Assembly (NCBI GenBank): GCA_951406725.2
Contig: OX597815.1
Span: forward strand, 75,144,001 to 75,208,000
DNA length: 64,000 nucleotides
Source of the DNA: Octopus vulgaris
Taxonomy: Eukaryota
Direction of reading: 5' to 3'
Shown: positions 1 to 64,000 of the stretch, in pieces
How positions within the stretch are numbered: position 1 is the first letter of the stretch
How the letters are laid out: every line of letters begins with the position of its first letter
The notes under the pieces: generated by a model
Database searches by the model: none
What the model saw: only the letters and a program-made list of their open reading frames with translations
What the model was told of the DNA's origin: nothing
Program-made: the position numbers and the translations under genes

Positions 1-189
1 ATGTATATATAAATGTATGTCGTATGTATGTATGTATGTATGTATGTATGTATGTATGTATGTATGTATGTATGTATGTATGTATGTATTTATGTATGTA
101 TAAATGTTAATGTTTTTTACGCTTATTCGTAGGGACAATTCACTTAACCTTTATTACAATACACACGCGTGCACGCATACCCAAACCCA

Positions 190-243
<54 letters not shown>

Positions 244-520
244 CACGTGTATTATTTATATAACATATTCTCAAGACAACTAGATAATGCTACCGAGCGA
301 TTCCATGCTGATATCATTGTTGAAGTTGAGGTGTAAATTGGCATTCATCAGACATGGCTGAACGAGAAAGTTTGGTCTGGAAGACTCGTTCATATCTACA
401 CACCTTTGAAGCTGAATGATACCTATCTAGGGGGCAACATTTCTGTATGCCTTAGCCAGAGGAACATCTTTTAATATCTGACCCATAAATTAAAAGCCTT
501 TGACATGTACTGCCATTCCG

Positions 521-971
521 GGCGCGAAATTTTTTTCCCACGAGAGTTCCGGACCTCAGTTGTGAACTCATTTGCATACAGCCAATCAGAGCTCAACTAT
601 CAAACTAATTTATGAGCGCATAAGTTATGTGCGATAAGATAAGGTCACTTGGGTAAGAAATGGCCATGCTTCTTTTTTCTTTTAATAATGCTTGTTGTTC
701 TTGTTCTCGTTTGAACCATGGCTGCGTAGTTATTTGTGTTGTTGTTTACTTTGTAAAACAGTAAGTTGCTAACACATTACCCTCTACCCACATTTTTCAC
801 GCCCACATCTTAACCGTATGGGGTCCTAACAAAGTCCGACAATTCTTCGTCTTGAATTTGCTTGGTAGAGTGTGTTTGTTAACGTGACATGGTCAAGGTG
901 AGCTCTGATTGGCTGTATGCAAATGAGTTCATTACTGGAGTCCGGAACTCTCGTGGGGAAAAAATTTTGCC
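521..971. mobile_element. Inverted-repeat element (probable MITE/non-autonomous DNA transposon) with ~75-bp arms
   Basis: 521-595 is the near-perfect reverse complement of 899-971; each arm contains ATTTGCAT and CCAAT. Outer ends and TSD are not resolved. Confidence 0.55.
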
Positions 972-2056
972 TCCTGGGCATTGTAGACCTCAGAGTAGTG
1001 GTGACCAAGGGGCTCTTCCATAGTCAACAAAACTCCCGAAATCTCGGGCTGGAGCTTTACCGCTGGATGAAGTTTAATGTCTTGCCTAGGTCAGGGTCCT
1101 AGAACTTCTTAAAAATCACACATTTTCCCCACCGTTATAATTTCTCCAGTTAAACCACAACAAAGAACAATCTTTATTAAATAATTTATTAACATTAAAC
1201 TAATGTGGCTTTCTTATTCTGTATTACTATTTTATTTTCTCCGTTGGTAAAGTTAGATTTCAGTTTTGATAGGAATTATAAGAAATACGATGTTAGTTTC
1301 GTAATATCAATAAAAATCGTATAGCTCAATCTTCTCTCCGTACGGTTTGGTGTTTTCCTGTTTTAAATGATACAGTACGCTTTGACGTACATTTCTAAAT
1401 ATCTATAAAATTCAAATATTTTGACTTCTCTCCCTTTCTTTTTCTCTCTATTCCCCCCCTCTCTCTCATCTCTCTTATAAACCCGATGGCATGAAACAAG
1501 GGTTTCCTTGTCAGTAATTTAGCTTTTCCAGTTAAAATGAAATTAGTTTTGTGCTTATTTGTTCCAACAAACCAAATTATAATCAAAGCACAAAAAACAT
1601 TATTTAGATATTTATATAAAATCAAATTATGCAAGTTTTATGACGTGGAAGTAACAAATTATTATTCTGCTTTTTAAATCAGGTCAAACGTTAAACCAAA
1701 AGGAAGTGGAAGAATAGAATAGAATACAAGATTATAATAGAAAATAGAATCGGAGAATAGTAGAATAGAAAATTCTGTTTCGGAAAATGATTTGTCTTCA
1801 CTTAGATTTTTTTGTGAAGTGACAAAGACAAATATAAACGCATCTGACGGCTGCTGAAATTGAGCAGGGCATATTCATTAAAGAAATTTCAGCAGGGTAT
1901 ATTCAAGAAAGAAGTTTTTAAGGCATTAAAGCATGTAATATAGAACCAACGTCGCACACAGAACGACCGGTGATTTTTTGAGACATCTTTCTTTTTTTTT
2001 TTGAAAAACAGGGTGTCTTATATGTCATCGAATTAAAAGAACAATTATTTACATTT

Positions 2057-2235
2057 AGGTGCAAGGCCAGTAATTTTGAGAGTGGTAGTTAATATATTTC
2101 GTCGACACCAGATCTTGATTTACATTACTCCTTATTGACCCCAGAGGGATGAAAGTTGACTTCGGCAGGATTTGGACCGAGAACGTAGAGTTGAAACAAA
2201 TACCGCAAAACGTTTATCCAAACGCTTTGTGATTC
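2057..2235 (-). mobile_element. Diverged tRNA-derived SINE, family A
   Basis: Degenerate match to the family A copy at 60481-60712 (gaccccagagggatgaaag...gacttcggcaggatttg). Confidence 0.6.
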
Positions 2236-2378
2236 GGTAGAGTGAACATGTATATATGTACCTAATGCATACATATATGTATGTTTGCATGCGTGCGCAC
2301 ATGATGGTATATAATTGATGTGCATTTTCTCCATTACATAAATTGTATATTTATACATCGTTATCACACGCGCACACA

Positions 2379-2460
<82 letters not shown>

Positions 2461-2464
<4 letters not shown>

Positions 2465-2880
2465 TATACTTGTTTCCGTCATTTGACTGTGGCTATGCTG
2501 GAGCACCGCATTTAGTCGAGCAAATCGCCACCAGGACTTATTCTTTGTAAGTCTAGTATTTATTCTGTCGGTCTGTTTTGAACCGCTAAGTTACGGGGAC
2601 GTATACACACCAATATCGGTGTCAAGTGATGGTGGGGAGACAAACACAGACACACAAGTACATATACACACACGCACACACACATACACCCCCCCACACA
2701 CACACATACACCCCCCCACACGACGGGCTACTTTCACTTTCCGCCTTCTAAATCCACTCACAAGGCTTTGGTTGACCCGAGGCTATAGTAGTGGACACTT
2801 GCTCAAGGTGCCAAGCAGTGGGACTGAACCCGGAACTATGAGGTTGGGAAGCAAGCTTCTTACCACACAGCCACTCCTGC
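2461..2880 (-). mobile_element. tRNA-derived SINE, family B, with internal CA microsatellite
   Basis: Matches the copies at 55008-55390 and 57257-57794; the minus-strand head has GTGGCTGTGTGGTAAG (A box) and GGGTTCAGTCCC (B box). Confidence 0.8.
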
Positions 2881-2881
2881 A

Positions 2882-2936
<55 letters not shown>

Positions 2937-3038
2937 GTATGCATTTATGTATATGTGTGTTTATATATATATATATACACACATACATAAATGCATACGT
3001 ACACACACCCACCCAACGACACACATATATGTATATAT

Positions 3039-3700
3039 AACGGGAAGCTTTATGAAAATAGACAAAAGACGAAGGCAGGTGGAAAACAAACGAACAATTG
3101 TATTAGTATGGCGCTCAGGAAATATAAATAAAACAAGTCTTTAACGTTTCGAGCCTACGCTCTTCAACAGAAAGATACACAGAGAGAAAAAAAACACAGA
3201 AAGAAGGAGAGAAAAAAATGCGTGCAGTAGCTAACGAATCAACATGGCGATCTGATTTCGGCCAGAGGTCAAAGATCAAACATGAGACGCGAGAGCGAAA
3301 TAAGGGGAGATAATAGGGTTGATAATAGGGTTGATAATAGAGTTGAAGGACCAGCTAATAGTGCGTAGGAGGGGTCTGGACGTGTGTATGTATAGGGTTG
3401 GTGTATGTATTAGTATGTATAAGGGTGTGTGTGTGTGTGTGTGTGTATGAGAGAGTATTAGTGCGTAGGATTGGTCTGGACGTGCGTATGTATGGGGTTG
3501 GTGTATGTATTAGTATGTATTAGTATGTATTAGTACGTATTAGTATGTATAAGTGTGTGTGTGTGTGTGTGTGAGAGAGTATAAGTGCGTATGAGGGGTC
3601 TGGACGTGTGTATGTATAGGGTTGGTGTATGTATTAGTATGTATTAGTATGTATTAGTACGTATTAGTATGTATTAGTTGGTGTATGTATTAGTATGGCA
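3039..3700 (-). mobile_element. Penelope-like element 3' tail (CA-rich tandem subrepeats plus terminal hammerhead)
   Basis: Three ~100-120-bp subrepeats (gtgcgtagga..tctggacgtg) next to an HHR and a CCTGAGCG..TAATAC motif homologous to the tail at 43897-44020, which follows a GIY-YIG C-terminus. Confidence 0.6.
3138..3175 (-). ncRNA. Minimal hammerhead ribozyme variant (PLE type)
   Basis: Minus strand reads UCUUU-CUGUUGA-A-GAGC-GUAG-GCUC-GAAA-CGUU-AAAGA; stems I and II pair; A6U core change. Confidence 0.6.
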
Positions 3701-4518
3701 CATCATATATGATGTGATGTGTAAAGTCGTGTGGTGTAGTGAGGAGAAGAGGGGGAGGGGGAGAAGAGGGGGGAGAGAAGGGGAGGGGAAGAAGAGGGGG
3801 AGGAGAGGGGGAAGAGGAGAGGAGGGGGAGAGAGAGGAGGGGGAGAAGGAAGGGATATATATATATATATATATATCTGTATATGAAACACATTTTATTG
3901 ATTTATTTATATATTTTATCATTTGTTTACTTTTCTATTGAGTTTCTTTTTTCTTTCTATTTGTCTCTTTTCTTTTCCCTGGATTGTGAAACTTTTTGCT
4001 CCAACACTCGATTCTCTGTCAATTTAATTATTCCTTTTTAAATATATTATTGACTTCTTTTTTTTTGTTTTTTTTTTGTTTTGCTCCGATAGCAATAGTA
4101 ACGACCGTTTTAAACATATATGCACACATACATATATATATATATACATACATGCCTACGCATATATATATATATATATATATTATAGACAGAATGAAAA
4201 TGACTGGATGAAAGGATTGTACAGGTCATTTCTAAATGTGTGCTTAATAATAAATAAATGAATGAATGAACAGTGGGTTTATTTTTTTTATAATTCACTT
4301 TACTATCATGTGGGAAACATTGACTGCCACTACAAACTATTTCCACACCTTCTATATATTTGTGGCTCCAGGCTAATTTGTAAAAAGTAAAACGATGTAG
4401 CAACTGTAAAAAGTAAAACGATGCAGCCTCTGTATATAAATAAACATTGACAAAGTGGGTGTACATCAAAGAAATATAAGTAAACGTCATATAAGATCAA
4501 TTTCTACACACACAAGGC

Positions 4519-4862
4519 ATACATACATACATACATACATACATACATACATACATACATACATGCATACATGCATACATACATACATACATACATACAT
4601 ACATGCATACATACATACATACATACATACATACATGCATGCATACATGCATGTATACATACACACATACATGCATACATACATACATGCATACATACAT
4701 ACATACATACATACATACATGCATACATGCATGTATACATACACACATACATGCATGCATACATACATACATACATACATACATACATGCATACATACAT
4801 GCATACATACACGCATACATACATATACATACATACATACATACATACATACATACATACAT
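4519..4862. repeat. (TACA)n/(TGCA) compound microsatellite
   Basis: Seen directly; one of dozens of TATG, TA, CA, TAA, TAG and TATC arrays in the window. Confidence 0.95.
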
Positions 4863-5281
4863 AAGCGTTGTGTTGTGTATGCGTGTCGAGTGTGTATGTG
4901 TGTGTATTGTGTGTATGCGTCTATGTGTAGTGTGCATTTTGTGTGTGTGTGTGTGTGTGCTAATGTGTACGTGTGCTAATGTGTGTGTGTATGTGTGTAC
5001 GCACGCGCATGTGATAGCATTTTAAATGAAGTGCTCTACCTCCTTTACATGAACTGAATCTACGTCGGGATCTATTTTGGTTTGTTCTTTGTGTGCGTGT
5101 ATGTGTGTTTACACACACACACACACGCATATACACACATATATACACATACATATATATATACTTACACAAATATACATATGCGTATATACTTATATAT
5201 GCGTAATATACATACGTACGTGTATATATTGTATAAATTTAAATATATTCATATGTATTCTTTTGTTCTTTTGTTCTTTTG

Positions 5282-5322
5282 TAAATACACCAGCATCGGT
5301 TGTCAAGCGATGTTGGGTGACA

Positions 5323-5381
<59 letters not shown>

Positions 5382-5545
5382 GCGACGGACTTATTTCAGT
5401 TTCCGTCTATCAAATCCACTCATAAGGCTTTGGTCGGCCCGAGGCTATAGTAGAAGACACTTGTCCAAGGTGCTACGCAGTGGGACTGAACCCGGAACCA
5501 TGTGGTTGGTAAGCAAGCTACTTACCATACAGATACTCCTGCGCC
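5282..5545 (-). mobile_element. SINE family B, partial
   Basis: ggctatagtagaagacacttgtccaaggtg...gggactgaacccggaaccatgtgg matches family B. Confidence 0.75.
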
Positions 5546-5632
5546 TATGTATATATATAATATATATTTAAATATATGTATATGTATGTTTAAATGTATC
5601 TACTTCTACATATATCTACAGATGCAATACAT

Positions 5633-6085
5633 GGACGCTTTTTGGGTAGTGTTGTATCATGGAGTCACTGAGTATTTTGGTTCCTACAACATACTCCCTT
5701 ATCCAGCTTAGGTTGATCAACCTTAGGCCTGAGTCCAAATGGCATTTTATTGATCCCACTTGTCGCCTCTTTTTAACCAAAACTATCTTGATATCGCCTC
5801 CGCAGCCGCTATATTGCTCTGAATAGCTCTTTGTCTTGTTCTTGATTGTTCCATTCTTTCAATGTCCAAGGTTTCATAGTATTTTCTAAGGAAACAACTG
5901 GCTAATCTGCGATTGTTCACCTTCACTGGCAGACACCTAATTTTTTTTCTGTTCCCGAGACAGCTCTCCACCAACTGTTAATACTTTGCTCTCTTCCTCT
6001 CTTTCGTCTCCTTCCATCCTCTCTTCCCAAGACAAAGTTAACTTCACTAAAAATGAATCATGATAATGTCTGGCTTCAACAAGGG
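5633..6085 (-). pseudogene. 3' fragment of a HERO-like RLE non-LTR retrotransposon
   Basis: Frameshifted minus-strand translation gives LKPDII..SWEERME..RKRAKY..LVESC..RCLPVKV..RAIQ..AAAEAISR*FWLKRGDKW, resembling the HERO RLE C-terminus, then a 3'UTR. Confidence 0.6.
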
Positions 6086-7501
6086 TTTGATGAAATATAA
6101 TGAGAATTTCAAAGACTTCGTTTCGTCAACACTCATCACACAACCACTCACTGGGAAAAGTAAACGAACGTAGCAAACTTGGGTCTTTTCTTCGACCGAT
6201 GTCTCTCATTACGAATGCAATTTTTCTCTGCCCGTAGCGAGAGCATTTCTTCTGTTGCTAATCACAGAGGGTTTTGAGGGCACTTAGTTCTGCCTTCAGT
6301 ATGGTTTTCACAGCATCTTTTGTTCTGGACTTCTATTTCTGTTCTGTGTTTCTTCATCAGCAGATCGGTAAAAGATATATAAATATACATATATATTTAT
6401 ATGAGTAAGCTTTAAACAATCTATGAAAAGTCGACAAGAGAAAGTCATAGAGTATAGCTGCACAGCAGATGTGACCAACTCAAATGTCCTTTACAAATAT
6501 AATTTGTAAGTGAAACAGTAAAAATATGCAAAATTTTTCTAAAGGTCACGATGCAACAATTATCGTTATTGTTATCTAAATTCTAGAGGCAGAGCCCTTT
6601 GTTTCTTTATAAGAACCAGTTTCTTCCTTTGAGGAAGAATTCAAATAAATAAAAAAAAGTAGTCATACATTCATAACTACATACACTTACATACACACAT
6701 GCATACATATACACACACAATCATACATACATACATACATACATACATACATACATACATACATACATACATACATACATACATACATACATACATACAT
6801 ACATCTGTTTTTAAACATACATGCATACATATTCCGGTCCTAAGTTAGTAAATTTAGGACGGTGTTATGGAGTACGATTGACTTCGACGTTGGTAGGTTA
6901 AGTTGAATAATATATGACCAGGTAGATTTGTGTAAGCGGAATGTATAGGTTAATAAATTTTGAATTTAAGGTTAGTTTTAGCAAGTTAAGTGTCCATAAA
7001 TTATTTAGGTAATTGTTATTGGAAAAGAGAGTATGTTGTAGTTGTTGGTTTTGTCTGTGATTGAAAAACGCATTCTGGCTAAATCATATTAATATAAATT
7101 AATGTATCGAAGTGTAATATTACATAAAAGAACATAATATAATATAATACAATATAATATAATGTAGTGTAATAAAATATAAGGCGGAATATAGTAATGT
7201 AATAAAGGGAAATAATATAACATATATGAACGTAATATAACATACGGTGTAATGTTAATGAAAGAGGTGATAAAAAAATGGCCGCAAGGTACGGTATAAC
7301 TGTGTGTCTAAGGTATATGAACAGACGTACAGAAATATAGATTTACAAATGGGTATGTAAATGTTTAGATGAATTCACACGCATATACAGCTTTACGGGT
7401 AAACTTGTTGATACTTTCAATAATGTATATATATTCCTACACACACATATACACACATATATATGTATACATATGTATTTATATATATGTATTTATATAT
7501 T

Positions 7502-7540
<39 letters not shown>

Positions 7541-7656
7541 GTATACATACATACATACATACATACATACATACATGCATACATGTTTGTGTGTTTGTAC
7601 ATACACACAGAGAAAGACATTGTAATATAATGGTTATACATTTTGTACTGTAACCT

Positions 7657-8425
7657 TTTGGCAAAAGGAAGGGAGATATATTGGGCCTTTATGGATCTAG
7701 AGAAGGCATATGACCGTGTGGATAGGGATGCAATGTGGCAGGTGTTGCGGTTGTATGGAGTAGATGGTAGATTGTTGAGAGCTGTACAAAGTTTCTATAC
7801 AGAAATTAGGGCGTGTGTTAGGATGGGTGGTAAAGTAGTGGGTGGTTTGATGTGAAGGTGGGGTTAAGACAAGGTTGTGTGATGTCTCCGTAGCTGTTTA
7901 ATCTATATATGGATGGTGTGGTGAGAGAGGTGAATGCTACGACTTTTGGTAGTGGGGCCCAAATGGTGGAAGAAAATGGAGAGAAATGGCAGATGAGACA
8001 GTTGTTGTTGGCTGATGATACAGCACTGGCATCGGATTCGGAAGAGCAACTGTGGGGACTTGTGGTAGAGTTTGGAAGAGTGTGTGAGAGGAGGAAACTG
8101 AAAGTGAATGTAATTAAAAGTAAGGTGATGCGATGTTCGAAAGCTGGAATGGCTGCTAGGATGAATGTGAGTATAAATGGTGAGATGCTAGAGGAGGTGA
8201 GTGTTTTTAAGTATCTAGGATCACATGTGACGGCGGATGGGATGGTTATAGGGTGAGGGAGGGGAGTAAGATATTTGGAGTTGTGAAAGGTATGCTGAGA
8301 GATAAATGGTTGAGTATGGAATCGGCGGGAGGTGTGTATGGGGGTGTGATTGTGCTAACAGTGTTATATGGTGCAGAGACGTGGGGTCTGAGAGAGGAGG
8401 AAATGAGGCAACTATGGGGAATAGG
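7657..8425 (+). pseudogene. RTE-group LINE reverse transcriptase fragment
   Basis: AFMDLEKAYDRVDR, GLRQGCVMSP*LFNLYMD, LLLADD, KLKVNVIKSKVM, FKYLGS, VLYGAETW; disrupted by stops and frameshifts. Confidence 0.85.
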
Positions 8426-8920
8426 CTTTGGTAAATATGACATTTTGTACGTTGGGCTTCATGTAACAAGAAGCAAATGATAAATAACAAATCGGAGCTT
8501 ACCAGGGAACCACAATCTTTTCCACCACAGATGTGACAAATGCAGGTGTCTCTTGCAGAAGATCTACAAAGAACTTATCACCTATGCTGACACATTCTTT
8601 TATTCCATCATGGAATGTTTCATTGAAATGTTTTACCTTAATAGGGATGCTGATAGACATGTGAAGAAAAAAATCTAGTGAAATCCTATGCCTGAAACTT
8701 TTTAAAGTGAGGAAAGCCTTGCACTACATACATACATAGATGCATACATGCATGTATGCATGCATACATACATACACACATGCATGCATGCATACATATA
8801 TACATATATACATACGTATATATACATACATACATACAAACACACACGCATACACACACACACATGCATACACGTATACATACATACATACATACATACA
8901 TACATACATACATACATACA

Positions 8921-8954
<34 letters not shown>

Positions 8955-9314
8955 CATACATACATACATATTCTTCGTATAGGTATCCTTTGTTATATAA
9001 GCGTAAAAAATAATAAAGACCACAAAGATGCTGTTGTGTAACTGAAAATAAAGATCAACTGTTTTCTGTGTATTTTCTCAAAACACCAAATTCGACAATT
9101 AAAATTGCGGACAGTGACCTCAAGATGAAAGGCAATTTAATCACTGAATAAAATCGTCCTTACGTAGTCTGTATCACTGGTTACTGAGTCAATCAAGCGT
9201 TCATACATCTCGCCATTCTGAAACATTTATCATCGTCAGATAATATTTGAGCCATTCACAAATGAAATCTTTTCATGCCACTAGATTTTAGACACCTTTG
9301 AATGGAACCGTTGG

Positions 9315-9373
<59 letters not shown>

Positions 9374-9790
9374 GACGGAGAGAGAGAGAGAGATGAGAAA
9401 GAGAAAAAGAGAGAGGGGGAGAAGCTAAGGGATAAGGAAAGGGAGCGCTTTCGACGCCTGCTGTATAGCATTGTTTGCATTTTCTTGAAAACAATGTTAA
9501 CAGATGGCTGAATTTCATTGAGATTGTTGGACCTTACAGATCGAGGCAGCGAGGCAAGTCTTTACCTTGAACTAACATGAATGTTTTGCGAATGGCTGAC
9601 ATGGCTAAACGGGTTCCGATTTACTTTTAATTTCCATAATCTTTAGACGCATATGATTGATTCCTGAAATTGTGCCATTTTTTAAGACAAGGAAAAGCTT
9701 TCGTCTTTTGATAATGACATTTTTGAAAAATATATCAAATAATATGCATACATACATACATACATACATGCATACATACATACATGATAT

Positions 9791-10270
9791 ATGATGGCTG
9801 CCCCATCGTTATCGAGTATGGCCACTGCACGAAGCTTAACTGTTATTGGTGCTGTGATCGAATGTGACTTTTATTTGCTTTTTAAGGTTACAGCCAGCCA
9901 TTCAGTTGAGACTCACAGCACTATCAACAATCATGAACAATGTTGTTATCGTGCAATGCCTGTGCAAGAAGATTTTTTTAAAGTGAGCAAAGGCTGTGCA
10001 CTGAGTCAATTGCACTCACTAAGCAACAGCAGCCATAATCCGAAAAGAAGAATAAGTCAACATCATCGGTAACCACTGAGCCGCAGGTTTTATGTCGGAG
10101 TTATCCCAGTTACCTGAGTTACCTGAGTCCTTCACTCCCAATGGTTTAACCGCGCGATCGGGTATTCAGTCCGATTATTTCTATGTCCCGGCGCATGATA
10201 CAGCCTTAAGCCTTAAGAGAGAGAGAGAGAGAGAGAGAAAAAAAAACACATTTATTGGATGGCCGTTGGC
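9791..10270 (-). mobile_element. Non-autonomous RTE derivative (putative 5'UTR joined to 3' tail)
   Basis: 9791-9873 is the reverse complement of the tail at 62578-62657; the rest is GC-richer non-coding sequence resembling an RTE 5'UTR. Confidence 0.5.
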
Positions 10271-10307
10271 TCTCAAGAGTTCCTCCGCCCTTTGACGGGT
10301 TTTGTTT

Positions 10308-10445
10308 TTCTTCCCGCAGGGTGTCCAGTAAACACCTTCCTCACCAAGCAAGCTTGGTGGGGTTGCTGGTTTAGTCGCCAACGGCCCGACCATGCCACAG
10401 GTTGTACTGAGTTACATGTTACCAGTAGCACTCAAAAGTGACCTG
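10308..10445 (+). mobile_element. RTE 5'UTR-like fragment
   Basis: Near-identical to 62420-62555 (cccgcagggtgtcca...caccaagcaagcttggtggggttg..ggtttagtcgcc). Confidence 0.6.
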
Positions 10446-10565
10446 ACATAACATACATACACACATACATACATACATACATGCATACATACATACATAC
10501 ATACATACATACATAAACACACACACACACACACACGCGCGCGCGCACATACACACAGATCTATA

Positions 10566-11020
10566 TGATGATGGCCGTCCACTCGTGACCGTGGAAAACC
10601 ATTGCTGACCTTCAGGAACATTGTGCGCTCTAGGACTAACTTACATTTTGTATTTGCGACTCTGTTGGTGGCTAATGAACCCTGCACTTGACAAGCATAC
10701 ATCACTGCAAACATTGCAGACCAAGCTTTCCCCATTCACTATACGAGCTGTGCGCTTTCGTGCAGCTTGCTTAAGTTCTTCATGCTGGATACGTGCTCTC
10801 TCAAAAGTGTCAATCCTCTCCTTAACCTGCTTCCTCCATCTGTGGCGATGACAGGCATTGTTCTCCCAGTCAGTGTCCTGCATATCACAGGCCTTTAATG
10901 AGGACTTGACACAGTCCTTAAATTGCAGCCTTGGTTTCTGCCGGAGTCGCCTTCCATTCACAAGTTCTCCATAGAGCATCTGCTTAGGAATCCTTCTATC
11001 CTTCATTCTAATAAGGTGTC
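10566..11020 (-). pseudogene. RTE (BovB-like) LINE 3' end
   Basis: HLIRMKDRRIPKQMLYGELVNGRR..KPRLQFKDCVK..CNVCSDVCLSSAGFISHQ* zinc-finger-like C-terminus, short 3'UTR and (CAT) tail. Confidence 0.85.
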
Positions 11021-11514
11021 TCAGTACTGTTGTAATGTTCCAGCCTGCACCAGAAAATTCATATGTGGAACCAGCTATCTTGGTTGAAGGAACAATTCTG
11101 AAAATAGTAGACAAGTTTGTTTTCCTGGGCAGCACACTCAGCCGTTCTTGCTCCCTGGATGATGAAATATCTTTCAGGCTGCAGAGAGCAACTAATTACT
11201 TCGGGTCTATTCAGTCTCGTGTCTGGTCCCAGCATGGCATCACAAAGCAAACAAAAATTGATGTGTATCGTGCATGTGTACTGACATCGCTCCTTTACTC
11301 AGGTGAGACATGGACCCTTTGCAAACGTCATGTAAGGGTCCATGAACGCTTTCATCAGAGATGTCTCTGACACATTCTGAATGTTGGCTGAACCTTAAAA
11401 ACTCCAGACACACAGGTTCTGAGGACAGCTGATATCTTAAGTATTGAGGCGATGGTGCACAAGCACCGGTTACGTTGGACTGGGCACCTTGTTAGATGCT
11501 ATATGGGGAACTTG

Positions 11515-11519
<5 letters not shown>
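11021..11519 (+). pseudogene. RTE LINE RT C-terminal segment, inverted relative to 10566-11020
   Basis: VMFQP..VDKFVFLGSTLS..TKIDVYRACVLTSLLYSGETW..RFHQRCL*..RLRWTGHLV. Confidence 0.85.
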
Positions 11520-11560
<41 letters not shown>

Positions 11561-11567
11561 CATATAT

Positions 11568-12451
11568 TGAAGGGGATGTAAAAAATTATTCGCACTTTCA
11601 TCAAAACTACACTGCCTTCAGCGCTCGCCCATCAACGTTCACCAATGATGCGAAGGTTCAACAAGCTTGAGAGGTGGTTCTGGCAAACTAACGAGGCACT
11701 ATCGTTGTGGTGGAATGTTCTCTGCCAATTAGTCATGGTTTTGCATCCGAAATTATCCACGACAAGCTTGGCTTCCGTAAAGTCTGTGCGAGATGAGTAC
11801 GAAGATGAGACCTAAATCCATCACTTTGAGCCCAAACCCAGAATATAGAGTATTAAGTGGAAACATCCGAAATCGCTAGCGAAAAAAAAAAGAGAAAAAA
11901 TCTATGACTCAACCTTTCGCAGAAAAAGTGATGCTAACCATTTTTGGGCACGCAAAAGAGCCTATAGTGGAACATTACCTGGCAAACGGTCTACAGTATA
12001 AGCTACAGTGAAATACTGGCTGACAATTCACACCAAACGCTAGCAATTCCCACTAAACGCCGAGATCTATTGTCAATGCAAATGTTATTGTTGCACGACG
12101 AAAATGCACGCACACATACGGCCGCCCATAACGTTGAAACCATCGAAAAATTGGGTTTCGAGTTGCTGAAGCACCTTGCTGTAACTCCCCTTCCAACTAT
12201 CATCTCTTTGTACCGCCCAAACACCCTTTACGAGGTCATTGATTTGCTAAGGAGAAGAAGTGCAGCAAGCACTGAGTCACTAACTGAAAACCATCTTTCT
12301 CCGATGGAATAAGACAGCTTGTGGACCGCTGGAGGAAGTGCATCGGAAAGCAAGGAGACTACGTTGAAAAATGATGTAATTGTTCAACCACTGCGTTTGG
12401 TTTAATAGATTACAGAAACAAGAGTATGTATATTTTTTGAGATACCCTCGT
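11568..12451 (+). mobile_element. Degenerate, internally deleted mariner-family transposon
   Basis: LGFRKVCAR, DET*IHHFEP, KVMLTIF and LLHDENARTHTA (DNARPH-like) remnants; ends gaaggggatgtaaaaaatt / ttttttgagataccctcgt resemble diverged TIRs. Confidence 0.65.
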
Positions 12452-12737
12452 TTATATAAACATAAGAATATAAATTTGTATTGTGTGTCTGTGCGCGCGC
12501 CTCTGCGTGCATGTGTGTGCGTGTGTGTGTTTGTGTTTCTATGCATGATGAAAGTCAACCTGTGTCCGAGTACGACCACTTCACCACTTCTTGGAAAATT
12601 TCAAGTTTGTTGAATGTTACCATGGAAACTCCCAAAGAGAGGGAAACCGCATGCCACCTGGATTCCAGCCAGTTTTGGAATTAGGCGAGCTTTGTTTAGA
12701 AATTTCTAGATCCTTTCTAATTAACAGGTAAGTAGTA

Positions 12738-13342
12738 AACACTTTGGGTAGAGAAGGGTATGTTCAAAGTGACTGAGCAGAGACTAGTAGATCAAGCTAA
12801 TGCTATTAAGGGAAGAAAGTGGATGACAAAATTGGAGGTGGAAGAGATCAGAAGAGAACTGAGAAAGAAAGACCAGGCAGTAGGAAAGATAAACAACAAT
12901 ACAGGAGATACATCTCAACCCAAAGAAGAACCTAAAGGAAAAAATAATAGTAGCGCTACCAATAAGGAAGGGACAACTAGCACCAGCGATTTAAGTGATT
13001 TAAGGGAGGAAGTTCAGAAGATTTTAGATGAGTTGCAGAAAGTAATGAATAAAGAAAAAGATTGCCAGAATTAAAAGGTACCAACAGAAAGAATTTGCTA
13101 GATATGACTAGGAAAGTAGATTCTGTTATCAGTAGGGTAGATACTAAATATATAAGAGACACTAACTTATTGATCTATGCAGGAGGGGTAGTAGTTAATA
13201 GAAGATCAGATATTCCACAAGGAGAGATTAGAAAAGAGCAAATGTGGAAAAGGAGACAACAAAATAAAGTGAAAACTTTAAGACAAGATCCGAGTAGAAT
13301 AGAAGCCTGGAAACTGAATAAGTTAGGAAATACAAGACTTAA
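12738..13342 (+). pseudogene. R4/Dong-like non-LTR retrotransposon, N-terminal fragment
   Basis: TEQRLVDQANAI..LEVEEI, DTNLLIYAG and WKRR..KVKTLRQD.SRI motifs typical of R4-clade ORFs. Confidence 0.7.
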
Positions 13343-14156
13343 ACCTCTGTTCAGCGTCATCTTCAACAACTTGGAAAGGTTCCTAAACTTGGAAAATGGG
13401 TGCCTCATGAATTGTCCGAAAGTAACCGCAAATCCCGAGTTGACATCTCCTCTTCTCTCCATTCTCGCGAACTCATTTCACCCTTTTTGGATTGACTTGT
13501 GACTGGTGACGAAAAATGGATCTTCTATCGAAATGTTAACCGTCGTAAACAGTGGCTTGGTAAAAGGGAAAAAGCTCAATCACAACCGAGACGGGAACTT
13601 CATGGGAAAAAGGTTCTTCTCTCTATCTGGTGGGATTGCAAATGAGTAATTCACTTTGAATTGTTACCACCTAATACAACAATCAATGCTCAAGTCTACT
13701 GTCAGTAATTAGAGCGTTTGAACCAAACTTTGAAGAAAAAAAAGACCCGCTTTAGTGAATTGAAAAGGAGTGATGTTTCATCAGGACAATGCGCGACCCC
13801 ACACTGCAAAGATCACATCACAGAAGATCAAAGAGCTTGGTTGGGAAAAAATTCCTCATCCACCTTATTCTCCCGACCTTGCTCCTTCAGACTACCATTT
13901 GTTTCGTAGCTTACAGAAACATTTGGGGGACATAACTTTCGTAAGCCAGGAGGAGGTCGAAACTGACATATCAGAGTTCTTCGCTTTAAAACCAAAAGAG
14001 TTTTATATTGATGGGATTAAAAAGCTTGTAAATAGATGGAAGGAAGTCATAGATAATCAGGGACAGTACATTGATGATTAAATTTCTATTAAATATAACA
14101 TTTGATCACTTGCTTTCTTTATTCAAAATTCGGACAGAACTTATGGGATGACCTGA
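13343..14156 (+). mobile_element. 5'-truncated mariner (DD34D) transposon inside the R4-like LINE
   Basis: WVPHEL, VTGDEKW, HQDNARPH and YSPDLAPSDYHLF motifs; 3' TIR cagaacttatgggatgacctga followed by TA (14157-14158). Confidence 0.9.
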
Positions 14157-14158
14157 TA

Positions 14159-15060
14159 CATAGACAAAGCAGTTCTAAATGAAGTATAAGCTAGAAAGAA
14201 CAGTCTAACAATAGCATGGATTAATTATAAGAAAGCCTATGACATGATCCCACACTCATGGGTAAGTGAATTTTGAGTATATTCTGTATAACAGACAACA
14301 TAAGAGGATTAATTAGCTTAAGCATGAAGAAATGGAAAGTAGATCTCTATTCAGGTAACACAGTCTTAAGGAAAGTTAATATCAAGAGAGGAATTTTCCA
14401 AGGGGACTCGTTTCCCCCCTTCAATATTTGTGTTATGTTTGATCCCCCTCAGTTTAGTATTAAGGAATGCAAAAGCAGGATATCAATTCAGAATTAGTGA
14501 GAGTAAAACTAACCATTTGCTCAACATGAATGATCTGAAGCTTTTTAGTAAGAATGAGCAAGAGATAGATTCCTTAAGACGCTTCAGCAAAGATATAGGC
14601 ATGGAATTTGGCATAGACAAGTGTGCAATATTAGTCACGAGAAGGGGACAGGTAGTAAACAGTGAAGGCATCCAATTATCAGATGGCCAGACATTAAAAC
14701 ATTGCAAGGAGGAGAGAATTATAAGTATTAGAATCTGACAGAGTACTAACTGTAAAAATGAGGTACATCGGAAGGGTAAAGAAGCTAATGAAATCAAAGC
14801 TAAATGGTCCGAATTTAGTGACGGCTGTAAATATTTGGACAGTATCGTTACTTACATACTCAGTAGCTTTTGTAGATTGGACAAAAACTGAATTAGCAAA
14901 GCTGGATAGAAGAACTAGGAAGGAATTCAATATGAATGGAGGATCCCACCCAAAGGGAAGAGTTGCAAGATTATACTTAACTAGAAAGGAAGGTGAAAGA
15001 GGGCTAATATGAGCAGAAGACTGCGTGAAGTAATCTAGAATGGATATAGACTCCTATGTA
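14159..15060 (+). pseudogene. R4/Dong-like LINE RT fragment
   Basis: AWINYKKAYDMIPHSW, IKRGIFQGDS, NHLLNMNDLKLF, DIGMEFGIDKC, RLYLTRKEGERGL. Confidence 0.85.
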
Positions 15061-15098
15061 GTTAATATATGTATATATATGTATATGTATGTATGTAT

Positions 15099-15151
<53 letters not shown>

Positions 15152-15189
15152 TGATAGATAGATAGATATATGTAAACTATAAATATTGA

Positions 15190-15545
15190 TGCAGGCGTGG
15201 CTATATGGTGAGAAATTTACTTACCCATCATATGGTTCCAGGTTCAGTCCCCTACGGCAAGTGTCTTATGCTACAGTCTGGGGGCTGACTAAAGCCTTGT
15301 GAGCAGATTTGGCACACGGAAACTGAAAGAAACTTCCGTTTACACACACACATACATGCGTGCGTGTGTGTGCATTTTTGTCCTCCACCACTGCCTGACA
15401 ACCGGTGTTGGTGTGTTTACATCTCCGATAGATTGTGTACCAGGCTTAAAAAAATTAGCGCTAGGGTCGATCCGTCCGACTAAAATTCTTCAAGGTGGTG
15501 CCCCAGCATTGCCACAGTCAAATGACTGAAACAAGTAAAAGATAC
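15190..15545 (+). mobile_element. SINE family B
   Basis: ggcgtggctatatggtgag...ggttcagtccc head and gcc.cagtcaaatgactgaaacaagtaaaag tail. Confidence 0.75.
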
Positions 15546-15548
15546 AAG

Positions 15549-15579
<31 letters not shown>

Positions 15580-16849
15580 TACATATCTATAATACATAGC
15601 ATATATAAAATGCATAACATATATCATATATATCTATATGTAATTATATATGTATATATATCGGTCTCACATATATATATATATATATCATGTACAATAT
15701 GTGCGTGTGACCAAGTGTGTGTGTGTGTGTGTGTGTGTATGAATGAATGTGTGTGCGGTGCGCGCGTGCGTCTAAGCACTTGTGTATTTGTGTATTGGCA
15801 TTTTACAACTTACTTATTATCTCTCGTAACCCTATCATCAACAGTTAAGTTTCTAGACAATTCTTTGCTACACATTCTCTATCCTTCACCGCCATCATAT
15901 CTTAATTTCTGTAACTTTCCTTCATTTATTCTTTCCTTTATCCATTTACATTGATTCAGTTATTGAGAATTTACCACCAGGGAAAGTAACTAATAACTTA
16001 TTCCTTCCTTCCAAGTGTTGTCTGCCATAAACAAAGTTCATATGAAAATCATCCATTTCTACTTGATATTTTGTTATGCTCTGTGTTGTTTTTCTTTTAT
16101 TTCTAATACCACTACAGGCTGTCTGCTCCCTAAATCATCCAGCCCAAACACCCGTTATTGATACTACTCAGTAGATTTTCTCCCTTCCTCTTCACTCTCT
16201 CTCTTCGTTTGCCCACAGGAAATCTACCAGCTACCGGACGATGACACCGAATTCTCTGGTTGAAGCCATGGGATTAGCGAAGGAAATTTCTATTGATTGA
16301 GTTATTAACCTGCTGACAAGTCTAGCATAAATAATTGATAATTATCGTGCGTATGTGCGTGTATATGTGATTCTATTCGTGTGTGATGCGTCTATGCATA
16401 TTGGTGTTTACGTGTAAGTTTGTGCCTGTGCGTGCGTATGTGAACGTATCTGCGTTCGCCTGTTGCTCTGATGCCATGGAAAGTAATGTAAATCATTTAT
16501 GAATGATAAAAGACGCCATTACAGTTACTGTCGACAGTTAATTTAATTGTTGAAAGCGTTACGTTAGGAACTAGTAGAGCTTGGTTTCAAATCTAGTTGT
16601 TTCTCCTTCGTTTAACCAACACACAAAAATTAGTTGTGTGAATGTGTAGATGTAGGTGAACTGACAAGAAATTCCTCTAGTATCTAATAAGTCAGAATTA
16701 ACAATATTTAACACTTACAACAATAAAATACCAACAAAAATAAATATACAATGAGGGCAAAAACGCTAGTAATAAATGTAATAGAATCACAGGGTTAAGT
16801 CAGGCTATACACAAATCCATTGTCGGAATATATTCTTATATTCGTTTAT

Positions 16850-17120
16850 TTATTTCAGTCTTTGGACTGCGGCCATGCTGGGGCACCGACTCGAAGAGTT
16901 TAGTCGAACATATCAAACCTTAGTACTTATTTTAAGTTTGGTACTTATTCCATCGATCTCTTTCTGCAGAACCGCTAAGTTACAGAAATATAAAAACATC
17001 AAAAGCAACGGTCGGCCCGGGATTATAGTAGAAGACATATGCTCATGATGTTGCGCAGTGGGACAGAACTCGAAACCACAACGGTGCGAAGTGAATTTCT
17101 TTACTACACAGCCATGTATG
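16850..17120 (-). mobile_element. SINE family B, diverged and deleted
   Basis: tttcagtc..gactgcggccatgctggggcac and tatagtagaagaca..gcgcagtgggac segments. Confidence 0.65.
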
Positions 17121-17845
17121 TGCCTACATTTAACTTTCATCCACTTTCCTCTATACAACTAGAAATACGAGAAATCTCGCTGCTCAATAACAGACCATGT
17201 GATCAGTGGGAAGACAACGATCGAAGGATTTCGATGGTTTCATCCGACTTTACAGTGTTCCAGTTTAACTAATCACAGGATCGATGTAGTGATAACAATC
17301 TGCAGCTACACAGATCTATATGATTATATATGAGTAACGTTTGACTCTGTTTTCAGTTCGTAAGCAAACGGAAATTAATATCTCTCTCATCTAAGAAACT
17401 AATCAACTGCAAATGCCTCATTTCTGTGACTGGATAAATATAAATACTGTTCAGATTCGCACCGAAACTTTTAAATCGTTATTTGAATTCACACACGCTA
17501 TGTTGGTAGTTTGGTATTCTATTCTACTAATCTTTCCGCTTTTATCTGCTCAAATATCAGATACTGTTTTATTAATTTAATATCAGTTATCCTGCAAGGC
17601 GGCGAGCTGGCAGAAACGTTAGCACGCCGGGCGAAATGCTTACCAGTATTTCGTCTTACCAGTATTTCGTGTGCCTAGAGTAGAGAAGAATATCAGTCAA
17701 CCTGCTTTATATCAGTTTAGCCTTAGAGAGCGTTCCTCGAGAAAATGGAATTTTATCAAAGAATATAATTAATTCCTTTTCTAGGTACAACGTTTTGTAT
17801 TTTACATAAGAGTAAATTGGGTACTGAAATATTGATTTTAAATTT

Positions 17846-18348
17846 TTTGACACAAGGCCAACAGTTTCAGGGGAGAGAGTAAGCCAGTCATATCACCCTT
17901 AGTGCTTAACTGGTACTTATTTTATCAACTCTGAGAGGATGAAAAGCAAAATCGATCCCGGCGGAATTTGAACTCAGAACGTAAAGACAGACGAAATGCT
18001 GCTATGCATTTCGCCCGGCGTGCTAACAATTCTGCCAGTTCACCGCCTTTGGGTATTGGAGTATTAAGGCATATCGTAAGGTGGTGAGCTGGCAGAATTC
18101 TTAACGCGCCAGACGAAATGCTGCTAAGCATTTCTCCCATCCTTACATTCTGAGTTCAAATACCGCCGAGGTCAACTTTACCTTTCATCCTTTCGGGGGT
18201 CGATAAAATAAGTACCAGTTGAGTACTGGGACCGATGAAAGATAAAGTCGACTTTGGTGGTGTTTGAACTTAGAACGCAAACAACCAGAATAAATGCCGC
18301 TTAGCAATTTTTCCGGTGCGGTAACGACTCTACCAGCTCCCCGCCTTA
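17846..18348. mobile_element. Cluster of three SINE family A copies (-,+,-)
   Basis: 17846-18048 minus, 18078-18235 plus, 18236-18348 minus; A box TGGCAGAAT and B box GAGTTCAAAT. Confidence 0.8.
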
Positions 18349-19342
18349 CCGTTACTCATAATATACTAAGCAATAATATCAATTTTATATTTAATATTGT
18401 CTCAATCATGTTATTTATTGTTCATATCTTATATTGAACATTTTTCAAATTGTTAATATCCTATATTTACTCTAATATCCTATGTTCATATTTAAAATTT
18501 TTCATATTCTACACAAACACATATTTATAAGCTACGCTATTCTGATGTCAATTTATTTATATAAATATTTTCAACTTTTGGCATTCGACATTAATAAACT
18601 GTATGTCGACCGAGATCAGAAGATCTAAGCTGAGAACCACTAGCAGCAACATTATCTATAAGTAGAGAAAAAGCTTTCGCCTAGCTAACTGAAATTGCGA
18701 TGCGGTTTCCATTTGCGTTTGTAGCTATTTACTCCACTTACGACGACATTAACAAAGCCAAGATCATAAGATCTAAGTTATCATCCACCACCCGTAGTAA
18801 CGTTATGAATAAAAGCTTTAGCCTAGCAAAGTTGCGAAGCAATTTCGATTTGCGTTTGTAACCATTTCACTTCTCTTACGTCGCTAATACTCCTGATAAA
18901 GAAACGAGAATAACATACTATCAGTAGGACGCCGGAGCTAATGTAACACCCCATAGCTGCAATAGTAAATTCTATCAAGGAGTAAAGCTTATCACGTTAA
19001 AGAATTGCTGGTAAAATGTTAAGGTATTTTTTGAAGAAGGCTTCTAAAGTGGAAATGATATGTGTATATAATAATCAAGCTACGTAAATTTTGGAAAGTT
19101 GATTAGATCCGGAAACATCAGAATATCTTATCGCGTATAAATGGAAATTCTCTGCTACAATAATACATGTTGCAAATTATAGATAATGAAAATAGTGGAA
19201 AAATTTAAGATAAACAATGTGATACAGCACCGTATGAAATAAAGTGAAAATAATAAGTTCAATACAGACTCCAGTAGATTATGGTTACCAAAATAGTAGA
19301 GAATGAGTTTAAATTACTTCAGCCAACAACAACAATATTAAC

Positions 19343-19555
19343 TTTTTTCAACTATAAGCATAAGACCTGAAATCTTGGTGGTGGTGGGGAGCTAGTCGAT
19401 TATATCAACCTCAGTATTCAACTGGTACTTAATTCGTCGACCTCGAAAGTATGAAAAGCAAAGGTGACCTCGGCGGAATTTGAGCTGAGAACGTAAGGAC
19501 GGAAGAAGCGCTGTTAAGCATTTTGTCCGCCGCGCTAACGATTCTCCCCAATTCG
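19343..19555 (-). mobile_element. SINE family A
   Basis: agtcgattatatcaacc..actggtactt..gacctcggcggaatttgagctgagaacgtaag. Confidence 0.75.
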
Positions 19556-19563
19556 TCGATTTT

Positions 19564-19626
<63 letters not shown>

Positions 19627-19893
19627 GTAATTATTATTACACTAATAACACACACACACACACACACACACATTTATATATATGTATACATATATGTGTG
19701 GTGTGTGGGTGTGTCTTATTAAATACACGGCCGTGTTCAAATTCCTATTTTAAATTTTTCGTTTTTCTTAGTTTTTTTAATAGCTACTTTGGAATGGTAA
19801 GTTTCTAAATTCCCATTTGACATTTCCAGACCTTCACAACCCTATTTTCAAGAATTAAATACATCTGCTCTTCCTCCCTCTCTCTCTCTTTTG

Positions 19894-19953
<60 letters not shown>

Positions 19954-20399
19954 TTTTAAACTGCATCCGGTTGTGTGGTACGGGAGTTCCAAGATTTTGA
20001 GGAGTGTGGACCCAGTGATTTCTTATATAGCTACCCTACCTTATATTTATAGATGGTGTGTGGAACAGGATATTGTTACGTCCGTGCCTTTCTAAATAGC
20101 TTAAATTACGCTATACCAAGACTATGTCATGAACTGGTCGTGCTTACCCCAAGTCCACTCAGTGAAAAAAAAAAATTGGATATAATAAATTATTAGATTA
20201 TTTTGAACAAAGAATAATTCTTTCTCATTTTGGCACAAGGCCAGCAGATTTGAGGGGATGAGAAATCAATTACATTGACATCTATACACAACTGGTACTT
20301 TTTTTTATCAACGCTGCATAGATGAAAGGCAAAGTCGACCTCGGCAGCATTTGAACTCAGAATGTAAACAACCGGAAAAATACCAGGGTATTCAGCTCA

Positions 20400-20668
20400 A
20401 GATCATAAGGTCGTGAGTTCGATTTCTGGCGGCGCGTTGTGTCTTTGAGCTAAACACTTTATTTTTCGTTGCTCCAAAAATGAGTAGTACTTGTATTTCA
20501 AAGGGACAGCCTTGTCACATTCTGTGTCACGCTGAATCTTCCTGTGAACTACATTAAGCATACGCGTGTCTGTGGAGTATTCAGCCAGTTGCATGTCAAT
20601 TTCACGAGCAAGCTGTTCCGTTGATCGGATTAATTGGAACCCTCCATCGTCGTAACCAACGGAGTACC
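20400..20668 (+). mobile_element. SINE family C
   Basis: gagttcgatttc B box; body matches 49220-49396 (tgtcacgctgaat..tgtctgtggagt..cgtcgtaacc.acggagt). Confidence 0.75.
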
Positions 20669-20773
20669 AGTAAACATTTTGTGAGGTGCAGTAATGAGTC
20701 TGCCATCTCGCCGCCTTACATTTTGGACAAAGCATAATGCTTAGTAAGATTGTACAAATAACCATAAAATAGG

Positions 20774-21237
20774 CAATAATAAATCTTAGAGCGAGTTATA
20801 AACAGTAGCTGCAACACATCGTGACGTATATTTGCCATTTAAATATGGCTAACCCCTAAGGGTGGATGCTACTGTAGTTTGTAGCCCCAGGAGGACACCT
20901 CCTCCAGCTGGCTATAGACACACTTTCTGTGCCCTATCAGTATTTGCAAAGGGAAGCCATCCTTCCCGTCTTCAACTTATGATACACACGGACTCGAGTT
21001 TCTGAGTATTGACCCGTCATCGGCGTGTGACAATCACAGTTGTCGATGAAAAGTAGGTTCCCTTCGCAAATGCATATCCTTTTTCCAGTATCGTAAAGAC
21101 ACTGATATCGAAAAAGTGTAAACAAGCAATAATAAATCTAAGAGCGAGTTATAAACAGTAGCTGCAACACATCGTGACGTATATTTGCCATTTAAATATG
21201 GCTAACCCCTAAGGGTGGATGCTACTGTAGTTTGTAG
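20774..21237 (-). mobile_element. Retrozyme-like element A: 1.3 copies of a 353-nt unit with a hammerhead ribozyme and TSD
   Basis: 113-bp direct repeats at 20773-20885 and 21126-21238 (one mismatch seen); flanking duplication CATAAAATAGG at 20763-20773 and 21238-21248; no coding ORF; HHR inside. Confidence 0.8.
20985..21029 (-). ncRNA. Type I hammerhead ribozyme (U4C variant)
   Basis: Minus strand reads CACACG-CCGAUGA-CGGGU-CAAU-ACUCA-GAAA-CUCGAG-UC^CGUGUG: 6-bp stem I, stem II, palindromic short stem III and a GUC triplet. Confidence 0.75.
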
Positions 21238-21876
21238 CATAAAATAGGGTGATACAATTATTTATTCTGTTATGAAATGTTTTGTAATCGGGACTTGATA
21301 CCCAGTTGCAGATATAGTTAAGGGCTTATTCTGTAGTGTTTCAGTACACAGCTTTAAATTTATCGCGTAATGGATATAAGATTATTTAATAGTCATGCCT
21401 TTCTCAAGAGAATTCGTAAAATCAGCGAAAGTACAAAAGTTACTTCCAAAATTTAAATCAGGTTTTTGAATTTGGTATCCGCTCCCGAAAATAACAAAAG
21501 GGACATATCCATTAAAAACTAAAAAAATCTGAAAGTAAAACAATAACAACAGATCAACGTCCCGGTGTATATCAGGTTACACGAATGAGAGGTGAAATAT
21601 GGTGCGTGTAACTTCAGTTAATTAGACCGAGGTGTGACAGGAAGCTGAGGGGCAAACTGTAACATCTGTGATTTTTTTGTGCGCGCGCACACACACACAC
21701 ACATGCACATGAGCACACACAGACACTTAATCGTACGCGCGCACTCACACACTCACACTCTTCCAGCCAGTCTGTCTGACTGGTTCTGTATGTTTATATG
21801 TATATATCAATGTATATGTACTACCTCTCCACATACATAGACACACATATAGGTATACACATACATGCATACACGC

Positions 21877-21913
<37 letters not shown>

Positions 21914-22504
21914 TATAGATATATGTATGTGTGCATATATGTATATATATGTATGTGTGCATTGAGTGCATGTATAAACATACATACATTTATGTGTGCA
22001 TGTATATACATACATGCACACATATATGTATGTATGTATGTATGTACTTCTCACACAAGTCGTCTCGGCGTTATACAAGGCGGAGTAGTGGTGGTGGTGG
22101 TGACAGTTGCCAAAGGCGAGGTCAGCTACACCAACAAGAACAAGAATTACTGCAGCGCACCGTTATCGCCACAACCACCACTCGTACTAGACAACAACAA
22201 CAACAAAAACAAACAAACAAAGGATGCAATAAAAGCAAGGACAACAGCGACGATGATTATAACAACCACAACATTAAGAAAAGTAACAATAAAAACAACA
22301 AAACTAACACTGATATAAAATAAAGTGATGACAATGACGAATGTAAAACAAAAGCTAAAATAGAAATATAAAGAGTATTTTTTTATTCTTTTACTTGTTT
22401 CAGTCATTTGGCTGTGGCCATGCTGGAGTACCGCCTTAAAGGGTTTTTTTACCGACGAAATCGACCCGAGGACTTATTCTTTGCAAGCCTAGTACTTATT
22501 CTAT

Positions 22505-23560
22505 CACACGCACACACAACTACACGCACGCGTACACACGCGCAGAAACGCACATAAACCTCCACACACAAAATCCCACGTACACACTCATATACACATG
22601 CACATACACACGCACACATACACACGCATACACATATGCACACGTGTACTCACACATGCACGCACACGTACATGAACGCACACGTACATGAACGCACACG
22701 TACCACTCACACACACACAACACACTCGTACATACATGCACACAGTTACACATACACGGACATACACACACGTATGTACACACAGGCACATGCTCGCACA
22801 CACGTACGAATGCTCACACACGCACACACACACGAATGCTCATACACGCACACACACAGGAACGCACATACACCTCCACACAACCCCACGCACACACATA
22901 TACACATGCACATACATACGCAATTACACACACGTAGACACACACGCACACTACACACCAAAAAAAAACACAAACACAACATACATATACACGCACACAC
23001 ATACATACACATACTTCAAACTGCCAGTCAAACACCTTTCTACTGACCATTCCTCTACGCACATGTGAAGAAACACACAGCTAGACAAAAGACCACCACT
23101 CCTGGCACTATGCTGCTGAATTCTTCCTACAACATTAACAGACACACAGTTCACTCACACATACACATATAAACAGTCAACACCACACACACATACACAC
23201 ACACACAACACACACACATGCTATTATACACAAACACAGACACTTGCGCGCATATATACCCACACATACACACCGATACCTCCTCTTACACTCTCCTGTC
23301 GTAGAAAGAATTTTTTCTTCACCCATTCCCTTCCGGTCCTTTCAAAATGTAACCACATGTGGATCGTTGGCGATTTTTTTCCTCCATCTTCCCTTTCTCT
23401 CGGACTTGCCTCTGTCTCCTGTTTCTGAAGAAGAGCTTTGCTCGAAACGTAAAACTACCTTTCTTTCCTTCCCTGAGCGTCTGTTAATACTTTGCATGTA
23501 CCACGTCCTCGCGTTGTTGTTTTTGCTTGTGTGCTTTTTCTTCGTTTTCTTTTTAGGAGT
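22505..23560 (+). mobile_element. PLE 3' tail (CA-rich) with terminal hammerhead
   Basis: Same layout as 43210-44020: imperfect CA-rich tract, pyrimidine tract, HHR, CCTGAGCGTC..TAATAC. Confidence 0.55.
23421..23455 (+). ncRNA. Minimal hammerhead ribozyme (PLE type)
   Basis: GUUU-CUGAAGA-A-GAGC-UUU-GCUC-GAAA-CGUA-AAAC: canonical CUGANGA and GAAA core with an ACGU palindrome in place of stem III. Confidence 0.7.
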
Positions 23561-23570
23561 ACATATGTAT

Positions 23571-23601
<31 letters not shown>

Positions 23602-23608
23602 TGCACGC

Positions 23609-26312
23609 AACAAAAGAGGAGGTGTATTTCAACGCAAGAAGAAACATAGGAAAATTTGTTGTCGAAAATGCACCTAAATTTAAAATACTTGTAATTGTTT
23701 TTAGATAAATTTATTTACATACACGCTAAACTAGTTCCAACAATATTCTTTGTTTATCAGAGGTAAAAATTTAAAATTACGAATTAGAAAAAACATATTT
23801 AAAAGTTCTAATGTTTACAAGTTTCAAAAATTTGAAATATGATTTAAATATTCATCACATTCAATAATATAAAAAATGTAGAACATCTTGTTTAAATGCA
23901 CAAAATTCAATAGTGTTAGTAGTGATCGATAAGAAATGTGTATCATCAAAGTTTCGGTCATACTAAGTTAAGAGGGAGGAAAACAGGGGAGAAATGAAGA
24001 TAATAAAAAAGGGTTTTGTTTACAGTTTCTGTGATTCTTTTCCCGTCGTATGCAGGGACTTTCGTTTGTAACGGTGGTTTTTGGAATCCGGTGAATTTAT
24101 AATTTTTTCCGAGAACGGATCTGATTTTTGAGTCGTTAAAGTACTAGTGACGTCTTATTTTTCTGGTGGTCAAGTTTGTCGTTCTGCCTGGTTGGCTTCC
24201 CTGTGGGGAACGGTCATCAGCCGTTCCGGTAGGTTGATTCCCTTAAAGGGTCATTTTGTTGCATTTGCTGAAGTTTGGTTTGATCGGAAGTAAAATTTTA
24301 TTGGTCTAGAGTTAGGTGACGTCAGCAGCTGGTGTTTGTATGGTGAGTAGGAGTTGCGGTTTCGAAACCCGCGTGTCTGTTGTATCTGGTTGTTTTATTA
24401 TTTTTTTGTGGAGAAATTAGGTCTTTTTTCCTTTTTCTCTTTAGTGTTTTTTCTCCTTTCTAAAGGATATTCAGCTGTGGTTTATGTATTGTAATGAGCA
24501 TACTTTCCTTATTTAAATGGAATTGGGTTGACGTTTTTTCCGGTGCATTGATAGAGAGGGAAGATTTGGTATTTCGATTTTATGTTTGCGGGGCATTGGT
24601 CTAGGTGTTTGCTTACGGGTCGTGGGGTCCCGGATTTGTTGCCTGTGTACCATTTTCTGTCCCTCAAGGTCAAACTAGTTTGACCTATGTAGTCTCCACC
24701 ACACCATCCACATTTGAGAACATAGATTAAGTTCTTCGAAGCACAGGTGAAGTGATTTTTTATGGTAAAATTTTGACCTGACAAATTTGTATGTTAAGCC
24801 CTCTAAAAGGAAGATGCAAGTCTTGCAGTTAAGGCTGTTGCACTTTTTGACAAGAGGGTTGTATTTTTGGTGGGTGATTTGGCGCTGGTGAGTAACCTTT
24901 TTAGGGATTGCTTTTAAGAATCCTATGTGTTTCCAGTGCCTTTTTCATTCGCAGGTCATTCATAAGGAGGGGTATGTTTTGGTGGATGATGTTATATGCT
25001 TCCATGTTCCTCAGATTGTGTATTGATACGTAAGATAAATTTTTAAGTGTGTCATGGTGTTTTCTTGTTTTTCGTAACTCTTGGATGTCTGTCATTTTTG
25101 CACGTTCTATTCCGTTTTTTATTAGACTAGCCAGTTATTTTCTATCTAGTAATGTGTTTTTAAGTTCTTAGAGTCGCTTTTCTTGGGGTTCCGGGATTTG
25201 ATGCAATCGTGCAAATTCTTCTTGGTAAGTTGAACGGTATATTTATTTTAGTATGTTTTGGGTGGCAGGAGGAGAACAGAAAATATTGTTTTAAGTCCGT
25301 TGGTTTGAAGATGTTGGTTTCAATTTCAGTATCACTGTTTATGATTAAGATGTCCAGGAAGGGTAGCTGTTTGTGGTTGTATTCCATTGTGAACTAGATA
25401 CTGTGGTTAATGCTGTTGATTAAGCTTTTAAATTTTGTGAGATGCTCAATGTTATGTGGCCACAAAATGAAACAGTCATCCTGGTAGCGTTTCCAGTTGG
25501 TGAGTAAGTATTTTTGGAAGTTGTCTCCAAATTTCAGTCTAGCGTGCTCGTATTTTTGGACTTCCAAGTATGCCATGACAAAGATAGTAAAAGTCGGGGC
25601 TACCCTCTTTCTCATCGCCGTGCCCGATTTTTGTCTATAAGTGTTCTTATTGAAGTTGAAAAAGAGGGATCTTCCTTTTCTGGACATATTTCTTGACAGT
25701 TGCAATGTAATTTGTCGAGTTTGTTCGTTAAGAGAGCGAGTTTTGAGTTGATGACTTGTAGTTCACACAAGATTTTCTCGAGTGTCGTGTTATCCTGTTG
25801 TTTGTGTTTGGGTGGCATTTTCGTACCTAGCATGGTAGATATATATAACAAAAGAGGTGTATTTCCACGCAGAAAAATATAGGAAAATTTGTTATTGACA
25901 ATAGACCTAAATTTGAAAACCTTGTAATTGTATTTAAATAAATTAATTTACATACATGCCAACAATATTTTTTTATTTATCAATAGTAAAAATTCTAAAT
26001 TACGAATTAGAAAAACATGTTTAAAAATTTCAATGTTTACAAGTTTCAATAATATGAAATATGATTTAAATATTCATCACATTCAATAATATAAAAGATG
26101 TGGATCATCTTGTTTAAATGCACAAAATTCATCAGCCGTTCCAGTCGATTGATTCTCTTAAAGAGTCATTTTGTTGTATTTGCTGAAGTTCGGTTTTGAT
26201 CGGAGGTACCATTGATAAACAAAGAATATTGTTGAAACTGGTTTGGTATGTATGTAAATAAATTTATTTAAAAATAATTACAAGTTTTTCAAATTTAGGT
26301 GCATTTTCAACA

Positions 26313-26313
<1 letters not shown>
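23609..26313 (-). mobile_element. Internally deleted Penelope-like element with pseudo-LTRs and a 5' inverted segment
   Basis: Disrupted ORF ~25820-24460 (GTAM..APTF, WKRYQDDCF, LPFLD, HPKHTKINIPF, GIY-YIG LIYVLKCGWCGGDYIGQT); direct repeats 23609-23909 and 25847-26131; inverted partial copy 26211-26313. Confidence 0.85.
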
Positions 26314-26346
<33 letters not shown>

Positions 26347-27519
26347 GTAGGCATATACATGCACATACACACACACACACGCACGCACAAGCATGCACAC
26401 ACTTACACACACGCGCGCATGCGCATGCACGCGCACTTTTCGGTAAAAAGGTCGGTACTAACTTAACGGCTTATTAGCCTTTATCATACGACGGTTTGCT
26501 AGCTGGAACTTCAAAGTAACTGTTAAACTTTTCCTGAAAAATTATTAAAAAGTGTACTCTACTGAAAAAACAACGAGACACATACACACACATTATATAT
26601 ATGATTGTATTTATATATGTGTGTATGTGTGTAAGCGATGTGTATATGTATGCGTTGTGTATGTATGTAAGTGTGCATCTGAGTGAATGAGTGTGTGTGT
26701 GCGAGTGTGCATATGCGTGTGTGCACGCATAGGGTATGGGGATAACCGGACGTACATCCGATTCCTCCCTTCAGAAACTGTGTGAACATAAACATATACA
26801 TCCACACACAATCATGCGCACAAATAGGAATTTTACATACTAACGATGTTTTACATACTAATGAGTAGATACATCGTTAAATTTTATTTTAGTGTGCTAA
26901 AAAAAAAGAGAAAAATTATGTGCAAAATAACTGAAAATCAAAAGCCGGAAATGGCGAGACTTAAATACGAAATGAAAAAATAAATAAATTATCGTTGAAA
27001 AATTATTATCATTCTAAAAACTATTAATTTAATTTTTATTTTAAGCAAAAACAATAAAACTTAATGTAAAAATAAATGCCGAAACTAGTGAAATAAACAT
27101 CAATGTTGCTTTACCTTGCACAGAAACAGCACGAGGTACTTAAAGATGTTACAAGCTGTTTTTGATGTTGACTAAAGCCATGACAGAAGCTGGAAATCCT
27201 TTTGTATCTTCAGCGGGCATCTCATGGTCACAAGCCTCCATGACTTGCCTGAGTGAGGCAGCGAAGACAGAATTAGCTTTTGATGCAAAAGGGTTCCATC
27301 TGCGATCTCTTATCAACCACAGTTACCCAGAACAGGTTTTAACCATTTGCATGTTCAAAGCGTTTTCATAAGTTTGTCTAAAACCTCCATGTTTGCTTCT
27401 AGACTTTAAGTTAGTCCTTGTTCCATACTTTTTGTGAAATATAAAGCTTCCCCTTCTGACAGTTGAAAACAAACTGGAAATGTGTATCATATATTATGCA
27501 TGGACGCCAAGGAAATATC

Positions 27520-27560
27520 CTGTGTATCACATGCGATACACAGGACAAGCTAAGGGTTAA
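27520..27560 (-). mobile_element. Possible piggyBac-type terminus
   Basis: Minus strand reads TTAA-CCCTTAGC..., with a subterminal palindrome cctgtgtatcacatgcgatacacagg; no partner end found. Confidence 0.3.
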
Positions 27561-27709
27561 CTGCTATGGCTATTATTTCCTTAGTAGCTTTCTTCAGTTG
27601 CTTAGGTTCCGAACCTATCTATATAGATAGCACTTGAAAAGAAACAATATCTACAATATATTTATATTTCAAGTGAAATACAATATTCAGATTTTTAAAT
27701 ATCTTTTAC

Positions 27710-27953
27710 CTTTTACATGTTTCAGTCATTAGAATGTGGCCATACTAGAGCATCGTTTGAGTAACATTTAGTCAAATGAATCGATTCCAGTACTTATTGT
27801 TTATAAACTTCATTTTTATTCTATCGGTCTATTTTGCCGAACTGCTAATTTACAGGGACGTAGACACACCAACACAAGTTGTCAAGTAGTGGTAGGGGAC
27901 AAACACAGAACCATGTGCGTGGATTTGGTAGACGAAAACTGAAAGAAGTCTAT

Positions 27954-27955
<2 letters not shown>
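27710..27955. mobile_element. Rearranged SINE family B fragments
   Basis: Minus-strand tail (tttcagtcattag..ggccat) followed by plus-strand gtggatttggtagacgaaaactgaaagaag. Confidence 0.6.
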
Positions 27956-28000
<45 letters not shown>

Positions 28001-28177
28001 AATGAAAGACAGAAGATGGAATATACGAGAATGTATTAATCACGACAATTGTTTCGACACATCTAGCATCGATACCGTGCATTACCAGTAAGTTACCAGG
28101 TGTAAACAATTCGTTTTATTATCCATTATATATATATATATGTATGTATATATATATATATACAATGTGGTATTGCG

Positions 28178-29374
28178 ATGGGTACCAAGGCTGAACCAGT
28201 CCTTGCGAACCTCATAATGGGTTTCTTCGAACTATCACTCTATGAGATATCACGTCAGAAATTTGAACATGTTTTCCACACCTACCTAATGGAAAACTGG
28301 AAAAGGTATTTGGATGATTGTTTCATCATATGGAAAGAATCTTATGAAAAGCTTCTGGAATTCAAAACCATACTGAACAACATACATTCCAACACCCAAT
28401 TCACTATGGAATTCAGCAAACATCATCTCCCTTTCCTTGATCTCCTAATTATAAAAACACCTAAGAAGCAAATCATAACAGACATCTACCACAAACCTAC
28501 AGACTCACAACAATACCTCCTCTTTAGTTCATGCCACCCAAAACACACCAAGACAAATATCCCTTTCAACTTAGCTAAAAGGGTATGCACCATTGTCTCG
28601 GATCCAAAAACTCGAGAAATACGCCTTCAAGACCTCAAAAAAACATTATTACAACGCCAATATCCCTCCACCCTTATAGAGTATGGAATAAAACGCGCCA
28701 AAGAACTAGACATTACACTGAAAACCACCCAACCCAACAACACACACAACCCCAAAATACTTCCATACATTTCCACCCACAACCCCAAAAACATCGAAGC
28801 ATACACCACAATCATACAAAACCTCAGTCTACTGTCAACAGACCCAAAAATGAAAAACATTATAAATACACACAAAATCCTCAAATGTAAAAGGCAACAC
28901 AAATCTTTAAAAAAACTCTTGACAAATGCCAAACTTCACACACCACATCCACCCCCAGTAGTTAAAAAATGTGCACGCCCAAACTGTGGCACCTGCCCCT
29001 TCCTACTTGAAGGCTCTGAATTTATCTTCAAACAAAGAGCGAAGTTTAAAATCAAGACCAACTTCTCCTGTTCCTCCGAGAACCTTATCTACGTTCTCAC
29101 ATGCGCCGGTTGCCAACATAATTATGTTGGACAAACGAGCCTCCCTTTACGTAAAAGAGTAGCGGTGCATAAAGAACAAATAAATCTCCCGGAATACCGG
29201 CAAATCCCACTGAGTGACCTCATAGACTCATGCGCTAATGACAAAAATCCTAAATTCTACATATTCCCCTTCTACCAATGTAAAGACGGAATCACCACAC
29301 AGGAGAGAATTAACAAGGAGAATCTCTTTATTGAAAAATTCAAAACGCATCTTAATATGCAAACTCCTCGTTGA
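28178..29374 (+). CDS. PLE polyprotein C-terminal half (reverse transcriptase, thumb, GIY-YIG endonuclease), 398 aa open
   Basis: GIAMGT..ANLIMG, WKRYLDDCF, LPFLD, YHKPTD, C..C..C zinc motif and LIYVLTCAGCQHNYVGQT...R...H; the N-terminus is missing, so it is unlikely to be functional alone. Confidence 0.9.
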   Translation: MGTKAEPVLANLIMGFFELSLYEISRQKFEHVFHTYLMENWKRYLDDCFIIWKESYEKLLEFKTILNNIHSNTQFTMEFSKHHLPFLDLLIIKTPKKQIITDIYHKPTDSQQYLLFSSCHPKHTKTNIPFNLAKRVCTIVSDPKTREIRLQDLKKTLLQRQYPSTLIEYGIKRAKELDITLKTTQPNNTHNPKILPYISTHNPKNIEAYTTIIQNLSLLSTDPKMKNIINTHKILKCKRQHKSLKKLLTNAKLHTPHPPPVVKKCARPNCGTCPFLLEGSEFIFKQRAKFKIKTNFSCSSENLIYVLTCAGCQHNYVGQTSLPLRKRVAVHKEQINLPEYRQIPLSDLIDSCANDKNPKFYIFPFYQCKDGITTQERINKENLFIEKFKTHLNMQTPR

Positions 29375-29992
29375 TCATACTTCTTTTTTCTAGCTCATTC
29401 TTCATGGATGGACTAACACAAATATATAAGGATACCATGCAGTCATCACTTCAAGCTAAAACTTATATTCTTTAATTATCCTTATTATTATTGTTGTTAT
29501 TATTAGTATTATTATTTTTTATTATATATGACAACAATCTGAAATGTAATTATAAATTGGTTTATGTAAATTTATATAATTAGAAAACAATATAAATAAA
29601 GTGTTAAAATCTGAATGTTAAGTTAGCAAACAATTATATAAAAAAAGATAATGCAAATGATAACTTTATAATTTAAGGATTATTAACACCCTTTATTACA
29701 AAAAATTGATAAGCCCAAATTGAAGAGCTTAAAACCCATAGAGTTGTCTCCCCTTATTCACAGGAACTACTTCCTGTTTTGCCATTCACTTAAGAGACAT
29801 TCTTAATTAAATTAAACAGCACAAGGTATTTTTTCAAGAACTATCATTAAACTCAAGATACACAAAGACTTTACAATGTATCGGAGTACCTACTTTTTAA
29901 TTTTTGTATATATTTATTATTACTTTTTTGAAAAAAACAATGTAATTTTCTTTTTTCCCCCTTCTCAAATTAAAAAAAATATTTTTCTTTAC

Positions 29993-30034
29993 AATTCTTG
30001 AAAAGTCACATTATGACGAAAACCGGTTTGAATT
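29993..30034 (+). ncRNA. Degenerate hammerhead at the PLE 3' end
   Basis: AAUUC-UUGAAAA-GUCA-CAUUA-UGAC-GAAA-ACCGGU-UU-GAAUU; stems I and II and the palindrome are intact, core altered. Confidence 0.5.
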
Positions 30035-30233
30035 AATATATATATATATATATATATATTATCAATTTTTCAAAATTTTCCATACACCCATTTTCATTAA
30101 AATTTTCTTTCAAATTAGCATTCTGCCTTTTTATAATTTTTCCTTGCCTATCATTTCTCCACGTGCAGTCAACACAACCCCACCATTTATTGATTTATAT
30201 ATATACATATATATATACACGCGCATGCATACA

Positions 30234-30306
<73 letters not shown>

Positions 30307-30708
30307 ACAGCTTCAAACTGTTTTAAGAATCAAGAATTTTCTAAAATTTCCAAGCCGTTAAGGAAAATACAGTCCGCTGTTAAGAGACAGGATGACAACT
30401 TTGGACACGTGTTTCTGCCTCGAATGGTGGCATCAGAACAGCAGTTGTGCCACTTCGTCCCCAGGAGACGGGGTAAATAGACATATACTGGAAACAGTAG
30501 AATTACACACAGATACACACACACAAACACACATGTATATATTTGTGTTTGCGTGTGCGCGCGAGTGGATACATGTATGTATGTATGTATGTAGAAGCTG
30601 CTCTATAGTGTAAACATCATCGATGTTAACAACATACATTATGTGATATCAATAATATATGAATATATATGTATATATACATATGTATATATATATATAC
30701 ATATATAC

Positions 30709-30777
<69 letters not shown>

Positions 30778-31423
30778 TATGTGTGTGTGTATATATCTAT
30801 CTTTATTCCATACTATCTAGTTGTATTCCTGACGTTTGAATTTATCCTCCTTTTCCTGCTTAACCTCCCCCACCACACCTTTTTCATTTTCCCACCATGT
30901 AACCACCTAAATCAGGCGATATTCGTCATTAGATATTGAGGTCTTCTAACTGATGCAGCAGCGTGATAAAGGTCGCGTCTAATGAAGCCGTCACGTGACA
31001 CCTGTCACCAAACACCTTGATTACTGGTTGTGTGTGAAATAACGCTTCGTTACTGTCGCATCAGCCAACGTATATAGTTTATTCAAACAAATCAAGATTG
31101 TTCAACGCTAATATATGTTTCTTCTTCCATGGTACCGGAATGAAAGAAAAAGAAAAGAAAAAAGGCCCAATAAAAGCGCCAAAACGAAGAGCAAGTCTAT
31201 CATAGCCATTACCGTTTCAAACACTGCCAGTACCATATTTACTTCAGTTAAAGTTACAACGATAACGGAGCCTCTTACATGGTTACTCAACTCGCTAGAA
31301 ACAGCAGCCATTTCTGCATTAAACTGCACTGCCATTATGTTATCAAAAGGAAGAAAATAATGCCAGTTTCGTTTCTATGTGTGTGTGCGCACGTATATAT
31401 GTGTATATATGTGTGTGTATATT

Positions 31424-31490
<67 letters not shown>

Positions 31491-31909
31491 ATACATACAT
31501 ATATATATATATATGTTCATATATACATATACGAATATACATACACACACACATATATATGAATATATGTACGTCTGTATATATGTACATAAATACGTAC
31601 AGACGTACTTTTGTACGTGTACATACATACACGCATGCATGCATGCATACATACATACATACATACATACATACATACATACATACATACATACATACAT
31701 ACATACATTCATACATACATACATACATACATACATACATACATACATACATACATACATACATACATACATACATACATACGTACATATGCACATATGA
31801 AAATGGGATTGCTGACCCTCGTCATATGTCTCTGCTCGATCAGGCTGATCTAGAGACTATGCAACAACGTTGTAACTACAATAACAAGAACAACAACCAC
31901 AACAGATGC

Positions 31910-32040
<131 letters not shown>

Positions 32041-33324
32041 CTGCTAGTACTACTACTGCTGCTGCTACTACTACTATTACTACCATATCAATTATTGTTG
32101 TTAACACCACCACCACCACCACCACCACTACCACCACCTCCATTGTTGTCATACTATATCAAAAACACCAAACAGAATTATTAGTGCTATTCTCTTAAAT
32201 TGAGGCCATTTCTTGCATTATCATCACTCACTGCAACATCTACTGTGACCATCATCATCCCCGCCATCATCACTACCACCACCAAATTAGCCACCTATAC
32301 CATTAACTACTGACTTCGTCACCACCACTGACACTAACTCCACAAACACAACTACTACCAACAACAACAACACCAGCACCACCATCACCAGCACAACGAC
32401 CACCACCACTAACACCAATACTAACACCACCAACAATAACAATAGCACCACCACTACCACAGGCTGCTAATACTACCCAAGCCATCACTATATATGTTAC
32501 CGTAGTAACTGGGACAACAAGCAGAGTGCTCCAATGATGACGGTGACGTCGACGTCGACATTCACCCGCCGCCCTCGCCATCACAACCATTATACGACCA
32601 ACTTCGCCTCCAGCATTGCCAAAACCGCCGTTAACGCTATGCCATCAGCGCACTGCTTGTCATTGTCCTCAAATTATCATTTGTTTCAAGGTGATCAACA
32701 TCTTCATCATGGTCCAAAAAAAACAAAAAAACTAACCATCATCGTCATCGTTGTCGTTATTGTCATGGTTATCATTATCAATGCCATTCCTATCCTCCTC
32801 TTCCCCCTCCGCATCCTCCTCCTCATCATCATCATCATCGTCACCATACAGAGATTGTTGGCGTCATCGTTTACACTCTTGATGTTGATGTATCTATCTA
32901 TCTATCATCGTTGAATTTTCTCTAATGAACTACAAAATTCCATCTATTTGCCAGTGTCTTTAGCGAAGGTATTCTAATAGACTTTTAATGCACTCATCTT
33001 TCATTCCTTCTACGGAATTAACAGCTGAGCTACTGTGATGGCTTTCTTTTTGGTTTTTCTTGTCAGAAATCATTATTTTTCAATGCATTTTTCACTTCGG
33101 GGTGTCGTTTGTACTCAAGGTCATTCGATCGATTAACTATCTTTGACTTGGCTGTTCTGGCGTTAGTGGTGTTGGTGGTGGAAGATGTGGTGGGGTGTCT
33201 TCAAGTGATTCATGAAATAAGACTTGCTTGGAAATTATCATCACCGTCCTCATCGTTGCCGTTGTTCACATCATCATCATCGCCGCCGTCGTCGACGTGA
33301 TCACCATCATCGGCAGCAACTGCA

Positions 33325-33694
33325 TTATTATCTCCGCCTTAGCGAAGGCGGAGGTATTGTTTTCAGTCGTGTTTGTTTGTTTATCCGTGGACAAGATGTC
33401 CACTGAACCGCTGGAGAGATTCGGATGAAACTTTCAGTGATGTTTGGCCTCGTAACTGGCACGAACAGATTATATTTTGGGGTCTATTGGGTACTGAACA
33501 AGGATTCTGGATTATTTTTCCGTTTTTCTTTTTACTTAATTTTTGAGAGCGGTCGGGTTCATTTTTAGAATTCTCGTTTGTGAGAGCAGTCGAGTTTCGT
33601 TTCAGATATTCTCATTTTAAAAATCATCGGCTTATTGTTGAGAGGACGTTGATGTTGCCTTGGCGTTGGCTTGCGCTCTCTGAGTGTTCTTGTT
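33325..33694 (+). mobile_element. Helentron-associated non-autonomous element (HINE/DINE-1-like)
   Basis: 5' TTATTATCTCCGCC with nearby inverted GGCGGAGGT, a short (GTTT)n tract, and a 3' hairpin GCGCTC-TCT-GAGTGT ending in TT. Confidence 0.75.
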
Positions 33695-35214
33695 AAGGTT
33701 ATTATTGTCATTGTCGTTCTCGTCGTTGTGGTCCTTATGCGACTCACCCACTCCCTGCGCCTTTCATCTTCCCTTTCTTTCATTAGTATTCATATTATTT
33801 GGCGCCCTTACAAAGTACTTTTCTGAAATACCCTGGCAGTGATACGGTATTCAGTCTCTAGTTTCTAAGTTCAAATTCCGCTTGAACCGACATTGCCGCC
33901 CTTCCCTTCGGTGTTGATAAAACCATAGTAGTAATAGAAATTACAATATAAAATAAGAAAAAAATATGGGAAGCGCAGTATATATGAATAATAACGGTGC
34001 CAGGAATCTTTGGATATTCCTCAGAGATCTATGGATATTCCCCAGCTTATTTCAAAACTTCACTGAAGCCAAGACAACATCTGTTGAAACTTTTAATAAA
34101 AACTAAAAAATGCAAAAGAACAGGAATCTCTTATTCTGATTCTCTGTTGGTCTTTCAAAGATAGTTTCCTAACAGTCTATTTCTGAGTAAAATTGGCCTT
34201 TGAATGCGTCATTCGTGCCAGATCCTAACCTCTTGGAGATTTAGTCTGAACCAATTTTGCCCATGCTCCGTTCGAGGTCGATGAATATAGTCATCTGGCC
34301 AGGGCAAGGAGTAGCAGAACTACCAGAACGTTGAACGAGATGCTTTGTGCTACCTGTTCAAAACTATTTTGTTCAAAATCTACCGAGGTACTGACGTTTG
34401 TGACCAGTCATCTGTTCACGAGAGTACCCTGTTTATCCTGCAATTAATGAGTGTGAATAAGGACAGGTTGACCTACAACAGTATAGATAAGCAAGTAAAA
34501 GTATACAGTGGCTTTCATCTATGATCGACAACAGTTGAATGGAATGAAATTTATCAGGTTGGAGTATTGTGGTTACAGTTTTCAGGCAACATGTCACAAA
34601 TATCGTGTGTTTAGTTTCAGTATGATCAACCTAAATAGCAGTTTTTAGAGGGGAGCCACTGAAAACTGAAGATGTAGTTTACAACACGAATCTTTCGCTG
34701 AGGCCGCAGTTTACAACTTAGTTTGGCGGGTATTGACGGGTGGTTTGCTTACGTCCATGTAACTTAGCAGTTCTGCAAACAGTGATCTACAAAATAAATA
34801 TCAGGCTTACAATAAATACTGACGTCAATTTGTTCGACTGAATCCTTCGATGCGTTACCCCATTATAGCCGCAGTCCAAAGAGTTAAAATGCGAAAATTT
34901 TATCAAAATTCTAAACGTAACATTTTGATAATTGCATGTGATTTATTAAATAACAAATGTAAGTACTCAGTTTACCGTGCAGATTTTTCCCTGGGACCGC
35001 AAATTATTAGGAGGGTATCGACGGGTGATATTGCAAATAATATATGTTGTGAGGAATTAAAAAGAAAATTAGGTTGTTTTTTTTTTAGAATTAATAAGTA
35101 ATTGGTAATAGAAAGTGATTCTTGAAAGAGTTGGTACAGTAAAAGAGGCTCATGTACAGGGCGATGTATTAGATGCGTTGTCAGGAATAATGATTTCTGA
35201 TTATTTCTTTGGCA

Positions 35215-35560
35215 AAGGCTGTGAACTGACAGAATCGTTAGCGCGTCAAGCAAAATGCTTAGTGGACATTTTTTCCAGGTTTTCACATTATGAGTTCAAA
35301 TACCACTGAGTGCGACTTTATCTTTTATCATTTCAGAGCGATAAAATACATACCAGTTCAGCATTGTTGTCAATGTAATCGATCCCACCCACCTAAATTA
35401 CTCACCTTGTGCTAAAGTTTGAAAGAATTATGTCTTTAATATTAAACACGGAGATAGGTAGTGAGCTGGCAGAAACATTAGCACGCTGGGCAAAATGCTT
35501 AACGGTGTTTCGTCTGTCTTTACGTTCTGAGTTCAAATTCCGCCGAGGTTGACTTTGCTT
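35215..35560 (+). mobile_element. Two SINE family A copies
   Basis: 35215-35425 and 35455-35560, with gagctggcagaa and gagttcaaat boxes. Confidence 0.7.
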
Positions 35561-35889
35561 ATGAATGACAAGGACTTGAAGTAAAGAAAATATTGAACAG
35601 TAGTAAGGGGGAAAAAAATTTGGAGCCAGAGGGTTTACCGTATGAACTCCGTTAGAAATCATGAGATTTACTTGTTTCTGTATTAGTTGGTTTGTGCTGC
35701 AACTGGCACTATACTTGAAGCATTCTCAGTTGCATAGCCTGATGGAGATTCACTATGGTGGTATGGGATTCACTATGATTCACTATGGGAGATTCACTAA
35801 GGTGATATGAGAACGTGATATTGTGATAAGCACGTGATATGAGGTACCTAGTGAATAACATAGGTTCCCAAATATGTTAAACATAGGTG

Positions 35890-36150
35890 CCTAAACAGAA
35901 TTAAAGATTTTGACCAAGATGCTAGCTAAGAGGTTAGAAAAAGTCCTTCGCAACGTCATCAGACCCGCGCAGACTTGTGAGGTTTCTGAAAAGTTTATTT
36001 ATTGCAAGCTTTGCCTCACGTAATTCACTACAGAAAGGGCAAGAAATGCAATTGGATTAGAAGGGGCTTTGATAAATTTATATCAACGGATAGCATTTGA
36101 AATGGTTGTCCATCTGTACATGGTACTTGCCCATCTGTACTTGGTACCCA
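35890..36150 (+). pseudogene. Highly decayed L1/Tx1-group RT fragment
   Basis: ELKILTKMLAKRLEKVLRNVIRPAQTC..ALINLYQRIAFEMVVH resembles RT domains 1-3 (KILAK.LA.RL..QT..LDQ.KAFDRVDH). Confidence 0.5.
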
Positions 36151-37797
36151 TCTTCAAGGCTTTGATAACTATATTACTTTTTAGTGGTCAGAGTAAAAGC
36201 TTAAAATTGGTGTAACATGAAATATTGAATGGAAGAAAGATTAAACAATACAAGTTGGGTTTTCAATAATTCTATATAGGAAGAAATAGCCCCAAGTCGG
36301 TCATCATTTGTAATAGTACAGAGGTCCCGCTTAAGTATCACAGGTTCTTGTTCAGTCAGAACTTCCAAGAGGATAAGAATTGGCGCAAATGACGCATTCT
36401 AAGGCCAATTTTTTGCCCAGAAGTAGAGTGACAGGAAATTATCTTCGTAAGACCATGGGAGATACGAACCCCTACATTACGTTATTGGGGTACACGGGCT
36501 TGGCTGTTACCTTATTTTAAAGAACAGAGAACCAGAATAAGAGATTTCTACTGTTTTGCATTTTCTGATTTCTTTATTAAAAATGTTCCATCAACCGTTA
36601 TCTTCGCTCCAGTGAGGTTTTGAAATTAGCTGGGGAATATCCAAAGATTCCTGGCACCGTTGTTATTGACAGTGTAGTTACCTCTCATATATACTGCGCT
36701 TCCCATATTTCTTTCTTGTTTTATATTAGAAATTCCATTACTACAATGGCTTTGGTTTCTTCTTATTTACGATGCAGGACAGTAGAGACCGTAGTAATAA
36801 TTATTTTATAGTATATTAGTCCATTTCTTTTCTCGGTTTTTTCATTTTAATCTTAGCCGATATTTCATTTATATACCTCCAGTCGCATGGAATGTATGTG
36901 CTCTTCACACAAAAGAGGATTGATTTAATCAGCTACACAGCCCTCCCACTAATTTTGGCCTTGTACTTAATTATAAGTTACACGAGTGTTCAGTAAATTG
37001 GTGGATCTGGTTTAGATAATTAGACTGCAGGCGTCATATTTTATTATCTTTTGATTGGTTTCCCAATAGTAGATAAAATAAGTATCAGTAATACACCACT
37101 GTATTCCATTCAGTAAGCACACACGCACACACACTCGGGCGCGCAGGCACAAACACACGCACACACGCGCACCCCCTCTCTCTTTGTCTTGCGAAAGATA
37201 TTCTGTCTAGTCAAGCAAAATCAATAGTTAATAAACTCTAGTGAAATATGGCTGGAAGATATTAAGATATTAGCTATTTGATATTTTAATATATTTCTGT
37301 CACAATATACATTATTATATTAGGATAAATTTTTACGACATTGTACTGTAAAAGATGTATATGAAAGTCCAGTATCACGGTGTGTGTGTGTGCGAGTGTG
37401 TATGTGCGCGTGTATGTTTGCGTATGTATATATATATTTGTGCATGTGTGTATCTGTGTGTATGTGTGTGAGAGTGGAGTGTTCATGGTGTTATGCCGAC
37501 GGGTGAAACTGGAATTTGGTAGATAGAAATTGTGTAGAAGCACGATATATATTAATTAATTATTTTTGTTTTTACTCTTCAGACATTGGATTGCGGCCAT
37601 GCTGGGGCAGGTCTTTAAAGAAGAGTTTAATGGGTCATATCAACCACAGTAAATATTTCATTAAGGTATTTATTTTATTGATTTCTTTTTGTTGAACCAC
37701 TAGTTTACAAAACATAAAGGGATACAAATTTTGCTGAACACCGGTGCAATGGAATCATAAACGCAAGCACAAACACGGACACAGATACATACATACA

Positions 37798-37914
<117 letters not shown>

Positions 37915-37916
37915 AG

Positions 37917-38536
37917 AGGCTTCCAAATAGGAAAGCATTGTGCTAGAAAGAGCTGTAGAAATCTCAAAAACCACAAAAAAAAGGATAAATTCTCGAAAGG
38001 AATGAAAATTAAACGTTTACCATCTCAACTATTTCCCAGGCCATGGTTTCTAACTATTTCTAGCAAAAAAATATTCGCTGAAGGCCAGTTTTCATCAGTA
38101 GGATAGCCTTTAGATTTCAGACACACAGACAGCCAGATCCACATGTAGAATTAACGGTTTCAAACCACTGCGCAGACGCAGATTATACCCTATGTATCAT
38201 GTTTAAATATTGTTTGATAGATTTGTTCGAAATTTTTACCGGCATCCTCTCTGTCGCCGGGTATAATCTGCGTCTGCGCAGTGGTTTGAAAAGTTAGGAT
38301 ATACAAACCGCTAGTTCTACATGTGGATCTGGCTGTCTGTGTGTCTGAAATCTAAATGAAAACTGGCCTTCAGCGAATATTTTTTTGCTGGAAATAGTTA
38401 GAAACCATGGTCTGGGAAATAGTTGAGATGGTAAACGTTTTTAATTTTCATTCCTTTCGAGAATTTATTCTTTTTTTTGTGGTTTTTGAGATTTCTACTG
38501 CTCTTTCTAGCACAACGCTTTCCTATTTGGAAGCCT
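37917..38536. mobile_element. Foldback MITE with ~275-bp inverted arms, inside a family B SINE
   Basis: 37917-38190 is the reverse complement of 38259-38536 apart from small indels; ends AGGCTTCCAAATAGG / CCTATTTGGAAGCCT; SINE halves at 37575-37790 and 38540-38650. Confidence 0.9.
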
Positions 38537-39389
38537 ATTTGGTTTCCATCTGACAAATTATACTCACAAAGCATTTGTCAGCCTGAAGCTATAATAGAAG
38601 ACACTTTTATAAGACAAGCGCAATGAAATCGAACCCAGAATAATGTGGTGTTCCATGGCAGCCTAATTTCAGTAGGGCTAATCAAAATACATGTTTTTAC
38701 TTCTGAATTTCTTAATCACACGGTTGTGTGTGTGTGTGTATTTGTGTGCGTGTGCGTGCGTGAGGGTATCTTTGTGTTCGTATTTTGACACTAGGTATTG
38801 CTTAGCAGCAGGTGTTACTTTGTTTACGTCTCCGTAACTTAGAGCCCAATAGAATAAGTACCAGATTTAAAATAAGTACTGGGGTTGATTTCTTTGACTT
38901 AAGACCCCAAGGCAGTGTGTCAAAAGGACCGCCGTTCAAAGAGCGAATCAAATAAAAAGATGAAAGAACGTGAAAAATAAGCAAAAATTCTAACGTAACA
39001 TTTTTATAACTTTACGTCATTTATGAAATACAAAATGTAAACGGATTCATTAAAGCTATTCTGTCTCAAAATTCCATCTGTTTTTGCGTTTTATGAAGTG
39101 TAACATTGGAGCAGGGATGTCTGAAAAACCTCCCACTCTTGTTGTTGCGATGCATTTAAGCTAGTGAAGTCAGACTGGCAGTAACGGCGTCTTCATGTAG
39201 GTAATGTTTTATCGGTGTTTACATTCTTCTAGTTAGCCTCATGGTTTGAAGAGGTGCACCTCGGGCATTTGATGTTAAAAAATTTATCAACCTGTAAAAG
39301 AAAGGAAGCTTTTTTGCCACATCCTGTTGTATTACTCCTAACAACATGACATTGATAACAAAAACAACAATAGCCATAATGGTTTCTGG

Positions 39390-39790
39390 ATTCGGTACAA
39401 GGCCAAGAATTATGAGGGCAAATAATAAGTCAATGCCATTGACTCCAGTGCTTGACTGGTACTTTATTTTATCTACGCTGAAAGATGAAAAATAAAGTTG
39501 ACCGGGGCGGGATTTGAACTCAGAACGTAAAGAGCTGGAACAAATACGGTAAAGCATCTCATCAACACTCAAATGATTCTGCCAGCTTGCTACCTTTGTT
39601 ATAATGATAGTAATAACTGTTGCTGATTTAAGCAATTTTAAGGGTAAATGCTAGTTAATATCATAGATCCTAGCATTTGACTGGTACTTTTGTTTTATCG
39701 ACTCCAAAAGAATGGAAGGCAAGGTTGAGCCCGTTGAGATTTGAACTCAGAAATACTGCAAGGAATTTATTCCGATAATCTAACGATTCC
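39390..39790 (-). mobile_element. Two SINE family A copies
   Basis: actggtactt..gatttgaactcagaa segments at 39390-39592 and 39665-39790. Confidence 0.7.
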
Positions 39791-39887
39791 CTTGACGCAA
39801 TTATAGTAATCATTATAACAACATGAGAAGAACTAACTAAAGAATTATCACACGTATAACGATAAAGACAATAAAATATAATGCAAG

Positions 39888-39945
<58 letters not shown>

Positions 39946-40294
39946 AAGAAAGTTACACACGTACAAAAACCACCTACATCATTACAATGATAAGCTGATT
40001 AAAGAAAATCAACAGTCACAAGCAACAACAAATTGTAAAAAACAGCAACAACATCGAGAGCAACTATTGCAACAACAAAGACGAAAATATAATGAACATG
40101 AAAATTAATGGTAACATCGACATCAACAAGAGATGAAGAAGACAGCAAACACTCGAAAATAACTAACCACGAATCAGTTGAAACAACAGCAAAACAAAAG
40201 TTAACAATTGTCATAAAGCAACAACAATATAACTTTAACATCCATAAAATACAACAACAATAGCAACTACAAAAATAACAGTAAGAATAGCTAT

Positions 40295-40329
<35 letters not shown>

Positions 40330-41035
40330 CTGTCACAAACCAACAATGCTAACAAAATACAATAAGCAACGAACGAGGCGTCAGTTGAGATAACAAGTAT
40401 AAGAAGCTGATAAAGATAAAGATGAAAACATGATAATATAAACTATAAGCAATGAAAAGAAGAACAGAATAAATAAATTAAATTAATAGAAACAAAAGTC
40501 AATAAATAGCAATAACACACACAACAATAACTGCAATATTAATAATAATAATAATAATAATAATAACAACAACAACAACAACAACAACAACAATAATAAT
40601 AATAATAATAATAGTAGTAGTAGTAGTAGTAGTAGCAGTAGTAGTAGTAGTAGTAGTAGTAATAATCGAAAGCAGCTACAACAAAAATTAAGAAAATGTA
40701 AAGATATGAAAATATGGCAGACAGATGAAAACCCACCAAAAATTATGATGGATGCTTGCTGGAAAGTGTTATAGTAGGGTTGTCTCATGCATACACACGT
40801 AGAGAGTTATATGTACTATATATGCGCGTGCAGATATACAGATACACGGGCACTTGCTCATGCACAGAGTTATATATACTTTTATTCACCCCCCCATACC
40901 ATCGTACATACGATCATATGTACATACATACATACATACATACGTACTTACGTACAAACGTGCATACAAACATAGACACATGTATGTATATACAAATTAT
41001 GTTTATGTACTTTGTGTGCATCTGTGTGTATATGC

Positions 41036-41082
<47 letters not shown>

Positions 41083-41282
41083 TGCGCGCACGCTAACACA
41101 CACACACATACACATAAGTGAGTGGACAAACGCAATAAAAGGCACTAGACACGGTTAGTTGGAGATACATATGACACTTTCATCCTGCTCCATACAACTT
41201 AAAGTTTCGTATGTTCGTTATAGGAACCTAGCCAAGTTCCTGTAACAACCTATCATAATAGTTTAATAATAATAATAATAAC

Positions 41283-41344
<62 letters not shown>

Positions 41345-41377
41345 TAATAATGATGATGATAATAATAATAATAATAA

Positions 41378-41769
41378 TATAAGGATCTTGAAATAGAAAT
41401 CAGCAAAATGTGGAACCTGAAGACTAAAACAATACCTGTTGTCATAGGTGCCCTGGGAATGATAGCGAAAGGGACTGATTGCTACTTAACTCAGATACCA
41501 GGAAACCCCAAAATGGCAGAAATTCAAAAGATAGTGCTCATGGGAACTGCTCATATCCTACGCAAAATACTTTCTATGTAATCCCAAGGTTTAAAACAAA
41601 CTTTTTTTTTTATGTATTAGACATTCACTAGTACAACACCAAAAAACCCCCAAATATATGGCACACTAGGCATAACAACAACGTGAACTTCCAACCTGTT
41701 GTCTCTTGAGGTCTCTGGGTGAGACTTGGAGCCAACTTGTACAGACATAAAGCAAAAGTCAAACATAGA
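41378..41769 (+). pseudogene. 3' end of an R4/Dong-like RLE LINE within (TAA)n
   Basis: YKDLEIEISKMWNLKTKTIPVVIGALG..IQKIVLMGTAHILRKILSM* plus 3'UTR, flanked by TAA repeats on both sides. Confidence 0.85.
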
Positions 41770-41792
41770 ATAATAATAATAATAATAACAAT

Positions 41793-41866
<74 letters not shown>

Positions 41867-41984
41867 TAATATGAAGTAGATCGAGATGTTTATTTTGAAC
41901 TTGTGGAAGACACACGAGATGTCAAAATATTGTTCATTCGATAACAGTCGCACTCATTGTTTCTTAATAAAAATAATAATAATA

Positions 41985-42194
41985 GTTTCAAATTTTTCCA
42001 CAAGAGCAGCAATTTTAGAGTGGGGGATGAGTCGATTACATCGATCCCAGTGTTCAACTGGTACTTATTTTATCGACCCCGAAAAGATGAAAGGTAAAGC
42101 CACCTCGGCGGAATTTGAACTCAGAACGTAGAGAGGGGCGAAATATCGCTAAGCATTTCGTCCGGCGCGCTAAAGATTCTGCCGTCTCGCCGCC

Positions 42195-42197
<3 letters not shown>
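41985..42197 (-). mobile_element. SINE family A
   Basis: Near full-length match to 60540-60712. Confidence 0.8.
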
Positions 42198-42269
<72 letters not shown>

Positions 42270-42931
42270 CTGATGATGATATATACACATACATACAACA
42301 CGCATACACACACACACATGCGCGTATATATCTAATATAAAGCAAGTAGGCGTGAGAGGTGAATGCAGATTTGTTTTTTCGGTGTAACTTCCATAAGGTT
42401 ACACCAGTTTCGTACATTAATCATATACTCGTTGTGTTATTAATCACTGTATGAAAAATTATATGTGCATGTTCACATCAATATCTATGCTCAACGTTAT
42501 ACAATACAGTTGTGTATTCACGTCACTTTTCGGCTGAACCCTAGATGTACCCTTCAAACGATCTGATGAGTTAACTTTCTTTATTTGCATCAATTTTCGA
42601 ATATACAATCATATTGTATAATGCTGAGCATATATATTGATGTAAGTATATAGATATAATTTTGCATTCCGGAAGTCATAATACTACATGACGTCTGTTA
42701 CGAAACGGTTGTAATCATATGGAAGTCGTATGGGAAAATATAAATCTATATTCACCTCCTACACCTCCCGCACTTATACTTTATTTTTCTCCGTGGAAAA
42801 ATGTATTGTTCGGATTTCACATATTGCATTATACTACGCGGTAACTCACTGCTGCGTAAATTGCTAGCCGATTCTGATATATATATATATACACACACAC
42901 ATATACATATACATATATGTATGTATCTATG

Positions 42932-42985
<54 letters not shown>

Positions 42986-43026
42986 TATATGTATTTGTGT
43001 GTATGTGTATATATATATATATATAT

Positions 43027-44020
43027 GTACCTCCGAGACATCAGACTCGGCAATGACACGCCGGTCTCGTGCCATTTCCGCTCTACTAGTCATTCGTTAC
43101 AACATCTGTGTTCAGACTGTCTTTGTACAGGGGCCATCCGGACTCCCGCCTTCGCCGTGAACAGGAATTAATCTTCTCTCTTCGCACTATTGCGCCATAT
43201 GGGCTCAACTCACCTCCTCTCTTCATTTGATACCAGTCCCACATCACTCCACACACAATAGCACTGACCATTTAGTAGCACCCATACCTCACATCATCAT
43301 CCACACAACCACACACAATCTTCAATAGCGTCACCATATATACCGGTATATGAGCAGCCACACACTGTTTAACTCAGTACACACACCACACACCATCATG
43401 CACACTCCCACACCCACACAAACACATAACACCTGAATACAGAAATAAATACTTCCACACCTACACAAGCCCATAATACCTGAACACAGACTATATATAC
43501 ATACATACGCAACATACATAGAGAAAGATAACTTTCGCCCACATACATACACCATACACATGCACACAGTTTGGTCACAGATACAGACACACATACACAG
43601 GTGCACACACCACATGAAAAAGCACACACCAACTGCTACACACAACACACACACACTCGCGCGTGTTACACACGCACACACACACGTCAGAGTCACTCGC
43701 CCTTATTCACACATAGACACCTACACACTCACACACACCATTCTCACATACACACACACACGCACATTCTCTTGTTGGGATCACCAGCACTTTATTCTTT
43801 CCCTTTCTTTCAACCTCTTTTTTCTTCCAATCATTGGCCAAGGACCGCTGAATTCTACAATTTATTTTCATTCTCTCTCTGTTTATTTTGTAATTCCTTT
43901 CTGTTGAAGAGCGTAATCTCGAAACGTAAAAGACATTTTCATTTTTCCCGAGCGTCAAACTAATATACTTGCTTGTTGTTCATACACCTGTCTTCGTCCT
44001 TTGTTTTTCTATGAATTTCA
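43027..44020 (+). mobile_element. Penelope-like element 3' fragment (GIY-YIG C-terminus, CA-rich tail, hammerhead)
   Basis: [47 protein letters not shown] (one frameshift) matches the PLE endonuclease end. Confidence 0.75.
43897..43932 (+). ncRNA. Minimal hammerhead ribozyme variant (PLE type)
   Basis: CUUU-CUGUUGA-A-GAG-CGUAAU-CUC-GAAA-CGUA-AAAG. Confidence 0.6.
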
Positions 44021-44192
44021 ACTATATATATAACAGTTTGTAGTACAACACGTTAAGACTCACCTACAAAGCCAAGTAACTCAGAAAGAAGCATGAGCAA
44101 GTTCTTCCGCTTCGCAATGAGTCGGTGTTATTTCAGAACTTCTTTCTCCTATACAAAAATTGGGTGGGGTGAGCGTCTCTACAACACACACG

Positions 44193-44231
<39 letters not shown>

Positions 44232-44243
44232 ACACACATACAC

Positions 44244-44276
<33 letters not shown>

Positions 44277-44496
44277 CTCACACACATACGCAACACACAG
44301 GCATGGACACGCACATGTGTGATGTTCATTTGTCTTATCTTGCATCATCTTCGGTACTTCGTTGTTTCCAAAAGTTCGGTTCCTTTTTGATTGGCTATCT
44401 TTGTAATGTCAGCATCCAGTTTCGGTTTCCATTAGCAGTGTGTTCATACGTGATGTGCACAATTTGATAGTCTTCAGTTTTTGTTGTCACCTGTTT

Positions 44497-44618
<122 letters not shown>

Positions 44619-45110
44619 TATATTATCTTTTTTGCCTTCTATCTATCACTCTATCTGCATAACTCTTTCAATATCTGATCGTATATTCTTTTCCTGTCTC
44701 TCCTCTTAATTTTCCCCATTCTTCCTTTCCGTTCGTAAGTGGATGCCACAACCTTTTCATTCTCCAGTTGTTGCTTAACCACAAGCCAGCCATAACCGAA
44801 CAGAACTTTGATCAAATGTGCTCTGTCCGCAACCATCCTGCTAATTTTATAGACATAAATGACAGTGTATGTGTTTATGTGTGTAAACATGTCAAGGAAA
44901 GGATCCGAAACAGTGCATCCTCGAGAAAAAAAAAACGGATTTGATTTTCGAAATCTGCGTCAATATAATTAACAAAAAGTATAATTTTCTACGAATAATA
45001 ACTCGAGTTTTAGCTCGCCAAATCTATCACTCTCTATCTGCCCCTAACTAGCTCTCTCTTTCTGTGTATGTGTGTGTGTGTGTACACACACACACACATA
45101 CATACATACA

Positions 45111-45143
<33 letters not shown>

Positions 45144-45609
45144 CACACATGCATGCATACATACATACATATATCACACATGCTGCTCCACCTCTCCCTC
45201 ACTCTTGATAGGACATGTAATTGCTTTCATTTTGTTTAAAACTTCATTTCGGATACACAGCTATCACGCAGAAAATGATAGCTTCCAAATCATGTTTTCT
45301 GATTAGGTAAAAATGATCAAATTTTAAACCTTTGTAGCATTTTCTAAAATTTTTCTGGGACGAGTGAATCACAAAATAGTTTTCAACGTGATAAAGTACA
45401 TCAGTATACCAAATTTCAAAATTTTCGCACAATTTTAAAATTTCAAAATCTTAGAGCAACAGAAAAGATGCCTCTTTACCAAGCTCTTTCTCACTCTTTC
45501 TCTGCATATACATGTTGCTCACACTGAGTGGGTGTATGTTTGTGTATGTGTGTGTATATGTGAGCGTATGCGCGCGCGCGCGTGTGTGTGCGTGTTTGTG
45601 AGTGCATGT

Positions 45610-45880
45610 ATGTAAGGAATTTCATAAGAGCGACAGAGTCGGAAGATCCGCACAAAGCATCAGCAGCGAGCTCAGAAAAATTTTTACATTTATGCACCAA
45701 ATGGAAAAACAAAAATTTAGTTTATCGATGCATCATAAATTACCCAAAGAAATGCATAAAACCTGTCCTGATCAAGAACCCTATCCGTCGGAAAAGACAC
45801 AGTCTGACATGGAATAAATAAAATTGAAATAAAGACAAAATGTTGTGAAAGTTGCCGGCAACGACGGGATTCTCAGCTAG
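45610..45880 (+). mobile_element. Possible Helitron 3' fragment
   Basis: CCGGCAACGACGGG imperfect hairpin ~10 nt before CTAG|T (45877-45881); 5' end not defined. Confidence 0.45.
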
Positions 45881-45986
45881 TGGAATAGATATATTACCAC
45901 ATTCACCTTTGTGTTCATTCTTAAAGACCGGTATGAATTGAGGGAAATTTGTTTCTCGAGCAGAATGAATAGTCACATGGAAGCCT

Positions 45987-46038
<52 letters not shown>

Positions 46039-46493
46039 TCGTTCTTTATTTCTTTCTTTCTTTTCGTTTTTTCTTCTCTTTCTCTTCCTTTTTTATCCTT
46101 TCTTTTTTGTCTTTTTTCTTTCTTGCTTTCATTTTTTCTTTAGTTCTTCCCTTAATCTTTTCTCATTCATATCCTTATTTTATCATTTTAAATTCCACAT
46201 CTCTCTTACTCTTGTCACGCTCTCTCTTTCCCTTTGTTGCTCTATTTCTTTCTTTTCTGCATGTGTTTTTTTTAACGTTTTCTAAGCTTGCCTTTCTCAC
46301 ATTACATATCATACATACTGCTTTTTTTCTCTCAATATACTCATAGTCTCTATAATTTATGTGCATTCTCACAAACGCAAAAGCACTCACACAATCACAA
46401 ACACACACATGCATGTATACAGACGCATACTACCTCACCACACACACACACTTGCACACTTACACGTACATATATATATATATATACCTAAGG

Positions 46494-46540
<47 letters not shown>

Positions 46541-46580
46541 CGTATGTATGAATGTGTGTGTATCTTTGTATCTGTGTGAG

Positions 46581-46666
<86 letters not shown>

Positions 46667-48418
46667 CGTGCGTGTGTATTTCCCACTTTATGTTGTAATC
46701 CAGCCGATTCGTTAAACACGTGTTGCCAATAACGCTGACCGAACTCAACTGTCATGGCTGCCGTCCAGGTTTTTACGTAGCAGATGGCTAATACAACAAG
46801 ACAGCGCTTCCCTCTGTTGGGGAAACTTATGCGAGTTGATTTGACAACTTTGTTGGCGCTCCAAAAATTCTGTGAAACATGTCGCTAATGACACTGGCCG
46901 AAGACGTTTCATGTGCAAATTTATGCTTATCAAGATAAGAAGATACCAGCCAGACATGTTTTTTTATCGTGTCTACAGGGAACGAACACATATAGGCTCT
47001 TATTATTTTTCTTGTTCGACATAAGCTATCTGCTCATCATCTATCATCACTACATTTTGTTTTCTTATTATGGCAATTCTATCCCATAAAAAACCTCTTT
47101 ATTTTTTCCTGATACAATCCATCTCTAATACACTCGCATACACAGTCTCTATTCGTAATTCATCTCTGTTGTTTTCTCTTTTCATCTTATTTTTCCCTTT
47201 TTTTTTATTTCTTGTAATCATAGAAATTTATAAACGTCGTTACATCTTGCTTATTTTGATATTATCTGATATATGTATAACTCATATATTTGATACATGG
47301 AAGTAGATAGCAGATTAATAAAGCATTCGCCAATTTTACCATCCAGCTGATGCTTGCGGCGATAAACTACTCTACATTATGATACTAATTTAAAGCTAAG
47401 CTTACCGGGTCCTTTAGAGTCAAGAGTTTTGATGAAGGACACAACGCCGACGCTATGGCACAGTATCAGAACGCATTAACAACTGAGATTTTTCAGATGA
47501 ACGATATTAGATATTATATTCAGTTTGGAATTTGAAAAGGAACAAAAGAACGAACTAGTTTAGATGTTGTTAACAAAGAAACTACTCTAGCTATATAAAA
47601 AATGAACCAGCAATATAATAAAATTTTCTGACATTTAGACAAAGCCATAACATTTGTTACAGTCACTTTAATTATACCTAGTACTTGACCGGTATCTATT
47701 TATCGATCCCGACAAAATTTGAACTCAGAATGTAAAAGAAAATTCAGTATCGCTAGGTATTTCGTTCGTCGCTCAACTGTTTCACCGCTGTAGACCAACT
47801 ATACAATAACAACCATAAGATTATTAGATTATGATTTAGACACAAGGCCAGAAAGTTGACTTTGGCCAATTTGAACTCAGTGTAAGGTCATAAAACAAAT
47901 GCTGAATTTAAGGAAAGCAACAAAGGAAAAATGATTTCCCACATCAAAGAACCTAAGGTATTTTTTTAGCTTTTTTTAAACATTGCATAAAACTTGTGCC
48001 CTTTTTCAGGCGGAGGGAATGTGGGGTGTTGTGACATTCAAGCATTTTAGGAGGGTAATAACTGTATAAATGAAATTAAATAGTGGCAGACGACAACTGA
48101 AGAACAAAGCATAACACTTGCTTTACGATATTCGCTACACCAGTAAAATAAAATATAGCTTTCATTTTGTTGTTTGTTTTGATAATGTATATCAATATAA
48201 CAAAATATCACACAATGATGTATGCATCATACAATGGAAGATCGTACTGACTTCAATAATTTTGCTTTCATAACTTTACTGCAAATAACTAATGACAATT
48301 ACATTTATTTAAGATGTGGAGTAATGAAGAATTACCATAATCCTCTTAGTACGTGGCTAGTCAGAAATTACTCCTTTTATATACATACATACATACATAC
48401 ATACATACATACATACAT

Positions 48419-48449
<31 letters not shown>

Positions 48450-48466
48450 TACATACATACACACAT

Positions 48467-48499
<33 letters not shown>

Positions 48500-48517
48500 C
48501 ACACACACATACATACA

Positions 48518-48594
<77 letters not shown>

Positions 48595-48755
48595 TCATAT
48601 ACTCTTTCCATTATTCCTTGTGTGTCAAGCAAATAATATCAAGTGTGGACACCTCTTGCACTTCTGTACATATAATATATGTATGTATCGATATATATGT
48701 ATGTATACATTGTTCCTTATGCACACAGACACACATATATGTACCTAATAAAACG

Positions 48756-48816
<61 letters not shown>

Positions 48817-49019
48817 TTACTTAGAAGTGTATGCGTGGCGTTCTATCATATAATAACAAAATAAAAAAAAAAAACATATGCATATATACATATATATATG
48901 TACGTACCTACATCTATATGTATATATACATGCATATATGGGTACATATATATATGTATATATACATGCATATATGGGTACATATATACATATATATATA
49001 TATGGGTACATGCATATAT

Positions 49020-49402
49020 GGAGGCGCAATGGCCCAGTGGTTAGGGCAGCGGACTCGCGGTCATAGGATCGCGGTTTCGATTCCCAGACCGAGCGCTGTG
49101 AGTGTTTATTGAAGGAAAACACCTAAAAGCTCCACGAGGCTCCGGCAGGGGATGGTGGTGATCCTTGCTGTACTCTTTCACCACAACTTTCTCTCACTCT
49201 TACTTCCTGTTTCTGTTGTACCTGTATTTCAAGGGGCCGGCCTTGTCACTCTTCGTGTCACGCTGAATATCCCCGAGAACTACGTTAAGGGTGCACGTGT
49301 CTGTGGAGTGCTCAGCCACTTACACGTTAATTTCACGAACAGGCTGTTCCGTTGATTCGGATCAACCGGAACCCTCATCGTCGTAACCGACGGAGTGCTT
49401 CC
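49020..49402 (+). mobile_element. tRNA-derived SINE family C, full length
   Basis: A box TGGCCCAGTGG and B box GGTTTCGATTCC; body shared with 20400-20668 and 57920-58198. Confidence 0.85.
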
Positions 49403-49762
49403 TATACAGGACACCAAAGAAAAAAAAAAACCGTCGAACACAATGTGAAACGAAAACATAAAAAAACCCAAGGAAATGGACATTTTTCTTAAACAACGAA
49501 AAAATAGAGTACAAGACATACAACACAAGGAACATTCCCCTTCTTCAGTCGCCTCTGTTTCATCTACTCCGCGTTTCGAAGGTAAAGGCGAGACACGACT
49601 TAGTTGAAACAATCCTTCCCGCAAAGCAAATTAAATAAAATTTGAAATTTTTTTGCGGAGGGGTGAAAGTGGTAACAAAAACAGTGTGTGTGTGTGTGTG
49701 TGTGTGTGTGTACATACATGCATGCATACATACATACATACATACATACATACATACATACA

Positions 49763-49798
<36 letters not shown>

Positions 49799-50109
49799 TA
49801 TACATAGTTGATTAATAAAATATATATCAGAAAAGGATGACTAGTAGTTGTGGAAGCGACGTTTGAGAGATGTACTGGCATATTATCAAACTTGAGATGT
49901 GACCATATTCGCACTCCTGGTATATCTCTATAAACAAAAATGAGCTAAGAGAAATAACTCAAATTGATCAGTGACGTGTTATTCAAATACATACCACTGG
50001 TATGTATTTGAGCAACACAGACAAATACAGCTATATCAAATACCATACAACATAAATTCATGATTTATTAAAATTATTTTCATTTCTAGAGGATGTACCC
50101 TAATCATCA

Positions 50110-50318
50110 GTCTCAAATCTTGGTACATATCCAGCAACTTCGGGGGAGAGGGTAAGTCGATTACATCGACCCTAGTGTTCAACTGGTGCTTATCTTATCG
50201 ACCTCGACAGAAAGAAAGGCAAGGTCGATCGCGGTGGAATTTGAACTCAGAACACAAAAACGGACGAAATGCCGCTAAGCATTTTGCCTGGCACGGTAAG
50301 GATTCTGCCAGCTTGCCA
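50110..50318 (-). mobile_element. SINE family A
   Basis: aagtcgattacatcgacc..ggaatttgaactcagaac..gattctgccagct. Confidence 0.8.
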
Positions 50319-50499
50319 CTTTGATGTACCTTAACTATTAATTGACAATTAAGAAAAGGAGATAATCTTTGAGAAAAGAAGATAATCTTAAGAATCAAAG
50401 AGTTCTTTTCGGGAAAGGGGGATAATCTCAAAATCGACATGCCATACATGCTATATGTATGTATGTGTGTATGTATGTATGTCTATTCTATTTTTTTGA

Positions 50500-50772
50500 T
50501 TATTACAAATCTTCCACTGAGGAGGGAGCCGGTTCCCAACAAAGATACAAGGCTCCATTTTTGGGATGTAGTTCATACGGACAAATTCATATCTGGAACT
50601 TAAGAAAAGTCTTGCATATTTTTACTGTTCCACTCGCAGATTGCACTTGTAATGTGCGAATTAGCCTGTCGCTTTCTTTTTCTGAAAATCCCAGTTTATC
50701 CAGCTTCTCCTTTAAGCATTTACTCACAAAACTTAGTGCCCCAATTATTATTGGCAGGAATATAAATTCATA
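50500..50772 (-). pseudogene. 3' end of an RLE-type non-LTR retrotransposon
   Basis: [45 protein letters not shown] resembles the PIIIGALG RLE C-terminus. Confidence 0.65.
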
Positions 50773-50811
50773 GTCTGTCTGTCTGTGTGTATGTATGTAT
50801 GTATGTATTTG

Positions 50812-50870
<59 letters not shown>

Positions 50871-51054
50871 ATACATATACACATATATATATGTATATAT
50901 ATTTATATATGTACATATATGTATGTCTATATATATATATATATATATATAGACATACATATATATACATATATAAATATATATACATATATACAAATAT
51001 GTACATATATAAATATATATACATATATATATGTATATGTATATGTATATGTAT

Positions 51055-51105
<51 letters not shown>

Positions 51106-51121
51106 CATATATGTATATACA

Positions 51122-51160
<39 letters not shown>

Positions 51161-51167
51161 TATATAT

Positions 51168-51824
51168 AAAGAATGTAGGTGAAAAGTATATCGGTGTCTA
51201 TTATGTAGGCCTCACTATAGTAAGGCGTGATTTCAGAACCTCATTGTGATGACAGTTCCTTCGAGTCTGAAGATTATGAAGAAGAGCGGTATGCCTTTAA
51301 GTGGCTAAGTAAACTGATCCTTAACCCTACATGGTTCCTCTCCTTGCCTGCGGTTAGTAAGTTTAAAGTGGGAGCTAGTCCGCGTTATCCGATTCCACTC
51401 TTTAGACTTGGAGGTCTGACTGTAGTGGCTCATCGGGTTAAGACTGTGGCGGTGACCAACAAACTGTAGATCTTACAGTGGTGTGGCCTTCTGGGTGAAT
51501 TGCCTTACAGGGCCGGAGGGCTCGACTTATTCTGGAATTGCCGGAACGGTGTGAAAGAGACTCTACTCGTTGACTTGCTATCGCGGTCGACTCCTCTAGC
51601 ATTTTCTTTGCAATGGTACTCATAAGGCTGTGAGGATTTGCGCTTGGAGTTTCTTCCATAACATGCAAATTAACCCTTAACTGGGACCCTGATAGATGCT
51701 ACTACTCTGGGTCAGAGTGGACCTGGGATTAATAGTGGCTAAGAGATGGCTTCACACTTCCCTAAACCTTAGAACTCACGAATTAAAGCCCCACTACTCG
51801 ATGCAGTTTAAAATCATACCCAGG
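51168..51824 (-). mobile_element. Unclassified GC-richer repeat, possibly a LINE 5'UTR derivative
   Basis: Its minus-strand start (gattttaaactgcatc..cccaggtccactc) also occurs in diverged form at 19951-20160 (+). Confidence 0.35.
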
Positions 51825-52197
51825 TCTTAATTAGGACATAATTAAATATTTCTGTAAAACATTTTATTCCACAGTCTGGCATCTTGGAAATTTCAGTGCT
51901 ATTTCCTGCCGGCTTCAACAAAAGATTGAAATCGCGTTGGGTTCCTCCATTTTCTTGGATTTTATGATTTTTATCTTTAGAACTAACCTCCTAAAATAAA
52001 ATAGAAAGAACTTTCTATTACCAGACAAATTATTCAGTACGTTTTCTTAAGCAATATTATTCAAAGAATTTTTTATAGTGTGGCTTTTTTGATGTTTACC
52101 GACAGATTAATGTCGAAAGAGAAATACAGACATATCTATTGAAAGCCGATGTGTAATTAAGCATCTCTTTATTATTGACTGATGTGTCATCGTTGGA

Positions 52198-52274
<77 letters not shown>

Positions 52275-53818
52275 GTAGTATTATGTGTTTTTCTTGCTTT
52301 TCTTTCTGTTTTCGGTGTGGTGTTCAAATTAGTTCAAATAGTGTTGTTGTCATCCTCTTTGTCTTATTTTCTCTTTATTTACCACTACCACCACTGCCGC
52401 TCCGCCGCCACCGCCGCTCCGCAACCGCTGCTGCTGCCGACTACTACTACTATAGCGATGGCACGTGACCCATTTGTTAGGGTGTTGGGCTCACGACCAT
52501 AGGCTCGTGGGTTCGATTCCTTGAAGTAGCGCAGTAGCAGAATGTATCCTTGAGCAAGGTACATCATAACACGCTGTCTCACCATTCTGTTGCTGCATTC
52601 TGTATATATACATTTTGAAAGGACACCAATCAATCACGAAATTACGTGTAGGACAGCTAGCGAGCTTCACAGTCATCACTAATAGCACTTCAGCTCCTTA
52701 CAGATGAACTAAGTCTTATAAAGCAGTTTGTCATGGACAAGGCTCAGTTCCCTGTGCACTCCAGAGGACCAACATTTCGTTCGACCATTTGGTCGGCACT
52801 CTATTGCCTCGAACAGCTGTGACTCTTATACTTGAAATCAACAGAGACAAAAAAAAAAAAAAAAGAAAAAAAAACAGAAAAAAAAAACATTGTATCTGCC
52901 AAAAGTTTTCTCTACAATGATACATCTTATTCTTTTGCCAATTCCCCAGTCAATCAAATAGTTTTCGTCAATGTCGTTATGATTTGGCGTCTTCGTCTCA
53001 GAAACTTTACTTCTTTCAAGAATTGATGGAAGAGAACAGTCAGAGAAATTTTCCTACAAATATCTTATCTCAAATTAGTCCTCTCAAAAATTCTTAAATG
53101 TTATTTTATTGCTAACTGTTTTCCTGGTTACTGATAATCGAATGTATTCTATTGTCGATTATCGCCGAAATATATTGATAGCTTTCTTCATTGAAGCACA
53201 AATCAAATAACAAACTGCTTCCACCCCAATAGTGTTGTGAATATATTACCGTCTTTTGACACGGAAATAGTAAATATGGTAGAATAAAGGTTAACTGCCA
53301 TTGAACCATAACAACAACTTCATTTCGATTCTTAATTGCAGCCATTTTATTAGTTATGTATATATGCACGTGGGAAAGATACAACCGCCTTAACATCACT
53401 GCATCGAAATCCTATCAAGTATCTAAGGTGTGAAGTGGACACATTTGACTCAGCTTTACTATCGTTGCTCAATGTTGTGTAGACTTTGTTTTGGCCTCTA
53501 CTATCTTTGTGAATACTGGCCATGTAGGATCTTATACAATGGAAACGTTTACAGCTTAACAGACAACACAGACCACTCAGCTGCATTGGTATTACTGGTA
53601 AAGACACACGACATGAGATTGAATCACTTACAAAGCTAATAGGGATAAAGGTGTGGTGATTCCTGACGCGTTCTCATGAAATGCATCTTGGTTGCGATCG
53701 CTTGAAGAAGAAACAGATAATTTGAAAGGTATAATTTTGTAGCACACATACGCACGCGCATACACACATTTACATACATATATGTGCATATATATTACAT
53801 ATATATGTATATAGGCAT

Positions 53819-53860
<42 letters not shown>

Positions 53861-53899
53861 TTTATTGTATATACGTGCATATATGTGTGTGTGTATATA

Positions 53900-53929
<30 letters not shown>

Positions 53930-53938
<9 letters not shown>

Positions 53939-54719
53939 TTAATAAGGGTGAGAGAATTAGATACTAATTTAATAGTATATTTATTCAACACCAAGTGGCC
54001 TAGTGCTCCGAGAAACCTGGATTATTATAATATTTTATAACATATTATAATATTTTTACAAAATAAATATAAGAGAGTGGTCACTATATTGCTCACTCTA
54101 GCACCAGTTAATCCAAAAGGTTTCAACCACGAAAATACATGTTTCCCATGAAAGTCAGTACGATTGTTAGCTCACACGGACAGGGCAAATAAAAAATAAC
54201 AAAAATACAGATTATTTTGGGACAATTGTTTCGCTATTAATGAATTAAATGTAATTTTACTTACAAAAAATCCATTTGTAGCTCGTCAGCCAAGACTATC
54301 TGGATGAAATCCACTCAATCACACGCCAGATTTTACCATAACGATAAATACGCGTGTGGTTCAATTGATTACATCCGACGTTATAATTCAAAATGCCCCA
54401 ACCAACAGCGCGCCAAACTTTCACGGAAAACAAATACAGCATTTAGAAATAAATGCAGCATAATTATAATTAATTAATAAGGGTGAGAGAATTAGATACT
54501 AATTTAATAGTATATTTATTCAACACCAAGTGGCCTAGTGCTCCGAGAAACCTGGATTATTATAATATTTTATAACATATTATAATATTTTTACAAAATA
54601 AATATAAGAGAGTGGTCACTATATTGCTCACTCTAGCACCAGTTAATCCAAAAGGTTTCAACCACGAAAATACATGTTTCCCATGAAAGTCAGTACGATT
54701 GTTAGCTCACACGGACAGG
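53930..54719 (-). mobile_element. Retrozyme-like element B: 1.5 copies of a 535-nt unit with a canonical hammerhead
   Basis: 255-bp direct repeats at 53930-54184 and 54465-54719 (no mismatch seen by eye), in (TA)n, non-coding, HHR in the unique part. Confidence 0.8.
54208..54302 (-). ncRNA. Type I hammerhead ribozyme with intact core and extended stem II
   Basis: Minus strand reads CAGAU-AGUC-UUGG-CUGACGA-GCUA...UAGC-GAAA-CAAUUG-UC^CCAA-AAUA-AUCUG; predicted cleavage between 54221 and 54220. Confidence 0.85.
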
Positions 54720-54877
54720 ATATATATATATATTTATGTATCTCTCTCTCTCTATATATATATATATATGTATATATATATACATACATACATACATATA
54801 TATGTATTGATGTAAAATAATAATATTTATTTAATTTGTGTATATGCATATATTTTCTATATATACATGATATACAA

Positions 54878-54955
<78 letters not shown>

Positions 54956-55007
54956 CAAACACATACGCACACAAACACACACACTCATATATATTTATAG
55001 AGAGAGA

Positions 55008-55390
55008 GGTGGCTGTGTGGTAAGTGGTTTGCTTACCAACCACGTGGCACCCTGGGCAAATGTCTTCTATGATAGCCTCAGGCCGACCAAAGTTTTGCTA
55101 GTGGACTTGGTAGACGGAAACTGAAAGAAGCCCGTCGTATATATATATATAAAAATATATATAATAGTGTGTGTGTGTGTGTGTGTGTTTGAGTGTTTGT
55201 GTTTGTCCCCCCACCATCACTTGACAACCGATGCTGGTGTATTTACGTCCCCGTAACTTAGCGGTTCGGCAATGGAGACCAATGAAATAAGTAGTAGGCT
55301 TACAAAGAATGAGTTCTGGGGTCGATTTGTTCGACTAAAGTCGCTACTTCAGCATGGCCGCAGTCAAATGACTGAAACAAATAAAAGAGT
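55008..55390 (+). mobile_element. SINE family B
   Basis: gtggctgtgtggtaag head, internal TA/TG microsatellite, cagtcaaatgactgaaacaa tail. Confidence 0.85.
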
Positions 55391-55795
55391 AATAGAGAAT
55401 ATATATGTATGTGTGTATATATGTGATATACAATGTCACTCACAAAAAGAGTTATCTAAGAATTCACACATTCTATTGTTAAGTATATTTGCTAGTGATT
55501 TAAATGAAATCACCAATCAAATACATATCAAAAGGACATGGCATATTTTTCTTAAAGAGAAATAAGAGGAATAAATAAATACAAAAAAAGCAAGTAATTT
55601 TAAACAAATCCAATAACACGCAATGATACGGTCGATATGCGCCTAGCTCCTATTTCATTTATATAATTGAAAGAAATGTTTGAACAAATATAAACCAAAG
55701 ATTGGAAGAACAAAAGCAAAAGGTAACTTTCTTTCTCTATCTACATGGTTAATATTTCGGTGTATTTTATTCTAGTAACTATTTTTCGGAGGTGA

Positions 55796-55859
<64 letters not shown>

Positions 55860-56420
55860 GTTCGTGTAGTAAGATAGGAAATTCTTACATTCTCTCGATT
55901 TCCTGTAATTCAGATAACCTCACGGTCCCAGCAGACAAAATTGAAAAGGCGTTGCTTCGGAGGATGGTGAGGGAGATGCACTTGAACATCCATTGTGATT
56001 CACGGGCTCGCACATGATGACAACAATCTCCACCCAGATGGCGCTGAGCAGGGTCGTGGTCCAGGGACCAAGAACGCTGGAGGTCTCCATTGCCACAGGT
56101 TCGACCACAAACCTGTCAGAGCGATTGATACTTCGATAGTTTTCTTTTCTCAGCCTGACGAGCAGCAGAGTGTGGGCCGGTAGCTGACCACACCATGTTG
56201 CCGCTGGAGAAGGTATCACATCATGTGGCATCCCAGATGAGGGGCTTGCCGTCACGGAACGAGAAAATTGTTATACAGTCAGGCCTTTTACCGTCCCTTT
56301 GGTCTAGCCCCGCTGGCTTGGGTTGGAAAGGGAAACCTGCGGCAACTAGGTCGTGCTTTATGATTTTGTTAAGGGCGGCTTGGCGTGGAAGGCGGTCAGC
56401 AATATGACGGCATGACAAAG
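55860..56420 (-). pseudogene. 3' fragment of a CRE-like non-LTR retrotransposon (RLE domain)
   Basis: PRQAALNKIIK..AAGFP..PAGLDQRDGKRPDCIT..GKPLIWDAT and RFVVEPVAMETSSVLGP; ends in an (AAT)n tract. Confidence 0.75.
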
Positions 56421-56736
56421 ATACTAATATTTAAAAGAAACTGTATTGATATTGTAAATGCGTATGTTCTGAATGTTTCAATTGTATTTCAACATGTTTT
56501 TTTCATGGCCACGATCCAATAATCAAAGAAATTTCCTGGCGTGGCAGTATGGTTAAGAAGCATGCTTTGCATCCCCGCGGTTTCGGGTTCAGTACCACTG
56601 TATTACACATTCGGCAAATGTCTTCTACTATATCACCAGGTCAACCAATGCTTTGTGAGTGAATTTGTTAGACGGAAACTGTGGAAGACCATCGTATACA
56701 TATATACATACATACATACATACATACATACATACA

Positions 56737-56770
<34 letters not shown>

Positions 56771-57158
56771 CACACATACATACATACATACATGTGCATC
56801 TGCATGAGTATATGTAGATTGTCCTGTCGTAAACGATAGGTAAGCAACTCCTTGTTGAACAATATGCACTGATGATTTGTTTACAGTGATCAAATGTTGG
56901 CATGTACATTAGCTCACTCCCGCCTTCGAATCGACATTGCCTACACAGGGACACAATGTGTCACATGGCATATATCGAAGTGATCGCAGAGCCACATGAT
57001 TTGAAGTGTTTTGCTCAAGAATACAACACAGAGCCCGGTGCGGGAATCGAAATTAGCGATCGTTAGTGCATCATCTAAACAACTCGTCTACGCGCGCGCG
57101 AAGTTTCAAAACCGACAAGAGTCAGGATGCCTAGCTAGATCGACCGGTCGATCGATAT

Positions 57159-57227
<69 letters not shown>

Positions 57228-57256
57228 GTATGTATATATATGTGTATACGTATATA

Positions 57257-57503
57257 TTCTCTTTTATTCTTTTAATTGTTTCAGTCATTTGATTGCAGGT
57301 ATGCTGGAGCACCGACTTAAAGAATGTTAGTCGAAGAAATCGACCCCAGGATTTATTCTTTGCAAGCCTAGTACTTATTCTATCGGTCTCTTTGCGCCGA
57401 ACCGCTAAGTTACGGGGATATAAACACACCAGCATCGCTTGTCAAGCGATGGTGGCGGAACAAATACAGAAACATACACAAATATATACATATATATATA
57501 CAT

Positions 57504-57589
<86 letters not shown>

Positions 57590-57794
57590 CACGACAGGTT
57601 TCTTCCAGTTTCCGTCTACCAGATTCACTCACAAGGCTTTGATATATTATATATACACGACAGGTTTTCAGTCCCACCAGATTCACTATGAGCTCGGGGC
57701 TATAGTAGAAGACACCTGCTCAAGGTGCCACCCAGTGGGACTGAACTCGAAACCATATGGGTTCGGAAGCAAGCTTCTTACCACACAGCCACGC
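57257..57794 (-). mobile_element. SINE family B, full length with internal TA array and small internal duplication
   Basis: Matches 2461-2880; 57583-57628 is repeated at 57650-57687. Confidence 0.85.
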
Positions 57795-57799
57795 ATATA

Positions 57800-57845
<46 letters not shown>

Positions 57846-57919
57846 GAGAGAGAGAGACAGAGAGACAGAAAGATTGAGACAGACAGACAGGCAGAGAGAA
57901 ATAGAGTGATAGTGCGATA

Positions 57920-58198
57920 GATGGTTTATGGAAGTCCCGGTTACGGCGACGAGGGTTCCAGCTGATCCGATCAGCGGAGCAACTTGCTCTTGAAATGAAC
58001 GTGCAAGTGGCTGAGCACTCCGCAGACAACGTACCCTTAATGTAGTTGTTAGGGAGACTCGGTATCAAACAGTATTGACAAAGCTGGCACTTTGAATTAT
58101 AGGTGCTTTTTTTTGTTTTTTGCCAGCTGAGTCTTGCTCAAGGAATCGAACTCACGACTTTACGATCGTGAGTCAAATACCCTGACCACTAAGCCACG
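57920..58198 (-). mobile_element. SINE family C
   Basis: Reverse complement of the 49020-49402 body; ggaatcgaactc B box. Confidence 0.75.
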
Positions 58199-58914
58199 AT
58201 AGATAGATAACGTGCGTGTATGTATGTGTGTATGTGTGTGTGTGCGTGCGTGTACGTGTACTAAAAAGTATGACAGGAAACGATGGATAGCCATAGTTGA
58301 TGATGGAACTGTAATAGCAGCAACAACAAATAAAGACGTATCAGGAGCTCTTCTGTGCAGCCTCTTTATTCTTTACTTAGGCAGAAAAATCCAGTAAAAT
58401 CTGAAGGATTTCATTTGACGAAATATAAAGATGCCAGCTTTGCTCTATGTAAATCCATGTGTCAAAGGATTAAGCGTTGTTGACCATTTCTTCCACGATT
58501 TCATAGAACTAGCAGCATAGGTGATGGCGTGTGAGGGTTAAAGGCCGTTTTGTGAAGCCCCTGTTGGATAAAGGATGCGTCTTCAAGCTGTCAAAATAGG
58601 ACTTTAAACTCGATCAAGAACCAAACAACAAAAGACGTTGTTTGACTGATAGCCCTCCCCTATTCTACATCTTACACTCATGCCATTTTTCAATCCTTTT
58701 CGTCTTGTTAACTATTAAACGCGCTTTACATCCTCATTCTAGCTGTCCTTCCTCTAAGACCCCTTAAATCGTCCGATGTCATTTTAATATAACTTACATT
58801 TATAATTTTCTATTGTGTCTTCCATCCACCCATTTCTCTCTCTACCAGTCTAGTTTTTTTTTTATCCGTCCTTCGCTTTTCCATTCTTTACTCTCCACCT
58901 CCCTTCACTTTTTC

Positions 58915-59000
<86 letters not shown>

Positions 59001-59592
59001 TTATCTATCTATCTATCTGTATATCTATCTATCTATCTATCTATCAGTATATCTGTCTATACAGTCCGCTTTATTTTTAACTATCTATCCACGATAATTT
59101 TTTCATTCACTTTCCTCTCTTTTACTCCCCCCTCCTTGCTTATTTCCCCCCTCCTATCTATATTTCCCCTATAATCGTTACATCGTACGTGTTTTGACCA
59201 CGTAGATGATCAAGACACTGTACATTGAAGTAAAGATAGTGGACAGCGGGGAAAAAGATGACTACGATGACGATGATGATGGTGATGATGATCATGATAA
59301 TTATGATCACGATCATAGTGGTGATGGTAATGTTGATGATGAAGATTATGATGGTGATATGATGAGGTTGGTGGTGGAGGTGGTGATAATTATGATGAAG
59401 ATCATATTTGAAAATTTACGAAGCGGAAGAATAGAAAAAGTAGTAGTGGTGGTGATGGGTGTGGTAGTGGTGATGGTTGAGGTAGTAGTAGTAGTTGTTG
59501 TAGTAGTGGTGGTGATGGTTGTAGTAGTAGTAGTTGCAGTAGTGGTGGTGGTGGTGGAGGTGACGGTTGTAGTAGTAGTAGTGATGGTTGTG

Positions 59593-59643
<51 letters not shown>

Positions 59644-60055
59644 ATAGTTGTGGTAGTGGTAGAAGTAGTAGTAGCAGCAGCAGCAACAACAGCAGCAGCA
59701 AAGGACGAAGTGTTAAGATTTTAATACAGTTATATTAAATGTAACTGATGGGATCAAATGAATAAAACAGATGACCTTACTACTGCTGCTGTGCTGTTTT
59801 TTGTTGTTGTTGCTGTTGCTGTTCTTGCTGATGATTTTGGTGCTCTTAATCCTGGTGACCATTGCATCTGATGATGATGATGATCTTGAGCGAGCATGAC
59901 CATACCGATTAAAAAGAAGCAAAGAGGAAAGCAAAGAGGAAAAACCGGAAGAGAAGAAGGAGGAGGTGTTGAAGACAGTGAAGGGTGAAAAGTCGGCTGT
60001 AAAACCGTTGATATCTAGTCACATTAAATGATGCTTAAGATTTTTGAAAAGTCTA

Positions 60056-60115
<60 letters not shown>

Positions 60116-60146
60116 CAGCAGCAGCAGTAGTAGTAGTAGTAGTAGT

Positions 60147-60202
<56 letters not shown>

Positions 60203-60710
60203 AAAAGGCCAAGCTGACATCAGCAGGATTTGAACTGAGGACGTAACGAGCCAGAAAAATGCCAGCAATCATTCTCCCCGACACGCAACGATCTTGCCAG
60301 CTCCCCTTAATAATCTTTTCTACTCCAGATACAAAGCCCGAAATTTTGGGGGAGGGGACCAGTCGATTAGATTGACCCCGGTACGTAACTGATACTTAAT
60401 TTATCTACCCCGAAAGAATGAAAGGCAAAGACGACCTTGGCGAAATTTGAACTCAGAACGTAAAGACAGACCAAATACCTATTTCTTTACTACCCACAAG
60501 GGGCTAAACACAGAGAGGACAAACAAGGACAGACAAACGGATTAAGTCGATTATATCGACCCCAGTGCGTAACTGGTACTTATTTAATCGACCCCGAAAG
60601 GATGAAAGGCAAAGTCGACCTCGGCGGAATTTGAACTCAGAACGTAGCGACAGCCGAAATACCGCTAAGCATTCCGGCCGGCGTGCTAACGATTCTGCCA
60701 GCTCGCTGCC

Positions 60711-60782
<72 letters not shown>

Positions 60783-60910
60783 TCTACTATAGGTACCTGG
60801 CCTGAAATTTTGGAGGAGGGGACTAATCAATTACATCGACATCCAGTGTTCAATTGCGACGGCGGCATTAGAACTCAGAACCGTAAAGGCAGACGGACTG
60901 CCACTAAACA
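60203..60910 (-). mobile_element. Tandem cluster of four SINE family A copies (best copy 60481-60712)
   Basis: Repeated ggaatttgaactcagaacgta B-box region and ctgccagctcgc A-box region, interleaved with TAG/TAA microsatellites. Confidence 0.85.
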
Positions 60911-61356
60911 TTATACTTTTTAAGCAAAGGTTCCTTATGTCAATGGATGTCAGTCTAATACCCAATAATACCAATAAAGCGAAAAAATTTAAGAAGCAAA
61001 ACCAGAAAAATCAACAACTGCAAGAAATTTGAGTATATTTTTGACAAATTACAGACTGTACTTTTTCGTTTTAAATGCGAAATAGAAAGAGAGTAGCCAC
61101 AAGCGGACCTGAACTACCTATTGGTTCCACGACACATTAGTTTAGAGAAGCATTGAACGAGACTGTTTTCGTGCAGTGATTCTGCAATTAAGTTTAAGAA
61201 TAGCTTTCTCTGATTAGGTTACCCTTACTGGAGGACTCAATACTGTGCTGCAAGGGATACATTACATCGATGGTTGTTTATAGCTACGTTGTATTGAGAC
61301 AGCCAGTATTCCGTATCTTGGCTATGAGCAATGAATGTTTTTCTAGTCAAGGATTT

Positions 61357-61452
<96 letters not shown>

Positions 61453-61663
61453 GCTATCTATCTATCTATCTATCTATATAACTATCTATATAACTATATA
61501 TATATATATATATATGTATGTATATATATATGTATATATATATCTTCCTCTCTATTTACATATCTACATACATACCGACATTCATACCTGTACGCATACG
61601 CGCATATTTTACAGTGCTCAACTTCTTGGGAAAGTCTAATGATACATATTCTAGATATATATG

Positions 61664-61920
61664 TTTCTTTATTAGCCACACAGGGCTGAACACCGACGGG
61701 ACAAATTACAAAGAAGAGCTTTTCTTCTTGGGGAGAAAAAAAAAGTGGGGTAGGTTTTCGATCAAAAGCGATCGTAAAAAGGAAAGAAAAAAAAACGATT
61801 AATAGGGACCGTGTATCACAGAAATGTCATGATGTAAAGTGTAAAGGGAGAAGCAGATAAGATTTATCCGTGGAAAGAAAAGCCTACGGAAAAGACTACG
61901 GTAACCTCGGTCAATAATGT
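61664..61920 (-). mobile_element. Putative LINE 3'UTR sharing its terminus with SINE family A
   Basis: tttctttattagccacacagggctgaacac..ggacaaa resembles tttctttactacccacaaggggctaaacac..ggacaaa at 60482. Confidence 0.4.
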
Positions 61921-62419
61921 CACATGTTAACACATTTATTTGCAAGTAAGTAACTCTCTGTTTTAAATTTTTCCGGGTTCATAGGATTATGCTCGATGCC
62001 AAAGATATAATGCTGTACCGTTTAGATATATTTAGATAGGTCAACTGTTATAATATTGAGCACGATTACTATTCATTTCGAAAATATACAGCATTTTATG
62101 TATTACAAGATTATATAACTGGAATATTTATCAAACTCTTTTGTAATTGAAGACGTATAAAGCTAACGGGCAATGGTTCAAATTCCGGCGGTAGTGTGTA
62201 TACCAATCAGATTAAGTGAGGCAGGCAATAGACGTCAACCTTCCTTCAGAGATGCATGTGTTTCTCTATGTATGCATGTATGTATGTATGTATGTATGTA
62301 TGTATGTATGTATGTATGTATGTATGTATGTATGTATGTATGTATGCATGTATGTATGTATGTATGAACGCATGGTTGTATGTATGTATGTATGTATGTA
62401 TGTATGTATGTACGTGTTT

Positions 62420-62660
62420 TTCATCCCGCAGGGTGTCCAATAAACACCCTCCTCACCAAGCAAGCTTGGTGGGGTTGCCGGTTTAGTCGCCGACGACCCG
62501 ACCATGCAACAGGTTGTACTGGGTTACATGTTACCAGTAGCACTCGAAGTGACCTAAAGTGATCTTTAGCTGGGCTAAAAAGTCACATTCGATCACAGCA
62601 CCAATAACAGTTAAGCTTCGTGCAATGGCCATACTCGATAACAAGGGGGCAGCCATAATA
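62420..62660 (+). mobile_element. Short bipartite RTE-derived element
   Basis: 5' part matches 10308-10445; 3' part matches the reverse complement of 9791-9873; ends in (ATA)n. Confidence 0.65.
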
Positions 62661-63360
62661 ATAATAATGTATGTATGTATGTATGTATGTGCATTAGACA
62701 TAAAAATATTTAATATAACATATTCTAGTGATATAAACAGACGTATATAAACACAAAGGTGTGCTCCAATAGTAAACAATAAGTTAGTATACGTATAAGG
62801 AGCTGCGACAATAAACTGTACGCGCGCGCGCATGCAGTCACATATATATATATATGTATCTATGAGGGATGATATATATACATACACACACACATATATC
62901 TATATGGGGGCATATATAATATATATACACAAACACACAAACATACGCATGTATACATGTATATATATATATATTTGCATGTATATACGTATATTTGCAT
63001 TTGTATATCTATCTATCTATATATATATATGCATACAAACACATGCATACTGTACATACATATAAATATATACATACATACACATGCACACACACATACA
63101 TGCGCGCGCATATATACATATATGCACACCGTAGAGCACAGAAAAAGTATTAGGTAAACACGGAAAGTGAAAGGTAAATATGCAGAGTATCACAATTGGT
63201 TTTTATTGTACCCTTAAAATCGAAACGAATGACAATAATACAGTCACTACTCCATTAAAACTTACACATTAAGGAACCATTCAATGATTATCGACTGCAA
63301 TCTAAACACCAAACAGGATTCTTGTATTTCTGTTTTGTTTTGTTTTTTCCTCTCTCCCTC

Positions 63361-63412
<52 letters not shown>

Positions 63413-63808
63413 AAGTCTATATACGTCGCTCAGTTAAACACCACCACCTGATCCTCCGTTTGATTTAGTAGCTTTTACTCTGTTGCATGCAAGTGTTATT
63501 CGGACAAGGTCTTCGCCTCTTTTCCACCATCGTTTGGTTTTTGTTCTACAGCATGACGCTCGAGATCCTCAAGGCTTTTTATCGACCACATTAATCTTAG
63601 CAACATGTGAAAGAGCCTGCGAAGGATCTTGGTTGTGCATTGCTTCTCGTCATTAATTTATAATATAAACAAAAAGCTTTCTACCGGTAGTTTTTTCATT
63701 TATTTACCTTTATTTACTAACTTACTAACATACGAGTACATAACATCTTTGTTCCTTAGTTAGTTAATTTGTTTGTTTGTTCCTTCTTCTTGCTGTTAAT
63801 CTGATTTT

Positions 63809-63847
<39 letters not shown>

Positions 63848-63850
<3 letters not shown>

Positions 63851-64000
63851 GGTGGGCAACTAAGTTCCGACGTTTTTTCTAATTTTGGAATTTATTGCGT
63901 TTTTAAATTGTAGTATCTATTTTTTTCGATAATTCTGTTTTTGAATCATTTTGGAATTTTTTTTTCTAGTTAATTTTAGTTTATTTTTGTTTACTTTCAG
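63848..64000 (+). mobile_element. Probable mariner 5' end running off the window
   Basis: TA followed by TTCGGTGGGCAACTAAGTTCC, a mariner-like TIR, after a (TA)n tract. Confidence 0.4.

Follow-up and report, generated by a model that had tools for sequence, protein, structure and literature searches.

The window analysed here is a stretch of 64,000 nucleotides of the Octopus vulgaris genome (contig OX597815.1), whose minus strand carries, between two microsatellites, an insertion with a predicted hammerhead ribozyme (Table 1). The sequence-only reading of the window had reported two apparently identical 255-bp direct repeats lying 535 bp apart, with no coding ORF and with (TA)n on either side; the repeats are exact (53930-54184 = 54465-54719, period 535), the longest ATG frame touching the element is just 63 aa and runs into the microsatellite, and the flanking arrays lie at 53788-53933 and 54720-54955. 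Unit positions are numbered u1 to u535 on the minus strand, u1 being the first base past the predicted cut (54220). The window copy is a single arm that ends at the long (L) 3' end and is 5'-truncated at u37. The unit has a GC content of 32%, i.e. below 50%, and most other copies are one G shorter than the window copy (unit range 534-536 bp). With (TA)n on both flanks, a target-site duplication, longer than 4 bp in those animal non-LTR retrozymes that have one, is not distinguishable at this copy.

Table 1. Features of the insertion and its flanks (window positions; u, unit position)
Feature	Position	Strand	Remark or basis
Whole insertion (locus L070)	53930..54719	-	790 bp = 1.48 turns of the 535-nt unit
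Upstream partial turn (u37-u291), one 255-bp repeat	54465..54719	-	not an LTR: length differs from copy to copy
Second 255-bp repeat, downstream	53930..54184	-	exact repeat comparison
Fixed 3' end of the L type at u291, abutting (TA)n; putative reverse-transcription start site 1	53930..53945	-	genome-wide junctions
S (short) fixed 3' end used by other copies, u161-164; putative start site 2, internal here	54057..54060	-	genome-wide junctions
130-nt "tail" spanning both start sites; putative protein-recognition region	53930..54059	-	ends and analogy to PMC11167929
Type I hammerhead, 2-bp palindromic stem III, predicted cut 54221/54220	54208..54302	-	motif scan and fold
Stem I, UUGG / CCAA	54293-54290 / 54220-54217	-	motif inspection
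Distal stem I, CAGAU / AUCUG	54302-54298 / 54212-54208	-	motif inspection
Core CUGACGA	54289-54283	-	motif inspection
Long stem II, three helices, ~50 nt	54282-54233	-	motif inspection
Core GAAA	54232-54229	-	motif inspection
Microsatellite target, (TA)n, on the element's 3' flank	53788..53929	.	array itself runs 53788-53933
(TA)n-rich microsatellite, 5' side of the element	54720..54955	.	repeat annotation

Hammerhead motif and predicted fold

A complete type I hammerhead (CUGACGA, GAAA, GUC, stems I and II) had been described on the minus strand, and this description stands. GAAA is followed by ACAAUUGU and next by GUC, at which the cut is predicted; the motif is the sole match of a strict hammerhead scan in the 64-kb window, and the same scan gave 0 matches in 60 dinucleotide shuffles on both strands. 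When folded as a circle, the unit is predicted to reach -145.8 kcal/mol (z -6.6 vs 60 shuffles), and in the circular monomer stems I and II form with pairing probabilities of 0.72-0.99 and stem III with 0.01. The Rfam check proposed earlier was negative, with no hammerhead family reported (cmscan, E<=10, 53935-54719), a result that the length of stem II, about 50 nt, probably explains. The whole-window Rfam scan returned only microsatellite-driven miRNA matches among the 150 listed of 336. The unstable stem III of the modelled monomer would fit cleavage as a dimer, as described for amphibian hammerhead motifs (PMC7229834); eight of nine assayed Xenopus retrozymes showed no cleavage.

A young family of dispersed insertions

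The genome searched comprises 2.80 Gb in 227 contigs. The unit gave at least 222 matches in it (best 40 of 1,144 candidates scored), with 96-100% identity among the 150 matches listed, and a 32-nt stretch of the hammerhead occurs in 2,064 exact copies (control 0). At least 785 insertions are dispersed over many contigs, arrays reach 15 units, and the family is diverged by about 1%. A local duplication or an assembly artefact with a chance motif, either of which the sequence-only reading had named as fatal to its proposal, is refuted by these hundreds of loci on many contigs; the lineage structure of the loci and the presence of the unit in runs of seven studies add to this, and leave such an explanation a negligible probability.

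The family is a young, dispersed, non-coding animal non-LTR retrozyme with a type I hammerhead, as had been supposed, and thus a known kind of element. Like the animal non-LTR retrozymes (Cervera and de la Pena 2020, PMC7229834; Li, Clavereau and Pollet 2026, 10.64898/2026.07.22.740005; see also PMC7761336), it has one hammerhead in each unit, dispersed non-coding tandem copies, a GC content below 50%, no fixed-length LTR, a self-paired predicted circle and coexisting Penelope-like elements (PLEs). Unlike the retrozymes of PMC7229834, whose units are 150-450 nt, it has a 535-nt unit and a stem II of about 50 nt; the unit length falls within the 51-972 bp range of 10.64898/2026.07.22.740005. 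Plant LTR retrozymes (type III hammerhead in LTRs, 4-bp target-site duplication) are not matched, given the type I topology and the absence of a fixed-length LTR. The accessible text of PMC7229834 (supplement excluded) and of 10.64898/2026.07.22.740005 names no cephalopod family, and a literature search conducted mostly outside subscription journals, and without Repbase or Dfam, found no publication that deals with cephalopod retrozymes or with PLE tails in retrozymes. For Octopus vulgaris, a repeat annotation of 2026 (PMC13282606) lists 31 Penelope-like families with recent activity, and the words "ribozyme" and "retrozyme" do not occur in its main text as accessible.

Two sets of loci were compared. 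The first consists of 72 loci (the 40 best matches and 32 picked by hammerhead pattern) and is biased by that choice; the second consists of 60 further loci picked by the L 3' junction, 12 of which were selected for absence of the exact hammerhead pattern. Variant counts exclude 80 of the 535 columns (homopolymer, AT-palindrome). L121 entered the counts as a one-armed S locus after removal of its minus block, although the junction lists show both L and S there, and L122, L260 and L262 have one junction common to all three and are probably not independent.

Two fixed 3' ends and paired inverted arms

The RNA-5' ends of the copies are scattered over the unit, and the RNA-3' ends sit at two fixed sites 130 nt apart. 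L ends, in which u291 is joined to TA, form 785 exact junctions genome-wide, and S ends (u161-164) form 308, with a control of 0 in each case. The circularly permuted start points expected from the sequence-only reading were accordingly found at the RNA-5' side and not at the RNA-3' side. Fixed ends had also been named there as the mark of a plain pseudo-LTR; such ends do exist, but they match the start-site ("tail") signature of PLEs rather than a plain pseudo-LTR, which strengthens the link to these elements. S ends mostly read ATA past u161 where the unit has GTA, as would be expected if the TA primer pairs with one G-T wobble.

Two inverted arms meet at their 5' ends in 41 of the 72 loci, with 38 L+S pairs, three pairs with one odd end, and neither L+L nor S+S; the other 31 loci are single-armed (17 L, 14 S). 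In the L-picked set, where 40 of 60 loci are two-armed, no partner arm has an L end: among 37 resolved cases it is S in 34 and odd in three, and in the other loci it is cut by the edge of the retrieved sequence (three), absent (19) or unresolved (one). When both sets are pooled, L+S accounts for 72 of 78 resolved two-armed loci and the same site is used twice in none. Snap-back copying of the first cDNA was rejected as a general route to this arrangement: the offset between the inner 5' ends varies from 7 to 525 nt, across the whole unit, and both arms are longer than one unit in 19 of the 41 two-armed loci.

A similar arrangement is described for PLEs, whose insertions include a copy in inverted orientation, truncated at its 5' end, and have at one end a tail of 30-40 bp (Craig et al. 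2021, 10.1101/2021.04.23.441226; Arkhipova et al. 2013, PMC3846280). For the Poseidon element PAc of Anolis, in vitro work identified the tail as the stretch between two internal start sites of reverse transcription, found that both target strands are cut and extended, and predicted the protein to be a dimer (Frangieh et al. 2024, PMC11167929). The octopus family resembles PAc in having two internal initiation sites that bound a tail, an AT-rich target and the use of both strands; PAc differs in being autonomous, with a tail of 30-40 nt and no circle reported in the text of that study as accessible. The non-autonomous Chlamys elements such as MRC1 (Craig et al. 2021) are found in green algae and have a 3' end similar to that of autonomous families, and most Chlamys elements, unlike the retrozyme, have no hammerheads. 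Within the accessible text of the published retrozyme accounts (PMC7229834; 10.64898/2026.07.22.740005), two fixed start sites, paired inverted arms and per-array haplotypes are absent.

Penelope-like elements of the same genome

Mobilisation of retrozymes by PLEs has been proposed from co-occurrence and from pseudo-LTR (pLTR) similarity (PMC7229834; 10.64898/2026.07.22.740005). For the octopus family it is very probable, since the same anatomy of ends and arms is found both in the PLE literature and in the resident PLEs. At least five Hydra-clade families (CxCX5C, DKT) are present in the genome, four of them with open frames of 717-1091 aa. Their target is (TA)n, and their arms stop either about 20-40 or 105-157 nt past the hammerhead, with one of these ends on each arm (five resolved loci; 7/7 pairs; 6/6 pairs from one family), so that their two end sites are about 70-120 nt apart, and their hammerheads have the same long stem II and the same four-base palindromic loop III as that of the retrozyme. 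The retrozyme hammerhead aligns with those of two Hydra families with scores of 43-48, compared with shuffle means near 21 and 0 of 300 shuffles reaching these scores, a match that the core motifs partly force.

The (TA)n target, the build of the hammerhead, the inverted 5'-truncated arm and the two 3' ends are thus similar to those of Hydra-clade PLEs (10.1101/2021.04.23.441226). Unlike those elements, the retrozyme has neither a reverse transcriptase (RT) nor an endonuclease frame, and its start sites lie 161 and 291 nt past the cut as opposed to about 35 and 105-157 nt. Homology of its tail to the Hydra families was rejected as not significant, and no sequence similarity of the tail to any autonomous family was detected (p 0.1-0.9); blastn against 50 GIY-YIG, 20 Hydra and 30 further-Hydra-family loci gave only short matches at chance level. 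On balance we lean somewhat towards a Hydra-clade partner. A young Neptune-like PLE family with a 781-aa frame was rejected as the parent: it shares the target and the pairing of arms, but its tail is 40 nt long, its sequence does not match and the scan found no hammerhead in its pLTR; its protein is the lesser candidate for the enzyme.

Another possibility is that the retrozyme is made up of tandem pseudo-LTRs left orphaned by an autonomous PLE family outside the sample. This is very improbable: although the hammerhead resembles those of Hydra pLTRs and only the best 150 of 6,136-22,376 candidates were scored in each protein search, a screen of the 72 loci showed no arm continuous with a PLE frame or attached to one for RT plus GIY-YIG, as the sequence-only reading had anticipated, and arms of up to 15 units there reach no ORF. 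The PLE fragments near retrozyme loci are 0.3-1.9 kb distant, and a microsatellite and unrelated sequence intervene between the arm and the best placed of them (L142).

Several resident PLEs were observed in passing. A very young Hydra-clade family (L211-L218, L181-L210) has a 717-aa frame, a C-for-U variant of the hammerhead and a tail of about 70 nt, and 150 of its 150 scored matches are 99-100% identical over 177 aa. A Neptune-like PLE at L104:544-5760 has identical 504-bp pLTRs and an extra upstream frame of about 479 aa, and is preceded by ATTGG and TGACGTC repeats, which we take to resemble promoter motifs. In the window, Neptune-like fragments at 24548-25663 (-) and 28163-29362 (+) are inverted head to head and about 55% identical to the 781-aa frame.

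Template of reverse transcription

Diversity within a locus is 0.24% vs 1.25% between loci (34 loci with at least three turns), and both arms are identical at diagnostic sites in 29 of 33 loci, with about three expected. At sites covered by at least three turns, 140 variants are fixed, 91 occur in a single turn and 12 are partial. Thirteen locus-private variants are present in every turn, ten of these in both arms (seven of the 13 come from L151), and minority variants are common to both arms at the same turn in 1 of 64 cases. Copying passes the predicted cut site with few scars: 255 of 262 unit-to-unit junctions across it are identical and one has an indel, and the arms that reach it read through in 30 of 31 cases for L and 22 of 24 for S (52/55 in total). 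Of 40 S-arm 5' ends, four lie no more than 10 nt from the cut, vs 1.5 expected if they were uniform; these figures come from the end-picked set and replace a count of 0/113 from the 72-locus set, which was set aside because the choice of those loci was biased.

One circle copied repeatedly would explain the haplotype uniformity, the private fixed variants and the scar-free cut site in a single step. As far as the genomic copies can tell, uniformity and read-through favour rolling-circle copying over the use of uncleaved multimers, and 1.48 turns of a repeating template is the best reading of the window copy, which had been described as a circle read 1.5 times round. Our main reading, to which we give a probability of about 60%, is that the family is a young non-coding type I retrozyme with two 3' ends separated by 130 nt, and that a PLE enzyme, rolling round a 535-nt circular RNA, inserts it into (TA)n.

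The same PLE machinery and start sites could instead be used on a long uncleaved read-through transcript of an array, with growth and homogenisation at the DNA level and with circles as by-products. There is in vitro precedent in a PLE for which hammerhead cutting is dispensable and unprocessed RNA is the main substrate (PMC11167929), a few partial variants agree with it, and homogenisation of arrays after insertion or during assembly is possible. We consider it unlikely. Single-turn variants amount to about 0.5 per unit in existing arrays, yet the arms do not share 63 of 64 of them and few recur between loci; a private variant can be fixed in as many as 10 turns spread over the two inverted arms, which requires a bottleneck of one monomer; and arms of 11-15 units imply equally many uncut ribozymes. 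A template of cleaved linear monomers, turned into multimers by repeated template jumping of the telomerase-related RT, is very improbable, since 52 of 55 arms pass the cut on first encounter, the junctions neither gain nor lose bases, and the single haplotype of each array speaks against jumping among many molecules; on its side are the slight excess of S-arm 5' ends at the cut and the existence of mosaic loci, in which template changes can evidently occur. These mosaics (L033, L063, L150) have one turn from another haplotype, which in the sequences suggests template switching between RNAs or later gene conversion. Two further arrays are non-uniform, with T247C in 4 of 13 turns (L069) and C11T in both arms at the same turn (L039).

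Predicted pairs of the circular fold are kept by 16 and broken by 16 of the fixed variants, vs 12 kept and 45 broken for single-turn variants (p 0.005), and two pairs are changed on both sides (G300A with C317T; G125A with C144T). If the modelled fold is correct, the better compatibility of the fixed variants points to selection at the RNA stage. Single-turn changes in the 72 loci are also skewed to G>A on the ribozyme strand (23/87 G vs 10/76 for C>T, p 0.027), possibly from RT error or from deamination of single-stranded cDNA.

Proposed cycle

In the rolling-circle reading, tandem copies would be transcribed and cut by the hammerhead into monomers, perhaps as a dimer via the palindromic stem III, and a ligase would close the monomer into a circle. 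A PLE protein, most likely of the Hydra clade and probably dimeric, would nick both strands of the TA repeat, with one target strand priming cDNA at u291 and the other at u161-164. The number of turns copied would differ between cDNAs. Head-to-head joining of the two products, both truncated at the 5' end, would give a two-armed insertion, and absence of one arm a single-armed one like the window copy. We suggest tentatively, as a more specific form of this cycle, that a dimeric Hydra-clade PLE enzyme primes both TA strands on one circular ribozyme RNA, giving two rolling-circle reverse transcriptions at once.

In the literature as accessible, the way in which animal retrozymes move has been proposed and not shown, and the way in which PLEs build inverted arms with a tail at one end is called undefined. 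If the proposal is true, every insertion preserves a snapshot of one circle and the family gives direct genomic evidence for circular-RNA retrotransposition in an animal, and dual priming is a simple explanation for the inverted-plus-tail structure of PLEs. The type of element is unsurprising; its value, as measured against the accessible accounts, is an unusually clean footprint of a mechanism so far only proposed, as the family is about 1% diverged and offers hundreds of insertions with resolvable ends and a PLE signature without coding capacity. The genome also holds near-identical intact PLE frames, and these few candidate enzymes, together with a 535-nt RNA and two predicted start sites, make the mechanism testable.

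Contigs from sequencing runs and possible RNA editing

More than half of the words of the unit are present in 20 runs of the seven studies, none of them on record as RNA. Contigs from four runs, whose RNA status is a guess, span the whole unit and the unit-to-unit joint, in which a circle, a tandem transcript and DNA look alike. All four, which come from four studies, have minus-strand A-to-G changes at u134 (54087) and u62 (54159); among genomic units, G is found in 0 of 344 at u134 and in 4 of 407 at u62, where the change is fixed in all three turns of L138. In contigs of one of these runs, A-to-G changes also cluster on the plus strand. In the contig sequences these changes look like A-to-I editing, which would be expected from the long duplexes that inverted arms would form; the alternative is that other animals carry these alleles.

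Informative sites are A/G in 16 cases vs C/T in seven (p 0.026, one-sided, post hoc), fixed A>G changes affect 16 of 128 A vs 10 of 164 T for T>C (p 0.045, one-sided, post hoc, polarity uncertain), and several A/G sites recur on the tree of units. Edited circles written back into the genome would give such an A-to-G excess on the ribozyme strand, a bolder addition to the cycle that we offer as a lead only and consider quite unlikely. Selection on the fold explains the same bias, since a change from A-U to G-U keeps the pair and a change of U to C breaks it.

Other ribozyme-bearing or palindromic repeats

The window contains a second retrozyme-like element at 20767-21238 (-), with a 119-bp direct repeat (period 353) and a short hammerhead variant at 21029-20985 (stem I CACACG/CGTGTG, CCGAUGA core, palindromic loop III UCGA, GUC). 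An imperfect palindrome of 625 bp at 37914-38539 adjoins a TA run and is possibly the two-arm stump of another PLE-type or MITE-like element. Minimal hammerhead-like motifs (YUGAAGA, short stem II, GAAACGUA) lie within dispersed repeats at 23425 and 43904 (+) and at 3167 (-). Further unrelated type I hammerhead families were met by chance in the flanks of eight loci (L074, L078, L113, L163, L169, L173, L178 and L180), from which it appears that the genome holds many families of ribozyme-bearing repeats.
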